A stretch of DNA of 64,000 nucleotides from Eubacteriales bacterium (GCA_045643785.1 JAZRFR010000257.1:6821-70820), one strand, 5' to 3'. Positions 1 through 64,000 are shown, numbered from the stretch's first letter. Numbers and translations are program-made. The notes: generated by a model not told the origin, from the letters alone.

Positions 1-881
1 GTCGCGCGTTTCTGTTTGGCCTTTTGTATGGCTCCTATGCCGAAGGAGAAACGGTCACGGCGGATTTCTCGGTCTTAAAGGATGCCGTATACCATCCTCA
101 CGAGCAAGCGCAACATTTAATTCGCACACTGTTTTCCAGAGAATCAGAAATTATTTTGCTGACTCGCGGTGCTCACCGCTACGCATCCGTCAGTTTCTGT
201 TTTAAGAAAGCCGCCGAGCGACTTATATCCCTTGCACACCTTCCCGAGGAGGAAGCGGAATGCGAAACCCTTCCCCACGTATTGGAATTCAAATGCGATG
301 CCTGCGCCGCTCATTTTCTGCGTGGCTTATTCCTTTCCCGCGGTACGGTCAACGATCCCGCCAAATCCTACCATTTGGAATTCAAGCTCCCGAACGACGG
401 CCGCGTAGAACCCGTACGTATTCTTTTGGCGGAAGCGGGCTATGAGTTGGGGGTGACAAGCCGTTCCGGTATGGCCGGGCTATTCTGCAAGAGCGGCAGT
501 ACCATCCAAGAGCTTTTGGCTTATCTCGGCGTTACCTCGGGTGTGTTTGATTTCTTCAACGCTCAAATCGAACGTTCCATTCGAAACGATGAGAACCGCG
601 CTACAAACTGCGTTACCGAAAATATTTCCCGCGCTATCCGTACAGGGGCTCGACAACTGGTCGCCATTGAATATTTGGAGGAACACAATCTCATCGCCGC
701 GCTTCCCGATGACCTGCAGTTCACCGCACGCTTACGGTTGAACAATCCCGACATTACCCTGTCGGAGTTAGCAGAGCTTCACTTCCCTCCCATCACCAAA
801 TCCGGGCTGCACCATCGTTTGGAGAAAATCATGACCTTTTACGAAAAAGCCCATCGAACCCATGAGGACGAGCCCTCCTGA
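1..881 (+). CDS. whiA: DNA-binding sporulation/cell-division regulator WhiA, 5'-truncated by window edge
   Basis: The frame is open from nt 3 (RAFLFGLLYGSYAEG...), so the TTG at 24 in the ORF track is not the real start. It has a degenerate LAGLIDADG-like middle (FLRGLFLSRGTVNDP) and a C-terminal HTH (ITLSELAELHFPPITKSGLHHRLEKI) typical of WhiA. Confidence 0.85.
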   Translation, partial: RAFLFGLLYGSYAEGETVTADFSVLKDAVYHPHEQAQHLIRTLFSRESEIILLTRGAHRYASVSFCFKKAAERLISLAHLPEEEAECETLPHVLEFKCDACAAHFLRGLFLSRGTVNDPAKSYHLEFKLPNDGRVEPVRILLAEAGYELGVTSRSGMAGLFCKSGSTIQELLAYLGVTSGVFDFFNAQIERSIRNDENRATNCVTENISRAIRTGARQLVAIEYLEEHNLIAALPDDLQFTARLRLNNPDITLSELAELHFPPITKSGLHHRLEKIMTFYEKAHRTHEDEPS

Positions 882-904
882 TGTAATTTTTACTTACGAT
901 ATAG

Positions 905-942
905 AAAAACGGATCATCGCATACGTCGGTGATCCGTTTTTC
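905..942. terminator. Bidirectional rho-independent terminator between convergent whiA and AKR genes
   Basis: AAAAACGGATCA-[13-nt loop]-TGATCCGTTTTT. The stem (909-916 / 930-937) is flanked by an A-run and a T-run. Confidence 0.6.
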
Positions 943-958
943 GTATATTATTTGGACG

Positions 959-2098
959 TTATTTCTCAAACAACGCAGCTGCCAGCTTCATACGCTCCGT
1001 TACGCGTACGTGGAAGGGGCAGCGGGTCTCGCATTTGCCGCAATGCAGGCAGGCGGATGCCTTCACCTCCAACGCGTTATAATGCTCCAGAACCGTAGGA
1101 GGTACTTCCTCATGAGCCGTTGCCAGATCATACAGCTTATTGATCATGGCAATATCCAGATTGACAGGACACGGCTTGCAATGACCGCAATACGTGCATT
1201 GGCAATAGTATGTTTCCCGCGCAGAAGACGCGAGTACCGTGGCGTAGTCCCGCTCGGCATCCGTTGCATTGAAATACTTCATGGCATCGGTTACTTGATC
1301 CGGACGCTCAAAGCCGAGCATGACGGAGCCGACGGCAGGGCGGGTCAAGCAATACTGAATGCATTGTGTGGGTGTCAACGCAATACCGAAGGGAGAGCGA
1401 GACGCATCCAGCAGCCGACCGCCGCCAAAGCATTTCATAACGTTGATCCCCACGCCCCGTTCTTCACAGAGGCGGTACAGATCGGCGCGCTCCTGATCAA
1501 TGCCACGTAACAGAGGAGCATGATGATCCGCAAGTCCAATGTTTTCTTCGGACGGCAACAGATCATATCCGGGATTCAGGCTGAACAGCAACACTTCCAC
1601 GGTGCCGTGCTCAACTGCCTTTCGCGCGATGGCGGGACTATGGGTAGAAAGGCCAATATGTCGAATGGTTCCTTTTTTCTTCAGTTCGATGGCATACTCC
1701 ATGAGTCCGCCTTCCAATACGGCTTTCCAATCATCCTCGCGGTCCACAAAGTGAATCATGCCGATATCCATATAATCCGTATGGAAACGGGTCAGCAGGT
1801 CCTGAAAAGCAATTTCTGCTTCACGGACATTCCGCGTACGAACGTACTGGCCGTTGTGCCAGGCAGAACCGAGGTGTCCTTCGATGATCCATTTTTCACG
1901 CTCGCCACGAATCGCGTTACCCAGATTCGAGCGTACGTTGGGTTCTGACATGAAGCAGTCTATGGTATTCACGCCGTAGGTTCGACAAGCGTTTACCACC
2001 GCTTCCACTTCTTCTGCGCTACGGCGCTCCAGCCATTCGCCACCCAATCCGATGGCGCTGACCCGAAGTCCCGTATTTCCAAGATTTCTGTAATCCAT
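959..2098 (-). CDS. Aldo/keto reductase with C-terminal 4Fe-4S ferredoxin-type domain
   Basis: The N-terminus MDYRNLGNTGLRVSAIGLGG is a typical AKR start. The C-terminus has Cys clusters CQCTYCGHCKPC and CLHCGKCETRCP. An AAGGAG SD lies 6 nt before the ATG at 2098. Confidence 0.85.
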   Translation of the reverse strand: MDYRNLGNTGLRVSAIGLGGEWLERRSAEEVEAVVNACRTYGVNTIDCFMSEPNVRSNLGNAIRGEREKWIIEGHLGSAWHNGQYVRTRNVREAEIAFQDLLTRFHTDYMDIGMIHFVDREDDWKAVLEGGLMEYAIELKKKGTIRHIGLSTHSPAIARKAVEHGTVEVLLFSLNPGYDLLPSEENIGLADHHAPLLRGIDQERADLYRLCEERGVGINVMKCFGGGRLLDASRSPFGIALTPTQCIQYCLTRPAVGSVMLGFERPDQVTDAMKYFNATDAERDYATVLASSARETYYCQCTYCGHCKPCPVNLDIAMINKLYDLATAHEEVPPTVLEHYNALEVKASACLHCGKCETRCPFHVRVTERMKLAAALFEK

Positions 2099-2219
2099 GT
2101 GAAGCTCCTTACATGATTCTATTGATATTTATTATAACATGGTACCCTCCATATTTCTTGTGTTTTTTGTAAATTTCGATCGGCTATAGCGTATTTGTCT
2201 TTATGCCCCTGCATTTCTA

Positions 2220-2248
2220 TTGACATTCAAAGAAGAGTGTGGTACAAT
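2220..2248 (+). promoter_or_regulatory. Sigma-A type promoter of the OYE-SDR-flavoprotein operon
   Basis: TTGACA (2220-2225), 17 nt, TACAAT (2243-2248), with TGg directly upstream of the -10. It lies inside the ORF-track 5' extension, ~30 nt upstream of the SD-supported ATG at 2277. Confidence 0.55.
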
Positions 2249-2276
2249 AATGACAAATATTGAAAGGAGTTCGCAT

Positions 2277-3569
2277 ATGGCAAATTGGAAAAGACCTATC
2301 CTTAAAGAGGATCTCCCTTCCGATCTTCCTTTTTCAAACGATATTTCTGTTCTGAATACTCCGTTTTTTTTGAATGGTTCCAAGGTCCCCAATCGCATCT
2401 GCTATCAGCCTATGGAAGGTTGCGACGGAACGCAAGACGGCGCTCCTGCCGAATTGACTGTTCGACGTTACAAGCGCTTTGCCAAGGGTGGACCCGGTTT
2501 GATCTGGTTCGAGGCAACAGCCGTCGTCCCAGAGGGACGCGCCAATCCACGCCAGCTACAGATCACAACGAAAAACGTGGATGATTTTGCGCGTCTTGTT
2601 GAGACCATCAAAACAGATTGCCTGAGGGAAAACAGCTACGAACCCGTGGTTGTCTGTCAGCTCACCCACTCGGGACGGTATTCCAAGCCCCATGGCATCC
2701 CTGCTCCGTTGATCGCCTACAATAAGCCTGTATATGAAAAGAATACCCCCATCTCGGCTGACCGCATTGTTTCCGATGAATATCTGGATTCTTTGCCGGA
2801 GCAGTATGCTCTTTCTGCAACCCTCTGTTCCCGCGCGGGTTTTGACGGCGTGGACATCAAGGCTTGTCACGGATATCTTTTCTCTGAATTACTGAATGCG
2901 TATCTTCGTCCCGGGCGGTACGGAGGAGATTTCGACGGGCGTACACGTTTGTTTTTGAATGCGGTGAAGGCTATCCGCGCCGTTACCACAACAGATTTTG
3001 TTTTAGCCTCCCGATTTAACGCGTACGACGGATACCCCTACCCCTACGGATTTGGCGATTCCGGAGTTCCCGGTGTTCCCGATTTCACGGAAGCCGTACG
3101 GTTATCTCAAGCGCTCTGCGGAGAAGGTGTCTCGCTTCTCAACGTTACCATGGGAAATCCCTATACCAATCACGAGGTGAACCGACCCACGGTCTTGGCG
3201 CAAGAACATGCCCCCTACACCAGCATCAAACGTATGTTGGATGGCGCTTGCGCCGTACAAAAAGCAAATCCTCACTCTCACGTGGTCGTATCCGGACTGA
3301 CTTATCTCGGCACGCTTGCCCCCTACGTAGCCGCTGCTTGTATCCATAACGGATATTTCACCATGGCAGGCTTTGGGCGGCAGAATTTTGCTTACCCCGA
3401 TCTGGCACGGGATATTTTGCACAGCGGAATCATGCGTAAGGAAAAGCTTTGCCTGACCTGCGGCAAATGTACCGAACTGATGCGCGCAGGCCACACTCCC
3501 GGGTGTGTGATTCATGATCCGTTATACACCGATCTCTACAAACACATGATGAAAGAGGTGAAAGCATGA
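2277..3569 (+). CDS. Old Yellow Enzyme / 2,4-dienoyl-CoA-reductase-like FMN oxidoreductase with a C-terminal 4-Cys motif, lacking the usual C-terminal FAD/NAD(P)H domain
   Basis: TIM-barrel OYE motifs NRICYQPMEG, CQLTHSGRYS, DGVDIKACHGYLFSELL and GGDFDGRTRLFLN. The C-terminus reads CLTCGKCTELMRAGHTPGC. I moved the start to ATG 2277, which has a GAAAGGAG SD at 2262-2269. Confidence 0.8.
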   Translation: MANWKRPILKEDLPSDLPFSNDISVLNTPFFLNGSKVPNRICYQPMEGCDGTQDGAPAELTVRRYKRFAKGGPGLIWFEATAVVPEGRANPRQLQITTKNVDDFARLVETIKTDCLRENSYEPVVVCQLTHSGRYSKPHGIPAPLIAYNKPVYEKNTPISADRIVSDEYLDSLPEQYALSATLCSRAGFDGVDIKACHGYLFSELLNAYLRPGRYGGDFDGRTRLFLNAVKAIRAVTTTDFVLASRFNAYDGYPYPYGFGDSGVPGVPDFTEAVRLSQALCGEGVSLLNVTMGNPYTNHEVNRPTVLAQEHAPYTSIKRMLDGACAVQKANPHSHVVVSGLTYLGTLAPYVAAACIHNGYFTMAGFGRQNFAYPDLARDILHSGIMRKEKLCLTCGKCTELMRAGHTPGCVIHDPLYTDLYKHMMKEVKA

Positions 3570-4312
3570 AGCAGGTCGCCATTGTAACCGGCATTGCAGG
3601 GGGTATCGGCAAAGCCACCGCTCTTGCGCTGGCACGCAAAGGTTATTCTGTCGTGGGCATGGGACGTAACGATCACCCCGATCTGGCAGACTTTGAAGGA
3701 TTCGACGTGACCTACGTTCCCGGAAGTATCGATTGCGGTGCTGATCGGGATGCCTTGATTCAAAAGGCCGCAGAGCTTGGTGAAATCCGTGTTCTCGTCA
3801 ACGTAGCAGGGGTTGCGCCTAAAGTCCGAAAGGATCTTCTGGAAATGACCGAGGAAAGCTACGATTACGTTATGAATATCAACACCAAGGGTACCCTGTT
3901 TCTGACACAAGCGGTCGCGAAAATCATGTTGAATCATGATTTGATGCATGGGTGCCGCGGGCGGATCGTGAATATCTCTTCCTGTTCGGCCTATACAAGT
4001 TCGGTATTGCGGGGTGAATACTGTATTTCCAAAGCAGGTATGTCAATGATCACCAAGCTCTTTGCCGACCGACTTGCCCATGAAGCCATCACCGTCAATG
4101 AAGTTTGCCCCGGGATTATTGAAACACCCATGACCGCAGGCGTTAAGGAAAAGTATGACAAGCTCATCGAAACGGGATTGATTCCCCTCAACCGTTGGGG
4201 AACCCCCGAAGACGTCGCCAAGGCTGTGCTGTGTCTCTGTGACGGGACCCTGGGCTATACGACCGGTGCTTCCCTCATCGTAGACGGAGGTATGCATATT
4301 CGAACATTATGA
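3566..4312 (+). CDS. Short-chain dehydrogenase/reductase (SDR) family oxidoreductase
   Basis: VAIVTGIAGGIGKA Rossmann motif and YCISKAG catalytic Y-x3-K. Its ATG overlaps the upstream stop (ATGA at 3566-3569). Confidence 0.85.
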   Translation: MKQVAIVTGIAGGIGKATALALARKGYSVVGMGRNDHPDLADFEGFDVTYVPGSIDCGADRDALIQKAAELGEIRVLVNVAGVAPKVRKDLLEMTEESYDYVMNINTKGTLFLTQAVAKIMLNHDLMHGCRGRIVNISSCSAYTSSVLRGEYCISKAGMSMITKLFADRLAHEAITVNEVCPGIIETPMTAGVKEKYDKLIETGLIPLNRWGTPEDVAKAVLCLCDGTLGYTTGASLIVDGGMHIRTL

Positions 4313-6072
4313 AGACAACGTATCATACGCTTATAATCGGAAGCGGTTGCGCCGGCTATCACGCCGCAGAGCGACTGTGGATGCTGGGTGTCAAGGATAT
4401 TGCCATTCTGACCGAAGGCCGAACTAAGGGAACGTCTCGCAACACAGGAAGCGACAAGCAAACCTACTATAAGTTATCTCTATGCGGCGGAGATGGAGAC
4501 AGCGTCCGCGAAATGGCGCAGACACTATACGACGGCGGCGGTGTTATGGGTGAGACGGCGCTGATCGAATCCGCTTACTCTGCGCGATGCTTCATGCATT
4601 TGGTTGAATTGGGCGTACCGTTCCCCACCAATGAATATGGTGAGTACGTCGGCTATAAGACCGATCACGACCCGCGTTCCCGCGCAACCTCCTGCGGCCC
4701 TTTAACTTCCCGATACATGACGGAAGCGCTTGAAAGATCGGTTCTGGAGAAAAACATTCCGATCCTGGACGGCTATCTTGCCGTACGTATCATCACGGAG
4801 GAACAGGTTGTCCGCGGTCTGGTCGCCCTGGATCTGCGCACGAAACGCACCGAAGTCATTTCCTGTCGGAATATCATTCTATGCACGGGAGGCGCTCCTT
4901 GCATTTATGCGAATACGGTATATCCCGAAAGTCAGCACGGCGCACTGGGACTTGCGATTGAAGCGGGCACTACAATGGCCAATTTGGATCAATGGCAATA
5001 CGGAATCGCCTCCCTTGGATTCCGTTGGAACCTTTCGGGCAGCTATCAGCAAGTGCTTCCCCGTTATATTTCGGTTGATGAATACGGAAACGAGAGAGAA
5101 TTTTTGTTTGACGAATTGGGTCTCGACTCCCTCGGCCTGATATTCCTGAAGGGCTATCAATGGCCTTTTGACGTACGCAAAATTGAAGGTTCTTCTCGCA
5201 TTGACCTGCTCGTTGCAAAAGAAATCGAGAGCGGGAGACGTGTATTTTTGGATTATACGAAAAATCCTCGCGGACTTGAAGATGGATACTGTGTTCTTCA
5301 GACCGAAGCTTATACCTACTTACAGAATTCCGACTGTCTGTTCGGGACTCCCATAGACAGGCTGAAGAAGATGAACCGAAAAGCATTCGAGTTATACCTG
5401 TCCCATGGAATCGATCTGTCGCGCGAGCGCTTGGAGATTGCCGTTTGTCCTCAACACTTGAACGGAGGCGTGGCGGTAGACCGTCATTGGCAAAGCTCCA
5501 TACGCGGATTGTATGCCGCAGGAGAAGCTGCCGGAACCTTTGGTGTGTACCGTCCCGGAGGAAGCGCTTTGAACTCTACGCAGGTTGGTTCTTTGCGCGC
5601 GGCCGAACACATTGCCGCTCAAGACGCAACTGCCCTCATTCCTACCGTTACCGATTACCCCGATACGCAAGAGAACGGATCCGCATCTCCTCAAGAGATT
5701 GCGGAAGAATTCCGACATGCCATGAGTCTTTACGGAAGTTTCTATCGGGATACCGAAGTCATGAAGGCACTCTTTAACCGAGTGGATTCCTTGATTTCCG
5801 ACAACCGTATTTCGGCACAGGATCCTCTTGCTCGGTATCTTTTGCTGGATCAGCTATATACGACCCGCGCCGTGCTCTCCGCCATGATCTGTTCGGCAGA
5901 AAATATTGGCAGTCACGGTTCAGCATTGATCCGCGGGACACGGGTAGTGCCATCAACCGATATACGTCGGACGCGGACGTTAACCAATCTTGACCGTTCC
6001 TATATCGAGCCAGTTTCTGAGATTCCTGACGGAGATCTTTGGTTTGAAGCGGTTATGGCCAAACAAAAATAA
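4309..6072 (+). CDS. FAD-dependent oxidoreductase of the fumarate reductase / aspartate oxidase / KstD-like flavoprotein superfamily
   Basis: N-terminal dinucleotide-binding motif LIIGSGCAGYHAAERL and a late motif LYAAGEAAGTFGVYRPGGSALNS. ATGA overlap with the SDR stop at 4309-4312. Confidence 0.75.
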   Translation: MKTTYHTLIIGSGCAGYHAAERLWMLGVKDIAILTEGRTKGTSRNTGSDKQTYYKLSLCGGDGDSVREMAQTLYDGGGVMGETALIESAYSARCFMHLVELGVPFPTNEYGEYVGYKTDHDPRSRATSCGPLTSRYMTEALERSVLEKNIPILDGYLAVRIITEEQVVRGLVALDLRTKRTEVISCRNIILCTGGAPCIYANTVYPESQHGALGLAIEAGTTMANLDQWQYGIASLGFRWNLSGSYQQVLPRYISVDEYGNEREFLFDELGLDSLGLIFLKGYQWPFDVRKIEGSSRIDLLVAKEIESGRRVFLDYTKNPRGLEDGYCVLQTEAYTYLQNSDCLFGTPIDRLKKMNRKAFELYLSHGIDLSRERLEIAVCPQHLNGGVAVDRHWQSSIRGLYAAGEAAGTFGVYRPGGSALNSTQVGSLRAAEHIAAQDATALIPTVTDYPDTQENGSASPQEIAEEFRHAMSLYGSFYRDTEVMKALFNRVDSLISDNRISAQDPLARYLLLDQLYTTRAVLSAMICSAENIGSHGSALIRGTRVVPSTDIRRTRTLTNLDRSYIEPVSEIPDGDLWFEAVMAKQK

Positions 6073-6075
6073 CTC

Positions 6076-6110
6076 AAAAGGCTGCCTCCTTTTAAGGAGA
6101 CAGCCTTTTA
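6076..6110. terminator. Bidirectional rho-independent terminator
   Basis: AAAAGGCTGCCTCC-TTTTAA-GGAGACAGCCTTTT. A 10-bp stem with one mismatch (6080-6089 / 6096-6105), flanked by A and T runs, between convergent genes. Confidence 0.7.
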
Positions 6111-6122
6111 TTACGGACAATT

Positions 6123-8267
6123 TTACGTAGCCGGATTGATCAAAAGAATCACGGCGTAGGGTTTTTCGGGAACCGTCACGGTGATTCCCTTTTCCATGAG
6201 GTCTTTGCCGCTCATGGTCACGTCCACCAGCCCGTCAAAATCGGTGATATGATACTGCTTTTCGGGATCAAGACCTTTCAAGCGGAAGGTCTCGGATAAC
6301 GTACCCGTTGCCTCATGACAGAAGATGGAAGCGTAACCCGAGGCAGTTTCGGGATCGTAGAATTCCCATGCGTTCCAACGATCTGCACGGGCATCCCATT
6401 CCACGAGCTGATAGTAGTCGGCGTAGAAGTAATCACGGATAACCTCAAATTCTTCATAACCTCTCTTTGTAAGCGTCCAATCGGTATCCTTGTAGAGCAG
6501 ACCGTTGAGGTTCATGAGGGACAGGGGCGCGTAATTCATGCGCACCTTATACATATTGGTCGTCTCGTAGATCTCATTCTTGAAGTAGGGGAACCAGGCG
6601 AAGAGCGCTTGGGTCATTTTGCCCTTCATATCGTAGTCCTCATGGTTGCCGTCGAACCAGTCGGTGTAGTGAAGGGGGACGGCACGTTTCATGGTCTCAA
6701 GATCGTTTCGACCTCCGCCGGATGCGCAGGAATCCATGTAGATACCGGGGTATTTTTCGATCAGGGCATCCCACAGAGCCAGGTAACCCTGGACGTACTG
6801 ATTCTCGGTCATGCCTCGTCTGTTCTTATCGTCGGCCGCCGTCCAAGCGCCTGCGGGATCGCTGTTGAAGTCGGAACGGAAGGCCGTGGCGCCGGACTCG
6901 TCGATGACCTTGCAGATCTTGTTGAAGACCCATTCCACACAGTCGGGATCGGCCAGGTTCATGAGATAGCCCTCCAACCAAGTTCCTTCCATGGTCTTGG
7001 GCAGCAACCATTCCTCCTTGAAGCCCTCTTGACCTGCCAGGAATGCATCTTTATCCAAACGGATGTTTTCGGGCTCAAACCAGATCATCATACGCATATC
7101 GCGAGATGAAGTAAACTGGCCGATGGAGGACATGGCATCGGGGAATCGGTTGAGATCCATATCCATGGAACCCGTTTGCGGCCAACCGACAGCCTCGCCG
7201 TTGGCACCCGTGTACCAACCCGCATCCAGCCACAGAAGCTCGGGCTTGACACCGGCATCGTAGTAGGAGGACAGGATGAGCAGGAGGCGGTTGGTTGTAT
7301 TTCCGGAACAGCCCTGGCTGATACCCGTGTAGGTGGGGGTCAGCTCGCCGTCGATCTTGCGCATCACATCGTTGATGTAGTAATGGCGCCAAGCGTTGGT
7401 CTGTTCATCGGGGGTAAGGCCTTCGTATTCTACGAAGCCCATAAGAGGAGTACGGATGGTTTCGCCGGGAGCAAGATAGGTCTTGATATTGACCTGTCCT
7501 GCCTCAAGGGTGGTAGTTTTGGATGATTTGGAATAGTTGAACTTGGCGGACCAGTTTCCGGGCCAACCGATGGCGATAAAGGTACCGCCGTTACCGTAGG
7601 AAAGGTTATAGTACGGAAATACGCCGTGGGAAGGACGGCCCGTCGTGCAGGTATCGGTATAGCGGTTCTTTTTGGTCAGATCATGTTCATATGGTGTATA
7701 GTTCTGTCCATGGGCATCGCCTTTAATTCCGCTGATGACGGGATTTTCGCCCTTAAATTTGATTTCAAAGGCAAGACTCGAGAAGGAGTCGGTATTCTGA
7801 GTTCCGTCGTTGGTAACGTATACCACATACTCGTAAGCCTTTTCTTCGGGGTATACGGTAGCGATCAGCTTAAAGGAGGCAGGAATGTCGGGGTGGCGCA
7901 GAATCAGAGTGGTCTCAACACCTCTGTCCACGTTGGTATAGGTCTCGGCTTCGGTTGTAAAGCCTGCGAATCCGGTGTAGGACTTACTCGCGTACTTGAA
8001 GGTAAAGGGGAATGAGGACAGATCCGACATGAGCGCATCGTACTGGGGCACGGCGCGATCAGGATCGGGGGCAAAGATCTCGGGGGCGTCGGTTTCCATA
8101 TTGGTTTCTGCCATGGTACTTCCCTCCTCGGTTGGTTGTTCGGGGGTCTGGGTGGCGGTTTCATGGGGGTTGGCGGAGGTGTTCTCACAAGCGATCAGCC
8201 CCATAATCAAAAGACCGCACGCAAGAAAAAGCAGGATGCGAAGAGCCGTATGTACATTCTTACGCAT
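6123..8267 (-). CDS. Secreted lipoprotein, GH36-like alpha-galactosidase family glycoside hydrolase
   Basis: Lipobox signal LLFLACGLLIMGLIAC. Motifs LWLDAGWY, MMIWFEPE, FRSDFN and DSCASGGGRNDLE resemble the clan-D alpha-galactosidase catalytic region. Its SD (GGAGG) is embedded in the last codons of the upstream gene. Confidence 0.7.
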   Translation of the reverse strand: MRKNVHTALRILLFLACGLLIMGLIACENTSANPHETATQTPEQPTEEGSTMAETNMETDAPEIFAPDPDRAVPQYDALMSDLSSFPFTFKYASKSYTGFAGFTTEAETYTNVDRGVETTLILRHPDIPASFKLIATVYPEEKAYEYVVYVTNDGTQNTDSFSSLAFEIKFKGENPVISGIKGDAHGQNYTPYEHDLTKKNRYTDTCTTGRPSHGVFPYYNLSYGNGGTFIAIGWPGNWSAKFNYSKSSKTTTLEAGQVNIKTYLAPGETIRTPLMGFVEYEGLTPDEQTNAWRHYYINDVMRKIDGELTPTYTGISQGCSGNTTNRLLLILSSYYDAGVKPELLWLDAGWYTGANGEAVGWPQTGSMDMDLNRFPDAMSSIGQFTSSRDMRMMIWFEPENIRLDKDAFLAGQEGFKEEWLLPKTMEGTWLEGYLMNLADPDCVEWVFNKICKVIDESGATAFRSDFNSDPAGAWTAADDKNRRGMTENQYVQGYLALWDALIEKYPGIYMDSCASGGGRNDLETMKRAVPLHYTDWFDGNHEDYDMKGKMTQALFAWFPYFKNEIYETTNMYKVRMNYAPLSLMNLNGLLYKDTDWTLTKRGYEEFEVIRDYFYADYYQLVEWDARADRWNAWEFYDPETASGYASIFCHEATGTLSETFRLKGLDPEKQYHITDFDGLVDVTMSGKDLMEKGITVTVPEKPYAVILLINPAT

Positions 8268-8270
8268 AAT

Positions 8271-9173
8271 TCACTCCTCCTTTCCTTTCTTCAAGGTTTT
8301 AAAGACAATCGCCGCGGCGCCTGCCATAAGCAACGCCGTACCGCCGACTACCCCGCCGCACCCTTCGGACGGTGCATCCGTCGTAGCCTCTGTGTTTACT
8401 TGCGTTTCGGGAACGGTGGCAAGCTCGTTGACTTGCTCGGTAACAGTTTCGGAGATGGCTTGGGTTTCGGGAACCGTAACAGGTTCGGTAACGGGTTTAG
8501 TGTCGGCCTCTGTCTCGGGGGTAGGATTCTCGATCACCAGCTCCCGATAGAAGGTTATATCATCGACGTTTCCGCTCTTGGAGAGCACCGCGCCGCCGAA
8601 GATGCCCCAGGCTCCCGCGATTCCGGGGGCTCCGGCAATGGCGATTCGCAGGGTTTTCACCCCGGTCACATCTACCTCGATATACTCAAAGGGCTGATTG
8701 TAGCGCATAGGCTGACTCTCAAAAATCTTTTCGCCGTCACCGAAGATGGCGAACTTGATGCAGGCCATGGAGATATCGTTGCCTGACAGGGTCTCGCACA
8801 CGCCGTACCAGGTGGCGAACTTGGTGTAGCCGATACCCTCGATATTCACGTCCACATAGGCGTTAAAGGAGCCCGAGGCGGCGTGGATGCCCACACCCTT
8901 ATCCCATTTTTTCAGGTCACAGCTCCAGATGTACTCCCCGGCGCAGTTACCGTCACGAATGGCGGAGCCACCGTTGTAGGCTTGGTTGGTGATCCAATAG
9001 AGGTCGCTGATAAAGGCATAGTCCTCGCTGACCAGCTCGGCAGGCTGGGGTTCATTTGTTTTATCGGGGTTGAGCTCGGCGGCGGAGGCGGTCAGAGTCG
9101 CCGGAGCGACCAGGCCGCAGAGAAGAAGGGTCGCCAAAAGGCGGCAGAAGATGCGGAAATAGGAGCGCTTCAT
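8271..9173 (-). CDS. Surface-anchored NPCBM/NEW2 carbohydrate-binding-module protein
   Basis: Signal peptide MKRSYFRIFCRLLATLLLCGLVAPATLTASA. NPCBM-like core ISDLYW...KGVGIHAASG...IKFAIFGDGEKIF...VTGVKTLRIAI. T/E/P-rich linker and a C-terminal TM helix plus KKGKEE. Start set at ATG 9173 (AAAGGAGGA SD), not the TTG at 9191. Confidence 0.7.
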   Translation of the reverse strand: MKRSYFRIFCRLLATLLLCGLVAPATLTASAAELNPDKTNEPQPAELVSEDYAFISDLYWITNQAYNGGSAIRDGNCAGEYIWSCDLKKWDKGVGIHAASGSFNAYVDVNIEGIGYTKFATWYGVCETLSGNDISMACIKFAIFGDGEKIFESQPMRYNQPFEYIEVDVTGVKTLRIAIAGAPGIAGAWGIFGGAVLSKSGNVDDITFYRELVIENPTPETEADTKPVTEPVTVPETQAISETVTEQVNELATVPETQVNTEATTDAPSEGCGGVVGGTALLMAGAAAIVFKTLKKGKEE

Positions 9174-9214
9174 AGGGGTTCCTCCTTTCAAATATGGGGG
9201 ATGGGTTTGGATAT

Positions 9215-9243
9215 ATTATACTGTTTTCGAGGTGATTTGTCAA
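9215..9243 (-). promoter_or_regulatory. Perfect-consensus sigma-A promoter of the NPCBM-GH36 operon
   Basis: The minus strand reads TTGACA (9243-9238), 17 nt (aatcacctcgaaaacag), TATAAT (9220-9215). This is ~35 nt upstream of the SD and ATG 9173. Confidence 0.6.
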
Positions 9244-9249
9244 TAGATG

Positions 9250-9278
9250 TTGACAAATTTGTTAGAACGTGTTATAAT
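9250..9278 (+). promoter_or_regulatory. Perfect-consensus sigma-A promoter of the AT-rich islet genes
   Basis: TTGACA (9250-9255), 17 nt (aatttgttagaacgtgt), TATAAT (9273-9278). It is followed by the AU-rich inverted repeat AATGTTTTT-GAAG-AAAAACATT (9276-9297). Confidence 0.6.
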
Positions 9279-9371
9279 GTTTTTGAAGAAAAACATTAAA
9301 TAATACGGTATTATATAGTGAAAGAACGCATACAGCGGTCTTTACGTAAATTATTGAAGGAGGAGTGCTTT

Positions 9372-9986
9372 ATGAGAAACAATGTTCGCGCATTACATGG
9401 AAGAAGGGGGCATTTAATTTTGCTTTTGATCATCTCTCTCCTGTGTACATCCTGCCAACAGGGCACAAAGCCTTTTTATGCCCGGTCAAGACCTGCCGGA
9501 GGTTCGGGGGAGAAAGATAACGTGGTTGATATCACCATTGCCCATCAGTCCATGCAGGTAACCGATCCCAACGTGGTCACGTTTACCATTGGAATGGGCG
9601 GTAATATGAAAATTGAGGCGCATAAAAACGAAACCATGGTTCTTCAAATTGACGCCGAGGGATGTCTCATAAATGGCGTAGAGGATCTGTTTGAGAAAGA
9701 ATACTCCGACTACTTTGAAAACGAGCTTTTTCGTGCAACGGTCAAAGAGCACTATTGGAGTTATCCTACCAAAACCCCAAATTATTTCGAGGATTTTGAA
9801 ATAACTTTCCCTTCGGGAGAATGCAAGGGACGAATTAACATAACTTTATATATCAAGGAAGATTTGTACGAGGGATATACTGCAGAAATATCGTTTTACT
9901 ATGCTTCAAACGGTACGGTGATTTGGTTTAATGAACATGCTTTGCTTGAAGTGGATCAGTATAATCGACCGGTACGTGCAGATTAA
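9372..9986 (+). CDS. Hypothetical lipoprotein
   Basis: GAAGGAGG SD 8 nt before ATG 9372. Signal plus lipobox HLILLLIISLLCTSCQQ. I recognise no family. GC is lower than the flanks (~40% in a hand-counted 60-nt line). Confidence 0.55.
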   Translation: MRNNVRALHGRRGHLILLLIISLLCTSCQQGTKPFYARSRPAGGSGEKDNVVDITIAHQSMQVTDPNVVTFTIGMGGNMKIEAHKNETMVLQIDAEGCLINGVEDLFEKEYSDYFENELFRATVKEHYWSYPTKTPNYFEDFEITFPSGECKGRINITLYIKEDLYEGYTAEISFYYASNGTVIWFNEHALLEVDQYNRPVRAD

Positions 9987-10009
9987 AAAAGATACCAGGA
10001 GGTTATAAA

Positions 10010-10299
10010 ATGAAAAAAGAATTGCAATTCTATTAATCGTGTCATTGTTGTTCGGAATATATGTTCCGATAAATGCAACTGCATACGAAGAAAATGTAGT
10101 TGATGGTAATCAATCTGAATCTTTTATTAGTTCTTCTAATTATGATTTGACCGAAAGTAATACTCATATTTCAGACACAACTATTGTTGAAAAAGAAGTG
10201 ACAATAGAAGCAAATAAAGAATATCTGGTTATTATCTGTTTTTTTAACCCGCATACAGCTTCAGGCGAATTTTCAATTAACACTCGTTACGCATCATAA
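10010..10299 (+). pseudogene. Small secreted protein gene whose SD and ATG are out of frame with the body (apparent frameshift in an A6 tract)
   Basis: AGGAGG (9997-10002) plus ATG 10010 opens only a 9-codon frame (8 sense codons, MKKELQFY, then the stop). One extra A in AAAAAA (10013-10018) would give MKKRIAILLIVSLLFGIYVPINATA|YEE..., continuous with the track ORF 10039-10299. Confidence 0.4.
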
Positions 10300-10306
10300 A
10301 ATAACC

Positions 10307-10343
10307 GCAGAAAGCCCCCGCGGCTTTCTGCCCCTTTTGTTTT
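10307..10343 (+). terminator. Rho-independent terminator ending the AT-rich islet
   Basis: GCAGAAAGCC-cccgc-GGCTTTCTGC, a perfect 10-bp stem, followed by CCCTTTTGTTTT. Confidence 0.65.
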
Positions 10344-10390
10344 ACAGTCTTTCCAATCGTTAATTTTCGGTGAAGAATCCCAAAATATGG

Positions 10391-10419
10391 TTTACAATTC
10401 GCTCTGTTTGTGTTATAAT
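10391..10419 (+). promoter_or_regulatory. Sigma-A type promoter with extended -10, upstream of the DUF951 gene
   Basis: TTTACA (10391-10396), 17 nt, TATAAT (10414-10419), preceded by TGt. Confidence 0.55.
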
Positions 10420-10451
10420 ATGTTGGAATATTATTATTAAGGAAGTGCGCT

Positions 10452-10667
10452 ATGCAGATCATCCGAATGAAGGTAGGAGATACGCTGGAGCTCAAGAAGC
10501 CGCACCCCTGCGGGGACAAGCGTTTCCGCGTCATGCGGGTTGGCAGTGAGATCCGCATCGTATGCCTTGGCTGCGGTCGCGACATGGTGCTGGATCGGGT
10601 TAAGCTGGAGCGGGCCATCCGCAAGCTGATCCCCGCCGAAGAGCCTCCTGCCGATCCTCAAAGCTGA
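10452..10667 (+). CDS. DUF951 family small protein
   Basis: A 71-aa protein with KKPHPCG...RVGSEIRIVCLGCGRDMVLDRVKLERAIRK, the pattern I recall for DUF951. Confidence 0.75.
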   Translation: MQIIRMKVGDTLELKKPHPCGDKRFRVMRVGSEIRIVCLGCGRDMVLDRVKLERAIRKLIPAEEPPADPQS

Positions 10668-10728
10668 TCCCCGCCTGCTATTTGACCACACCGCTATTAC
10701 TTTCCACCAAAAGAAAGGTTTTTTACAC

Positions 10729-13700
10729 ATGGATTCCACGAACATGACCCCTGTTGCCTCTCCCGTGCAGGAGGCACCTGCCCTCGACAAAAACGGTCTC
10801 TTGAAAAAGCAACCGAAATGGAAATCGGTATGGCAGAAGTATTTCGGTGAATACGGCTATCTTCTGATTGCCGCTCTGATTCCCGCCGTTCTGTTCTATC
10901 TCATTTATCTTGCCAGGGGACTTTACCCCTTCGGAGACGGAACGGTACTGGTGCTGGACCTCAACGGCCAGTACGTCTCCTTCTACGAAGGACTCCACGA
11001 CATCCTTCGCGGTGAGGCGGATCTGCTCTACTCCTTCTCCCGCAACCTGGGTGGTGAATTCCTGGGCATTTACGACTACTACGTAGCCAGCCCCTTTGCC
11101 ATGCTCCTGGCGCTTTTCCCCGAGCGCTTTATGCTGGAGGCTCTGCTCATTCTGTTCATGCTGAAGGCGGCACTTTGCGGCTTCAACATGGGTATCTATC
11201 TCCACAAGCATGCGGCGGGCGAGCCCAACCGTTTGTCGGTCATTGCCTTCTCTGTGATGTACGCCATGACTGCGTACTGCGTGGTCCAGCAGCATAACTC
11301 CATGTGGATTGACGCCGTACTGTGGCTGCCTCTCCTGACGCTCGGTATCGAGTCGGTGATCAAGTACGGCAAATTCCGCCTGTACGTGTTTGCGCTGGCC
11401 ATTACGGTTCACAGTAACTTCTATATCGGTTACATGGTGGTCATCTACACCCTGGCCTACTGCGTGTACTACTACCTGGCTCACGACCGCAACAATGAAA
11501 ACAATCCTCTGGGCGAGAAAAACCACTTCGTCAAATCCGTGATCCGCATGGCCGCGTGGTCCATCCTGGGTTTGGGGATCGCTGCTTTGGCCATTCTGTC
11601 GGCGCGCTATGCCCTTTCCTTCGGTAAGGACGAGTTCTCCAATCCCAGCTGGGAGATCACCCAAAAGTTTGATCTGTTCGAGTTCATCTACAAATTCCTT
11701 CCCTCCTCCTACGACACCGTCCGTCCCGAGGGCCTTCCCTTCGTCTACTGCGGTGTTCTGACACTGATCCTGGCCCCCGCCTTCTTCCTTTGCAAGAAGT
11801 TCTCCAACCGCGAAAAGGTTGCGGCCGCCTTCTTCATCCTCTTCTTTGTGGCATCCTTTGCAACCAGCTCTCTCGATCTGATCTGGCACGGCTTCCAGAA
11901 GCCCAACTGGCTCAACTACCGCTACAGCTTCATGCTGTGCTTCTTCTTGATCGTTTTGGCGTACCGCGCATTCGATCAGATTCTCTACGCTTCCCGCAAG
12001 GCCATGCTGGGCGTTGTGGCATTCATCGGCCTGTTCGTGGTTGTTTTGCAGAAATTCGCGGATATGCTGGTTGAGGAAAACGAAAAGTTGGTGGTTCGTC
12101 CTTTTGCGACCATCTGGCTGACGATCGGTTGCCTGTTCGTCTATTTCATCCTCGTTTGCCTCATGGGCAAAGCGAAAGCCAGACAAAAGGAACTCATCTC
12201 CATCATTCTGGTATTCGTCGTATGTGCGGAAGTGTTCCTGTCCGGTCTTTCGGATATGAACGCGCTGGACAAGGACGTGACCTTCTCCAAGTATTCCCGC
12301 TACAACAAAATGATCGATACCCTTCGTCCCATTACCAATACCATTCAGGAATATGACGACGGTTTCTATCGCATGGAAAAGACCTATTTCCGTAAGACCA
12401 ACGACAACTACGCGTTGAAGATCCGCGGTCTTTCCTGCTCCACTTCGACGCTGAACCGAGATACCATTGACTTTTTAAGAAGTATGGGCTATGCTTCCCG
12501 CTCCCACTGGTCCAGATATCTCGGCGGAACGCCCGTCAACGATGCCCTGCTGGGCATCAAGTACCTCATCACCAACGAGGACGAAAGCCACTACTACGGC
12601 GAGCCTCTGTTTACCAAAGAAGATTACGGGTACGATGAGGACTTTTCCCCCAACGGAAATTATGACGTGTACTACAACGCTTACGCCTTGTCCTTTGCAT
12701 ACGGCGTAGCCGATAACTGGCTTACCTTTGATTACGAGGATTACGACACGCCCTACGAAAGACTCAACGCCATGATCACCGTCATGCTGGGCGAGGAAGA
12801 AACCGTAGAGGTGTTCAAGCCTGCTGTTCAGAACGGCGATCCCGAAGTCAAAAACGTAAAAGTTAACACGGCTGACGGCCACCATTCCTACAAGGTAGAT
12901 GATAAATCCGGCGAAGGAACCCTTGTCTACAACTATACGGTTCCCGAAAATACCGAGCTGTATTTCTTCTATCCCACAAACTATTTGCGAGAGGTTAGCC
13001 TGAAGACCAAGGACAAGGAAACCGGATCCTTCACCGGCAGCGAGAAGTTTGGCGGTAGCGACACCAATCGCATCGTTACCCTGGGTGAATCCAAGACAGG
13101 AACGCTGTATCTGCAGGTCACCATCGATAATTCCTCCAACAATCTCTACGTTCTCCCCAAGGACTCCTACGTTTACTATATTGACATGGATGTTTTCAAG
13201 GATGCCATGGAGCGACTTGGAAAGACGCAGTATATCATTGATTCCACATCTACCGATAGCCATCTGACGGGAACGGTTACCACGACCGCCGAGAAACAGC
13301 TCATGTTTACCTCGATTCCCTACGACGAGGGTTGGAACATTTTCGTGGACGGTAAGAAGGTCGATCTGTACGAGGCAAACAATTCTCTGATCTCCTTCTA
13401 CGTGGAGGGGACGGGCGAGCATACCATCGAGATGAAGTATATGCCCGCCACCATTGCGCTCGGTATCACGATCTCCATTACTTGTCTCATCATCTTTATT
13501 GTTCTGCTTCTGATCTATCCCTTCATCAAAAAGATTCCCTATCTCCGCAAGCTGGTCATGATCGAAGGCGAGGAGCTTCCCGCCATTGCTACGGAGGAAT
13601 ATATGGCTGAAATCGAGCCGGGAGATATCGGCGCCCAGGATGATACGGCGGAAACAGAATCGGGTACGAAGGATGACACCAAGAAGGATAAAAAGAGCAA

Positions 13701-13785
13701 GCCCTCCGATGAACACAAGCAAGAAAAGAAAGCATCCGATCAGCTCTATCGCGTTCACGCCCCCCATCATAACAAGAAAAAATAA
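10729..13785 (+). CDS. yfhO: YfhO family polytopic membrane protein (putative glycosyltransferase), with a charged C-terminal tail
   Basis: Many N-terminal TM helices, a large extracytoplasmic domain and a late TM (IALGITISITCLIIFIVLLLIYPF). The size and layout are typical of YfhO. The last ~90 aa are rich in K, D and E. Confidence 0.75.
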   Translation: MDSTNMTPVASPVQEAPALDKNGLLKKQPKWKSVWQKYFGEYGYLLIAALIPAVLFYLIYLARGLYPFGDGTVLVLDLNGQYVSFYEGLHDILRGEADLLYSFSRNLGGEFLGIYDYYVASPFAMLLALFPERFMLEALLILFMLKAALCGFNMGIYLHKHAAGEPNRLSVIAFSVMYAMTAYCVVQQHNSMWIDAVLWLPLLTLGIESVIKYGKFRLYVFALAITVHSNFYIGYMVVIYTLAYCVYYYLAHDRNNENNPLGEKNHFVKSVIRMAAWSILGLGIAALAILSARYALSFGKDEFSNPSWEITQKFDLFEFIYKFLPSSYDTVRPEGLPFVYCGVLTLILAPAFFLCKKFSNREKVAAAFFILFFVASFATSSLDLIWHGFQKPNWLNYRYSFMLCFFLIVLAYRAFDQILYASRKAMLGVVAFIGLFVVVLQKFADMLVEENEKLVVRPFATIWLTIGCLFVYFILVCLMGKAKARQKELISIILVFVVCAEVFLSGLSDMNALDKDVTFSKYSRYNKMIDTLRPITNTIQEYDDGFYRMEKTYFRKTNDNYALKIRGLSCSTSTLNRDTIDFLRSMGYASRSHWSRYLGGTPVNDALLGIKYLITNEDESHYYGEPLFTKEDYGYDEDFSPNGNYDVYYNAYALSFAYGVADNWLTFDYEDYDTPYERLNAMITVMLGEEETVEVFKPAVQNGDPEVKNVKVNTADGHHSYKVDDKSGEGTLVYNYTVPENTELYFFYPTNYLREVSLKTKDKETGSFTGSEKFGGSDTNRIVTLGESKTGTLYLQVTIDNSSNNLYVLPKDSYVYYIDMDVFKDAMERLGKTQYIIDSTSTDSHLTGTVTTTAEKQLMFTSIPYDEGWNIFVDGKKVDLYEANNSLISFYVEGTGEHTIEMKYMPATIALGITISITCLIIFIVLLLIYPFIKKIPYLRKLVMIEGEELPAIATEEYMAEIEPGDIGAQDDTAETESGTKDDTKKDKKSKPSDEHKQEKKASDQLYRVHAPHHNKKK

Positions 13786-13802
13786 CCCCTTCTTTTAACC
13801 AG

Positions 13803-13836
13803 AGGGTCGCCTCTGCTCATCAGAGGCGACCCTTTC
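13803..13836 (+). terminator. Hairpin terminator after yfhO
   Basis: AGGGTCGCCTCTG-ctcat-CAGAGGCGACCCT, a perfect 13-bp stem, but only a short T tract (TTT) follows. Confidence 0.5.
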
Positions 13837-13852
13837 CCTACAAGGAGTATCT

Positions 13853-14485
13853 ATGTATTATTACATCAAAGGCGAACTGGTCGTAGCTACCCTCAACATG
13901 GCCGTTGTGGATGCGGGCGGTGTCGGCTACAAAATGACCATCAGCGAGAATACCTACCGTTCCCTCCCCAGACGTGGGGACAAGAATCCCCAGGTGACTC
14001 TCTACACCTACCTGTCGGTTCGCGAAGACGGGATCGAGCTCTTCGGATTCGAGAGCGAACGAGAGCTTTCCTCCTTCAAGATGCTGACTTCCGTATCGGG
14101 TGTAGGCCCCAAGGCGGCTATGTCCATTCTTTCCCTGCTGACCCCCGAAAAGTTTGCTTTGGCCGTTTGTACTGAGGACAGAAAGACCATTTCCAAGGCC
14201 AATGGCGTAGGTCCCAAGACCGCCGCCCGCATCATTCTGGAGCTTCGAGACAAGCTCATGAAGGAGACTTCCATCGACAACGATCTTTCTACCGCTATGT
14301 TGGATCACAGCGCAGAGGCCGCAGGCGCGCCTGCCCGAGGCAAGCTCTCTGAGGCTATGGATGCGCTCATGGTGCTGGGGTACACCCGTGCCGAGGCACA
14401 GAACGCGCTGAAGACCATTGATACCCAGGCGTTGTCCATTGAGGATATCATCAAAGAATCTCTGAAAAAGCTCATGAAAAATTAA
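13853..14485 (+). CDS. ruvA: Holliday junction branch migration complex subunit RuvA
   Basis: MYYYIKGELV...VDAGGVGYKM start, an HhH region (LTSVSGVGPKAAMSIL...ISKANGVGPKTAARIILEL), and an AAGGAG SD. Confidence 0.9.
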   Translation: MYYYIKGELVVATLNMAVVDAGGVGYKMTISENTYRSLPRRGDKNPQVTLYTYLSVREDGIELFGFESERELSSFKMLTSVSGVGPKAAMSILSLLTPEKFALAVCTEDRKTISKANGVGPKTAARIILELRDKLMKETSIDNDLSTAMLDHSAEAAGAPARGKLSEAMDALMVLGYTRAEAQNALKTIDTQALSIEDIIKESLKKLMKN

Positions 14486-14498
14486 GGTACGATGAATT

Positions 14499-15614
14499 AT
14501 GAAGGATTTTGAATTTGACTTCGACTATACCGACACGGAGCGTGGGGACACAGATTTTGAAAACCGCATGGTCTCCACCACTTACACACCCGGAGATGAC
14601 GATACCGAAAGTTCGCTCCGTCCCCGTCGGATGGACGAGTATATTGGTCAAGACAAGGCCAAAGAAAACCTGAAGGTTTACATTGAAGCCGCCAAAATGC
14701 GGAATGATTCCCTGGATCACGTATTGCTCTACGGCCCTCCCGGTCTGGGTAAAACCACTCTTTCGGGTATTATCGCCGCCGAAATGGGTGTTAATCTGCG
14801 TGTAACCTCCGGTCCTGCCATTGAAAAGCAGGGAGATCTTGCGGCGCTTCTGACCAACCTCAACGCCGGAGACGTACTGTTCATCGACGAGATCCACCGT
14901 CTGCCCCGCATGGTGGAGGAGATCCTCTATCCTGCCATGGAGGATTACGCGCTGGATATCATCATCGGTAAGGGTCCTGCCGCCCGTTCAATCCGCATCG
15001 ATCTTCCCAAGTTTACCCTCATCGGCGCCACGACGCGCGCAGGTCAATTAACGACTCCTTTGCGCGACCGCTTCGGTGTGATCCTGAAATTGGAGCTTTA
15101 CACTCCCGAACAGCTTGCTGAGATTGTGAAGCGCAGTGCCGGAATTTTGGGAATCGCCATGACCGAGGATGGCGCGCTGGAGATCGCTTCCCGTTCCAGA
15201 GGTACCCCCCGTATTGCTAACCGCTTGCTCAAGCGAGTCCGTGATTTCGCTATGGTACAAGGCAAGGAGGAGATCGACGAAGAAGTGGCTATGTTTGCCC
15301 TGGATCGCCTGGAGATCGACGAGCTGGGTCTCGACAACACCGACCGCCGCATGATGGAGGCCATCATCAAGTTCTACGACGGCGGCCCCGTTGGTCTGGA
15401 TACTCTGGCGGCCACCATCGGCGAGGAAGCCATCACCATTGAGGACGTATACGAGCCCTATCTCATGCAGTTGGGCTTCATTCAGCGCACCCCCAGAGGC
15501 CGCTGTGTAACCAAGCTGGCCTACGAGCATTTGGGCATGAGACCCCCTGTATCCAAGCAGATCAAGGAGGCAAACGATCAGCTCAAATTCTTTGAAAGCC
15601 TGGATGATGATTGA
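14499..15614 (+). CDS. ruvB: Holliday junction DNA helicase RuvB (with ~35-aa acidic N-terminal extension)
   Basis: [19 protein letters not shown], Walker [10 protein letters not shown], Walker [10 protein letters not shown], and [18 protein letters not shown]. Confidence 0.9.
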
Positions 15615-15631
15615 AGTAGCGTTTTATGTTG

Positions 15632-15666
15632 AAAACCCCGCCGAATCTCGGCGGGGTTTGTCGTTT
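15632..15666. terminator. Bidirectional rho-independent terminator
   Basis: AAAACCCCGCCGA-atc-TCGGCGGGGTTTGTCGTTTTT between convergent ruvB and the EEP gene. Confidence 0.7.
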
Positions 15667-16368
15667 TTACAGGAGTTCAAAGCGGCACCATAGCAAATTA
15701 TGATCCGAGCGGTTGCTCTCGATCATGCCCATATCTATGGGCTTCATCGTTGATGTCCGATACACGATGTTATCAATGGCAGTTCGGGTCGTGCGGAAGG
15801 TCTTGTATTCCTTTTGCTTACAGTTAACCAGGTCAAATCCAATAGTTTTCAGCGGCATAAAGGCGGTAAAATCTTCCGTGTTAAAATCGCCCGTTAAAAC
15901 AGTCGGTACATCCTTCGAGATGTGGGAATCTATCCATTGAGCAAGCTGGTTAAACTGAATATCCTGTTGCTTATGAGATTCATAGGACAGATGGGTATTC
16001 AGGAAGCAGAATGGCATACCGTCATCTGTCGTTACGGTCACACATCCAAAGGCGCGGGGCTCATACCTGCCGGAATTCAAGGGATGCGCCTCATAAGCCG
16101 TTATGGGAAAGCGCGAGAGAATAGCGGTGCCGTACTGTCCTCCGTCGAAATCCATGGCGGGGACGAATAGGGCGTGGGGGAGTCCGGTAGCCTCCGTCAA
16201 ACCCGATATGGTATCTAGACCGCAGATGCGGTTCGTAAACATATCGATCTCTTGGAATCCCACGATATCGGCGCCGGCTTCTGCAACATTTTCAGCGATC
16301 TTGCTCCAGTCACAATCTACGTCATGACCGTGACGGATATTATAGGTTGCTATGGTGATTTTTTTCAT
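15667..16368 (-). CDS. Endonuclease/exonuclease/phosphatase (EEP) family protein
   Basis: MKKITIATYNIRHG start, GADIVGFQE, the TGDFN motif, and a C-terminal SDHNLL. Confidence 0.8.
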   Translation of the reverse strand: MKKITIATYNIRHGHDVDCDWSKIAENVAEAGADIVGFQEIDMFTNRICGLDTISGLTEATGLPHALFVPAMDFDGGQYGTAILSRFPITAYEAHPLNSGRYEPRAFGCVTVTTDDGMPFCFLNTHLSYESHKQQDIQFNQLAQWIDSHISKDVPTVLTGDFNTEDFTAFMPLKTIGFDLVNCKQKEYKTFRTTRTAIDNIVYRTSTMKPIDMGMIESNRSDHNLLWCRFELL

Positions 16369-16382
16369 ACTTCTTCTCTTTC

Positions 16383-16403
16383 GGGCGGGGATATTCCCCG
16401 CCC
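16383..16403 (-). other. GC-rich hairpin in the spacer between the 1107-aa lipoprotein gene and the EEP gene
   Basis: GGGCGGGGA-tat-TCCCCGCCC. There is no U tract on the coding (minus) strand, so its function as a terminator is uncertain. Confidence 0.35.
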
Positions 16404-16415
16404 TTTACTGTTAAA

Positions 16416-19400
16416 TCAGGCTAGCAGGTCACGATCCAGGATATCGAAGGTTACACCGCCTACGTGAGCTTTGCTGATTTTATAAGCCTTAGCGCCGTCG
16501 TAGTAGGTAAAGCCTGCTTTCTCTGTTTGAAGTGTTCCGTACAGGTTCTCGACCGTAATACCGTCCATGGATCCGTCACCTGCCTCGGTGTGGAAAGTGA
16601 CAACAATCTCCAGGCCGCTTTCGTACAGCTGGTTGGAAAGGACGTAACGGTAAGGAGTAAGGGTATCCGTCAACTCATAGGTAATGGTGGAATCATCCAC
16701 GACACATCCTTTATGAAGGACCTCAATGGTAACCCAGGCTCTCGCATCGCCGGTCTTGGCGGCGGCAAAGGTGATCTCCACCTGATCGGCGTTTTTGATA
16801 GCATCCTGAGCGCCGGTCGAGAAGCGGTTCTTGGTTCCCTCAACGGGAGTGTTCAGCGCCTCAATGGCTGCAGCATTCTGCTTGGTATGGAACGGCACCA
16901 GATAAACGGTTCCCTCCCACTTGCCTGCCGCGTCAATGGACTTGAGCAGACCCGTGCTTTCGCTGTCTGCGCCTGCGCCGATCTGGACAACGGTATACTG
17001 TTTGTTGCCTGCGTTTACACCGATAGCGTTTGTTGTGCCGCCCGTGTAGCCGGGACGGGGCTCGTTGTCTGCCATCAGCTGTTCAATAGCCAGCTTTTCG
17101 GCATTTGCCTGCGCATCGTTAAAAGTAATATGATGCACCATACGCAGACCATTTTTCCACAACAGTCTGAGCTGATCGTACGCGCCCTTCTTGGTCTCAT
17201 AGAGGGAGCCATATTCACCCAGCGTGATGTTACTATGTCCCATGTTGTGGGCATTAACCAGGAAATTGCTCTTACGGTTAAGATTTCCGTAACGGGTACC
17301 GCCGTAGGCAGTACCACAAGTCAGAACTACGTCTACAGGGGTCAGACGCGTATTGGCTTCGCCAAGGAAGCCTGCAACGGCCTCGCCCTCGGGGATCTGG
17401 TGGGCAGAAATGGACTCGGGAGGATAACCGGCCAGCAGAGCCTCGCGATAGGCCTCCATGATGCGCTTGGAGACGATGTAGCGGTTGTACATGGACCACT
17501 CGGTGAAGTAGTCGCCCTTATATGCATCCCATGCGCCGCGGCCCTTATCACGGGGAGCGTCAATGGAAGCACGGTCGGTGAAGGAGGTGCCGAAGATCTC
17601 GTTGATCTTTTCAATACTCTCATAACGATCCAGGAGATATCCGCGGAAGCCCTCGATCATGTAAGGATTGTAGTCACCTACTGATCCGGCCACATCGATC
17701 TCATGCTCGTGAACGGGAGATACGCCCACGAGGTGCTCGGGATTGGCTCCCTCACCACGGAAGGCGGAAGCTGTTCCCTGCAGGAAGGAGCGCAGGGGAT
17801 AGAGGCGGAGCTTGGCCAAATCCAGAATTCCGTCGGCGTAGGTACCCACGTAGAAGGTAGAGCCCAACTCGTTATAGTCCATATACTCTCCTGCTTTGCC
17901 GATGGAAACGTACTTCTGCGTGCCGTCGATGGGATCCACGTAGGAGGCCAGCTTGCCCGTATGGGGGATCTTATTCCAGCGGTGGGTAAAGCAGGGCTCA
18001 AGGAAAAGGTACTCGGTTTCCAAACGAGTCACATACTGGTTGATATCCGAGAAGGTATAGTCGGCATACTTTGTGGACGCAAACCAAGCGTCGATGGCGG
18101 CATTGTCCTTACAGGAGGTCAGGCCGTTCAGTGCAGCGTTGGAAAGATCGGTACGTATGTGGCAGAAATCTCCTTTAGATACATATTTATCATCGTTATA
18201 GCCATCCGTATAATAAGCCGCAAAGAAACGGTTCTCACGGAAGCCGACGTCCAGTTCGGTAGCGTTAGCATTCTCATCGTAGATAGTCAGGTAGGACAGC
18301 ACTTCTTGTCCCTCACGGGCAGGGAGAAAGACGGTATACTTTTGCCCTACGATGTTGGATGCGGAAACGCCTGTGGCGTCGGCAGGAAGCGTAACCCCTG
18401 CGTTGGCAAACTCGGCCTTCTGTGCATTTCCTTCATACAGACCCTGTACCGAATGGAAATACAGAATAACAGAATCAGTAGCTCCGCTGTTGCGGACGGA
18501 AATAGCTACGGGAACGCCCGCCTTCTCGCCCGTCAGGGCGAAGGAACAATCCAGGGTATGCTCCGAGATCACGGAGCCGTCGGACAGCGAGATGAGCGCA
18601 TAGCGAAGCTCACCCTTTTCGTTGGTGGTCTGGGAGGCAACCAACAGCACCTCGTCGCTGACACCATCAGCAAAGTGTCCCGTTGCAATGGTGTGAGGTC
18701 CGGAGATCACGTCGCGGACGTTTACGGTCATGCGGATCATACCGAAGGCATCGAACACGCGGATATCACCGTTCTTGCCGTCGTGTTCGGCAAAGGGAGC
18801 GGTGGCGATCAGCACTTCATCGCCTACTTTGGCGGCGGCCACTTGAACACCACCCTTCACGGAAGCATCAAAGGCCAAGAACTGAGTGATACAGGTCTGC
18901 TGGTTATTGAATACGCGGACGGTGGTAAAGTTGTCGGCGTGCTTCCCTTCGCCGGCTACCAGCGCGGGGCCGACGGCAAGGCCGTTGGACTGACCCATTT
19001 GCGCGTGGTAAATGGAAGTCTGGATACCCAGATTCAGGTCGGGAGCGGTGTAGAAAATGGTGTTGTTGACGTCGTTGGAGATCCGAGAAGGAAGATCAAT
19101 GAACGCATTGACGATCTCTGTTTCGGATGCGTTAGTCATGTACAGGTACATGGCCTCATAGGTATACAGATCATCGTAGGTGTGCAGGGGCTCCTCACCT
19201 TCAAAGAACAGCACCAGCTTGTGGTCGTAGACCGCGACACCCATGCCAAGCTGCTTGGCGGCTTCCTCGGGCGTAGTGGCGGTCAGATCGCTCTTTCCTG
19301 CCAAAGCACCCAGTTTCGCGGCATCCAGCGTTACGGTACCATCCTTGGCGGTTGTGACGATCCCCTCGCCGCCTGCCTTGAGTTCGCCGTTGGCGTAATA

Positions 19401-19739
19401 CTTCTTTCCGCCTGCGGTGACGGCCAGCGTCTTACGGCCGCCCAGCACCTCTTTGATACGGGTAGCAGTGGCATACTTCTCATAGTCGGGAAGTTTGGAT
19501 GCGGGGAATTTCACCGAAGAGACCGTGGGCGCCGCATCGGCTTCGGTTTCAGGTTCAGAAGTGTTGTCGCCTGCTACCGTTTCGATGGTGTCGGGAAGAT
19601 TGGATCCATCGGTGGGATCCTTCACTTGATTACAGGCCGCGAATGTCAAAAGCAGAACGAGCAGAAGTGATACGATAAGCAAATGTGATAGACGTTTTGT
19701 TTTCATAGTAATCGATGATCGTCCTTTCTTGGATTTCAT
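16416..19739 (-). CDS. Large secreted lipoprotein (1107 aa); the C-terminal half looks like a glycoside-hydrolase TIM-barrel region
   Basis: Lipobox LLLVLLLTFAACNQ and an acidic T/E/P linker. The segment YNPYMIEGFRGYLLDRYESIEKINEIFGTSF resembles GH42-type beta-galactosidase regions. The ATG at 19739 abuts the upstream stop (TGAATG). An alternative start is ATG 19706 (MKTKRL). Confidence 0.55.
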   Translation of the reverse strand: MKSKKGRSSITMKTKRLSHLLIVSLLLVLLLTFAACNQVKDPTDGSNLPDTIETVAGDNTSEPETEADAAPTVSSVKFPASKLPDYEKYATATRIKEVLGGRKTLAVTAGGKKYYANGELKAGGEGIVTTAKDGTVTLDAAKLGALAGKSDLTATTPEEAAKQLGMGVAVYDHKLVLFFEGEEPLHTYDDLYTYEAMYLYMTNASETEIVNAFIDLPSRISNDVNNTIFYTAPDLNLGIQTSIYHAQMGQSNGLAVGPALVAGEGKHADNFTTVRVFNNQQTCITQFLAFDASVKGGVQVAAAKVGDEVLIATAPFAEHDGKNGDIRVFDAFGMIRMTVNVRDVISGPHTIATGHFADGVSDEVLLVASQTTNEKGELRYALISLSDGSVISEHTLDCSFALTGEKAGVPVAISVRNSGATDSVILYFHSVQGLYEGNAQKAEFANAGVTLPADATGVSASNIVGQKYTVFLPAREGQEVLSYLTIYDENANATELDVGFRENRFFAAYYTDGYNDDKYVSKGDFCHIRTDLSNAALNGLTSCKDNAAIDAWFASTKYADYTFSDINQYVTRLETEYLFLEPCFTHRWNKIPHTGKLASYVDPIDGTQKYVSIGKAGEYMDYNELGSTFYVGTYADGILDLAKLRLYPLRSFLQGTASAFRGEGANPEHLVGVSPVHEHEIDVAGSVGDYNPYMIEGFRGYLLDRYESIEKINEIFGTSFTDRASIDAPRDKGRGAWDAYKGDYFTEWSMYNRYIVSKRIMEAYREALLAGYPPESISAHQIPEGEAVAGFLGEANTRLTPVDVVLTCGTAYGGTRYGNLNRKSNFLVNAHNMGHSNITLGEYGSLYETKKGAYDQLRLLWKNGLRMVHHITFNDAQANAEKLAIEQLMADNEPRPGYTGGTTNAIGVNAGNKQYTVVQIGAGADSESTGLLKSIDAAGKWEGTVYLVPFHTKQNAAAIEALNTPVEGTKNRFSTGAQDAIKNADQVEITFAAAKTGDARAWVTIEVLHKGCVVDDSTITYELTDTLTPYRYVLSNQLYESGLEIVVTFHTEAGDGSMDGITVENLYGTLQTEKAGFTYYDGAKAYKISKAHVGGVTFDILDRDLLA

Positions 19740-20357
19740 TCAGGAAAGCTTGTCCAAATAGGTGAGGGTATCAAAGGGTTCAAGGGGGGTATTGCTTTTG
19801 AGGTACAGGGGATGATGGGGGTGACCTTTTACCGAAATGGGGCCCGCATGGTACCAGACAGCGCCTGCGCGGTTTCCCAGCTCGGTCATTTCACGGACGC
19901 AATCCGCAAGGTAAGGGCGCTTTTCAATGATGGCTCCCCAAGCCGCCCAGACGGCGGGCTTTTCTCCTGCGATGGAAAGCAGATAGGCAAAAGCCTTCAT
20001 GTTCTCGGTATGGAGCCACTCGTTGCGCTCCCGCTCCATATCGTCGGGGCGGGTGGCGCGCTGGGCGTAGACGTTGAACATGAGGAAGGAATCGTAGCCG
20101 TTTGCCAATGCGATGCGCTGGGCGGATTTCAGGGTGGGGTCGAGGTTATTGGGGGCGGCGGTAGAGGGATTGATGCCCACGCAGATGACGGGGTTCTTCC
20201 CTCTTGTGCCCAGTATGTATCGGTACTCGTCGTAGCGGTTGGGGACGTAGAGCCAATCGTTTACCTCGTAGTCGGGGTGAGGCTTCAGGGCTTCGGTGAG
20301 AGCGTCCTCAAAGGGGAGGACATCGATATAGGTCGTGGGTGAGGTAGGAATGTGCAT
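19740..20357 (-). CDS. DUF1643 domain-containing protein
   Basis: RYILGTRGKNPVICVGINPSTAAPNNLDPTLKSAQRIALANGYDSFLMFNVYAQRATRP matches the DUF1643 pattern as I recall it. Its GGAGG SD lies directly after the polC stop. Confidence 0.65.
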   Translation of the reverse strand: MHIPTSPTTYIDVLPFEDALTEALKPHPDYEVNDWLYVPNRYDEYRYILGTRGKNPVICVGINPSTAAPNNLDPTLKSAQRIALANGYDSFLMFNVYAQRATRPDDMERERNEWLHTENMKAFAYLLSIAGEKPAVWAAWGAIIEKRPYLADCVREMTELGNRAGAVWYHAGPISVKGHPHHPLYLKSNTPLEPFDTLTYLDKLS

Positions 20358-20370
20358 GGTATATACCTCC

Positions 20371-23300
20371 TTAGAACTGCATAGTCATCTGATCCGTCTC
20401 GTTCACTCCGTCCAGCACGTGATTCTGGCGGAGAATATCCACCACGGCACGGGTGAGCTTAGCGCGGGTCTGGAGGTCTTCGATGGAGAAGAAGGGCTCC
20501 TGATCGCGGGCGGCGACGATGTTGGCGGCGGCGTTCTCACCGAGGCCGGCCAGAGAGGCAAAGGGCAGGCGGATCTTGCCATTCTCGGGCACGTACTCAT
20601 CAGCGGTGGATTTTTCCAGATCCACGGGTAAGAAGCCGATGCCGCGGGCGTAGGCCTCGTTGACCAGCTGGAGGACGGGGAGGCTCTGGGTCTCCTTGGG
20701 AGAAGCCTCGTTCTTTTGAGAACGCTTTTCAATATCCGTAATGTAGTCCACTACGGCTTTCTTTCCACGCATGACCAGCGCGCCGTCAAAGCCCAAGGGC
20801 TGAACCGTGAACATGGCGCAATAGAAGGCCAAGGGAATATGTACCTTGTACCATCCAAGACGGATAGCCGACATATCGTAGGCGGCGGCGTGAGCCTTGG
20901 GGAACATGTACTTGATCTTCTTACAGGAGGCGATGTACCAATCAGGAACGCCGACCTCTCGCATTTCGGCCTCATATTCGGGGGTCAGGCCTTTGCCCTT
21001 TCGCACCATTTCCATGATTTTGAAGGCGTGGGACTTCTCGACACCGTAGCGGATGAGAGCGAGCATGATGTCGTCTCTTGTACCGATAACCTCAGAGATG
21101 GTACAGGTTTTGTTGGCGATGAGTTCTTGGGCGTTGTTCGTCCAAACGTCGGTACCGTGGGACAGACCCGAGATCTGGAGCAGGTCGGAGAAGGTTTGGG
21201 GTTTACATTCCTCCAGCATCTTGATAACGAAGCGTGTACCCAACTCGGGGAGTCCCAGGGTGCCCAGAGTGCAACCAATTTCCTCGGGGGATGCGCCCAG
21301 AGGCTTGGTGCCCAAGAACAGTTCGTAAATGGATCGGTCATTCATGGGAACGTCCAAAACCGAGGTGTTGGAATACTTTTCCAGATACTTATATTTGGTC
21401 GGCATATCGTGTCCCAGCTCGTCCAGCTTCAGCAAGGTATCGTGGAGATACTCGAAGGTGAAGTGGGTGGTGACGATATCCGAATTGGGGTCGTCGGCGG
21501 GGTGCTGAACGGGGCAGAAATCGTAGATTTCCAGATGCTTGGGCACAACCACGATACCGCCGGGGTGCTGGCCCGTGGTGCGCTTAACGCCCACGCAGTG
21601 GGCTGAAAGACGGTTGACCTCAGCACGGTTGACGCTGATCTTCTTATCCTCCAGATACTTCATGACGAAGCCAAAGGCCGTTTTCTCGGCCACACCTCCG
21701 ATGGTGCCCGCGCGGAAGACGTTCTCGGCGCCGAACAGCTCCTCGGTGTATTTATGGACTTTACCCTGGACTTCGCCCGAGAAGTTCAGGTCAATATCGG
21801 GGGATTTATCACCGTAGAAGCCGAGGAAGGTTTCAAAGGGAATGTCGTGGCCGTCGTAGTTGAGCTTGCGGCCGCAGTTAGGACAGATCTTATCCGGGAG
21901 ATCAAAGCCGGAGAATACCTTTATCTGTTTCGCCGTTTCAAAGTCGGAATACTTACAGTCGGGGCACCAGTAGTGGGGAGGCAGAGGGTTCACCTCCGAG
22001 ATGCCCGCCAGGTTGGCGACCACAGACGAACCAACGGATCCGCGTGAGCCAACCAAATAGCCCTGAGATTCCGAGTAAGCCACCAGCTTTTGGGCGATCA
22101 TGTAGAGCACCGCAAAGCCGTTCTTGATGATGGAGGGCAGTTCCCTTTCCAGTCTGTCCTTGACGATATCGGGCAGGGGGTCACCGTAACGGGACTTGGC
22201 GGTCTCGTAACAGATGCGCTCCAGATCCTCGTCCGCGCCGTCCATGTGGGGGTTGAAGGTGCCCTTGGGGAAAGGTCGGACGTCGGCCTCGATCATATCT
22301 GCGATCATGTTGGTATTGGTCACAACGACCTCATAAGCCTTTTCCTCACCAAGGTAGGAGAATTCCTCCAGCATTTCCTCGGTGGTACGAAGGTAGAGGC
22401 CGCTATCTTTATCGAAGTCCTTGAACTTCATACCTGCCTGCAGGATCTTACGGTAGACGTCGTCCTCGGGGTTGAGGAAGTGGGCGTCACAGGTAGCGAC
22501 AACAGGCTTTCCGTACTGTTCACCCAAGGCAACCACGCGGCGATTGAGGTTGCGGAGCTCCTCCTCGTCCTTGAACTTCCCTTCTTCGATCAAGAAACGG
22601 TTGTTGCAGACAGGCTGGATCTCCAGGTAGTCGTAGAACTTAACGATCTCGGCGATATCCGCATCGGGACGGTTATCGATGATGGCGCGCATCAGCTCAC
22701 CCGCCTCGCAGGCGGAGCCCACCAGCAAACCTTCCCTGTGCTTTTCCAGCTCGGTCTTGGGAATGCGGGGATTGCGGCGGTAGTATTTCAGGTAACTGTA
22801 GGAAACCAGCTTGTAGAGGTTCTTGAGTCCCGTGGCGTTCTTGACCAGAAGCACCTGATGGTAAGGGCGGAGCTTTAAGGGGTCGGTCTTCTCTGCCATT
22901 TCGGAGACCAATTTATCGTAGGTGCGTACGTCCTGCTCGTCCAAGTCGCGGAGCATACAGAAATAGATAGCGGCCAGCATGGCAGCATCATCACAGGCGC
23001 GGTGATGGTTGAAGTCACCCAAGTTGTAATGCCCTGCTACGGTATCCAGCTTGTGATTCTTCAAATCGGGGATCAGGAAGCGGGCCAGTGCCAAGGTATC
23101 GAGATAGGGGTTTTTGAAATCCAAACCGTTGCGTACAGCGGCGGCGCGGATGAAACCCGTATCGAAGTCGGCGTTATGGGCGATGAGGAGAACGTCTCCG
23201 CCCGTGTCCTCCCGCTTGCCAAGGAATGCAAAGAAATTGCGGAGGGCGTCTGCCTCAGAGGGGGCATCCTTCACCATCTCGTTGGTGATACCCGTGAGTT

Positions 23301-24843
23301 TCACGATCTCCTCAGGGATGGGCTGTTCGGGATTGACAAAGGTATTAAAGGTGTCCAGCACCTTGCCGTCCTTGATCTTGACCGCGCCGATTTCGGTAAT
23401 GCGGCAGTTCTGGACGGACAAGCCTGTTGTTTCAATATCGAAGACTACGGCTTCCCCGTTCATATGGCCGGGGCAATCGCCGTACAGAGCGGAGGCAGTA
23501 TTATTGACGAAGTAGGCCTCCATGCCCCAGATGACCTTTTGACCGATTTTCTCGGCGGTCAGCATGGCATCCTGATAGGCCTGCACGTTGCCGTGGTCGG
23601 TAATGGCAATGGCGGAGTGACCCCACTTGTTGGCCTGCTTGACCAGATCGGAAGGAGGAATAACGGCATCCATGGAAGACATCTGTGTATGGACGTGGAG
23701 TTCTACACGCTTTTTCTCGGCGTTGTCCTTTCGGGCGGCGCGGCTGATCTTGGCGATGGCGTTATGGTAGAACAAGAGGTCGGGTCCTTCGGTTCGGTCG
23801 CGGCGCATTTCCCGCTTGGTATATCCGCGGAGCGCCAAAACGGCGCCGTTGGAAACGACCTTGGAGATCGCATCTGCATCCTCGGGGAGAAGGCCACTGG
23901 CGCGCACCTCAATGGATGCGGAGTTATCGGTCAGATCGAAGGTGATATTGAATTTGTCTCCCTGTCGGGTGGGTTCTTTGGTAAAGCCGAAGACCTCGCC
24001 CAGGATCACCAGATTCCGCATGGGCTTATCAATAGCGGAAAGGGGCGTGGGAACAATGTCAAATTCGCCGCCGACGGCATACTCGGGGGCGGAAATATCA
24101 AAGTCCATAAAGCCGATCTTGACCCGCCCGTCCTTGACCACGGGGGTATGGACGGCTCCGCTGTTCTCATCGAAAAGGGACTGCACACGGGGGAGGATCT
24201 CCTCGGGCTCGGCGGCAGGCTTGGGGGCGCCGCCGTACCCGCCCTGAGCTTCGGCGGCACGGCGTTCGGCAACCGATTGAGAATAATTTTTCTCGGCTTC
24301 TGCGATCTGCTTATCCATTGCGGCCAGTCTTTCCACCTGTCTGGCAGTCAGCATATCCGCTTGGATGTCTTCGGAGTTCTCAACGGTCACGAGAATGTCC
24401 AGACCGAACTCGCTTTTGAGGATGCGAGACATGATATCGGGTGTGTGAGCAGTAGTCAGGAGCATGACGCCTTCACGGATGAAGGGGATCTCAATGCGGA
24501 GGGTATTGCCTTCCAGAACATGGCGGTATGTAGAAAAAAATCCCCGCGCTACAACACCGACGCGTTCGGTCTCCTTCAAAAGTTCAGGGACGTAGTCGGC
24601 GGAGAATAGCTCGGGGGGATAATGGGGGAGAAACTTGACATAGTTCAGCTGGTATGTCTCGGCAATCTCGGCCTCCATGCGGTACAGCTCGTCCTTTTTC
24701 ACAAGGCGCGGAAAATCAACCTCCAACTGGAGGGCGCGGTTTCCCTTATCAGCGCGGACGACGGGATTCTGCGCCATCTCCAGAATGGCGCGGGCGGTAG
24801 CATTCGGTGTATAGCGATTCAGAATTTCCAGTACGGTTTTCAT
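20371..24843 (-). CDS. polC: DNA polymerase III alpha subunit, PolC type (with PHP and 3'-5' exonuclease domains)
   Basis: 1490 aa. Exonuclease motif VVFDIETTGLS, PHP motif VELHVHTQMS, the zinc-finger region (HYWCPDCKYSDF...ICPNCGRKLNYDGHDIPFETFLGF), and SGLSHGTDVW. Confidence 0.95.
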   Translation of the reverse strand: MKTVLEILNRYTPNATARAILEMAQNPVVRADKGNRALQLEVDFPRLVKKDELYRMEAEIAETYQLNYVKFLPHYPPELFSADYVPELLKETERVGVVARGFFSTYRHVLEGNTLRIEIPFIREGVMLLTTAHTPDIMSRILKSEFGLDILVTVENSEDIQADMLTARQVERLAAMDKQIAEAEKNYSQSVAERRAAEAQGGYGGAPKPAAEPEEILPRVQSLFDENSGAVHTPVVKDGRVKIGFMDFDISAPEYAVGGEFDIVPTPLSAIDKPMRNLVILGEVFGFTKEPTRQGDKFNITFDLTDNSASIEVRASGLLPEDADAISKVVSNGAVLALRGYTKREMRRDRTEGPDLLFYHNAIAKISRAARKDNAEKKRVELHVHTQMSSMDAVIPPSDLVKQANKWGHSAIAITDHGNVQAYQDAMLTAEKIGQKVIWGMEAYFVNNTASALYGDCPGHMNGEAVVFDIETTGLSVQNCRITEIGAVKIKDGKVLDTFNTFVNPEQPIPEEIVKLTGITNEMVKDAPSEADALRNFFAFLGKREDTGGDVLLIAHNADFDTGFIRAAAVRNGLDFKNPYLDTLALARFLIPDLKNHKLDTVAGHYNLGDFNHHRACDDAAMLAAIYFCMLRDLDEQDVRTYDKLVSEMAEKTDPLKLRPYHQVLLVKNATGLKNLYKLVSYSYLKYYRRNPRIPKTELEKHREGLLVGSACEAGELMRAIIDNRPDADIAEIVKFYDYLEIQPVCNNRFLIEEGKFKDEEELRNLNRRVVALGEQYGKPVVATCDAHFLNPEDDVYRKILQAGMKFKDFDKDSGLYLRTTEEMLEEFSYLGEEKAYEVVVTNTNMIADMIEADVRPFPKGTFNPHMDGADEDLERICYETAKSRYGDPLPDIVKDRLERELPSIIKNGFAVLYMIAQKLVAYSESQGYLVGSRGSVGSSVVANLAGISEVNPLPPHYWCPDCKYSDFETAKQIKVFSGFDLPDKICPNCGRKLNYDGHDIPFETFLGFYGDKSPDIDLNFSGEVQGKVHKYTEELFGAENVFRAGTIGGVAEKTAFGFVMKYLEDKKISVNRAEVNRLSAHCVGVKRTTGQHPGGIVVVPKHLEIYDFCPVQHPADDPNSDIVTTHFTFEYLHDTLLKLDELGHDMPTKYKYLEKYSNTSVLDVPMNDRSIYELFLGTKPLGASPEEIGCTLGTLGLPELGTRFVIKMLEECKPQTFSDLLQISGLSHGTDVWTNNAQELIANKTCTISEVIGTRDDIMLALIRYGVEKSHAFKIMEMVRKGKGLTPEYEAEMREVGVPDWYIASCKKIKYMFPKAHAAAYDMSAIRLGWYKVHIPLAFYCAMFTVQPLGFDGALVMRGKKAVVDYITDIEKRSQKNEASPKETQSLPVLQLVNEAYARGIGFLPVDLEKSTADEYVPENGKIRLPFASLAGLGENAAANIVAARDQEPFFSIEDLQTRAKLTRAVVDILRQNHVLDGVNETDQMTMQF

Positions 24844-24942
24844 AATTTGCTCTCTTCCTTTTTGCGGGGGGTGTCATCCCGCGTTTTTTGTATGAAAAAA
24901 ATAGGGTGTGAAGATAAATTTACGCGATATGAGTCGCAAGAA

Positions 24943-26025
24943 TCATGTTTGCATCTCTTTCAGTTTTTGAATCAACGTAGGGATGACGGCATCCTCGGAG
25001 ATCTTACCGAGGATCTCCCCTTTGGCAAACAACAGTGCTTCGCCCTTGCCGCCTGCGATACCGATATCGGCTTCTCTTGCCTCTCCCGGGCCGTTGACGA
25101 TACAGCCCATGAGGGCGACCTTAACGGGAAGTTTGTCCAGCCCCTCGGCCTTGACAGCGCTTTCAAAGCGGGTATGTAGGTCGATGAGGTCGATCTTGGT
25201 TCGTCCGCAGGTGGGGCAGGATACGATCTGCAAGCCGCATTGACCTTCAATGCCGACGGCGTTGATGATCTTTCTTGCGGCAGCGATCTCCTGCACGGGA
25301 TCGGCGGTGAGAGACACGCGGAAGGTGTCACCAATGCCCTCGCAGAGCAGGGCTCCGATGCCTACGGAGGACTTGACCAGCCCCATTTCTGCGCCGCCAG
25401 CCTCGGTTACGCCGAGGTGGAGAGGATAGGGACAGGACTGCGCCAGAAGGCGGTTAGCAGCGATCATAGCGGGAACGGTGGAGGCCTTGATGGAAATGAC
25501 GATATTGGTATAGTCGTACTTTTCAAGCAATGCGGCGTGGTAGAGAGCACTCTCACAGAGGGCTTCGGGGGTAGGGGTGCCGTATTTAGCCAGAATGTGT
25601 TTTTCCAAGGAGCCGCTGTTGACACCGATGCGAATGGGGATGTTTTTCGCCTTGCAGGCGTTCACCACTGCCTTCACGCGGTCATCGTCTCCGATGTTGC
25701 CGGGATTGATGCGGATCTTGTCTACACCGTATTCGGCGCATTTGAGCGCTATTTTGTAATCGAAATGGATATCCGCCACGATGGGAGTGGTGATTCCCTG
25801 TTCCTTGATGGCTCGAACCGTTTCGGCGGCTTCGAGGTCGGGGACAGTAATGCGAACTATATCGCATCCGGCGGAGGCGAGGGCTTTGATCTGGTCTATG
25901 GTTGCCGTCACGTCGTGGGTATCGGTATTGGTCATGGATTGGATGGCGATGGGATTGAGTCCGCCAATGGTGATTTTGCCGATCTTGACCTCGGGGGTTG
26001 GACGACGGATTGCGTTGTAATTCAT
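24943..26025 (-). CDS. ispG: 4-hydroxy-3-methylbut-2-en-1-yl diphosphate synthase
   Basis: IGGLNPIAIQSMTNTDT, IRINPGNIG and CPTCGRT motifs. Confidence 0.9.
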   Translation of the reverse strand: MNYNAIRRPTPEVKIGKITIGGLNPIAIQSMTNTDTHDVTATIDQIKALASAGCDIVRITVPDLEAAETVRAIKEQGITTPIVADIHFDYKIALKCAEYGVDKIRINPGNIGDDDRVKAVVNACKAKNIPIRIGVNSGSLEKHILAKYGTPTPEALCESALYHAALLEKYDYTNIVISIKASTVPAMIAANRLLAQSCPYPLHLGVTEAGGAEMGLVKSSVGIGALLCEGIGDTFRVSLTADPVQEIAAARKIINAVGIEGQCGLQIVSCPTCGRTKIDLIDLHTRFESAVKAEGLDKLPVKVALMGCIVNGPGEAREADIGIAGGKGEALLFAKGEILGKISEDAVIPTLIQKLKEMQT

Positions 26026-26053
26026 ATTACGGCCTCCTTCCTGCTTTTTTGAA

Positions 26054-27130
26054 TCAGAATAAAGTAAATACGTCCTTAAAAGCGATCAGAACCATGAGTC
26101 CCAGCAAAAGCATCATGCCCATGCCGTGTACCGTGGCTTCAAATTTTTCGTTAATAGGTTTGCCGAATCGCAGTACCTCTACAAAGCGGAAGAACAGGCG
26201 GCCTCCGTCCAGCGCGGGAAGGGGCAACAGGTTCATCACACCCAGATTCATGGCGATAATGGCGAACAGATAGAGAATATTCCAGCCCGCCATGGGTTGA
26301 GAGGCAACGTCCTGAACAGCGGTAGTCATACCGATAGGGCCGGAAAGATCGGTGAAGCCGAAACGCCCCGAGATCATACCGCCGATGGAATCAAAGACCA
26401 TTTTAATGGAAGAAACACCACGCCAAAAGGACGTTTTGAGGACATTCCCCACCGTTGTATCTGCGGCTAACACGCTGAAATCCATACCGCCGAGCATAAT
26501 TCCCTGCTCTTCGCCCGTGGGGAAACGCACGTCGGGAATGAGTACCTTCTGACCGTCGCGGATGACGACAACATCCACGGGCTTGTAGGCGTTGAACATG
26601 ATCTCGTAGGAAAGATCGTAGCCGGTATGCACCTTTACGCCGTCGATGCTGATGATCTCGTCGCCCAGTTCAAGGCCGGATACGTAGCTGGGAGCGCCTG
26701 TGGCAAACTCGCCAATCACGGTGGAGGGGAGCTTATAGCCCGCAAACGTCATGCCGGCGGTGAGCACCAACATAGCCAAAAAGCCCGTGAGGACGTTCAT
26801 GCCTGCACCCGCAACCAGAATGATGATGCGTTGCCAGACATTCTTTTTATTAAAAGCGTTGGGATCATCCTCTTCGCCTTCCTTGGTTTCATCTTCTCCC
26901 GCCATAGATACGTAGCCGCCTACGGGAAACAGGCGCAAGGAATATTGAATACCCGTTTTTTTCGACGTAAAGCCGGCCAAGCGCTTACCCATACCGATGG
27001 AAAACTCGTAGATGGTAACGTGGCAGGCGCGGGCGGTGAGATAGTGTCCCAATTCATGGACAAAAACGAGAATGCCCATAAGAAACACCGTAACAAGCAA
27101 GTAAAACAGGAAACTGAAAAAAGCCATCAT
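26054..27130 (-). CDS. rseP: RIP metalloprotease RseP/RasP (M50 family, PDZ domain)
   Basis: HELGHY zinc motif in TM1, a central PDZ-like region (GLELGDEIISIDGVKV), and a C-terminal NLLPLPALDGGR. Confidence 0.85.
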   Translation of the reverse strand: MMAFFSFLFYLLVTVFLMGILVFVHELGHYLTARACHVTIYEFSIGMGKRLAGFTSKKTGIQYSLRLFPVGGYVSMAGEDETKEGEEDDPNAFNKKNVWQRIIILVAGAGMNVLTGFLAMLVLTAGMTFAGYKLPSTVIGEFATGAPSYVSGLELGDEIISIDGVKVHTGYDLSYEIMFNAYKPVDVVVIRDGQKVLIPDVRFPTGEEQGIMLGGMDFSVLAADTTVGNVLKTSFWRGVSSIKMVFDSIGGMISGRFGFTDLSGPIGMTTAVQDVASQPMAGWNILYLFAIIAMNLGVMNLLPLPALDGGRLFFRFVEVLRFGKPINEKFEATVHGMGMMLLLGLMVLIAFKDVFTLF

Positions 27131-27182
27131 AGGATGGAATTACCTCCAAAGGGAAACGAAATGTAAATGGAATACGGGCAGA

Positions 27183-28364
27183 TCACAAAAGCCGTTTGGC
27201 CGTCTCGCGGGCAAGCGCATCGGCCTCTACGAGCTGCTCATAGGTGTGCCAATCGGCCACGAAGCGCATATCCTCCACGGTACGGGAGACCAGCTCGGGA
27301 ATGTCGCAAAAACGGATGGATTCATCCAGGAAAGCGGCTACGACGATCTCATTTGCGGCGTTCAGAGCGCAAGGGAGTGCGCCGCCTGCGGCGATGCAAT
27401 CGCCGGCCAATGCCAACAGAGGGAATACCGTGGTGTCAGGGCGGCCAAAGGTGAGTTTACCCAAGGCAAAAAGATCCGCCTCACGAAGCGTTCCCTCAGC
27501 GGGGAGACGGCGGGGGTGGGTCAAGGCGTACTGGACGCAATGCCGCATATCCGGTACCGACATCTGGGCGATGATGCTATGATCAATATATTCCACCATG
27601 GAATGAATCATGCTTTCGCGATGGACAATGACCTCCACCTGTTGCGGCGTTACACCAAAAAGGTGGACGGCTTCGATCATTTCAAAACCTTTATTCATCA
27701 GCGTCGCAGAATCAACCGTGATCTTGGCGCCCATTTTCCAGGTCGGGTGATTCAGGGTCATAGCCTTTGTAACCGAGCGAAGCTGCTCTTGAGTATAGCC
27801 GTAGAAGGGGCCGCCCGATGCGGTAAGGAGGATCTTTTTGATCTCCTCGTTTCGCCCTGCACGCAGGCATTGGAATATGGCGCAATGCTCGCTGTCCACG
27901 GGAAGGATGGTGGTTCCCTTTTGGCGGGCGAGGGACATGACCAGTTCACCGCCCACTACAAGAGATTCTTTGTTGGCAAGAGCCAATTTATGCCCCGCTT
28001 TGAGGGTTTCCAACGTGGGCAGAAGTCCGGCTTCGCCCAAAATCGAGTTTTCTACGGTGATTCCGAGGGGATTCTCGGTTTTGACCGTATGGAGCATTTC
28101 GGTAATGCCCGCAAAACCTGGAAGAATTTTTGTATCAGTGTCGGCCACGCGGGTTGCCAGATCGGCGGCAGAGGCCTCGTCGGTTAAAATCGCGAAATCG
28201 GGATGGAATTCCCGAATCTGCGCTTCCACAGCGGCAACACTCTTATGGGCGGTCACGCCGCGGACACGGATGCAGTGAGCGCGAGCAACGTCCAGGGCTT
28301 GCTCACCGACCGAGCCGGTGGAGCCGAGAACAATGAGATCAGGATAATTTGAATGGATCATCAT
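27183..28364 (-). CDS. dxr: 1-deoxy-D-xylulose 5-phosphate reductoisomerase
   Basis: LGSTGSVGEQALDV, LANKESLV, PVDSEHCAIFQC and HPTWKMG motifs. Confidence 0.92.
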   Translation of the reverse strand: MMIHSNYPDLIVLGSTGSVGEQALDVARAHCIRVRGVTAHKSVAAVEAQIREFHPDFAILTDEASAADLATRVADTDTKILPGFAGITEMLHTVKTENPLGITVENSILGEAGLLPTLETLKAGHKLALANKESLVVGGELVMSLARQKGTTILPVDSEHCAIFQCLRAGRNEEIKKILLTASGGPFYGYTQEQLRSVTKAMTLNHPTWKMGAKITVDSATLMNKGFEMIEAVHLFGVTPQQVEVIVHRESMIHSMVEYIDHSIIAQMSVPDMRHCVQYALTHPRRLPAEGTLREADLFALGKLTFGRPDTTVFPLLALAGDCIAAGGALPCALNAANEIVVAAFLDESIRFCDIPELVSRTVEDMRFVADWHTYEQLVEADALARETAKRLL

Positions 28365-28376
28365 ACGCGTATTCCG

Positions 28377-29207
28377 TTAAAAAACTCCGAGAGAGAAGAA
28401 AATCCACAAGATGATGGACACGGCTAAAACTGAATCGCAACGATCCAAAACACCGCCGTGACCGGGGAAAATCTTGCCGAAATCCTTAATACCGTACTTG
28501 CGCTTGAGGAGAGACAGGGAGAGGTCTCCGATTTGAGAAACGATCGACACAAAGAGTCCCATGATGGCCATGAACCATATCGGCAGAGCGGAGCTTCCCT
28601 CCACGATCCAGAAATGGTTATACAATAGGCCAAAACCTACGAAGCCCAGCGTACAGAACACCATACCGCCTACGGCGCCTTCGATAGTTTTCTTGGGGCT
28701 GACGTCAGGGATAAGCTTGTGTTTCCCAAAAAGGACTCCGACAAAATATGCGAAAATATCCGTCATCCACGCGCCTACGAGGGTAAGCAGGTAAAAATAC
28801 TCGCCACCGGTTACAAGGTTGTGGATAAAAATGAGTCCCAAAAAGCCTATTACGGTGTATACCCACAGCATAAATGCGGTGGAAACATCGCGGATATCGG
28901 CTTTTCCGTGAGAGAAAACAGCCGCAGCCAGCATACAGAGCAGGGGAATGCAGAGCAAAAGAGCCATCAATTCCACGATCTGCATCCCGCAATACCACAA
29001 ACCAAAGGGTAATCCTGCAGCCATGACGTAAAGCGGAACAGACAACCAGATATTCTTATGTAAACCCACGCAATGCAGGATCTCGTACGTTGCAATCAAT
29101 GCAAAAATGGCAACTGCAATGGGCAGAACAATCGTGTCGGCAAAGAAGACAACCGGCACGAGAATAAAGCAGAATGCCACAATGCCTGTCAATATTCGTT
29201 TCAACAT
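28377..29207 (-). CDS. cdsA: Phosphatidate cytidylyltransferase
   Basis: Polytopic membrane protein with a C-terminal CTP-transferase signature region (SLLKRKYGIKDFGKIFPGHGGVLDRCDS). Confidence 0.85.
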   Translation of the reverse strand: MLKRILTGIVAFCFILVPVVFFADTIVLPIAVAIFALIATYEILHCVGLHKNIWLSVPLYVMAAGLPFGLWYCGMQIVELMALLLCIPLLCMLAAAVFSHGKADIRDVSTAFMLWVYTVIGFLGLIFIHNLVTGGEYFYLLTLVGAWMTDIFAYFVGVLFGKHKLIPDVSPKKTIEGAVGGMVFCTLGFVGFGLLYNHFWIVEGSSALPIWFMAIMGLFVSIVSQIGDLSLSLLKRKYGIKDFGKIFPGHGGVLDRCDSVLAVSIILWIFFSLGVF

Positions 29208-29258
29208 GGTATTATACCTGTCTTTCTGATTAGTCAGTAATTGATGGGATAATTGCTG

Positions 29259-29984
29259 TCAAAGACCGCCGTAGCGGCGTTTGCGGGAATAAAAATCGCG
29301 AACCATATCGTCCACATCGGAGGACGTCAGATCGGGCCAGAGCTTATCGGTAAAGTACAGCTCGGCATAGGCGGCTTGCCAAAGCAAGAAATTGGAGATG
29401 CGGAGATCGCCACCCGTACGGACGATCATATCGGGATCGCCGCTTTCGGCGGTATACAGGGCATTGGATATGTCCTCCTCGGTGACGGTGGTCTTTCCGT
29501 CGGCAACGAGGCTATTGAAGGCGTGCGCCAGTTCGGCGCGGCCGCCGTAGTTGAGGGCAATATTGATTATTCTATCGGAATCGGGATTCAGAGACTCGGC
29601 GTAGGCGATCTTTTCCTTCAACACGGGAGTGAGCACCGAGGTATCGCCGATGAAACGGATGCGGTTACTGCATTTCTCATAGTCCCTCATGAGTTCATCC
29701 AAAAAGCCATCCAACAGATTCATGATGGCATCCACCTCGTGCTTGGGACGCTTCCAGTTTTCGGTGGAAAATGCGTAGACTGTAACGGCCTTAAAGCCGA
29801 TCTCGTGACAGTACGAGCAGATCTTGCGGAAGGTTTCGGCGCCCGCCTTGTGGCCGTACTCTCGGGGCATGCCCCGCTTTTTCGCCCAGCGGCCGTTGCC
29901 ATCCATGATGAAGGCGATGTGCCGGAAATTGGCGTCAACCTTGACGGCGGCGTTTTTCTTGTTGTCTTTTTCAAAAAGAGGCAT
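29259..29984 (-). CDS. uppS: Isoprenyl transferase (undecaprenyl diphosphate synthase)
   Basis: HIAFIMDGNGRWAKKRGMPR, AFSTENWKRP and DLRISNFLLWQAAYAELYF motifs. Confidence 0.9.
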   Translation of the reverse strand: MPLFEKDNKKNAAVKVDANFRHIAFIMDGNGRWAKKRGMPREYGHKAGAETFRKICSYCHEIGFKAVTVYAFSTENWKRPKHEVDAIMNLLDGFLDELMRDYEKCSNRIRFIGDTSVLTPVLKEKIAYAESLNPDSDRIINIALNYGGRAELAHAFNSLVADGKTTVTEEDISNALYTAESGDPDMIVRTGGDLRISNFLLWQAAYAELYFTDKLWPDLTSSDVDDMVRDFYSRKRRYGGL

Positions 29985-30007
29985 CTTGCTTCCCTTTCTG
30001 TGCGTGA

Positions 30008-30033
30008 AAGGGCGGGCTTTTTCGCCCGCCCTT
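30008..30033 (-). other. Perfect 10-bp GC-rich hairpin in the frr-uppS spacer
   Basis: AAGGGCGGGC-tttttc-GCCCGCCCTT. There is no U tract on either strand. It may be an attenuator or stability element rather than a canonical terminator. Confidence 0.35.
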
Positions 30034-30068
30034 TGCGTATCAGATATTCGAGTATCGCGGAGGTGCGA

Positions 30069-30623
30069 TCAGATCGCCATAAGCTCCTTCTCCTTGGCGG
30101 AGGTGAGAACGTCAATCTTCTTGATGAACTTATCGGTGACATCCTGGATGGCCTTCTCGGCGTCCTTGACCTCATCCTCGGTCATGGTGCCATCCTTCTT
30201 GGCCTTCTTGGTCTCGTCCATGGCATCACGGCGGATGTTACGGAGAGCGACCTTGGCTTCCTCGCCCATGCCCTTGACCTGCTTAGCCAGAGCCTTACGG
30301 CGCTCCTCGGTCAGCTGGGGGAATACGAGGCGGAGTACGGTACCGTCGTTCTGGGGGTTGATACCCACGTCAGAGATCTGGATAGCCTTCTCCATAGCCT
30401 TCAGGGTGGACTTATCGTAGGGGGTGATGACCAGCGTGCGGGCATCGGATACGGAAATGGCGGCCATGTCCTTGATGGGGGTTGCGGCGCCGTAATAGTC
30501 GAAAGTGACGCGGTTGAGGACGCCTGCGTTAGCCTGGCTTGCGCGGACGTCGGCGAGGTTGTTCTCGTATGAGGCAATGGCCTTTTCCATTCTGCCTTCA
30601 AGTGCTTTGGTGTTGTACTTCAT
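30069..30623 (-). CDS. frr: Ribosome recycling factor
   Basis: 184 aa, with LRLVFPQLTEERRKALAKQVK and VALRNIRRDAMD typical of Frr. Confidence 0.92.
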   Translation of the reverse strand: MKYNTKALEGRMEKAIASYENNLADVRASQANAGVLNRVTFDYYGAATPIKDMAAISVSDARTLVITPYDKSTLKAMEKAIQISDVGINPQNDGTVLRLVFPQLTEERRKALAKQVKGMGEEAKVALRNIRRDAMDETKKAKKDGTMTEDEVKDAEKAIQDVTDKFIKKIDVLTSAKEKELMAI

Positions 30624-30761
30624 GGTGGTGTTTCCTTTCTATGTTCCTGTTTTCGTTTATGATTTACTTATCGTTACAAACCTTTTCAAATCTGCTTGAA
30701 AAGCTTTTGAAGTCTTGAAATCTTTTGCAAATGATTTCAAGCGGATGCGGGCAGGACCCGC

Positions 30762-31481
30762 TCAATTGTGCATCCGCGTGCCCACGGGCTCGCCCATGAC
30801 GGCGCGGTAGATGTTTTCGGGATCAGCCAGACCGAAGCCGTAGGACTCAATGTTGTTGTCCTGGCAGAAGATCACGGCGGACATATCGAAGGCGCGGAGA
30901 TTCTTTTCGATGATCTCGGCGTAGGTCACGTCGTAGATGGGAGTGGCGTTGGGATCTTTGCGGGGGTCAGCGGTGTAGATGTAGTCAATGTTCTTGGCCA
31001 TGAGAATGGCGTCAGCTCCGATCTCGGCGGCGCGAAGCGCGGCGCCTGTGTCGGTGGAGAAGTAGGGAGAACCCGTACCGCCTGCAAAGATGACGATCTT
31101 CCCTTCCTTCAGGAGTCGATCGGCGTGTCTCGCGGTATAGTGGTCAGCGTAGGTATCCATTTCCACGGCGGACATAACGGTGGCGTCCATACCGTTTCGG
31201 ATAAACGCATCGGAGAGAGCGATGGCGTTCATGGTGGTAGCCAACATGCCCATATGGTCGGCGCGGGTACGCTGCATTTTGACGGATCCCGTCACGCCGC
31301 GCCAGATATTACCGGCACCCACGACGATGCCGATTTCAACACCTGCGGCCAGACACTTTTTCAGAACGGCGGCTATCCGATCGATAAACGAGAAGTCCAG
31401 AATGCTGTCCTTCTGACCGTTTGCCAGGGCTTCACCCGAGAGCTTGAGGAGAATTCTGTGATATTTCGGTTGCTGATTCAT
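30762..31481 (-). CDS. pyrH: UMP kinase
   Basis: YHRILLKLSGEAL, VVGAGNIWRG and FAGGTGSPYFSTDTGAALRAAEI motifs. Confidence 0.92.
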   Translation of the reverse strand: MNQQPKYHRILLKLSGEALANGQKDSILDFSFIDRIAAVLKKCLAAGVEIGIVVGAGNIWRGVTGSVKMQRTRADHMGMLATTMNAIALSDAFIRNGMDATVMSAVEMDTYADHYTARHADRLLKEGKIVIFAGGTGSPYFSTDTGAALRAAEIGADAILMAKNIDYIYTADPRKDPNATPIYDVTYAEIIEKNLRAFDMSAVIFCQDNNIESYGFGLADPENIYRAVMGEPVGTRMHN

Positions 31482-31589
31482 GGGAAATCACCTCGTCCGT
31501 ATAGATTCATAATATTATACTATAAATCTTAAAAAATATATACAGTATTTTTGTGAACATTCCGCGTTTTTTGCAAAAAATTCTCTTTT

Positions 31590-33227
31590 TTATGCGATCA
31601 CGTTGAACGCTACGTCAAAAGCGTGTGCGCCGCAACGAACCGTGATCTTCCCTTCGCCAACTTTTCCCGTAGGAAGGACGTTGCCATCGGAACGGATTTC
31701 GAAAAGGTCGGGTGTATGGTTCTCATAGGTCACGCCGTCGTCGCCGCAGAGCTCAAACCAGGTGCCGTCGGCGTAAGTGGCCAAACCGCGGATCTGCTTC
31801 ATTTCCCGCTTGGCAAGAGAGGCGGTATAGGTCGTGATGAGGGGAATGAAGGAATTGACTTCCTTCTCGGGATGAGGCTTCCAATCGGGATCGACATGGG
31901 GACGGGCATTGTCCACGTAGGCAAGGAACTCGCAGAAAAGATCCTGATAGGTAGCGCGGACGTAGGTATAACCCTCGGCCAAAGCGGTGGCCTTTCCGTT
32001 TTCAATGGAGAGGATGGCGGGATCGTAATCGAAGTAGGCAACCTCGCCCTCCACAGGGCGCATGGCGTAGGTCACGTCGCCCGTCATCATGGGGATCTCA
32101 ACTGTCTCCCCGACGCGAAGGCGGCGGAAATGGGGCTTTGCCAGGTAGAGCATGGAGGGCTTGAACTCGGTAGGATCGTCCATTTTCTCGATCTCGTGGT
32201 GGAGATTCTCGAAGGGAGTTTCGTCGTAGAAGTCAGCCTCCATGGCCTCGAAGGAGTAGTCGTGGATGCGGGTACCCCAGCAGCCCCACTGATTACCGTA
32301 GGCATAGGCCAGAAGCATGGTATCTCCCGACTTGATATGGTGCTGTGCATCCCCCGAAATACCGCAGTTGTGGCACATCCAGCCTGTATTGACCTTGATG
32401 CTGTTCACACGGGTAAAGCGCAGGCCGTCGTCGGACTCATAAACAGCGAGAACGCTGTCGGCGGTGAAACGGCGGTCGGTGGACAGGGCGATAAACTTAC
32501 CCAGATCCTCGCAGTACACTACGTCGTAGGAGTCGTTCCCTCCACCTGTTCGCTTGGAAGCCATGCCGTGATAGGTGAGCGCTCCGGGCCAGTTCTCGTC
32601 GGTAATATTGGCGGTGGCCACTCGGGTCTCTCCGATGGGCTTTCCATCACGATCTTTGGAGGTCCAAGTATAGTAAATGTAAATGGTCTCATCCTTGATG
32701 ACGAAGGAGAATTCGCCCGCGCCCCAGTTGTGCCAGTCCTCGTCGTAGTAGATGACGGGGGCGGGTTTACCCAGCCAGTTCAGCGTACCGTCAGCAGTTT
32801 CGCGGGTCTCGCCCCAGCCTGCTCCGTTCCAGCGCTCGAAGGGACCCTCGGGGGACTTGGAGCGGCCGATGAAGCCGTTATTGCACACGCCGCCGCCGTT
32901 GGCGAAGACGGTGGAGGTATAGCCGATGTAGTAGTACTCGCCATACTTGATAACGGCGGGATCACAGACCGAGAACCAGTCCATGGAGTCAGGAACGGGT
33001 GCCATGACCATCTTTTCGTCCGTCCAGGTTTTTCCGCCATCAACGGACTTGCGGTAGGTGAACCAGTCGGCCTCATAGCAGTCACCGGGAGAGGCGAACC
33101 AAGCGTGACAGACGCCGTCCTCCACCATGATGGTGGGGCCATAGCGGTAACCCCAGGACTGGGATTTTCTGGGCATGTAGATGTCGCGGCCGGAGTCGGG
33201 GAGAATGAGTTTGAAATGCTTGCTCAT
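31590..33227 (-). CDS. Cytoplasmic beta-propeller glycoside-hydrolase-like protein (GH43-like, with BNR/Asp-box) and C-terminal Ig-like domains
   Basis: No signal peptide. Asp-box SVDGGKTW; CDPAVIKYGEYYYIGYTS resembles five-bladed-propeller GH families. The C-terminal ~170 aa looks like Big_2-type repeats (KATALAEGYTYVRATY). Confidence 0.4.
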   Translation of the reverse strand: MSKHFKLILPDSGRDIYMPRKSQSWGYRYGPTIMVEDGVCHAWFASPGDCYEADWFTYRKSVDGGKTWTDEKMVMAPVPDSMDWFSVCDPAVIKYGEYYYIGYTSTVFANGGGVCNNGFIGRSKSPEGPFERWNGAGWGETRETADGTLNWLGKPAPVIYYDEDWHNWGAGEFSFVIKDETIYIYYTWTSKDRDGKPIGETRVATANITDENWPGALTYHGMASKRTGGGNDSYDVVYCEDLGKFIALSTDRRFTADSVLAVYESDDGLRFTRVNSIKVNTGWMCHNCGISGDAQHHIKSGDTMLLAYAYGNQWGCWGTRIHDYSFEAMEADFYDETPFENLHHEIEKMDDPTEFKPSMLYLAKPHFRRLRVGETVEIPMMTGDVTYAMRPVEGEVAYFDYDPAILSIENGKATALAEGYTYVRATYQDLFCEFLAYVDNARPHVDPDWKPHPEKEVNSFIPLITTYTASLAKREMKQIRGLATYADGTWFELCGDDGVTYENHTPDLFEIRSDGNVLPTGKVGEGKITVRCGAHAFDVAFNVIA

Positions 33228-33254
33228 GGTATGTACCTGCCTTTCATTATATCC

Positions 33255-33911
33255 TTATTCGTCCTTCCAGACGAAATGATAGTTAATGGATTCACCGCCG
33301 TCCACCAGAATGCTTTGCCCCGTGCAGAAGGTATTGACTACGGTGAGAAAATACGCCCAATCCGCCATTTCCTCGGGAGTCGCCCACTTCTTCAGGGGGG
33401 TCTCCTCCATGATCTGCGCCCAGAGGTCGGGGTCATTCAGCACGCAGTCGTTGAGGGGGGTGATGACACCGCCCGGATCGAGGCTGTTGCAGGTGGCACC
33501 ATACCGAGCGACCCGCATAGCCACGTTTTTGGTGTAGGCCAAAACACCGCCTTTGGATGCGCAGTAGAGGGGGAACTCCGCTCCCGTGTGGGCGCTGGCC
33601 GAGCCGATGTGAAGAATGGACTTAATGGCGGGTTGGATGCCGTAGGTCTCGGTCATATGGATGAGGGCTTTGAGGTTGATATCGATATCGTCCTCGTTCT
33701 GGGTGCCCGCGTTGTTGATGAGGATCTCCACGCCGTCAAGAGTGGGGAGATGCGCCTTGTCGCGGATATCGCACACATAGTGGGTATAGTTTTCGTGGTC
33801 GATGCTTCCCTCCTGCCGATCGATACCGATGACAGTATGACCCTCGTTCAGGAACTTTACCGCGATGGCGCGGCCAATGCCTTGGGTGGTGCCGGTTATG
33901 AGGATCTTCAT
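33255..33911 (-). CDS. SDR family oxidoreductase
   Basis: MKILITGTTQGIGRAIA Rossmann motif and YCASKGG catalytic Y-x3-K. Its ATG overlaps the yhhQ stop (ATGA at 33908-33911). Confidence 0.8.
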   Translation of the reverse strand: MKILITGTTQGIGRAIAVKFLNEGHTVIGIDRQEGSIDHENYTHYVCDIRDKAHLPTLDGVEILINNAGTQNEDDIDINLKALIHMTETYGIQPAIKSILHIGSASAHTGAEFPLYCASKGGVLAYTKNVAMRVARYGATCNSLDPGGVITPLNDCVLNDPDLWAQIMEETPLKKWATPEEMADWAYFLTVVNTFCTGQSILVDGGESINYHFVWKDE

Positions 33912-34654
33912 ACGCGATTCCTTTCTATGTGTTCCAAATACTCTTTACCCACGTTGTTTTCCCTCCATTTTTTCACCATGCGATAACCAATGGGGGAGAA
34001 AATGATCTCCATGATGACCTCAGCCACGGCTCCCGTCAGGGCGCACATGGCACATTGGAGGGGAGTCCAACAGAAGCCGTCCCAGAAAATGGGTGCGAAC
34101 ACGGTGAAAACGATGATGGAGAACAGGAAATTATCGAAGAACTGCCCGATAAAAGTGGAAACGTAGGTTCGCATGGCGTAGGCCAGCTTGCCGTCGGGAT
34201 TCTTGCGAAAGCTCTTTCCGATCAGCCAGTTCAGCGTATTGTTCAAAACGGCAGAGGCCAGAAACGCCACAGTGCTACCCAGCAGGATGAACCACGTACC
34301 GCCAAAAATACCGTCAAAGGCGGAATAATCCCCTGCGTTGGAAGGAATGGCGGCGGCAATGAAGAAGATCAGACAGGTCAGAAGGTTAATACCGCAGGCC
34401 AAGACGGATATGCGGTTGGAGGCGCCCGGACCGAAGTGCTTGGTGATGATGTCCATGCACATGAAGGACAGCCAGGAGATGAGGATGCCGCCATCCAGCG
34501 CGATCCAAGGAAGTTGAAGGAGGGTCTTGTTGGCCAGCAGGTTCATGCAGATGACCGAGACCACAAAGAGGGTCACCACCGTGGCGGGGATAGAGCGCAA
34601 AAGGATCTTGGTGTCGGTGTATTCCCGTTTGAGCCATGCTCGCAGAGTGTTCAT
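33908..34654 (-). CDS. yhhQ: Queuosine precursor transporter (YhhQ/VUT family) homolog
   Basis: Six-TM protein. The segment LANKTLLQLPWIALDGGILISWLSFMCMDIITKHFG is typical of YhhQ/DUF165. Confidence 0.75.
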   Translation of the reverse strand: MNTLRAWLKREYTDTKILLRSIPATVVTLFVVSVICMNLLANKTLLQLPWIALDGGILISWLSFMCMDIITKHFGPGASNRISVLACGINLLTCLIFFIAAAIPSNAGDYSAFDGIFGGTWFILLGSTVAFLASAVLNNTLNWLIGKSFRKNPDGKLAYAMRTYVSTFIGQFFDNFLFSIIVFTVFAPIFWDGFCWTPLQCAMCALTGAVAEVIMEIIFSPIGYRMVKKWRENNVGKEYLEHIERNRV

Positions 34655-34677
34655 TCTTGAGATTCCTTTGTATGTAA

Positions 34678-34743
34678 GTCTTGTTTTTTAGTACCGTAGG
34701 GGCGAGCATTGCTCATCCGCGGACGGCAATGGCCGCCCCTACG
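34678..34743 (-). promoter_or_regulatory. Long imperfect hairpin plus A-rich tail in the sigG-yhhQ spacer (terminator-like element or candidate preQ1-type leader)
   Basis: The minus strand reads CGUAGGGGCG-GC-CAUUGC-[13 nt]-GCAAUG-CU-CGCCCCUACG (34743-34695), followed by GUACUAAAAAACAAG. The SD (AAAGGAA) and ATG follow ~25 nt later. Confidence 0.3.
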
Positions 34744-34744
34744 A

Positions 34745-35524
34745 TCATAATTGTTTTCGCAGTTTTTCCAGCGCCGCCTTTTCCACGCGGGACACTTGCG
34801 CCTGGGAGATGCCGATCTCGGCGGCAATCTCCATCTGGGTCTTATCCTTGTAGTAGCGCAGATGGATGATTTTCTGCTCACGGGGAGTCAGGGTTCTGAC
34901 CGCTTCGCGGAGGGCGATATTCTCCAACCAAGATTCGTCGGTGGAGTCGCGGGAGGTATCGGAGAGCTGATCGATCACGTAAAGGGAGTCCCCGTTCTCG
35001 GAAAAGACCGGCTCATAGAGAGATATCGGCTCAATGATGGCCTCCATGGCGTTCACAATCTGTTCGCGTGACACACCGACGTGAGCGGCGATCTCATCGG
35101 GAGTCGGATCCCGATCCAACGCAACCGATAGCTCGTCCCGCGCCTGGAGGGATTTATATGCCAAATCACGAACCGAGCGGCTGATGCGCACCGGCGCGGA
35201 ATCCCGCAGGTAACGGCGCACTTCCCCGATAATCATGGGAACGGCATAGGTGGAAAACATGACCTCCTTTTCGATGTCGAAATTATCCACCGCCTTGATA
35301 AGCCCGATACACCCGACCTGAAACAGATCGTCGGGATTTTCCTTCCGTCCCGTGAAGCGTTGAACGATGGAGAGAACCAAGCGGAGATTTCCGCAGATCA
35401 TCTCCCGCCGCGCTTCCTCGTCACCCGCTCTGACACGTTTCATCAGGGCTTGCTTCTCCTCTTCGGTCAATACTCTCAATTTGGAGGTATTGACCCCGCA
35501 TATCATGACTTTGTTGTGGTACAT
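34745..35524 (-). CDS. sigG: Sporulation sigma factor SigG (forespore late)
   Basis: MYHNKVMICGVNTSKLRVLTEEE...GDEEARREMICGNLRLVLSIVQRF...DDLFQVGCIGLIKAVDNFD closely follows the SigG/SigF family pattern. Start set at ATG 35524 (GGGAGA SD). Confidence 0.85.
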   Translation of the reverse strand: MYHNKVMICGVNTSKLRVLTEEEKQALMKRVRAGDEEARREMICGNLRLVLSIVQRFTGRKENPDDLFQVGCIGLIKAVDNFDIEKEVMFSTYAVPMIIGEVRRYLRDSAPVRISRSVRDLAYKSLQARDELSVALDRDPTPDEIAAHVGVSREQIVNAMEAIIEPISLYEPVFSENGDSLYVIDQLSDTSRDSTDESWLENIALREAVRTLTPREQKIIHLRYYKDKTQMEIAAEIGISQAQVSRVEKAALEKLRKQL

Positions 35525-35553
35525 GGTAAATCTCCCATTTTTCGAGATGAGAC

Positions 35554-35583
35554 AAGTATGTACCACAGGTGGCCGGGATATAC
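35554..35583 (-). promoter_or_regulatory. Candidate forespore-type (SigF/SigG) promoter upstream of sigG
   Basis: The minus strand reads GTATA (35583-35579), 18 nt, CATACTT (35560-35554). This is compared with my recollection of the SigG-type GHATR-N18-CATxxTA consensus, and the last position mismatches. Confidence 0.3.
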
Positions 35584-35743
35584 AGGATAAAATTCGAGGG
35601 AAATTGACTCACCTCGGGAAAGCAAAGAACGCACCAAGCGGGCGCCCGTCGCAGAAATCTTCTGCGGGCGCACACGCAGGTGCGCCCCTACGGGTGTGTC
35701 TTTGGAAATTCGATCAGCCGTTCAACGAAGGCGTATGGCGGCT

Positions 35744-36466
35744 TTAGCCGTTGTAAGCCAGTTCGTCGCAAATGACGGTCACGTCACGGTGGAGATTGAG
35801 CATGGAGGCGGGGCAGGAGGTATCCAGCTTCCCTGCCAGCATCTTGGCGACAGCGTCGTGCTTGGCGGCACCGTTGGCCAGAATAATGATCTTCTTGGCG
35901 CCCAGAATGGTACCGATGCCCATGGTCAGAGCCTTTGTGGGCACGTCAGCCTCGGAGGCGAAGAAGCGGGCGTTGGCCTTGATGGTGGATTCCGTCAAGC
36001 CTGTCACGTGGGTCTTGACTTCCAGCGCCGTGTCGGGCTCGTTGAAGCCGATGTGACCGTTCTGACCGATGCCCAATACCTGAACGTCAGCGGCGCCAAC
36101 GGATGCGACGATCTCCTCATAGGCCTCGCATGCGGCAACGGGATCCGAAGCCTGACCGTCAGGGACGAAGGTACGGGTCTTGTCGATGTTGACGTGATTG
36201 AACAGGTTCTCGTTCATGAAGTAGCGGTAGGACTGGTCGTTTTCGGGGGAGATGGGGTAGTACTCGTCGAGGTTAACGGTGGTAACCTTGGAAAAGTCGA
36301 TCTCGCCTGCCTTGTTCATCTCGATGAGCTTCTTGTACATACCCACAGGGGTAGAGCCGGTAGCCAGACCCAGCACGCAGGCGGGGTTTGCCTTCATAAC
36401 GTCAGCCAAAATATTGGCGGCGGCGGCAGACATTTCGTCGTAGTTCTTGCAAACGATGAGGTTCAT
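35744..36466 (-). CDS. nagB: Glucosamine-6-phosphate deaminase
   Basis: VLGLATGSTPVGMYKKL, VTTVNLDEY and LGIGQNGHIGFNEP motifs. Confidence 0.9.
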   Translation of the reverse strand: MNLIVCKNYDEMSAAAANILADVMKANPACVLGLATGSTPVGMYKKLIEMNKAGEIDFSKVTTVNLDEYYPISPENDQSYRYFMNENLFNHVNIDKTRTFVPDGQASDPVAACEAYEEIVASVGAADVQVLGIGQNGHIGFNEPDTALEVKTHVTGLTESTIKANARFFASEADVPTKALTMGIGTILGAKKIIILANGAAKHDAVAKMLAGKLDTSCPASMLNLHRDVTVICDELAYNG

Positions 36467-36523
36467 AGGAGGTTCCTTCCTTTCGGTTGATAAAAATAGT
36501 GTATCCGTTATCGGGGAGAAATA

Positions 36524-37636
36524 TTACCAAGCGTCGCTCTCATCCTCGGGGATGGCTTCCTTCATGGCCACGATGGCGCACTCGATCATGGAATCATCGG
36601 GTTCAAGGACCGTGATGTGCTGCAACCACACGCCGGGAAGAGAGATCAGGCGGGTGAGCCAATTATCAAAACGGCCGCAGAATTTGATCAGCTCGTAGCC
36701 GAGACCCATGATGAGGGGGAAAACGGCCAGTTTACACAGGACACGGAAAATGGTGGGGAGATCGGCAGGGATAAAGAATCCAACGACGATGGAAACAATC
36801 ATCATCAGAATGAGGAATGAGGTACCGCAACGGGGGTGGAAGCGGCGTTCCTTACGGATATTCTCAACGGTCAATTCAAGTCCGTGCTCGTAGCAGAAGA
36901 TAGTCTTATGCTCGGCACCGTGGAACTGGAAGGTGCGGCGGATATCCTTCAAAAGAAGCATGACGGACATATAACCGAGCAACAGAACAACTCGAAGAAT
37001 ACCCTCAAAAATCGATTGAACGAAACGGTTATCGGCATCGATCCAGGAAATGTAGCGGGCAAGCACATCATCGTACAGCCATGCGGGCAAAACGATGAAC
37101 AAACCAACGGCGAGGACGATAGCGAAAAGCACGCTGACGATCATGATGACGGTCATCAGAGCCGAGGATTCCTCCTTTTTCTTGGCAGGCGCTTCAGTTG
37201 CGGAAGCAGACTCGGTGGGAGTATCAGCAGGGGCGTCGGCCTCGACAGGCTCGACGGGAGTTTCGGCTACGGGCTCGATGATTCCCTTCTTCGCGGCTTT
37301 GGCTGCTTTTTTGGCGGCCTTTTTCGCGGCTTTCTCCCGCTCCATTTCGGCTTCTGCCTCCTCAAGACCGGAGATCTCGGCGGAGCGCATGAGGCACTTA
37401 TAGCCGAAGGTCATGGAATCGATAAAGCCGAAGATGCCGCGGATGATGGGCCAGCGGCAAATAGCGGGGCGTTTCTTCCCTTCAGTGGGAAATGTTTCCA
37501 GGATGATCTCACCCTTGGGATTACGGACGGCCATGGCAGTGGTCTTAGGGCCACGCATCATGATGCCTTCCATAAGAGCCTGACCGCCGATGGAGGTCTT
37601 CCTCACGGGGCAAGCGTTGGGCTGTTTCTTACTCAT
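36524..37636 (-). CDS. DUF1385 domain-containing membrane protein (YqhQ-like) with a K/A/E-rich insertion
   Basis: SIGGQALMEGIMMRGP...AVRNPKGEI start, HGAEHK motif and TM helices. There is a low-complexity insert EKAAKKAAKKAAKAAKK...EAPAKKKEE. Start set at ATG 37636 (AAAGGAAA SD). Confidence 0.75.
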   Translation of the reverse strand: MSKKQPNACPVRKTSIGGQALMEGIMMRGPKTTAMAVRNPKGEIILETFPTEGKKRPAICRWPIIRGIFGFIDSMTFGYKCLMRSAEISGLEEAEAEMEREKAAKKAAKKAAKAAKKGIIEPVAETPVEPVEADAPADTPTESASATEAPAKKKEESSALMTVIMIVSVLFAIVLAVGLFIVLPAWLYDDVLARYISWIDADNRFVQSIFEGILRVVLLLGYMSVMLLLKDIRRTFQFHGAEHKTIFCYEHGLELTVENIRKERRFHPRCGTSFLILMMIVSIVVGFFIPADLPTIFRVLCKLAVFPLIMGLGYELIKFCGRFDNWLTRLISLPGVWLQHITVLEPDDSMIECAIVAMKEAIPEDESDAW

Positions 37637-37853
37637 GTGTATTTCCTTTCGATCCGTGTGGCAAAGCACACAGACTATTCCATATTAAATCAGTATATTG
37701 TACCACAGAGTTATGAACTCCATGTGAATTTGCTTGAAATTCCCCGCTTGCGAAACATACGAAAATGTTTTTTCATCGCAGGATGTGACAGTTTTTTCAT
37801 ATTCATTGCGATATAATTCAGGTACATACTACTGCAAAAGAAAGGATTTATCC

Positions 37854-38393
37854 ATGCTGTGTGAAAGATGCAACAAGAAAAAGATTGCCGTGCTGTTTCG
37901 GGAAAACGTAAACGGGCGTATTCGGTCTTTACAAGTATGCCACGATTGTGCCGACGTACTGGGAAACACCGAAGAACTGGAAACCATTGGCTTGGAGGTC
38001 GCAGGTTCGCTCTCGCCCTTTGGGCAGGCTGACGAGATCGACCTTCCCCTCTCGGTGTACTATCCCCCCAAAAAATCTTCACGCCCCCCTTCCGGGAGCT
38101 CCGAAAAATGCCCGGGATGCGGTATGACGTGGGAGGAGATCGTAAAGGCGGGCAAGGTTGGCTGTGCGGTGTGCTATACCGTCTATGCGGACGAGCTGTC
38201 GGAGGCAGTTCACTCTGCCCACGGAGCGGCTGAGCATACGGGACGGTGTTCGGCGGGACACCGCGCGAGGGCGCAAAAATTGGAGAAATTGGCTACCTTG
38301 AAGAAGCGACTTAAGGAAGCCGTATCCGCCGAAAAATACGAAAATGCCGCCGAGCTTCGGGATCAGATCCGTTCCCTTGAAGCCGAGCTTTGA
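37854..38393 (+). CDS. mcsA: Protein arginine kinase activator McsA-like (zinc-finger + UVR motif protein)
   Basis: CERC...CHDC and CPGC...CAVC cysteine pairs, and a C-terminal UVR-like LKEAVSAEKYENAAELRDQIRSLE. Start set at ATG 37854 (GAAAGGA SD). Confidence 0.7.
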   Translation: MLCERCNKKKIAVLFRENVNGRIRSLQVCHDCADVLGNTEELETIGLEVAGSLSPFGQADEIDLPLSVYYPPKKSSRPPSGSSEKCPGCGMTWEEIVKAGKVGCAVCYTVYADELSEAVHSAHGAAEHTGRCSAGHRARAQKLEKLATLKKRLKEAVSAEKYENAAELRDQIRSLEAEL

Positions 38394-38406
38394 AAGGAGA
38401 TACGCA

Positions 38407-39417
38407 ATGGCTTGGTATCATATTCCGGGAAACGAGCAGGATATTGCCGTCAGTACCCAGGTACGCTTCCTTCGTAATCTGGTCGATCTTCCCTTTACCT
38501 CCCGCTTGGATACAGCGAGAGCCAGGGATCTTCTGAATCGGGTGGGAAACATATTGGAGAAAAACGGGTTTACCCGCATTGACATGTCCGACATATCCCG
38601 CACGATCGCGCAATCCCTGATCGAAAAACACTACGTCGGCCCCTCTTTCGTACGGGAAAGTCTTCCCCACGCGCTTTTTTTGAACGAACCCTGCAATCTG
38701 TCGGTCATGGTGGGTGACGAGGATCACATTCGCATCCAGTGCATCCTCTCGGGCTTGTCCCTGCGGGATGCGTACGCGGGTGCTGACAAGATCGAATCCC
38801 TGCTGGACAGCAATCTGGATATCGCCTTTGACAAAAAGTGGGGGTATTTGACCAGCAATCCCGCTGATCTTGGTACGGCCATGCGTATCACCGTCACCCT
38901 TTGTCTCCCCATGTTGTCCCGTAGCCGCCGTATGGATTCGATTTCTATGTCCCTTGGGCAAATGGGCTTTCTCATGCGGAGAGTCAGCGGAGGATCGCTC
39001 ACACCGCTTGGATCCTTGGTTCAGATCAGCAATCGCATTACCCTCGGTATGACCGAAGAAAGCCTGCTGAACCGAATGGAGGCGGCTGTAGAGCAGGTCA
39101 TTACGCAAGAACGCAGGATGCGGGATTCGGCCATGCATGCCGACGCCCACGCCGTGACCGACCGTGTATTCCGTGCGGAAGGAATCCTCCGTCACGCGCA
39201 TACGTTGACCGCTGAAGAAATGACCGACCTTTTAACACAGCTCCGACTGGGCGCTTCCTTGGGGCTGACGGCGGCGCGGATCGATTGCATCACGTCGCTT
39301 CTTGTCGAAGCGATGCCGTCCACCCTTTCCATCGGCGGGGACAGTCATCCTAAATCCGATCAGGAAAGAAATATTCTGCGCGCGCGGTTGGTTAAAGAGA
39401 GGCTTTTCGGGGCATGA
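38407..39417 (+). CDS. mcsB: Protein arginine kinase McsB (ATP:guanido phosphotransferase family), signature-divergent
   Basis: GDEDHIRIQ and WGYLTSNPADLGTAMRITVTLCLPML align with the guanidino-kinase catalytic core. Start ATG 38407 with GAAAGGAG SD. Confidence 0.8.
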   Translation: MAWYHIPGNEQDIAVSTQVRFLRNLVDLPFTSRLDTARARDLLNRVGNILEKNGFTRIDMSDISRTIAQSLIEKHYVGPSFVRESLPHALFLNEPCNLSVMVGDEDHIRIQCILSGLSLRDAYAGADKIESLLDSNLDIAFDKKWGYLTSNPADLGTAMRITVTLCLPMLSRSRRMDSISMSLGQMGFLMRRVSGGSLTPLGSLVQISNRITLGMTEESLLNRMEAAVEQVITQERRMRDSAMHADAHAVTDRVFRAEGILRHAHTLTAEEMTDLLTQLRLGASLGLTAARIDCITSLLVEAMPSTLSIGGDSHPKSDQERNILRARLVKERLFGA

Positions 39418-39451
39418 TCTATGCAACGGTTGCATCAAACAGGAGGGACAC

Positions 39452-41968
39452 ATGACAAATCGGTTCACGTCAAGAGCGCAGAACGCCTTGAATTACGCAT
39501 TGCGGGAGGCTTCTTTACTGGGTCACACGTATATTGGTTCGGAGCATCTGCTCCTGGGACTATTGCGGGAAGAAAACGGGATCGCATCCAAGCTCATGCA
39601 CGGAAAAGGGGCGGATATGGATAAGATCCGCCGTATGTTGATGGATCTTTCGGGCGCAGGCGCCGAAACCCACGTTTCCCCCTCCGATATGACACCGCGG
39701 GTCCGCAAAATCATTCTGGATTCGGCCGCAGAGGCCTCCCGTTGCGGGCAGTCCTACGTGGGGACCGAGCATCTTCTGCTGGCGCTTTTGGATGAGCCGA
39801 GCTGTGTGGCGGTTCGGATTCTGGAGTCAACCGCGGTATCCTGTGACGATCTGCGGAAAGATGTGATCAATTTTCTTTCCTCGGCACCGAACTCCGCGAC
39901 TCCCCATCGCAGAGATCCGTTGCGAGCCGATCATCGGGACGCAGACACATCTTCCAAGGATGACTTTCGTGGCACACGGCGGGATGGCAATCGGGAATCG
40001 GAGAGAGAGGACACGCGTATTCCGGGTATGCCCACGCTGTCCAAATACGGGCGGGATCTTACGGCGCTGGCTCAAGCAGGCAAGCTGGATCCCGTCATTG
40101 GGCGAGAGGCCGAGACCGAGCGTGTCATTCGGGTTCTTTCCCGACGGCAAAAGAACAATCCCTGTCTGATCGGAGAGCCCGGAGTCGGGAAAACCGCCGT
40201 CGTGGAAGGATTGGCGCAACGCATTGCAGACGGAAACGTTCCCGAGCCGTTGCGAGACCGATCCATCGTCACGCTGGATCTCCCCGGTATGATCGCAGGC
40301 GCGAAGTATCGCGGTGAATTCGAGGATCGTCTGAAGAGTGTCATGAACGAGGTACGAAAGAATTCTTCTGTCATTCTGTTCATTGACGAGATCCACACCG
40401 TCGTGGGCGCAGGCGCGGCTGAAGGTGCCGTGGATGCGGCCAACATTCTAAAGCCTGCTCTTTCCCGCGGTGATATGCGGTTGATTGGCGCGACAACGGT
40501 CGCGGAATACCGACAAAGCATTGAAAAGGACGCGGCGCTGGAGCGGCGCTTTCAGGCTGTGACGGTGCGTGAGCCGACTACGGACGAGGCTATGAAAATA
40601 TTGCTGGGACTTCGCCCAAAATACGAGGCTCATCACAAGGTCAAGATCACCGACGGGGCGCTTCGCGCGGCGATTGATCTGTCCGTGCGCTACATTCCGG
40701 ATCGTTTCCTGCCGGATAAGGCCATCGATCTTCTGGATGAAGCGGCGGCGCTTCTGCTGATATCCAGTCTGACCGAACCCACTGATTTGAAAGAGCTGGA
40801 AGATGAATTGGCCTCGGTGGCGCGGGAAAAGGAGGAGGCGATCAAGGCGCAGGAATTTGAGCTTGCGGCGCAGCTGCGGGACAAAGAATGCAGTAAACAG
40901 GAAGCGTATCAACGGGCCAAGAACAGTTGGGAACAGAATTCGCAGGGGAATCACAGCTCCCGCGATTCCGTAACCGAGAATCACGTGGCGGATATTGTGA
41001 CCGAGTGGACAGGCATTCCTGTTTCCCGCTTGATGCAAAGCGAAAACGAACGTCTTCTTAATCTTGAACATCAACTGAGCGAGCGTGTCATCGGACAAAA
41101 GGAAGCTGTTTCCGCAGTAGCAAGTGCCATACGCCGCGGACGGTTGGGTTTGAAGGATCCCAGACTTCCCATCGGATCTTTCATATTCCTGGGACAAACG
41201 GGGGTCGGAAAAACCGAATTGACCCGCGCTTTGGCGGCGGCCATGTTCGGAAGCGAAAAAGCCTTGATCCGCTTCGATATGTCCGAATATATGGAGAAGC
41301 ACAGCGTATCCCGTCTCATTGGCTCGCCTCCCGGCTACGTGGGGCATGAGGAGGGCGGTCAACTGACGGAGCGCATACGCCGTCAGCCCTACTCGGTGAT
41401 CCTGTTTGACGAGTTGGAAAAGGCGCATCCCGACGTATTCAATATTCTTTTACAGGTACTGGACGACGGATCGCTAACGGATTCCCTGGGGCATCGGGTC
41501 AATTTCAGCAACACCGTGATCATTATGACCTCCAATCTGGGCGCGGGAGAGAATTTGCATAAGTCCGTTGGTTTCTCGTCCTCGTCCGAGGCAACCCGTG
41601 ACCGTGACAGAATGCTTACGGCCTTGAAATCCGCTTTTCGTCCTGAATTTCTCAACCGAATCGACGAAATCGTGGTATTCGGGCGGTTAGGCGAAGAAGA
41701 AATCCGTCGTATTGCTTCCCTGCTTTTGGAGGAGATACGGAAGCGAGTGAAGGATCTGGGCATTGACCTGACCTTCTCGGAGGAGGTGATCTCGCTTCTC
41801 GCAAAGGAAGGCTATCATCCCGCGTACGGCGCGCGGCCTCTGCGGCGAGCCGCCGTAAAGCTCATAGAGGAACCGCTGGCACAGGAAATGCTGACGGGAA
41901 AAGTTCGGGACGGGGATCGGGTACAAGCAAGCGTACGGGAAGGCACGTTGATTTTTGAAAAGAGCTGA
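39452..41968 (+). CDS. clpC: ATP-dependent Clp protease ATP-binding subunit ClpC
   Basis: Two Clp N repeats ([12 protein letters not shown]..., [13 protein letters not shown]...), D1 Walker [10 protein letters not shown], a UVR-like middle domain, and D2 GQTGVGKTE. Start ATG 39452 (AGGAGGG SD), not the track start at 39302. Confidence 0.92.
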
Positions 41969-41973
41969 ACGTG

Positions 41974-42013
41974 AAAAAGGAACCCACTACTGTGGGTTCC
42001 CTTTTCTGTTTTT
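41974..42013. terminator. Bidirectional rho-independent terminator
   Basis: AAAAAGGAACCCAC-tact-GTGGGTTCCCTTTTCTGTTTTT between convergent clpC and the 1264-aa gene. Confidence 0.7.
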
Positions 42014-42017
42014 GAAC

Positions 42018-45000
42018 TTATTCTTTGCGCTTTCGGCACAGAACGAATCCTGCCGCCGCCAAGAGCAAGACAATGGGGGCGATCACAACGGATCCGCATC
42101 CCTGTCCCTTGCCGGGTTCATCGGAAGTGCCCGCGCCGTCTCCGCTTGAAGCACCGTTTCCGGTCATGGGAGCGGTGTCATGATCGGCCTTGGTTTCATC
42201 CTCGGTGGGTAAATCTTTACCCAAATTCAAGGTGTTTACCAAGCGCTGATCGGGGGTATACGTCACTTCGGCGTAGGTACCGCCCAGCAGGGTTTCCACT
42301 CGGCTTCCATCGGCAATCTGGGAGGCATACGCAATATAGAGGTTAGCGCACTCCATGGTCTGATTTCGGGTGGTCAAGGCGATCTGGGAGCCCGAAGAAT
42401 TGATGCGGGTATCTTCCACGGTAAGCACCTCTTTCCCGCTTGCGTCACAGAGAATGGCTTTGCCGTAGTACTGCTGCCCCGTGCCGTCCGTCTTGTAGAC
42501 TACGCCGGGATTCTCCAGTTTGACCGAGCACATCAGAATATCGTTGAAATAAATGGATACTTGCTCGCAATCATCCACCACACGGAGCTTGAACCATCCG
42601 TTTGCATCGGGCTGGAAATCCTTCGAATAGGGGAAAGTATAGGAAGCAGAAGCGACCCCCAATCCATCGGCGGCATACCGCTTGATGCGGACGGTAATGG
42701 CGTTCGCGTCGGGGTAGAGTCCGATGCCGGAGCCTGCGGTGGAAGAACCGCCGTGCTTACGACCGCCGTTCTCGGCGTACCAGTCCCACTCAAAGTAATT
42801 GAATACCTGATCCACGTTGAAGTTCGCCGGGTTTTTAGGAACGTACGCACCGGGCATTTCGCCGCGTACGTAGATAGCGCTGTTGCCGTATTCAACCATG
42901 TGGATATCCGCCGAGAACTCGTAGGAGCCCTCCACGTCGTTCCAGGTACGGAGATCGCAATATCCCTTAAGTCGCAGGTAATTTCCTGCGTCGCCCTTCA
43001 TGACCTGGGCCGTACAGTTATTCGTACCGCGGGCAAACTCAAACTGTTCTGCTATGGGGGTATTATTCACGAAGGTTCCTGCCCTCATGGTATCCATATC
43101 GTAGAGCACATCGATTACGGTATCCTTGACCGAAATATCCAGATCAGCGGAAGGCTTCTGTATAACTGCGCCGTTGGCAGAAGTCTTTCCTTCCTCGGTC
43201 ACCAGAACGGTCTTCGCTACGGAAGTCGTTTCGTAATCTTCGCAGATATAGGTGTAGCCAAAGCGATTATCGGGGGCAGTATCACCCAGATCCATGAAGG
43301 CCATGGGATCGCCGTTCTTCACGGAATTATCGGCCCATTTGAAGATCATCTTCTTCAGTTTACCGCTGATGCCCAGCAGTTCCTTGGGGAGACGGATAGT
43401 CATGTAGGGACCTTCCATATAGAAGTACGCGCCACCTACGATCTCGGACTCAAAGGAGTTATCCTTGAATTTTTCCACGGTCACGACAAAGGAATCACGG
43501 TCACGGTTGAGCACGTAATCGTAACCTTCCCAACCCGTGGTCACATCGCCATCCACGTTGAGATAGAGGTTCATCCACTCGGTATCGTTATCGATGATGA
43601 TATCATGGGAGGTTTTGATCAAGAAGTACAGGTTGTCCTCATCCTGGGAAACCTTGGCGTACTCGAAATCGTTACGACCGGTATTGTTGATATAGCGGAA
43701 GTCTGCGTCGTAGCTGACGGTGTTGCGATGCTCGACATCGTAGAGAGAGTCCATGTAGGTCAGTTCAATTTTATCCCAGGAAGAGATATCGTAAATGTTG
43801 ACCGAGGTCTGATGGTCCGCAACGGGAGTCGCACCAATACCCTTGAACTGACGGATATAATCCACCATCTGGTAGTAGTAATTATCTCCGATACCGTAAC
43901 CGTCCTGATTCCGCATAGGCTCGCCGTCACGGGAGAATTCGCAGTTGAACTGATCTACGTAAGCAAATTTAGCCGTGGTATTGGCCATGTTTTGCGGAGT
44001 GTCCGAATGGAAGCAGCCTGCGATCCACTCGTTCCATCCCGTAATCATCATGACGAAGGGATCGTCAGCGGCAATATTTTCGTTGACGAGGTAGTTGACC
44101 GCGCCGAACTGGGATTCGAAGCAGAGTCCCTTCCCTGCCTGCTCCACGGAGGAGAACTCCATGTCGCCTTTGCCGTTGTTGGGCTCGCGGTTGTTGACGA
44201 AGCTACGGCCCTTGCTCATAGTGGGATGATGACCCATAGCAACTGCCAAGGATTCAAAGTTCCCCTCTCCATCGCGTCCCCAGCCGCCGTTACGCATTTG
44301 CACTACTCGCGTGCTTGATTCAGGCTTATAGATATATTCCTGCAGCCATGCCCAGTAGTTATCCGCATCGGTCCACGCCCAGCTTCCGCGGACAGTGAAT
44401 TTCTCGTCTACCTGCTTCTTAGTGGCACCCGACAGGCCGGAATAATTACCGAAAACCAAAGGCTTGCCTTCCCACATGAAGAACAGCTCGCTGTACTTGT
44501 CCCAGTTCGCATCGGAGTAGACGGTGGTAAACAGCTTCTGCATATTGGATTGGAAGGTAGAAGGGGTATCGCCGTTGAAAAATACGATCTGGGGAGTATC
44601 AATGCCCTCTTTCCGCATTGCCAGCCAGGTATCGAACAGAGCGGTGTGACCGGGGATGAATACCTCCGCGTTGGAGACGTCCAGGTAAATGAAGTCAACC
44701 CCTGCCTGCTCCAGCATGTAGGCGTGCTTGCGATACACCCAAGTATCGGTATTGATGTAGTAGCCGAAGTAAGGTTCTGCCCAGTACGCTTCCCCTCCGT
44801 TTTCTTCAATGCGTTTGATGGCATTCTCGGCTCCCAGCTCCAGGTACAGCTTAGTATTGTCCTGTACGTGAACGCCTGCACCGACCCAGCAAAGGAAGTA
44901 GAACAGACCTACGTAGCGGTTGTCCTTGGGGTCGCCTGCCTTGGTGTTATCGGCCACGGTGCGGTCCAGGGCATCGTGAGCCGTCCAGGTAGAATAGTCG

Positions 45001-45812
45001 ATCTTACGAAGTTCCTCGGCTTCGGGGATGTTGCGAGTCTCCTCCACGTTGGTGAAGATCACGTTATCGATGTAGCCGTCGATATCCCTCATATCCAGCG
45101 AGAAGTATCCCGAGGGATATAATTTACACTGGTTTGTCTCCGCCTTCACGGCGCCGTCGGCTCCGCAAAAGGCCAAATACCCATCTTCGGAGTACTTGAC
45201 GGAGGCGATCACGGTTTCTCCGCAAGAAAGCGTGATGGTATCAAGGCCTTCATGCAGGGTAAAATTCTTCGCCTCTGCCAAAGATACGGGCATGGCAACC
45301 GTTGTCTCCAGACCACACTCGGGTTCAAAGATTCTCATAGTATCGGTACCGTCGAAGGCGAACCAGACCCCCCGCTTGGAAGTATCTGCCGCTACGCGGG
45401 AGGTGCGGACACCTAGGTATACGGTACCACCCGTGAGCTTGAGATCGAAGGACAGGTAGCCTTCCTCCAAACCGTAGTTGTCGCCCAAGCCAACGGCAGA
45501 TCCGAAGATGAAGTCCTTTCCTTCCTTGGTCGTCAGCGCCCCATCCACGATCTCGGCGTTGGCGCGGTTGCTCATGACAATGGCTGTATCGGTGGCGTAA
45601 TGGTTGATTCGATCCAGGGAAAAGTCGTATCCGTGTGTGACCAGATTACGGGTCATAAAACCGTAATCGTAGCCACCCTCATGTTCTGTAATCGCCGCGC
45701 CTCCGTAAGTCGCCGCGGGTTCTTCGGCAAACACGGTCGGGATCGTCAAAGCCGTACCAACCGTCATCAAAGCCGCCAAAACTGCGGCTGTCGTTCGTTT
45801 CCAATTTCTCAT
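42018..45812 (-). CDS. Very large secreted, C-terminally membrane-anchored protein (1264 aa), putative glycan-active enzyme
   Basis: Signal peptide AAVLAALMTVGTALTIPTVFA|EE. The central region YVGLFYFLCWVG...GVDFIYLDVSNAEV...GIDTPQIVFF looks like a TIM-barrel glycosidase. C-terminus GCGSVVIAPIVLLLAAAGFVLCRKRKE. GAAAGGAG SD. Confidence 0.55.
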   Translation of the reverse strand: MRNWKRTTAAVLAALMTVGTALTIPTVFAEEPAATYGGAAITEHEGGYDYGFMTRNLVTHGYDFSLDRINHYATDTAIVMSNRANAEIVDGALTTKEGKDFIFGSAVGLGDNYGLEEGYLSFDLKLTGGTVYLGVRTSRVAADTSKRGVWFAFDGTDTMRIFEPECGLETTVAMPVSLAEAKNFTLHEGLDTITLSCGETVIASVKYSEDGYLAFCGADGAVKAETNQCKLYPSGYFSLDMRDIDGYIDNVIFTNVEETRNIPEAEELRKIDYSTWTAHDALDRTVADNTKAGDPKDNRYVGLFYFLCWVGAGVHVQDNTKLYLELGAENAIKRIEENGGEAYWAEPYFGYYINTDTWVYRKHAYMLEQAGVDFIYLDVSNAEVFIPGHTALFDTWLAMRKEGIDTPQIVFFNGDTPSTFQSNMQKLFTTVYSDANWDKYSELFFMWEGKPLVFGNYSGLSGATKKQVDEKFTVRGSWAWTDADNYWAWLQEYIYKPESSTRVVQMRNGGWGRDGEGNFESLAVAMGHHPTMSKGRSFVNNREPNNGKGDMEFSSVEQAGKGLCFESQFGAVNYLVNENIAADDPFVMMITGWNEWIAGCFHSDTPQNMANTTAKFAYVDQFNCEFSRDGEPMRNQDGYGIGDNYYYQMVDYIRQFKGIGATPVADHQTSVNIYDISSWDKIELTYMDSLYDVEHRNTVSYDADFRYINNTGRNDFEYAKVSQDEDNLYFLIKTSHDIIIDNDTEWMNLYLNVDGDVTTGWEGYDYVLNRDRDSFVVTVEKFKDNSFESEIVGGAYFYMEGPYMTIRLPKELLGISGKLKKMIFKWADNSVKNGDPMAFMDLGDTAPDNRFGYTYICEDYETTSVAKTVLVTEEGKTSANGAVIQKPSADLDISVKDTVIDVLYDMDTMRAGTFVNNTPIAEQFEFARGTNNCTAQVMKGDAGNYLRLKGYCDLRTWNDVEGSYEFSADIHMVEYGNSAIYVRGEMPGAYVPKNPANFNVDQVFNYFEWDWYAENGGRKHGGSSTAGSGIGLYPDANAITVRIKRYAADGLGVASASYTFPYSKDFQPDANGWFKLRVVDDCEQVSIYFNDILMCSVKLENPGVVYKTDGTGQQYYGKAILCDASGKEVLTVEDTRINSSGSQIALTTRNQTMECANLYIAYASQIADGSRVETLLGGTYAEVTYTPDQRLVNTLNLGKDLPTEDETKADHDTAPMTGNGASSGDGAGTSDEPGKGQGCGSVVIAPIVLLLAAAGFVLCRKRKE

Positions 45813-45841
45813 ATCGATTCTCCTTTCGGACGGATGTATAT

Positions 45842-45870
45842 ATTATACACATTCCCTCGATATATTGCAA
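45842..45870 (-). promoter_or_regulatory. Sigma-A type promoter of the 1264-aa gene
   Basis: The minus strand reads TTGCAA (45870-45865), 17 nt, TATAAT (45847-45842), ~25 nt upstream of the SD. Confidence 0.5.
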
Positions 45871-45903
45871 TACTGTTTTGTCATTTTTGTGCAAAATGCT
45901 GCA

Positions 45904-45939
45904 CAAAAAAACCTGCCGCTGTAAGCGACAGGTTTTTTG
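45904..45939 (-). terminator. Rho-independent terminator after the DUF4430 gene (A/T runs on both sides)
   Basis: AAAAAAACCTGCCGC-tgtaa-GCGACAGGTTTTTT, an imperfect stem at 45912-45932. Confidence 0.6.
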
Positions 45940-45960
45940 TATAGCGCCAACCGATGGAAA

Positions 45961-46377
45961 TTATTCCAGAACGATGACGACGGTCTTGCCGTTCTCAAGA
46001 GTCTGGTTCTTAATGGAACCGAAAGCCTTAGCCTGACCCTCATCCTCGTAGTAAGCCTTCCAAGCCTTGCCGTTACCGGAAGTCAGCTCACCGATCGTAG
46101 AAAGCAGGTCGTTGCTATCGAAGATCTCGAACTCGTCCTCGAACTCACCGGCGCAGAACATCTCGATTGCATTGCCGAGGGTGCCGTCGCAAGAGGTAGT
46201 GCCCTCATACTTAACGGTAGAACCGTCCTTGATGATCAGCGTGACCTCTACGGTGGTCTTAACAGCGGTGTCTGCTGCGGTGGTCTCGCCGGCGTCGCCG
46301 CCCTTATCGCAAGCAACGAATGCGGAAACCATCATGCACAGAGCCATGACAACTGCCATAATCTTAAGAAGCTTCAT
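45961..46377 (-). CDS. DUF4430 domain-containing lipoprotein
   Basis: Lipobox MALCMMVSAFVACDKG. The C-terminal GKAWKAYYEDEG...LENGKTVVIVLE matches the DUF4430 pattern. Start ATG 46377 (GGAGG SD). Confidence 0.6.
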   Translation of the reverse strand: MKLLKIMAVVMALCMMVSAFVACDKGGDAGETTAADTAVKTTVEVTLIIKDGSTVKYEGTTSCDGTLGNAIEMFCAGEFEDEFEIFDSNDLLSTIGELTSGNGKAWKAYYEDEGQAKAFGSIKNQTLENGKTVVIVLE

Positions 46378-46414
46378 GTTGAAAATCCTCCATAAAAGAA
46401 ATATTGACAGGTAC

Positions 46415-46443
46415 ATTATACTACATTACGATCAAATTGTCAA
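46415..46443 (-). promoter_or_regulatory. Perfect-consensus sigma-A promoter of the DUF4430 gene
   Basis: The minus strand reads TTGACA (46443-46438), 17 nt (atttgatcgtaatgtag), TATAAT (46420-46415). Confidence 0.6.
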
Positions 46444-46508
46444 CGGCTAATTACAAAAATTCACTTTATAACCAAAATTTTGGGGGTATATCTTGTGCAT
46501 TCTGTACA

Positions 46509-47003
46509 CTACACGTGCAAAATAACGGCGAACTGAAGGAAAAACAGGCAGATATTCCAAAGACCGAACAGCAAGGCAACGCATGAAGTCCATTTAGTAA
46601 CCCGCCACCAAGAGTAGGCACAGACAAAGGCTGCCGCAGCCGACACGAGCAAGCACATCCACGACGGGACCAAATAAAACTTTCCAAAGAGCAGTGTATA
46701 CCACACGAGGGAGAAAACCACGGCCAGTACGGCAAACGTACAACCTCTCCACAGATGGACTTCCCCGACAGGACTCGTCGGAGGACACGACAGAAGATCT
46801 CCCAGGGCCGCCCCCCACAACAGGTAAAAGCCCAGCCACAAAAGGCTCATAAGCCACATAGGCGGAAGAAGCGCGGATGCGCTCAGCTTATGCAAAAGAA
46901 TGATGGGAGACCCGACGCTCCAGCGGGTAAGCATGGCGCAAGCCAGAAGAAGACCTGCGCCGATGAGAGCGGGAAACGTAAGACCGCGTGAATTCGTTTT
47001 CAT
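46509..47003 (-). CDS. TspO/MBR-like five-TM membrane protein
   Basis: 164 aa with five hydrophobic segments. LLPPMWLMSLLWLGFYLLWGAALG resembles the TspO P-x-W-x-F-x(3)-W-x(2)-LY region. Start ATG 47003 (AAAGGGGAG SD). Confidence 0.45.
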   Translation of the reverse strand: MKTNSRGLTFPALIGAGLLLACAMLTRWSVGSPIILLHKLSASALLPPMWLMSLLWLGFYLLWGAALGDLLSCPPTSPVGEVHLWRGCTFAVLAVVFSLVWYTLLFGKFYLVPSWMCLLVSAAAAFVCAYSWWRVTKWTSCVALLFGLWNICLFFLQFAVILHV

Positions 47004-47100
47004 ACCGTGCTCCCCTTTCACTATTTCATCCGATATCCCTACACGGTATGCCGTGACAGGATCATTTATGACGGAGCGGGAGCCGATCGTGATTCATTCG

Positions 47101-49386
47101 TCAGTCAAACAGGCGGTGACGGAAAAAATGCCACGGAAAGTATTTCCGACGGGGGTGATTTTCAATAGGCGGTGCATATTCATTCTCATCCTGTAAAATA
47201 TCATTGGGAAGCAACGGGATTCGGTTCGGATCGTCCGGGGATGCGGGAATTACGGGGATCGGCGGTTCTTCGTGCAGATCGCATCGATCCATGGGTTCGG
47301 TTCCCCGCACGAACCACCCGAGTTCACTTTGCACACCGTATACGGGATCCTCACAAAATTCGTTCAAGCGCTTCCCCGTCAGCGGGCAGAATTTCATTTC
47401 CAGCAAAAGATCACGGCTTTCAAAGACCGACTGAGTCGGTCTCCCTTGATACGTTTTTTCAAAAGCCGCCATGAGTTCATCCCAGACCGACACGCAGAGA
47501 TTGCCCCGTATGCCCTTCATCGGGATCGGATAATCGTATCCCATCCAAACTCCCGCCAACATGCGCGGGGTATACCCGACAAACCAGCGGTCACAATTAT
47601 TTTGGGTGGTTCCCGTTTTTCCTGCTGCATCAATACCAAGGGATTTGAGTTCAGCCATATAGGGAGCCGCCGTTCCCTCCTGGGTAACGGCGCAGAGCAT
47701 TTGCGTCATGAGAGCGGCATTTTCCGCGGAAAGGACGCGGTCTGCCTGTTCGAAAGGAGGATTTTCCAAAAGGACGTTTCCATCGCTATCCAAAACGCGG
47801 TGGTAGGATATGGGAGCACGATAGATTCCGTCGATAAACACGGAGTACGCCGCGGTCAATTCACGGACGGACAGCCCGCGGCTCTGTTGGCCCAAGGCCA
47901 AGGAGGATACCGTCGCATCGTGATGCGCGGTGTTTTCGGTGGGTGATACGAGGCTTTCAAGCCCCAGACGGTCGTGCAGGAACGCAAAGGATTGCTCACA
48001 TCCCACGTCGTTCAGAATACGCACCGAGACCGTATTGATGGAATGGGCCAAGGCTTTCCCTGCCGACACGCGTCCGCGGTAGATCCCGTCGGCGTTGGAC
48101 GGCCATGGCTTGCCGTCCTTTTGGAGAAGGGGTTCATCCTCCAGGATGCTCGCCCACGTGATCAGACCTCGCTCCAGTGCGGGCGCATAGACGGACAACG
48201 GCTTAATGCAGGAGCCTGCCGGACGGCGGGTATCCACCGCGTAGTTCTGTATGCGGTTGGCATTTTTCTCCCCGACAGCTCCCGCGACGGCCAGAATATC
48301 TCCCGTATAGGGATCAATCAAGATACAGGCCGATTGCGGGCGGCCGTATTCCCCTTGGGGGAAATGATCCTCTTTCGCGTAATACGCTTCCAAAATTCTC
48401 TGCAAGGATTCGTCCATAGCGGTTTCAATCGTCAAGCCGCCTTTATAGATCATAACCGCCGCTTTGTCGTAGCTATACCCGTATTTCTCTTGCAGATCGC
48501 GGATCACATCACGGATCACCATGTCGATATACCAAGAGGTTACGGGATCGTTTACGGATCTTTCGGTTGGATTCAACCCCAGCGGGGATTGGATTGCTTC
48601 ATCCCGTTCCGTCTCCGTGATATACCCCTGCTTTTCCATTTCCCTGAGAATGATATTCCTTCTTAACAGATTATTTTCGGGGCAAAGGATCGGATCGTAC
48701 CCCGAAGGATTCTTGGTAATGGCGGCAATGGTGGCGCACTCGGCCAAGGAAAGCTCGGTAACGGATTTGGAAAAGTAGCGTTTGGCCGCGGCGCCGACCC
48801 CGTAACATCCCTCCGCCAGGTTGATCACGTTCAGGTACGCCTCCAGAATCTCTGTTTTGGAAAGCTGCTTTTCCAGATCAAAGGCGGTGAATATCTCGTT
48901 GAGCTTACGGTCAAGAGAATGTTCGTCCTTCCCTGTCAGATTCTTGACCAGCTGTTGCGTGATGGTGGATCCGCCAAAGGTTGCGTTCCCCCTCAGATAG
49001 GCAAGCCCCGCTCGCCCCGTCCGTAAAAGATCTACGCCGTCATGCTGCCAGAAGCGTTTATCCTCAATGGCCACAAAGGCGTTGATGAGGTCACTCGGCA
49101 TATCTCCGTAGGCGGTGTAGATACAGGCATCCGAATCGACCAGAGCTGATTTGGGCGCTACATGACAGTCTCCATCCCTTCCCGCTCGGTTTTCGGGGGC
49201 ATAGGCGTAAAAAACAGACGGTTCGTTTGCCTGATAGATCCGCACGAGAGACATATCCATTTTCGCGTTACTGTAAGGGATCAGAAAAGATACGGCGCCT
49301 AAGCCGAGCAGAAAACAAACGCCAAGCAATAAAGACACAATCAACAAGGCAACACGCCAGCATTTTTTCCTTTTTCTCATGTTCAT
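47101..49386 (-). CDS. Class A penicillin-binding protein (glycosyltransferase GT51 + transpeptidase)
   Basis: N-terminal TM, GT51 motifs FVAIEDKRFWQHDGVD and GGSTITQQLVKN, and transpeptidase motifs PAGSCIKP and KTGTT. Start set at ATG 49386 (GGAAGGGTGG SD), not the track start at 49518. Confidence 0.88.
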   Translation of the reverse strand: MNMRKRKKCWRVALLIVSLLLGVCFLLGLGAVSFLIPYSNAKMDMSLVRIYQANEPSVFYAYAPENRAGRDGDCHVAPKSALVDSDACIYTAYGDMPSDLINAFVAIEDKRFWQHDGVDLLRTGRAGLAYLRGNATFGGSTITQQLVKNLTGKDEHSLDRKLNEIFTAFDLEKQLSKTEILEAYLNVINLAEGCYGVGAAAKRYFSKSVTELSLAECATIAAITKNPSGYDPILCPENNLLRRNIILREMEKQGYITETERDEAIQSPLGLNPTERSVNDPVTSWYIDMVIRDVIRDLQEKYGYSYDKAAVMIYKGGLTIETAMDESLQRILEAYYAKEDHFPQGEYGRPQSACILIDPYTGDILAVAGAVGEKNANRIQNYAVDTRRPAGSCIKPLSVYAPALERGLITWASILEDEPLLQKDGKPWPSNADGIYRGRVSAGKALAHSINTVSVRILNDVGCEQSFAFLHDRLGLESLVSPTENTAHHDATVSSLALGQQSRGLSVRELTAAYSVFIDGIYRAPISYHRVLDSDGNVLLENPPFEQADRVLSAENAALMTQMLCAVTQEGTAAPYMAELKSLGIDAAGKTGTTQNNCDRWFVGYTPRMLAGVWMGYDYPIPMKGIRGNLCVSVWDELMAAFEKTYQGRPTQSVFESRDLLLEMKFCPLTGKRLNEFCEDPVYGVQSELGWFVRGTEPMDRCDLHEEPPIPVIPASPDDPNRIPLLPNDILQDENEYAPPIENHPRRKYFPWHFFRHRLFD

Positions 49387-49486
49387 ACGCCACCCTTCCG
49401 ATCTTTTGGAAAATACATCATTATTGTGTCTCGGTTTCGCATAATTAAACTGCGGCGGGGCATGATAATAGAGACACATCCACCAG

Positions 49487-49502
49487 TTTTTGACGTCAAA
49501 AA
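49487..49502. promoter_or_regulatory. Perfect 16-bp palindrome in the divergent PBP / membrane-protein promoter region
   Basis: TTTTTGACGTCAAAAA equals its own reverse complement. Confidence 0.3.
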
Positions 49503-49544
49503 TACGGCTCGCTGACATCGGGCCGATTATGGAAAGGAATTTGT

Positions 49545-50099
49545 ATGAAGCAATTTACCAATCTGACCAAAGCTATCCTGATCTCCGTCGCCTCCGTCAC
49601 GCTGATCTGGCTGATCTTCTCCACGGCATATACCTACACGGTATCCGAGGAAGTCACCCGACTGAGGAGGGACAGCCGCAGTGACATCGTATATCTCCGC
49701 AACCGGGTGCGTGATCTGGAAGCCGCCTTGATGCCCGACATCCCTGCAGGCGTGACCACACCTGATATGAATGCGGATGACGCGGAAAATCAGGAAACCT
49801 CGCGTCCCTCTCGGGATACTGCATCGGCAGAAACCGAGGCTGTAACCGTCCCCACCCATCAATCGCCCGAAACCCAGGTGCCTACGGTTGACAATCCCGA
49901 GACACTTCCCTCGACGGCCACGTATCTTTTCACCGAATACAACGGCATGATCGGCGTGTTTGATGCCGCAGGGGAGCTGGTGCGAACCATCAACGTATTC
50001 GTTATGACTCTTCCCGAAGCCGAAAGAGAGGCGTTATACGTAGGTATCCCCGCCTACTCCTACGCAGAAATGTGCGAGCTTGCGGAGCAGTTTGAATGA
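49545..50099 (+). CDS. Hypothetical N-terminally membrane-anchored protein
   Basis: GGAAAGGAA SD, TM helix AILISVASVTLIWLIFS, a P/T/E-rich linker and a ~60-aa C-terminal globular module. No family recognised. Confidence 0.5.
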   Translation: MKQFTNLTKAILISVASVTLIWLIFSTAYTYTVSEEVTRLRRDSRSDIVYLRNRVRDLEAALMPDIPAGVTTPDMNADDAENQETSRPSRDTASAETEAVTVPTHQSPETQVPTVDNPETLPSTATYLFTEYNGMIGVFDAAGELVRTINVFVMTLPEAEREALYVGIPAYSYAEMCELAEQFE

Positions 50100-50120
50100 T
50101 TCGGATCGCAATCCTGACAG

Positions 50121-50155
50121 AAAAAAGGTGTCATCCCATGGGATGACACCTTTTT
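50121..50155. terminator. Bidirectional rho-independent terminator
   Basis: AAAAAAGGTGTCATCC-catg-GGATGACACCTTTTT, a perfect stem flanked by A and T runs. Confidence 0.75.
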
Positions 50156-50244
50156 CGAGCCGCATATGTATCCAAAACCAGAATGCAGACGACGCAGAGA
50201 GAAGTTCGTACAGTCGATTGAATCCCGCTTTCAGAATGGGGACA

Positions 50245-50565
50245 TCAACGGTCTCTTCTTCTTGCCTCGAAGCAGGCGCTGCAGTACACAGGTCTGTCCG
50301 CGCTGGGCTGGAACGTCAGCTTAGCAACGCCACCGCAATCGGTGCAGGTTGCCTCAAAATACTGACGCTCGGGCTTACCGGCGTTCTTCTTGGCATCGCG
50401 GCAAGCCTTGCAGGTCTTGGGCTTATTCTGGAAGCCCTTCTCGGCATAGAAAGCCTGCTCGCCGGCCGTGAACACGAACTCATTGCCGCATTCCTTGCAG
50501 ACAAGGGTCTCGTCCTCGTAAACGGGAGTCTCCACGTTCGCGTCCATGATCTCATCTTCGTACAT
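50245..50565 (-). CDS. Zinc-ribbon domain-containing protein (CxxC pairs)
   Basis: LVCKECGNEFVFTAGEQAFYAEKGFQNKPKTCKACRDAKK plus a second ribbon CTDCGG...CSACF. This small protein family is common in Clostridia. Confidence 0.7.
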   Translation of the reverse strand: MYEDEIMDANVETPVYEDETLVCKECGNEFVFTAGEQAFYAEKGFQNKPKTCKACRDAKKNAGKPERQYFEATCTDCGGVAKLTFQPSADRPVYCSACFEARRRDR

Positions 50566-50680
50566 TGGTTTTTACCTCGCTTAAAATGGTTTTTGCCCCG
50601 CGGCGGACTCACACCGCCATCTCGAAGTTGGTTACCTCGCGTTCTTTTTGTACCATCGGGACATAGTACCCGCCCTTATC

Positions 50681-51292
50681 TCAATCTTCGGGCGGGGTGA
50701 GCCGCTCACGGAGCTTGCGACGAATGCGGTAGATGGCATTGTGGACAGAACGCTCGTCACGGTCAAGGTCTTTGGCAATATCCGCAACGGGCACACCCGT
50801 TACGTACTGCCACCATACGCGGTTCTCCAGTTCCGAAAGATGACCGCGAACGGTACGGCAAAGCTGGCGGAAGCGTTCGTCCTCCACCATATCGGCTCCG
50901 GGATCATACCCCTCCGTCACATCCTCTTCAGCCAACGAGACATGTGTCACGCGGCGGCGGGCATGAATATGCCGCCACTCAGAGATCAGACCGTTACGCA
51001 GGCAGATCTTGGCGTACAGGCCGAAATCCACCGCATCCTGCTCGGTGTCAAAGGAGGTAATGGCGCCCAAAAATACCCGCTCGGCCTCTTCCCGCATATC
51101 CGCCTTTTCCTGGAGAGTCATTTCCGAAGCGCCGAAACGGGCGACCGAGGATTCCAGCAGAGGACGGTATTTGGTACAGAGCGCAAGGTAAGCCTCCCGA
51201 CTACCCGCCTGCGCCTGCAAAAGCAGGTCACGCAAAGAGGAATCGGGGGTTTGAAGGGTATCCGTTTCGGATTTTGGATGAAGCTCTTTCAT
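50681..51292 (-). CDS. Sigma-70 family RNA polymerase sigma factor (ECF-like size)
   Basis: Region 2-like AITSFDTEQDAVDFGLYAKICLRNGLISEWR and a region 4 HTH VADIAKDLDRDERSVHNAIYRIRRKLRE. Start set at ATG 51292 (GAAAAGGTG SD), not the GTG at 51301. Confidence 0.75.
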   Translation of the reverse strand: MKELHPKSETDTLQTPDSSLRDLLLQAQAGSREAYLALCTKYRPLLESSVARFGASEMTLQEKADMREEAERVFLGAITSFDTEQDAVDFGLYAKICLRNGLISEWRHIHARRRVTHVSLAEEDVTEGYDPGADMVEDERFRQLCRTVRGHLSELENRVWWQYVTGVPVADIAKDLDRDERSVHNAIYRIRRKLRERLTPPED

Positions 51293-51370
51293 GCCGCGCA
51301 CCTTTTCCGCACAGAGGATTCGGTGGAGGATAATTCCCTCTTTACCGAAATTTTCTGTCCTATCAGTAAT

Positions 51371-51398
51371 ATTATATCATGAATCTGCATAATGTCAA
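51371..51398 (-). promoter_or_regulatory. Near-consensus sigma-A promoter with extended -10, upstream of the sigma-factor gene
   Basis: The minus strand reads TTGACA (51398-51393), 16 nt, TGaTATAAT (51379-51371). Confidence 0.6.
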
Positions 51399-51445
51399 GT
51401 GTATTTTTTCGTCTTTTTTTGTAAAAGGATGCCATTTTTACCAAA

Positions 51446-51489
51446 AGGCGGCTTTGCCTGTGTACAATTTACACATTCAAAGGCCGCCT
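51446..51489. terminator. Long imperfect hairpin ~160 nt downstream of ecfT (possible bidirectional terminator)
   Basis: AGGCGGCTTTG-cc-TGTGTA-caatt-TACACA-tt-CAAAGGCCGCCT. It is followed by UUUUGG on the minus strand and AAUUGUUUGUUUUG on the plus strand. Confidence 0.4.
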
Positions 51490-51648
51490 AATTGTTTGTT
51501 TTGACGGAAAACCGCGTTTCTTTTTTGGCAAAATGACTTAAAAAACAGTTAAAATTTTGTGAATATTTTTTTGACGTTTTCCGAACAAATCCAACCGTCC
51601 CGCCACTTATATCCATGAAAAACGCAATATTTCCAAAGGTTTTCGGGG

Positions 51649-52491
51649 TTACATGGTATAGAGCCAGCCGAAGCGAGCGCCGCAGATGTTGATGGCTACG
51701 ACACCGGCCACGAACAGGGCCATACCGATCAGTGTGAACACGTCACGGGCGTGATATTTGAGAACGCGGAGCTTGGTTCGTCCTTCCCCGCCGTGGTAGC
51801 AACGGCATTCCATGGCGGTTGCCAGCTCGTCGGCGCGGCGGAAGACCGATGCGAACAGCGGCACGATGATGGGAATGAGCGCCTTGGCTCTTTGCGCAAG
51901 AGAACCCTGGGTAAAGTCCGCGCCTCGCGCCTTTTGGGCAGCCATGATCTTCTCGGTCTCCTCCATGATGGTGGGGATAAAGCGCAGGGCGATAGTCATC
52001 ATCATGGCGAAGGCGTGAACAGGAACTTTGATCTTGGCCAGGGGGCGAAGCAGGCTTTCGATGGCGTCGGTGAGGGCGATGGGGGTGGTGGTGTAGGTCA
52101 GGAACAGGCTGGTTCCGATGACCATGGCCAGGATGCGCACCAGAATAAAGGCGGCATGGTAAATGCCCTTGGGATAAATGGTGATGATCCAGAAATCCAC
52201 CAGAGGCACGGCTTCTTCAGCGGTATCCACAACCCAGAATACATTCAGGATGGCCGTGAAGACCATGATGAAGATCAACGCGCGGATGGAGCGCAGAACC
52301 ACCTTCATGGGGATGCGGGAGACGAGAATCAGGGCAAAACCCGACAGGAGCAGGAGCACGAAGGAGAAGGTGTTCGTGCACAGGAACGACGCCACGATAT
52401 AGACCACGGCGGCGATGACCTTGGTGCGGGGATCCAGACGGTGAAGCAGGGAGTTGGCGGGATAGTACTGACCGAAAGCAAAGCTTTTCAT
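51649..52491 (-). CDS. ecfT: Energy-coupling factor transporter transmembrane component EcfT
   Basis: LHRLDPRTKV start, multiple TM helices, and the coupling-helix region AQKARGADF...FRRADELATAMECR. Confidence 0.88.
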   Translation of the reverse strand: MKSFAFGQYYPANSLLHRLDPRTKVIAAVVYIVASFLCTNTFSFVLLLLSGFALILVSRIPMKVVLRSIRALIFIMVFTAILNVFWVVDTAEEAVPLVDFWIITIYPKGIYHAAFILVRILAMVIGTSLFLTYTTTPIALTDAIESLLRPLAKIKVPVHAFAMMMTIALRFIPTIMEETEKIMAAQKARGADFTQGSLAQRAKALIPIIVPLFASVFRRADELATAMECRCYHGGEGRTKLRVLKYHARDVFTLIGMALFVAGVVAINICGARFGWLYTM

Positions 52492-53486
52492 GGGCGCGCC
52501 CTCCCTTCTCTGTCATTCTTTACCGAACGGAAGATTTCCATCAGCGCGTCTTCTGCGGCCTCCGTGGTGTAAAGACCGGCGGGCATAGGCATACCGCCCT
52601 CTCGCAGAAGCAGACAAAGCTTGGTGATCTGGGGAATATCCAATCCAACGGCCTCCAACTCATCGGCGCGGGCAAAAATCTCGTTTCGATCCCCTGCCAT
52701 AAGCACCTTTGCGTGAGCCATGACCACTACGTCGTCACAGTATTGGGCCATATCCTCCATGCTGTGACTGACGATGATCACGGTACAACCGGTACGGCGG
52801 TTATACTCCCGAATGCCCTGGAAAATGACGTGACGACCCTGGGGGTCCAATCCTGCGGCGGGTTCATCCAGCACCAGCACCTCGGGGCGCATGGCCATAA
52901 TGCCCGCGATGGCTACGCGACGCTTCTGGCCGCCCGAGAGGTCGAAAGGAGATTTTTCCATGAGGGCGGGGTCTACGCCTGCAAAGGCGGCGGATTCCGC
53001 AACACGCTCGCGAATCTCCTCCTCGGAAAGCTTCATGTTCTTGGGTCCAAAGGCGATATCGGCGGCTACAGTCTCCTCAAAGAGTTGGTACTCGGGGTAC
53101 TGCATGACCATGCCTACGCGGAAGCGTACCTTTCCGATCTCCTTGGGACGGGCCCAGATATCCTCGCCGTCCAGAAGCACGCGACCGGATTCGGCGCGGG
53201 TCAGGCCGTTGAGCAGTTGGATCAGGGTGGATTTTCCCGACCCCGTGTGACCGATGATGCCCGTCAGCTTCCCTGCGTGAATATCCAGAGATACCCCATC
53301 CAGAGCGCGAACCTCAAAGGGAGAGTTCTTGCCATAGATATAGGTGATATTTTCCAGGCGAAGCTTGGGATTTTCGGTTTGATTCATGATGGGAGCGGAG
53401 GTTACCGTCTCCGTATCTGTCCCGACCGCTTGAGGGTTCGGGCGGTTCTGTTTATTTCTTTTTTGCATACGATTTACGTTCCTCAC
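52488..53486 (-). CDS. ecfA: Energy-coupling factor transporter ATPase (single EcfA)
   Basis: Walker A GHTGSGKST, signature LSGGQKRRVAIAG, Walker B LVLDEPAAGLD, and the H-loop. The 4-nt overlap with ecfT is ATGA. The start is uncertain: GTG 53486 or ATG 53468. Confidence 0.85.
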   Translation of the reverse strand: MRNVNRMQKRNKQNRPNPQAVGTDTETVTSAPIMNQTENPKLRLENITYIYGKNSPFEVRALDGVSLDIHAGKLTGIIGHTGSGKSTLIQLLNGLTRAESGRVLLDGEDIWARPKEIGKVRFRVGMVMQYPEYQLFEETVAADIAFGPKNMKLSEEEIRERVAESAAFAGVDPALMEKSPFDLSGGQKRRVAIAGIMAMRPEVLVLDEPAAGLDPQGRHVIFQGIREYNRRTGCTVIIVSHSMEDMAQYCDDVVVMAHAKVLMAGDRNEIFARADELEAVGLDIPQITKLCLLLREGGMPMPAGLYTTEAAEDALMEIFRSVKNDREGRARP

Positions 53487-53538
53487 CTTTGTGAAAGGTA
53501 ATACGAGTGATTCAATAATAGCAGATCAACGCGAGCAA

Positions 53539-54294
53539 TCAGCGGAACCACTTCCCTGCTTCCACGCCCTTCTCATCGTGGAAACCGATACGGAGGATGC
53601 GGTACCATACCTCGTCCAGGGCGCCGTCCTCGGAGAGGATGCCCAGTTTATCCCGCATAGCCTTAATGAGGTATTCGGGATTGAGGTTTTCGGTGTTGCC
53701 CGCGCGGAGGGTAGCACGGAGCTTGATGAGGCCATCGGCGGCCACGGCCTTAACCGAATGGATCATGGGGAGGATGTTGACCTCCTTATCACCCGACTTG
53801 GAACGCTTGGTCATGACGATGGGCTCTGCGTCGGAGGCGAACATAGCATTGATGGCGCCCGCGTTGTCAATGGGATCGCCGGGGGTCTTGATGGTCATCT
53901 GGTAGGTACCCCACGCGATATCCGAGAAGGCGGTCTTGGGGATATAGACCTCCGAGACCTGCATTTCGGAAGTGAGTTCTGCGTTGAGCTGGGCCTTGAT
54001 CTCGGCGGGGGTGATCTCACGGTCGATACGGAGATCCACCATCTCCTCCATGCCCTCGGAGCCTACGGGCAGGGGCACGCCGAAGACGATCTTACTGTGG
54101 GGGTTGAAGCCCTGGGTGTACCACATGGGGATGGAAGCGCGAACCAGGACTCTCTGCCAGGTACGCTGGAGGTCGAGGTGGGAGAAGTACTGGAGGTTGC
54201 CCGTCTTTTGGAATACTACACGCACCGTAATGGGCGCGTCCAGCATGGGGCGGTCAAACTTGGAAATACGGTTCAGTTTTTCTTGGGACAGCAT
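53539..54294 (-). CDS. TIGR03936 family radical SAM-associated protein (DUF2344)
   Basis: VRVVFQKTGNLQYFSHLDLQRTWQRVLVRASIPMWYTQGFNPHSKIVFGVPLPVG. The ATG at 54294 has a GGAGG SD (54308-54304) inside the upstream gene, giving a 22-nt overlap. Confidence 0.8.
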   Translation of the reverse strand: MLSQEKLNRISKFDRPMLDAPITVRVVFQKTGNLQYFSHLDLQRTWQRVLVRASIPMWYTQGFNPHSKIVFGVPLPVGSEGMEEMVDLRIDREITPAEIKAQLNAELTSEMQVSEVYIPKTAFSDIAWGTYQMTIKTPGDPIDNAGAINAMFASDAEPIVMTKRSKSGDKEVNILPMIHSVKAVAADGLIKLRATLRAGNTENLNPEYLIKAMRDKLGILSEDGALDEVWYRILRIGFHDEKGVEAGKWFR

Positions 54295-56132
54295 GCGCGC
54301 TCACCTCCCATCTTATTGGCCCCGCAGCCCGAGCAGTTCTCACGGCAGTTGGGGGTGGTGTTCCCCTCATGAGCCTTGGCGTTTTCTCTCTGCAGGAATT
54401 TCTTGGTCACGCCGCAGTCGATGATATCCCAAGGCAGGACTTCATCCAGACCGTAGCGGCGGTTGGCATAGAAAGCGGGATCGATGCCGGTTTCAGCAAA
54501 GATCTCCATCCACCCCTCATAGTTGAAGAACTCCGACCAAGCTTCGAACTTATAGCCACGGCGGCAGGCCTCTTCCAGAGCGGGAGCGAGGCGGCGGTCA
54601 CCGCGGGCAAAGACTGCCTCCAGATGGCAGGTCTTGGCGTTGTGGTAGTTATACTTCACGCGGCGGTCGTGGACGCAGGAGCCCACGAAGGCCTGCTTGC
54701 GCTCCATTTCCTCCAGGGTATCCTGAGGCTCCCACTGGAAGGGGGTGAAGGGCTTGGGGATGAAGGGGGACACGCTGATGGTAACCTGGGCGTGCTGACC
54801 CTTGCGGCGGTTGGGATTCTGGTAGTAGGCGGACACCACGCGGTGGGCCAACTCGGGAATTTCCGCCAGATCCTCGTCGGTCTCGGTGGGGTGACCCTGC
54901 ATGAAGTAGAGCTTCACTTGATTCTTGCCCACGTCGAAGGCCACGTTGACGGCGCGCATGAGATCCTCCTCGTAGAGGTTCTTGTTGATAACGTCGCGGA
55001 GGCGCTGGGAGCCTGCCTCGGGGGCAAAGGTGATGGTGGAATTGCGGATGGAGGCCACCTTATCCATGAGCTCGCGGGTGAAGGAGTCGGCGCGCAGAGA
55101 GGGCAGGGACAGGCTGACCATGTTGGGGTTCGACCAGGACAGCAGGCTGTCGGTCAGCTCGTTTACCTTGGTGTAGTCGCTGATGGACAGGGAGGACAAG
55201 GACATTTCCTCATAGCCCGAGGACTCGAAGATGGCGCGGCACTGGCAGTCTACCACCTCGGGAGACTTTTCCCGGACGGGGCGGTAGACCATACCTGCCT
55301 GGCAGAAGCGGCAGCCGCGGATACAGCCGCGACCCACCTCTACGGTGATGCGATCCTGCACCGTCTCGATGTAGGGCATGACCACCTTATCGGGGAAAGG
55401 CGTCTTGTCCAGATCCTCCACGATGCGCTTAGTGACCGTCTTGGGAATATCGTCGTATACGGGGGTGTAGGCGGCCACAGTGCCGTCTTCGTTGTAGGTG
55501 ACGGTGTAGAGAGAGGGGACGTACACACCTCGGATGGTACGGGCGGCCTCATGCAGGAAGGCGGCGCGGGTATAGGTTCCCTCGTCCTTCATCTTGATAT
55601 AGAGGCGGACGATCTCGGGGAGCATTTCCTCGCCCTCACCGATATTGAAGAGGTCGAAGAAGTCAGCCACGGGCTCGGGGTTATAGGAACAGGGGCCGCC
55701 GCCGATGACCAGAGGACAATCCTCACCGCGGTCTGCCGCACGCAGGGGGATCTTCGAAAGCTCCAGCATATTCAGCACGGTGGTGTAGCACATTTCGTAC
55801 TGGAGGGTAAAGCCCAGGAAATCGAAATCGGCAACGGGGTCGCCGCTCTCCAGACAGGTAAGGGGCACGTTCTGCTCCTTCATCTTCTCCTGCATATCCA
55901 CCCAGGGGGCGTAGGTGCGCTCGCACCAGATGTCATCGTGGAGGTTGAGGCAATGGTAGAGGATGCGGACGCCCAGGTTGGACATACCGATCTCGTAGGA
56001 ATCGGGGAAAGCAAAGGCAAAGCGTGCCTTGACCGTGTTCTTGTCCTTGATGATCTGACCGTACTCACCGCCCGCGTAGCGACCGGGACGGGAGACAGAG
56101 GTCAGAAGCATGCGTTTTTCGTTTTGGTTCAT
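54273..56132 (-). CDS. TIGR03960 family B12-binding-domain radical SAM protein
   Basis: SRPGRYAGGEYG start, an N-terminal B12-like domain, the radical SAM cluster GRGCIRGCRFCQAG, and 619 aa in length. Confidence 0.85.
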   Translation of the reverse strand: MNQNEKRMLLTSVSRPGRYAGGEYGQIIKDKNTVKARFAFAFPDSYEIGMSNLGVRILYHCLNLHDDIWCERTYAPWVDMQEKMKEQNVPLTCLESGDPVADFDFLGFTLQYEMCYTTVLNMLELSKIPLRAADRGEDCPLVIGGGPCSYNPEPVADFFDLFNIGEGEEMLPEIVRLYIKMKDEGTYTRAAFLHEAARTIRGVYVPSLYTVTYNEDGTVAAYTPVYDDIPKTVTKRIVEDLDKTPFPDKVVMPYIETVQDRITVEVGRGCIRGCRFCQAGMVYRPVREKSPEVVDCQCRAIFESSGYEEMSLSSLSISDYTKVNELTDSLLSWSNPNMVSLSLPSLRADSFTRELMDKVASIRNSTITFAPEAGSQRLRDVINKNLYEEDLMRAVNVAFDVGKNQVKLYFMQGHPTETDEDLAEIPELAHRVVSAYYQNPNRRKGQHAQVTISVSPFIPKPFTPFQWEPQDTLEEMERKQAFVGSCVHDRRVKYNYHNAKTCHLEAVFARGDRRLAPALEEACRRGYKFEAWSEFFNYEGWMEIFAETGIDPAFYANRRYGLDEVLPWDIIDCGVTKKFLQRENAKAHEGNTTPNCRENCSGCGANKMGGERACCPKKN

Positions 56133-56162
56133 GATATGAGATAATTCCTTATTGATGTAGTG

Positions 56163-59100
56163 TCATGGGTTTTTGTTTTTTTCGGGTTTCGCTTCGGTAT
56201 TGGAAGCGGTTTTCGCTGTTTCAGGCTCGGCAGACAGGCTTCCCACCGTAGCGTAGCTCACGGCAAGCATACTGCCCATACCCAAAAGCTGCCACAGGGT
56301 CAAGATCCCCGAGGACAGTAAGGCGATTCCGCCAAGGCTGACGGCCAACGCCGACAGACCGACCGAGGCGAGCAGGCCAAGCCAGCTGATCAGGTGCGCT
56401 TTCCGATAGGCGCGCTTCATTTTCCGACAGGCGATCAGCGGTTGGAGAAGGTCCAGGCTTCGTCCGGTCACGATCAATCCACCGGAGCAGATCTCGCGGA
56501 TGGGCTCGTATTCGGCAGGGCGAAGCACTTCGATGGGAGTGCGGCGACGCAAACGGTTGATTCCCTCCATATCGGTATCCACGAGGGGATCAAAGGAGGA
56601 CAGCGACACGCGGTATCCCATATCCGACAGGATCATGGCCGTTTTCGCAAAGGTGCGTCCCACTCGGTATTCAACGGCGTACGCCAGATGGAAATTCCGA
56701 TTGAACGCAACGTACAGCACGTGGCTTCCCGCGCTCTTCTTATACCGTTGCTCCATACCGATCTTGGGCAATCGGATGCCCCGATGGGTCAAAGCCTCGT
56801 GGGAGCCCATCATGATCTCGGTGGTGCGCTCAGTCTCATCGTCCATCAGGTATAGACGAACATATTCATTTTGGATCTCGGCAATATCGATCCGATAGCC
56901 GTCCAGACTCCGATTCTGGAGAGTCGGCTCCACGGCGAGAGGGGTGTCCAGCAAACGGAAGATCACGTCTGCCGTACGGCGGCTGTCCGCGGAATCGTCG
57001 TCGCCACGCAACGTAACGTCCTTTCGGTACAGTGCCTTCAGCGCGTGACCGTCGGCAAAGATAACGTGCGCGGATTGTTTGCCTGCGTATTCCACGGGAG
57101 CTGCCGTGCCGATCACAGCCGCCCCTTTGTTTTCCAGGATGCCGTTAGCACGGAACAGCGGAAGCGTCAGGGCCACGATATACGCGGCGGGCAGACAGGC
57201 CAGGTAGGTGGCGGTAAACACCTGCATACCCTCCGTCCAGATGCCGTCCCCCAGAATCAAGGCCAGACCGGCGCAAACGATGGAACACAAAAGCGCTACG
57301 GGGAGCATGTAGTTGAGCCGCCCCATATAGGGATTATAGCGGCGCGTACGGGCAAAGTAATCCGCTACGCGTCGGGCGCGAACTACCGTCAGAACGGTTT
57401 GTTCATCGGGGGGGACGCGGGTTTGCCCGTCCTCTGCCTGTCGGGACAGTTTCTGGCGAAGGGCGGAGGCGGACGGGGTGGATTCGCTCGTCAAAACACG
57501 GGCGAGCTTGCCGGATGAGACGACCGTAAAGGCACGGTGTTCGCCTTCGGTCACCAAATACTCCGAAAGAGACGCAAAGGACAGCATCAGGAGCGCAACG
57601 CCACCAAACAAAGGCAAGCTGTAGGGATCTCCGGCAAAGCAGGCCGCGCCGCTGTGAAGCAGGGATATCAGAATTGCCGTTCCCGATACGGTATAGCGGG
57701 TGGGCTCGAAATCCAAAAGGCTCTTGATCCCCTTGAACAGGCGAGTCAGGAAGGGCAGGCAGACCAACAGCGTCCCAAGCAAACCAACGGGGGCGTACAG
57801 GGATGCATACGACAGTGCCAATTCGCTGTCCGACGGGATGATGAGCGGCAAAAGGTCGTATATAATCGCCACGAATCCGCCGATAACGGCATACAGAAGA
57901 CGGAAGAAATTCCATCTGCGCGCTTTGACGTATGCTTTTTCTACGGCAGAAGTATCCTCGCGGCCGCGGTATTCCCGCTTGAAGCGTACCGAGCAAACCT
58001 CGCCGGTCTGTCTCGTTTCCCGTGTCTCGTGTTGACGGGTACGCAACAGCTCGATCTGCGCCTGCTCGTCGGAATGCCGCATGGCTTCTTCGTAGCCGAG
58101 ATGGAGACAGAGACCCATATCCTGCAGGGATTCTTCGGTTCCCTCTTGCGTACGGATATGCGGGTAATCGTTCCCCTCCGTAACTTCATCGGGGTCGGAG
58201 ATATCGGATGCCATACTGATTTCATGGCGCTTTTTACTCTTGACGGTGGGGGAAACATCGTCAAGACCCAACTGCAAGGGATCGTGGATCTGCTTAGCCT
58301 GACGACGGGAGGTCGTTGAAGACTCCCTTGTTTCGGACGCACCGAGATCCTCGGTAGCGTTCTCCGATTCGGGATCCACTTGGTCTCGAATGGCGGCGGA
58401 GTCGTCGTCAAGAGATAGATCTCTGACGGTCGCAAAGGCTTCTTCCTCCAGGAGTCTGGCGTTTTCATCCGAAATCGCCTTGAGGCGCGGGCCGCCTACC
58501 ATATCGGAAAACACCAAACCGTTCAAGAGGTCATCGGTCAGGCGTTCCGCCTCGGGACGACGGTATTCTCCCGTCGGCTTTGTCCGATATACGGGTGCAT
58601 CTATGGACTGTTCCGCGACATCCGCGATCGCCGCGTTGGTTTCTGTTTCCTCGGAGTAGTCTTCCTCGATTTCCTCGGAGTAGTCTTCCTCGGTATCCTC
58701 GGGGTAGTCTTCTTCGGTGTCCTCGGAGTAGTCTTCCTCGGTATCCTCAGGGTAGTCTTCCTCGGTGTCTTCGGAGTAGTCTTCTTCGGTTTCCTCGGAG
58801 TAGTCTTCCTCGGTGTCCTCGGAGTAGTCTTCTTCGGTGTCTTCGGAGTAGTCTTCCTCGGTGTCTTCGGAGTAGTCTTCCTCGGTGTCTTCGGAGTAGT
58901 CTTCCTCGGTGTCTTCGGAGTAGTCTTCTTCGGTGTCTTCGGAGTAGTCTTCTTCGGTGTCTTCGGAGTAGTCTTCTTCGGTGTCTTCGGAGTAGTCTTC
59001 TTCGGACTCGCTGTCTTCTTCGAGTACACCGTCTACTGCGAATTCATCGTCGATTTCATCTTCATCGAATTCTTCCTCGTCATCGAATTCTTCTTCGAAC

Positions 59101-59309
59101 TCAGATGTATCCAAGGAATCCATCAATGATGTGTTTTCTGTACTTTTCCCCAGTTGCGCGCGAAGCAACGCGGCCAGGTCATCATCGGTATGATCCGTAT
59201 CCGTGTCGGATTCGGAATATCCCTCGCTCATGGATGCTTTCAGCTTTTCAGCCCAATCCACGGATGTATCTTCCGGATTCTTTTTCGATTTTTTTCTCGG
59301 CTCGGACAA
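56163..59309 (-). CDS. 1048-aa protein: hyper-acidic repeat-containing N-terminal region fused to a multi-TM core resembling a degenerate P-type ATPase
   Basis: TTG start with a GGGAGGG SD. D/E blocks plus 15 x EEDYSEDT. Multiple TM helices from ~aa 480. Segments LACLPAAYIVALTLPLF...NGILENKGAAV...VIFADGHAL, SLSSFDPLVD and GGLIVTGRSLDLLQPL occupy the order of the CPC, DKTGT, TGDN and GDGxND motifs. Confidence 0.6.
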   Translation of the reverse strand: MSEPRKKSKKNPEDTSVDWAEKLKASMSEGYSESDTDTDHTDDDLAALLRAQLGKSTENTSLMDSLDTSEFEEEFDDEEEFDEDEIDDEFAVDGVLEEDSESEEDYSEDTEEDYSEDTEEDYSEDTEEDYSEDTEEDYSEDTEEDYSEDTEEDYSEDTEEDYSEDTEEDYSEETEEDYSEDTEEDYPEDTEEDYSEDTEEDYPEDTEEDYSEEIEEDYSEETETNAAIADVAEQSIDAPVYRTKPTGEYRRPEAERLTDDLLNGLVFSDMVGGPRLKAISDENARLLEEEAFATVRDLSLDDDSAAIRDQVDPESENATEDLGASETRESSTTSRRQAKQIHDPLQLGLDDVSPTVKSKKRHEISMASDISDPDEVTEGNDYPHIRTQEGTEESLQDMGLCLHLGYEEAMRHSDEQAQIELLRTRQHETRETRQTGEVCSVRFKREYRGREDTSAVEKAYVKARRWNFFRLLYAVIGGFVAIIYDLLPLIIPSDSELALSYASLYAPVGLLGTLLVCLPFLTRLFKGIKSLLDFEPTRYTVSGTAILISLLHSGAACFAGDPYSLPLFGGVALLMLSFASLSEYLVTEGEHRAFTVVSSGKLARVLTSESTPSASALRQKLSRQAEDGQTRVPPDEQTVLTVVRARRVADYFARTRRYNPYMGRLNYMLPVALLCSIVCAGLALILGDGIWTEGMQVFTATYLACLPAAYIVALTLPLFRANGILENKGAAVIGTAAPVEYAGKQSAHVIFADGHALKALYRKDVTLRGDDDSADSRRTADVIFRLLDTPLAVEPTLQNRSLDGYRIDIAEIQNEYVRLYLMDDETERTTEIMMGSHEALTHRGIRLPKIGMEQRYKKSAGSHVLYVAFNRNFHLAYAVEYRVGRTFAKTAMILSDMGYRVSLSSFDPLVDTDMEGINRLRRRTPIEVLRPAEYEPIREICSGGLIVTGRSLDLLQPLIACRKMKRAYRKAHLISWLGLLASVGLSALAVSLGGIALLSSGILTLWQLLGMGSMLAVSYATVGSLSAEPETAKTASNTEAKPEKNKNP
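58644..59003 (-). repeat. Tandem repeat, 15 units x 24 bp, in-frame (EEDYSEDT)n
   Basis: The forward-strand unit is GGTGTCTTCGGAGTAGTCTTC(C/T)TC. I counted the units by hand. The seven units at 58836-59003 differ only at one synonymous C/T position. Confidence 0.95.
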
Positions 59310-59355
59310 GTCAGTCCCTCCCTTCTTGTTGAGATCAGGGGTTCGCTTCGTTTAT

Positions 59356-60375
59356 TTATTCTTTATGATGCTGACGGGCGATCTCTGCCAGAATGACCGA
59401 AGCGGCGGTGGAGACGTTGAAGGAATTGACGTGACCGTACATGGGAATGGACACGATGCCATCGCAGGCATCCTTCACCACGCGGGATACGCCGTCCCCT
59501 TCGCTGCCCATGACCAGAGCGCAGGGACCGTCAAAGTTGGTGTTGTAGTGGGCAGAACCTCCTGCCTCGGCGGCGTAGACCCACACACCTGCCTTTTGCA
59601 GATCGAGGATGGTCTGGTGAACGTTGGCTACTTTGGCTACCGCCAGGTGCTCCATGGCCCCTGCGGAGGACTTGGCGACCAGCGCGGTCAGACCGACGGC
59701 GCGACGGCGGGGGATAATGAGGCCGTGAGCGCCACAGCCCTCGGCGCAACGGATCAGCGCGCCCAGATTGTAGGGATCGGTGATTCCGTCGGCAATGACG
59801 ATGAAGGGCTTCTCGCCGCGCTCGGCGGCGATGGCCAGGATATCCTCTACGGTGCAGTACTCCTTTTGAGCCACCATGGCAATGACGCCCTGATGAGGCA
59901 CGAAGCCTGCCAGACTATCCAGCTTGGCCTTGTCCACCTCCACCACGGGAATTCCCTTCTCCACGGCTTCGGCCACCAGCACCACGATGGAGCCTTCTCT
60001 GTCCCCGCGGCGTACCAAAAGCTTGTCAACGGTACGGTCGGAGCGGAGCAGTTCACGGACGGCGTTACGGCCAATCACCAAACCCTCTGCTTCGGGATCG
60101 GGGGTGTTGCCGTCTTCCTCGTCCATACGGTCATCAAAGCGGTCGTATTGCTTTTTGTCGTGGGGCTTGTATTCGTTACGGGGACGGTCGCCATAGGGCT
60201 TTTTATCGTAGGGCTTTTTCTCATTTCTGTCGTAAACGGGCTTTCCATCCTTGCGGGGGCGATCGCCTGCAGGGGTAAAGTTTCGATCCGCAGGATATTT
60301 TTTCGTTCCCTTACCGCTATTGCCCTCGGATTTGTAGGGCTTTTTATTCTTGTTCTCGTTGTTATTATAAGCCAT
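59356..60375 (-). CDS. rlmB: 23S rRNA (guanosine-2'-O)-methyltransferase RlmB (SpoU/TrmH family) with a ~95-aa basic low-complexity N-terminal tail
   Basis: GRNAVRELL, HQGVIA, DGITDPYNLGALIRCAEG, LVMGSEGDGVS and IPMYGHVNSFNVSTAASVIL motifs. Start ATG 60375 (GAAAGGA SD), not the track start at 60663. Confidence 0.85.
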   Translation of the reverse strand: MAYNNNENKNKKPYKSEGNSGKGTKKYPADRNFTPAGDRPRKDGKPVYDRNEKKPYDKKPYGDRPRNEYKPHDKKQYDRFDDRMDEEDGNTPDPEAEGLVIGRNAVRELLRSDRTVDKLLVRRGDREGSIVVLVAEAVEKGIPVVEVDKAKLDSLAGFVPHQGVIAMVAQKEYCTVEDILAIAAERGEKPFIVIADGITDPYNLGALIRCAEGCGAHGLIIPRRRAVGLTALVAKSSAGAMEHLAVAKVANVHQTILDLQKAGVWVYAAEAGGSAHYNTNFDGPCALVMGSEGDGVSRVVKDACDGIVSIPMYGHVNSFNVSTAASVILAEIARQHHKE

Positions 60376-60520
60376 GGTGAATCCTTTCAAAAAAAGATAT
60401 TTATATACAGAGTATATTATAGCATAAAAAAAGACTTTTGTATAGATGTTTTTCGGATTTTTTACAAAAAACCTCAAAAAGAAAAAGAGCGACCCGTATG
60501 TGGCGGGTCGCTCAAGCTTA

Positions 60521-62500
60521 TTACTTCTTCTTGGGTACGAACATGCGGAAATCAAACTGTCTCGGCACGTCGATATCGGCATCCTCCAAGGTTTTGCCCT
60601 CGGCGGCGGCTTTGGCCTTCTGAATCTCGATATACAGGGCGGTGAGGGAGATCTCACCCTCACGGATATCCGTAACCGCCAGGCCGCCGTCGCGCCAAAG
60701 AACAGCCTCGGCGGCGGTAATCTGATTCGTACGGAGCAGGGCGAAGGCGTAGGTCATGGCTACGCGGCCGTCGGCTTGCACCTTTGCGGGGGAGGTTTCA
60801 TAGGCGGTGATGATGGCGTCGTGCTTCCCTGCGCGGAGGGCGAGGGCGAGAGACTGGCGCGCCAAGGACACGTCGGAGGGCAGAAGTCGGTAGGCTTCCA
60901 GCGCCGTATCGGCGGCGGTGGAGACGTCCCCCTTCATGCGATGAATCTGCGCCTTGAGGAACAGGGCAATGGGGGTGATGGCAAAAGTCATGGCCTCGGT
61001 CAGCGCCTCATCGGCATCGCGGAGATTGCGCTCGGCCATATAGACGGCGGCAAGATGGAGGTACTTTTCGTGGCAGGGAGAGGATTTCTCCAGCATGTTT
61101 GTCCATTCCTTTTGGAGCATCCAGGAAACGGGGGGCAGGGTCTTGTCGCCATCCTGCACCATGATTCCATTTTCCATGAGAGAGAGCCACGGGGTTTGCT
61201 CGTCGGTCAGCTCACCGAAGTCCAGATGGGCGCAGACGGGAGTCTCACCGTTCTTTTCGCGGCGGAGGTTTTCCAGTTTACCCCAAGCGGAGCCGTAGCA
61301 GATCTGCTTCTTTGCGGGAGCCAGGGCCATGGGCTTGGTGGCGGCCAGCATGTCCTCCAGCTTGGCTTCGGGGATGAGGGCTTCCAATTTCTCGCCTACC
61401 TCGGCGCGGCAGTCTGCCCAGTCGCCGTGTACCTTATCGGGGTCGGCGCTGACGGCGCCGAAGGCCTCCAGCCACTCCCATGCGGTCTTGGGAGGCATGG
61501 GGAGACACTCGTACTGGGTGTGGGCAACGCCCGCCTGGATCTCTACGTAGCGGCCGTCGTGACCGTCCTGCGTGAGGAATTCCTGCCAGCGTCTACCACC
61601 TTCGCCCTGTCCCCAGACGAAGAGCTTACGGCCCTGCAGACGAGGAGTGGAGGTCTGGAAGAAGCCGTAGCCCTCACGGTCGATGTAGGCGGTGTACTTG
61701 CGATTCTCCTTGGGGATCTTCCAGAAGTAGTCAATGGCTACGGGGTTATTGGAGGGGTAGGTAATGTCGATACCGCGATCGTAGGGGACGGGGTTCTTGC
61801 CCACCATGCCGTCGCGGTTGTTGTAGGTCTCGGTGGCGTCGATGACGTCGCGGGCTTCGGGATTCTCACGGACGGCCATATTCGTCCACCAGTACATGGG
61901 GACGGTGTCGGCGGTAGGATTGACAATGCGCATACGGCCAAAGAGCTGCCTTGAGTCCTCGGGAAGGAAGAAATCCATCTGGTAGACACAGGCGCGGATG
62001 CGCTCATACTCGTACATACGGAGAACGGGGGTGCCGTCCTCCAGCGCGGTCTCGGCGGCGTGGATGCGGGAGCAGGTGAAGGGATGGTGACCCACCATAC
62101 CGCAGTTGAACTCGATACCGCCAGCCAGCCAGGCGTTGCGGACAGCCAGGTTACAGGGACGCACCACGGGATTATCGTAGAGGAGGTGCTTCCCTGCTAC
62201 CTTGTCGTAGAGCGACCACAGACGGCCGCCCAGCTCGGGGAGAAACAGGGCTTTCAGGTATTGGTTTTCCAGCACAACGCCGATATAGGGTGTCAGATCC
62301 TCGGAGCGGTCGTAGAGATCCTGCATGCGGTAGGGGAAGATGGAGGGGAGGAAGCCGTAGCCTACGAACAGCTCGTCGTCCTCGTCCAGGGCGGAGCGGG
62401 TCAGGCCTTGGACGTTGGACATTTCGTAGAGGGAGGGGAGGGTGGATTCGCCGTTGAATTTCGCAGAGGGGAGGAGAACTTCGCATACGGTGAGGGACAT
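60521..62500 (-). CDS. DUF5107-like domain protein with C-terminal TPR-like helical repeats
   Basis: VRNAWLAGGIEFNCGMVGHHPFT and surrounding segments match my recollection of DUF5107. The C-terminal ~200 aa is helical-repeat-like. GGAGC SD. Confidence 0.5.
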   Translation of the reverse strand: MSLTVCEVLLPSAKFNGESTLPSLYEMSNVQGLTRSALDEDDELFVGYGFLPSIFPYRMQDLYDRSEDLTPYIGVVLENQYLKALFLPELGGRLWSLYDKVAGKHLLYDNPVVRPCNLAVRNAWLAGGIEFNCGMVGHHPFTCSRIHAAETALEDGTPVLRMYEYERIRACVYQMDFFLPEDSRQLFGRMRIVNPTADTVPMYWWTNMAVRENPEARDVIDATETYNNRDGMVGKNPVPYDRGIDITYPSNNPVAIDYFWKIPKENRKYTAYIDREGYGFFQTSTPRLQGRKLFVWGQGEGGRRWQEFLTQDGHDGRYVEIQAGVAHTQYECLPMPPKTAWEWLEAFGAVSADPDKVHGDWADCRAEVGEKLEALIPEAKLEDMLAATKPMALAPAKKQICYGSAWGKLENLRREKNGETPVCAHLDFGELTDEQTPWLSLMENGIMVQDGDKTLPPVSWMLQKEWTNMLEKSSPCHEKYLHLAAVYMAERNLRDADEALTEAMTFAITPIALFLKAQIHRMKGDVSTAADTALEAYRLLPSDVSLARQSLALALRAGKHDAIITAYETSPAKVQADGRVAMTYAFALLRTNQITAAEAVLWRDGGLAVTDIREGEISLTALYIEIQKAKAAAEGKTLEDADIDVPRQFDFRMFVPKKK

Positions 62501-62536
62501 AAGGGGTGCTCCTTTCGGTTTTGGTATGGGAATCGG

Positions 62537-63400
62537 TTAGACTAAAACCTGTTGATAGACTTCGTTTTTCGGCACGCCTCGATCCTTGGCGGCGGCCTTG
62601 ATGGCGTCCTTTTTGGTCATGCCCTGCTCCACATAGTGGGCTACGTGGTCGGGAATACTCATATTCGTCCAGAAGGCTTCGGATGCGGTACTTCCCTCCT
62701 GCGCGCCCTCCACAACGAGAACGTATTCTCCGCGGGGGGCGTTCTCCTCGTAGTAGGCGACCGCTTCGGCAAGGGTCAGGCGCAGAACCTCCTCATTGAG
62801 CTTGGTGAGCTCTCTACAGAGGGAGATGCGGCGGTCGTCACCAAAGGCATCTCGGAAATCGGAAAGGGTTGTCTTGAGTTTATGAGGGGCTTCGTGGAAG
62901 ATCATGGTGCGGGGCTCGTTTTTGAGGGAGTCCAGATGCTTCTTGCGGTCGGATTTGTTCACCGACAGGAAGCCCTCGAAGGTGAAGCGTCCCGTGGGAA
63001 GTCCCGACAGGGTCAAGGCGGTGATGCCCGCGCAACAGCCGGGAATGGAGGTGACGGTAATTCCCTTTTCAGCGCAAAGAGCAACCAGATCCTCGCCGGG
63101 GTCGGAGATGGCGGGGGTGCCCGCATCGGTGACCAGGGCGCAGGATTCTCCGGCCTGCAGGCGGTCGCAGATCTGCTCACCGCGCTCCCGCTTGTTATGC
63201 TCATGGTAGGAGACCAGAGACTTTTGAATTTGCAGGTATGACAGAAGATGCCCCGTATTGCGGGTATCCTCGGCGGCGATGAAGTCCACCTCGGTAAGCA
63301 CTTTGACGGCTCGTTCGGAAAGATCGGCCAGATTTCCGATGGGGGTGGCAACGAGGTAGAGGGTGGAGGGCATGATCTGATTTTTTTCAGAAATAGGCAT
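62537..63400 (-). CDS. rsmI: 16S rRNA (cytidine1402-2'-O)-methyltransferase RsmI
   Basis: LYLVATPIGNLADLSERAVKVLTEVDFIAAEDTR, HEHN and FHEAPHKL motifs. GGAAGGAGC SD. Confidence 0.9.
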   Translation of the reverse strand: MPISEKNQIMPSTLYLVATPIGNLADLSERAVKVLTEVDFIAAEDTRNTGHLLSYLQIQKSLVSYHEHNKRERGEQICDRLQAGESCALVTDAGTPAISDPGEDLVALCAEKGITVTSIPGCCAGITALTLSGLPTGRFTFEGFLSVNKSDRKKHLDSLKNEPRTMIFHEAPHKLKTTLSDFRDAFGDDRRISLCRELTKLNEEVLRLTLAEAVAYYEENAPRGEYVLVVEGAQEGSTASEAFWTNMSIPDHVAHYVEQGMTKKDAIKAAAKDRGVPKNEVYQQVLV

Positions 63401-63501
63401 GGAATTGCTCCTTCCATATTTTGCTTTTGCACCGTCCCGATTTCAGGTGCATACAATGTCACAAAGACTCTATACCCATATTGTACCACAAAGGAGGCAG
63501 T

Positions 63502-64000
63502 ATGTCAATCAAAATTTACATTGATCAGGGACATAATCCCGTAAATCCCAACGCGGGGGCCGAGGGAAACGGGCTCCGCGAGCAGGATCTGGTCTATACC
63601 ATCGGTCAGCGGCTGGCGGATCTTCTGCGGGCGAACCCCGATTACGAGGTACGGCTGTCCCGTCCCACGAGAGAGTCCCAGCTGGGAACCTCCACGGGCA
63701 CCAGCCTGTCGGCGCGGGTCAACGAGGCCAATCGGTGGGGCGCGGACTACTTCATCAGCCTACATACCAACGCGGCGTCCTCCCCTTCTGCCAGCGGTTC
63801 GGAGGCCTACGTGTACGATCGGAATTCCCGCGCCTTTGGATTCGCCAGCGATATTCTGACGAATCTGACCGACGTAACGGGGCTTCGTGACCGCGGGGTG
63901 GCTTCGCGGCCGGGGCTGTACGTTCTGCGTAAAACACAAATGCCCGCAACTCTTGTGGAACTGGGCTTCATCACCAACCCCGGCGATGCTACCCTCATGC
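63502..64000 (+). CDS. N-acetylmuramoyl-L-alanine amidase (Amidase_3 / CwlD-like), 3'-truncated by window edge
   Basis: Not in the ORF track because it has no stop inside the window. AAAGGAGG SD plus ATG 63502. My hand translation reads MSIKIYIDQGHNP...GADYFISLHTNA...GSEAYVY...RPGLYVLRKTQMPATLVELGFITNPGD, a classic Amidase_3 pattern. Confidence 0.85.
   Translation, partial: MSIKIYIDQGHNPVNPNAGAEGNGLREQDLVYTIGQRLADLLRANPDYEVRLSRPTRESQLGTSTGTSLSARVNEANRWGADYFISLHTNAASSPSASGSEAYVYDRNSRAFGFASDILTNLTDVTGLRDRGVASRPGLYVLRKTQMPATLVELGFITNPGDATLM

Follow-up and report, generated by a model that had tools for sequence, protein, structure and literature searches.

Relation to described P-type ATPases

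The superfamily of P-type ATPases is defined by the DKTGT motif, while TGES forms the dephosphorylation loop, GDGxNDxP supplies Mg2+ ligands and CPC is the M4 motif of Cu pumps. The closest described systems to the protein analysed here are the P1B-1 Cu(I)-ATPases, namely CopA of Legionella pneumophila (LpCopA, 3RFU/4BBJ), Archaeoglobus fulgidus (AfCopA, 7R0G and 3J08) and E. coli (EcCopA), and human ATP7B. These pumps are the best match in fold (E 2e-10) and in sequence (E 6.6e-9), and they have in common with the protein the eight transmembrane helices MA, MB and M1-M6, the M4 proline, the folds of the P and N domains, a cytoplasmic headpiece inserted between M2 and M3 and between M4 and M5, a VE.LG-like region, the TGD strand, YVAxDG and the proline of the A-to-M3 linker. 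Unlike the pumps, the protein lacks DKTGT, TGES, GDGxNDxP, the SEHPL histidine and GxG as well as the CPC, YN and MxxSS metal ligands. Its A domain has only 67 aa, and the HMA domains are replaced by a polyanionic region of approximately 385 aa and a new ordered juxtamembrane segment. By residue count, the P domain is about 34 aa shorter than that of LpCopA between TGD and M5.

A P-type ATPase module kept within a larger protein is found in the P4-ATPase-guanylate cyclase chimeras of alveolates, and in some lineages (Cryptosporidium, GC-beta, gregarines) the Asp of DKTGT and the Glu of the A domain are altered (PMC13466520). These chimeras are eukaryotic, derive from P4 flippases and are fused to a cyclase, and their degeneration is partial and lineage-restricted (PMC13466520), whereas here a whole bacterial P1B-derived family is devoid of the motifs and carries no attached catalytic domain. 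No bacterial precedent for a pseudo-P-type ATPase was found in the searchable literature.

The gene and its family

The gene originates from gut Clostridia and extends from 59309 to 56163 on the minus strand of the window, the stretch of 64,000 nucleotides analysed here. The whole CDS (56163..59309, minus) starts with TTG, stops with TGA and encodes 1048 aa. The open reading frame reported in the preliminary description is genuine at this length; its strand is minus. A strong Shine-Dalgarno sequence, AAGGGAGGG (59316..59324, minus), lies approximately 7 nt 5' of the TTG. The long frame started by TTG is the correct one, because VDWAE, a conserved motif, already starts at aa 17 and the first internal Met follows only at aa 27. 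The four strings from which the relation to P-type ATPases had originally been read, TYLACLPAAYIVALTLPLF, NGILENKGAAV...VIFADGHALKA, SLSSFDPLVD and GGLIVTGRSLDLLQPL, are all found at their places in the translation.

The family comprises 1877 clusters at 50% identity (E <= 1e-3), with members from gut Clostridia metagenome assemblies. It is unnamed and has no Pfam or NCBIfam model. Two tiers with about 20% identity to each other can be distinguished, which entered the conservation counts with 90 (tier 1) and 94 (tier 2) sequences. The core is under purifying selection (dN/dS 0.07), with 0.044 for the P and N domains, 0.029 for the remainder of the A domain and 0.06-0.12 for the transmembrane core.

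Homology to P1B-type ATPases

Sequence homology to bona fide P-type ATPases is detectable at profile level only. Single-sequence searches with the whole protein or its C-terminal 579 aa gave no match in Pfam, NCBIfam or the PDB sequences, and the 1048-aa protein had no match in NCBIfam or PADLOC. The Pfam threshold was reached neither by this protein nor by the 53 relatives scanned, and the E1-E2_ATPase, Hydrolase and HAD models stayed below threshold throughout. The best P-type score, with PF00122, came from a single family member (E 0.17), and the Pfam scan of ten tier-2 members revealed no P-type domain. A profile of tier 1 (A1) retrieved only low-complexity noise from the PDB sequences, caused by the acidic N-terminus. 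With a broad family profile (A3), HMMER found LpCopA (3rfu) at E 6.6e-9, followed by weaker matches to AfCopA (approximately 1e-3), ATP7B, CadA and Na,K-ATPases. The profile of 184 family sequences aligned by hhalign with EcCopA (Prob 96.9, E 2.7e-10) over family positions 1-579 and EcCopA 184-834, corresponding to the whole CopA core, while reversed and shuffled CopA controls gave E values of 0.07-0.7. The AF2 model of the C-terminal ~580 aa (pLDDT 89, pTM 0.86) was compared with the PDB by Foldseek, in which the best 50 matches were all P-type ATPases (CopA, ATP7B, ZntA, KdpB), with P1B CopA at the top (E 2.2e-10, TM 0.55) and TM-scores of approximately 0.5.

The P-type ATPase core suspected by eye is borne out by these profile and structure searches, and the protein represents a paralogue of the P1B-type heavy-metal ATPases that has diverged strongly but kept their architecture. 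A decaying pseudogene, or a spurious similarity caused by a helical membrane protein with a Rossmann-like domain, would be in line with the lack of matches to any curated family model and with TM-scores of only about 0.5. Against both stand the intact frame of 1048 aa with its strong Shine-Dalgarno sequence, the dN/dS of 0.07 in a family of 1877 clusters, the collinear landmarks from MA to M6 (M4 Pro, VE.LG-like region, TGD and YVAxDG, in this order), and the failure of the reversed and shuffled controls. This explanation is extremely improbable and is effectively refuted by HMMER, hhalign, dN/dS and the controls.

Layout of the membrane core

Eight hydrophobic helices were counted, the first at aa 466, close to the approximate position 480 given earlier for the onset of transmembrane segments. 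Their order (MA, MB, M1-M6) follows the P1B plan, in which the A domain occupies the M2/M3 loop and the P and N domains the M4/M5 loop, and the insertion points of the cytoplasmic domains are P1B-like according to transmembrane prediction and AF2. The core is preceded by a juxtamembrane helical region (aa 385-469; 57903..58157, minus), which is ordered (pLDDT 81-91), has a dN/dS of 0.095 and is without counterpart in CopA; its LGYE motif (aa 404-407) is common to both tiers. Helices MA, MB, M1 and M2 (aa 466-597; 57519..57914, minus) were assigned by AF2, transmembrane prediction and profile alignments and include a DFEPTRY loop aligned with the P1B 'NMD' region. Between M2 and M3, a stump of the actuator (A) domain (aa 598-664; 57318..57518, minus) is left, with 67 aa compared to approximately 135 aa in CopA. 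The part bearing TGES is gone, with the TGE region in an alignment gap, in agreement with the view that this domain is largely deleted. The A-to-M3 linker is retained as ARTRRYNPYMGR (compare AQxSKAPIQ) with a conserved Pro. A pentapeptide LTSES (aa 606-610) was considered as a leftover of TGES and rejected: its conservation, seen as the tripeptide T-[D/S]-E (aa 607-609), is confined to tier 1, and it is not aligned to TGE.

Helices M3 and M4 (aa 665-726; 57132..57317, minus) were delimited by profile alignments and conservation. M4 contains C705-L-P707, and P707, which corresponds to the universal M4 Pro (xPx) of P-type ATPases, is conserved in 89/90 tier-1 and 94/94 tier-2 sequences. The Cys residues that bind metal on either side of this Pro in Cu pumps have not been maintained: the 1048-aa protein has C-L-P, and tier 2 has [SCTA]-x-P. 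The P and N domains (aa 727-950; 56460..57131, minus) are supported by AF2, Foldseek, HMMER and hhalign, and the helix leading into M5, M5 itself and M6 (aa 951-1026; 56232..56459, minus) by AF2, transmembrane prediction and hhalign. Apart from the M4 prolines, no polar transmembrane residue is conserved across both tiers; within tier 1 alone, M4-M6 share C236, H503 and Q538.

The former catalytic site

The place of the phosphorylation-site strand vvFDKTGTL is taken by VIFADGHAL (aa 749-757; 57039..57065, minus), as judged by HMMER, hhalign and conservation; the superposition of VIFADGHAL on FDKTGTLT in the preliminary description was reproduced by both programs. A competing assignment of RKDVTL to DKTGTL, which had appeared in an hhalign comparison of A1 with EcCopA alone (Prob 1%), was overruled by HMMER and hhalign with the broader profile; length accounting and AF2 secondary structure also place VIFADGHAL there instead. 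DKTGT was present at the site in none of 285 homologues (0/285), and the 1048-aa protein reads F-A-D-G-H-A. Family-wide, the site has the consensus h-x-D-x-[D/E]-h: D753 is conserved in approximately 90% of the family, and position 755 is D or E in about 80% and His here. In family numbering, D284 occurs in 80/90 tier-1 and 85/94 tier-2 sequences and an acidic residue at 286 in around 80% of both tiers. The conserved Asp falls either in the phospho-Asp column (P2-type register, 'hhh-x-D') or one residue later (P1B register); HMMER and hhalign set D284 on the Lys column, not on the Asp column.

SLSSFDPLVD had been proposed at the TGDN position, and S905-F-D907-P908 within it (56586..56597, minus) is indeed aligned to TGD(N) by HMMER and conservation. 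The S/T, D and P of this site are nearly invariant family-wide, while G and N are replaced. Further downstream, R930-P931-x-x-x-E935 (56505..56522, minus) is conserved in both tiers close to where P1B pumps have 'P-x-x-K'. S/T436 reaches at least 90% in both tiers, D438 and K/R461 at least 82% each, and E466 is found in 89% or more. In tier 2, 84/94 sequences have D473; the 1048-aa protein has Ser at 473. In the nucleotide site, the His column of SEHPL is occupied by C/S/T in tier 1 and by G in the tier-2 sequences. GxG is not conserved, and of this site only the Gly of 'GN' (G835) is invariant. In the hhalign comparison with EcCopA, both GDGINDAPAL of CopA and the portion of its A domain that contains TGE are gaps; an intact set of motifs had not been overlooked. 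The string GGLIVTGRSLDLLQPL does exist at the position to which GDGxNDxP had been assigned, but the motif itself lies in the gap and its equivalent could not be located, because a profile of the part following TGD (A5) alone matched no P-type ATPase and no HAD protein in the PDB sequence set.

The former active site is remodelled, not decayed: D-x-[D/E], [S/T]-[Y/F]-D-P, [K/R]-P and E persist family-wide. The term 'catalytically dead' used in the preliminary description is an inference; the Asp is kept in about 90% of the family, the S/T and D of TGD are retained, and the cytoplasmic domains have a dN/dS of about 0.04. A retained non-canonical enzymatic activity would also fit, given how very strongly purifying selection acts on these domains, the Asp that approximately 90% of the family have in the phospho-Asp column or one residue after it, mostly with D/E two positions later as in the HAD DxD pattern, and the nearly invariant S/T and D of TGD. 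As in soluble HAD phosphatases and mutases, h-h-h-x-D-x-[D/E]-h is followed by S/T, K/R and an acid in the order of motifs I to IV, with the S/T ending the next P-domain strand after D-x-[D/E]. This series (D284, the acidic +2, S/T436, K/R461, E466) is found family-wide without a clear motif IV. Different from soluble HAD enzymes, the site is located in a P-type body with N domain and eight transmembrane helices, a motif IV acid pair is not recognisable, and His is at +2 in the 1048-aa protein.

A specific form of this alternative, possible though unlikely, is that the protein is still an enzyme whose P domain has gone back to a site of HAD type, with D-x-[D/E] serving as motif I, S/T as II, K/R as III and E/D as IV. 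It would then be a phosphatase or phosphotransferase embedded in the membrane, or else a pump that runs a non-canonical cycle. With an acidic residue at +2, the aspartyl-phosphate would be self-hydrolysing and, therefore, the TGES actuator dispensable. The counts for D284 and the acidic 286, the later sites with at least 82% in both tiers, D473 in tier 2 and a dN/dS of 0.04 in the P and N domains argue for such a reversion. In P2-type pumps the spacing is 'ICS-D-KTGT', so that 'IF-x-D' can set its Asp at the catalytic position. On the other hand, the 1048-aa protein itself reads D-G-H and carries Ser at 473, no GDGxND strand is left to provide Mg2+ ligands, neither the His nor the GxG of the nucleotide site is conserved, D284 is aligned to the Lys column, and A5 lacks any P-type ATPase or HAD match in the PDB sequences.

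The acidic N-terminus

The first 384 aa form a disordered polyanionic region (58158..59309, minus) according to composition and the full-length AF2 model, in which pLDDT is below 50 save for three short helices. Two helix motifs in this region, VDWAEKLKAS (aa 17-28; 59226..59261, minus) and DDLAALLRAQL (aa 41-57; 59139..59189, minus), are supported by conservation and AF2. Over aa 1-469, D/E account for 35% of the residues and the net charge is -123; between aa 100 and 225 the D/E content rises to 61% with zero K/R. The hyper-acidic N-terminus with 15 EEDYSEDT repeats noted before was recovered in full: EEDY[SP]E[DE][TI] has exactly 15 matches at aa 103-222 (58644..59005, minus; composition and tandem-repeat analysis), and TRF reports a 24-nt tandem array at 58651-59005 with 14.8 copies, 93% matches and a score of 563.

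N-termini are net negative in 99% of tier-1 and 74% of tier-2 members. Unrelated tandem repeats of acidic character are present in 19 of 174 homologues, and even in a relative at 87% identity the repeat unit is changed. The acidic disordered N-terminus is a family-wide trait and not a recent fusion; 'chimeric', as the protein had been called, is an overstatement. Both the loss of motifs and the acidic N-terminus, for which a survey of orthologues had been suggested, are family-wide. The fast turnover of acidic repeats also breaks assemblies and gene calls in this family.

The tail might alternatively act as a high-capacity, low-affinity site for Mg2+, Ca2+ or Fe, with the transmembrane domain as a passive pathway conducting or binding metal without ATP; the protein could then deliver cations to ribosome assembly or to the radical-SAM enzyme encoded next to it, or buffer them there. 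The tail is positioned where P1B pumps have their N-terminal metal-binding domains, its net charge is strongly negative with a repeat block free of K/R, the transmembrane core is under purifying selection (dN/dS 0.06-0.12), and C236, H503 and Q538 are conserved in tier 1. Nevertheless, we regard such a cation pathway or store as quite improbable: beyond the M4 prolines no polar transmembrane residue is conserved in both tiers, the CPC, YN and MxxSS ligands are absent, and the operon contains no metal-related gene or riboswitch (an Rfam scan of 50000-64000 found no riboswitch). In addition, the repeat units vary even among close relatives, suggesting that composition is what selection acts on, not a defined binding site.

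Genomic neighbourhood

The ATG of a gene for a TIGR03960 B12-binding radical-SAM protein (54273..56132, minus; 912 bits) is located 30 nt past the stop at 56163 and is followed by a TIGR03936/DUF2344 radical-SAM-associated gene (53539..54294, minus), which overlaps it by 22 nt. The operon-like position 30 nt 5' of this pair described previously was confirmed in both spacer and genes. Upstream, rlmB, encoding the 23S rRNA Gm2251 2'-O-methyltransferase, is found at 59356..60375 (minus) with a likely start Met at 60375. RlmB carries a low-complexity N-terminal extension of approximately 100 aa. A covariation of a basic extension of RlmB with the acidic tail was considered and dropped, the extension being of mixed charge (net +1 to +12) with no clear signal. 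A promoter-like TATACA-17-TATAAT with TG (60416..60444, minus; consensus match only) probably starts the unit of rlmB, the pump-derived gene and the radical-SAM genes, and a terminator-like hairpin (60513-60487) lies upstream of it. The order rlmB, pump-derived gene, radical-SAM gene and DUF2344 gene was found in 10/10 loci, across tiers only about 20% identical. Synteny by itself is no proof of a functional link to the rRNA-modification genes. Literature searches on TIGR03960, TIGR03936 and DUF2344 turned up nothing of relevance for bacteria.

Proposed role

The best reading, and a fairly likely one, is that the protein derives from a pump, does not pump, and combines a scaffold or sensor with a polyanionic tether. 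The motifs on which the Post-Albers cycle driven by ATP depends are lost, and the protein is most likely no pump but a scaffold or sensor anchored in the membrane. The pocket once used for phosphorylation would probably bind a ligand, e.g. Mg2+ or a phosphoryl-like group. The polyanionic N-terminus of approximately 385 aa, in place of the HMA domains, would project into the cytoplasm and may, through its charge, tether cations or basic partners or act as a sink for them. Co-expression of the gene with rlmB and the TIGR03960/TIGR03936 RNA-modification genes, which flank it in every locus analysed, is presumed, and its product probably acts with theirs. A bolder proposal, which we consider doubtful, is a new mechanistic class, in which a P-type-derived membrane enzyme with a re-acquired HAD-type D-x-[D/E] is a partner of radical-SAM and rRNA-modification enzymes. 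If true, phosphoryl chemistry or ligand binding would be coupled to an eight-helix domain and a polyanionic tail.

The family is a large bacterial, P1B-derived one that lacks DKTGT, TGES and GDGxNDxP and yet is maintained with a core dN/dS of 0.07. It represents a 'pseudo-pump' or else a pump body that has been rebuilt to serve a different purpose. Through its constant position, it would be the first consistent membrane-protein partner for the widespread, uncharacterised TIGR03960/TIGR03936 system, and the conserved placement between rlmB and the radical-SAM gene offers a handle on the role of this pair.

Reading frame and family of gene X

The gene under study, X, is encoded on the minus strand of the window (59309..56163) as an open reading frame with the 1048 amino acids given in the preliminary description, and all sequence strings quoted there were found in its translation. 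The frame opens with a TTG codon, and a Shine-Dalgarno sequence (AAGGGAGGG) is located approximately 7 nt on its 5' side. Since the conserved family motif VDWAE starts at aa 17 and the first internal methionine comes only at aa 27, the long reading frame is considered correct. Long antisense ORFs opposite X on the plus strand (56394-59332; e.g. 250 aa at 58580-59332, with SSLPR-type repeats) were rejected as genes; they mirror the codon repeats of the GC-rich X.

Single-sequence searches with X gave no match in Pfam, NCBIfam or PDB sequences, and the first homolog search returned 56 relatives, all of them unnamed. When the full library was searched by HMMER with a profile of the C-terminal part, 1877 clusters (50% identity) were obtained at E <= 1e-3 and 319 at E <= 1e-30. 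The family comprises two tiers; X belongs to tier 1 and shares about 20% identity with tier 2. Each full-length member listed consists of a variable N-terminus followed by a module of approximately 550 aa. The members with a source name are all annotated as 'hypothetical' and stem from metagenome-assembled genomes of Clostridia, Eubacteriales or Oscillospiraceae, obtained from animal guts where stated.

The acidic N-terminus

The hyper-acidic N-terminus with 15 EEDYSEDT repeats noted earlier was borne out by composition and repeat count. Residues 1-469 contain 35% Asp and Glu (net charge -123); between aa 100 and 225, these amount to 61%, and neither Lys nor Arg is present. Exactly 15 EEDY[SP]E[DE][TI] units are found at aa 103-222, encoded by a 24-nt tandem array (14.8 copies, TRF score 563). 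In the full-length AlphaFold2 model (pLDDT 74), aa 1-384 are predicted to be disordered except for helices at 19-28, 44-57 and 274-299, and aa 385-469 form an ordered helical segment (pLDDT 81-91) leading into the first membrane helix, MA. This segment includes an LGYE motif present in 65/99 tier-1 and 77/103 tier-2 proteins.

The acidic character is a trait of the whole family, with net-negative N-termini in 99% of tier 1 (median -61) and 74% of tier 2. Acidic tandem repeats of unrelated units (e.g. DEPEIED, LLDEEDEE, IEVIEEP and EDFDENIEEDYPEE) were found in 19 of 174 homologs, and the 87%-identical relative at locus L015 has EELTDEEEFDD-type repeats where X has EEDYSEDT. At the tier-2 locus L013, the acidic region, here with EEPIV repeats, is called as an ORF of its own (341 aa, 5949-6974) directly upstream of the module protein; the gene may truly be split there, or the break may stem from a frameshift or an error of assembly. 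The differing units and the separate ORF therefore point to selection on composition rather than on sequence. The 341-aa ORF has an N-terminal motif like DDLAALL, and the adjoining tier-2 member has a short N-terminus. The acidic repeats break short-read assemblies and distort the length statistics of the family. Because a 100-N scaffold gap interrupts the repeat region of L015 (4783-5415), the database proteins P0001 (820 aa) and P0002 (804 aa) are regarded as truncated gene calls.

Relationship of the core to P-type ATPases

The last 579 aa of X, modelled with AlphaFold2 on an alignment of 56 homologs, gave a pLDDT of 89 and a pTM of 0.86. In a Foldseek search against the PDB, the top 50 matches were P-type ATPases only, with P1B pumps first; the best was AfCopA (7r0g, E 2.2e-10, TM 0.55), followed by ATP7B, LpCopA (4bbj/3rfu), KdpB and ZntA. 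With HMMER, the two-tier family profile matched LpCopA (E 6.6e-9), nearly gapless from M3 to the TGD motif, and more weakly AfCopA (~1e-3), then ATP7B, CadA and Na,K-ATPases. A 184-sequence family profile was aligned by hhalign to E. coli CopA (Prob 96.9, E 2.7e-10), with family positions 1-579 covering CopA 184-834, the entire pump core after the two HMA domains; reversed or shuffled CopA gave E-values of 0.07-0.7. The hydrophobic helices start at aa 466, and the core model has eight transmembrane helices with a small insert after helix 4 and a large one after helix 6, which is the P1B plan (MA, MB, M1-M6). Since fold, profile and topology agree, homology to P1B pumps is established and the P-type ATPase likeness first perceived by eye is confirmed: X is a structural and evolutionary member of this superfamily, with Cu(I)-ATPases as its closest relatives.

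Catalytic motifs and the remodelled pocket

As a functional P-type ATPase, X would fail, judged by its motifs, on DKTGT, TGES, GDGxNDxP and the nucleotide site. The preliminary description had aligned VIFADGHAL with FDKTGTLT, and HMMER and hhalign both reproduced this placement (VIFADGHAL on vvFDKTGTL); an alternative placement of RKDVTL on DKTGT, from a single-template hhalign, was discarded, as HMMER and the broader hhalign both put VIFADGHAL there. None of 285 homologs has DKTG at this site, where the family shows the six-residue pattern h-x-D-x-[D/E]-h. Read in the P1B register, module position 283 (A752 of X; module position + 469), which is variable, occupies the column of the phosphorylated Asp, and the conserved Asp of module position 284 (D753; 80/90 tier-1 and 85/94 tier-2 sequences) aligns with the Lys column. 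In P2-type pumps (VICSDKTGT), the Asp stands one residue further from the hydrophobic strand than in P1B pumps (VVFDKTGT). The L-I-F-x-D of the X family matches the P2 spacing exactly, so that D753 may occupy the catalytic position. About 80% of the family have D/E at position +2 after this Asp, where X and its two closest relatives have His.

At the TGDN motif, X reads S905-F-D907-P908, with S/T, D and P near-invariant in the family and the G and N replaced. GDGxNDxP falls into an alignment gap versus CopA; the segment from TGD to M5 is presumably ~34 aa shorter than in LpCopA, by residue count, and no P-type ATPase was retrieved with a profile restricted to the region after TGD. The A domain is reduced to 67 aa between M2 and M3 versus ~135 aa in CopA, the TGE-bearing part being gapped in the family and the first hairpin and the A-to-M3 linker kept. 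The space left by the lost part may be filled by the juxtamembrane helices of aa 385-469. The His of the N-domain SEHPL motif is Thr in X, C/S/T in tier 1 and G in tier 2; at the nucleotide site GxG is lost and only the Gly of 'GN' is invariant. In M4, the xPx motif reads CLP; its Pro is ~100% conserved and the CPC cysteines are not kept.

Polar residues common to both tiers cluster at the former phosphorylation pocket (module numbering: D284, acidic 286, S/T436, D438, P439, K/R461, P462 and E466). In a codon comparison with L015, dN/dS was 0.07 for the ordered core (aa 385-1026), 0.044 for the P/N domains, 0.029 for the A-domain stump and 0.30 for the disordered N-terminus; that X is an artefact or pseudogene is hardly credible. 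The site thus appears to be remodelled, not decayed. In their order, the conserved pocket residues mirror motifs I to IV of HAD enzymes. For ATP-driven pumping, the earlier term 'catalytically dead' is thus a reasonable inference; the pocket may bind a ligand or support HAD-like chemistry of a non-canonical kind. A non-canonical but active HAD-like enzyme or pump is an unlikely, though not negligible, alternative, and a passive cation pathway or store is less likely still.

Genomic neighbourhood

The gene order rlmB, X, TIGR03960 radical-SAM gene, DUF2344 gene was found in 10/10 loci examined from both tiers (among them the window, L001, L002 and L013-L018). The reported spacing of 30 nt was verified in the window, between the stop codon of X and the ATG of the TIGR03960 gene (912 bits). 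The latter overlaps the TIGR03936/DUF2344 ORF by 22 nt (54273-54294), and in L013 both are fused into one 869-aa protein (9190-11799), an arrangement that would fit an obligate two-part enzyme. Literature searches on this pair returned nothing. In the tier-2 loci L016-L018, a PseudoU_synth_2 pseudouridine synthase is encoded downstream of DUF2344, with a KsgA-type RrnaAD methyltransferase close by in L016 and L017; in the window, RsmI (62537-63400) is encoded upstream of X. This richness in rRNA-modification genes hints at an RNA substrate of the radical-SAM pair.

Directly upstream of X lies rlmB (59356-60375, minus strand), preceded by a promoter-like site (60444-60416) downstream of a terminator-like hairpin; an Rfam scan of 50000-64000 revealed no riboswitch. 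Unlike typical RlmB proteins (~245 aa), this RlmB carries a low-complexity N-terminal extension of ~100 aa (~60090-60375), also seen in L001, L004-L006, L011 and L012, which is rich in (D/E)KKPY-type repeats, has a conserved GTKKYPADRNFTP motif and is of mixed charge (net +1 to +12). No clear charge covariation was detected between this extension and the adjoining acidic tail of X. Elsewhere in the window, a 1264-aa secreted protein unrelated to X (42018-45812, minus strand) has a signal peptide, a C-terminal hydrophobic anchor and apparent glycoside-hydrolase-like or carbohydrate-binding regions.

Proposed role

No pseudo-P-type ATPase of bacterial origin turned up in the literature searches. 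Conceptually, the closest precedent comes from alveolates, which have guanylate cyclases with a degenerate P4-ATPase module (PMC13466520). The reading we favour, with some reservation, is that X derives from a P1B pump, would no longer run the Post-Albers cycle and probably serves as a membrane-anchored scaffold or sensor. Its former phosphorylation site would be a remodelled ligand pocket, a polyanionic cytoplasmic tether would replace the HMA domains of P1B pumps, and the protein would act jointly with the products of the flanking RNA-modification and radical-SAM genes.
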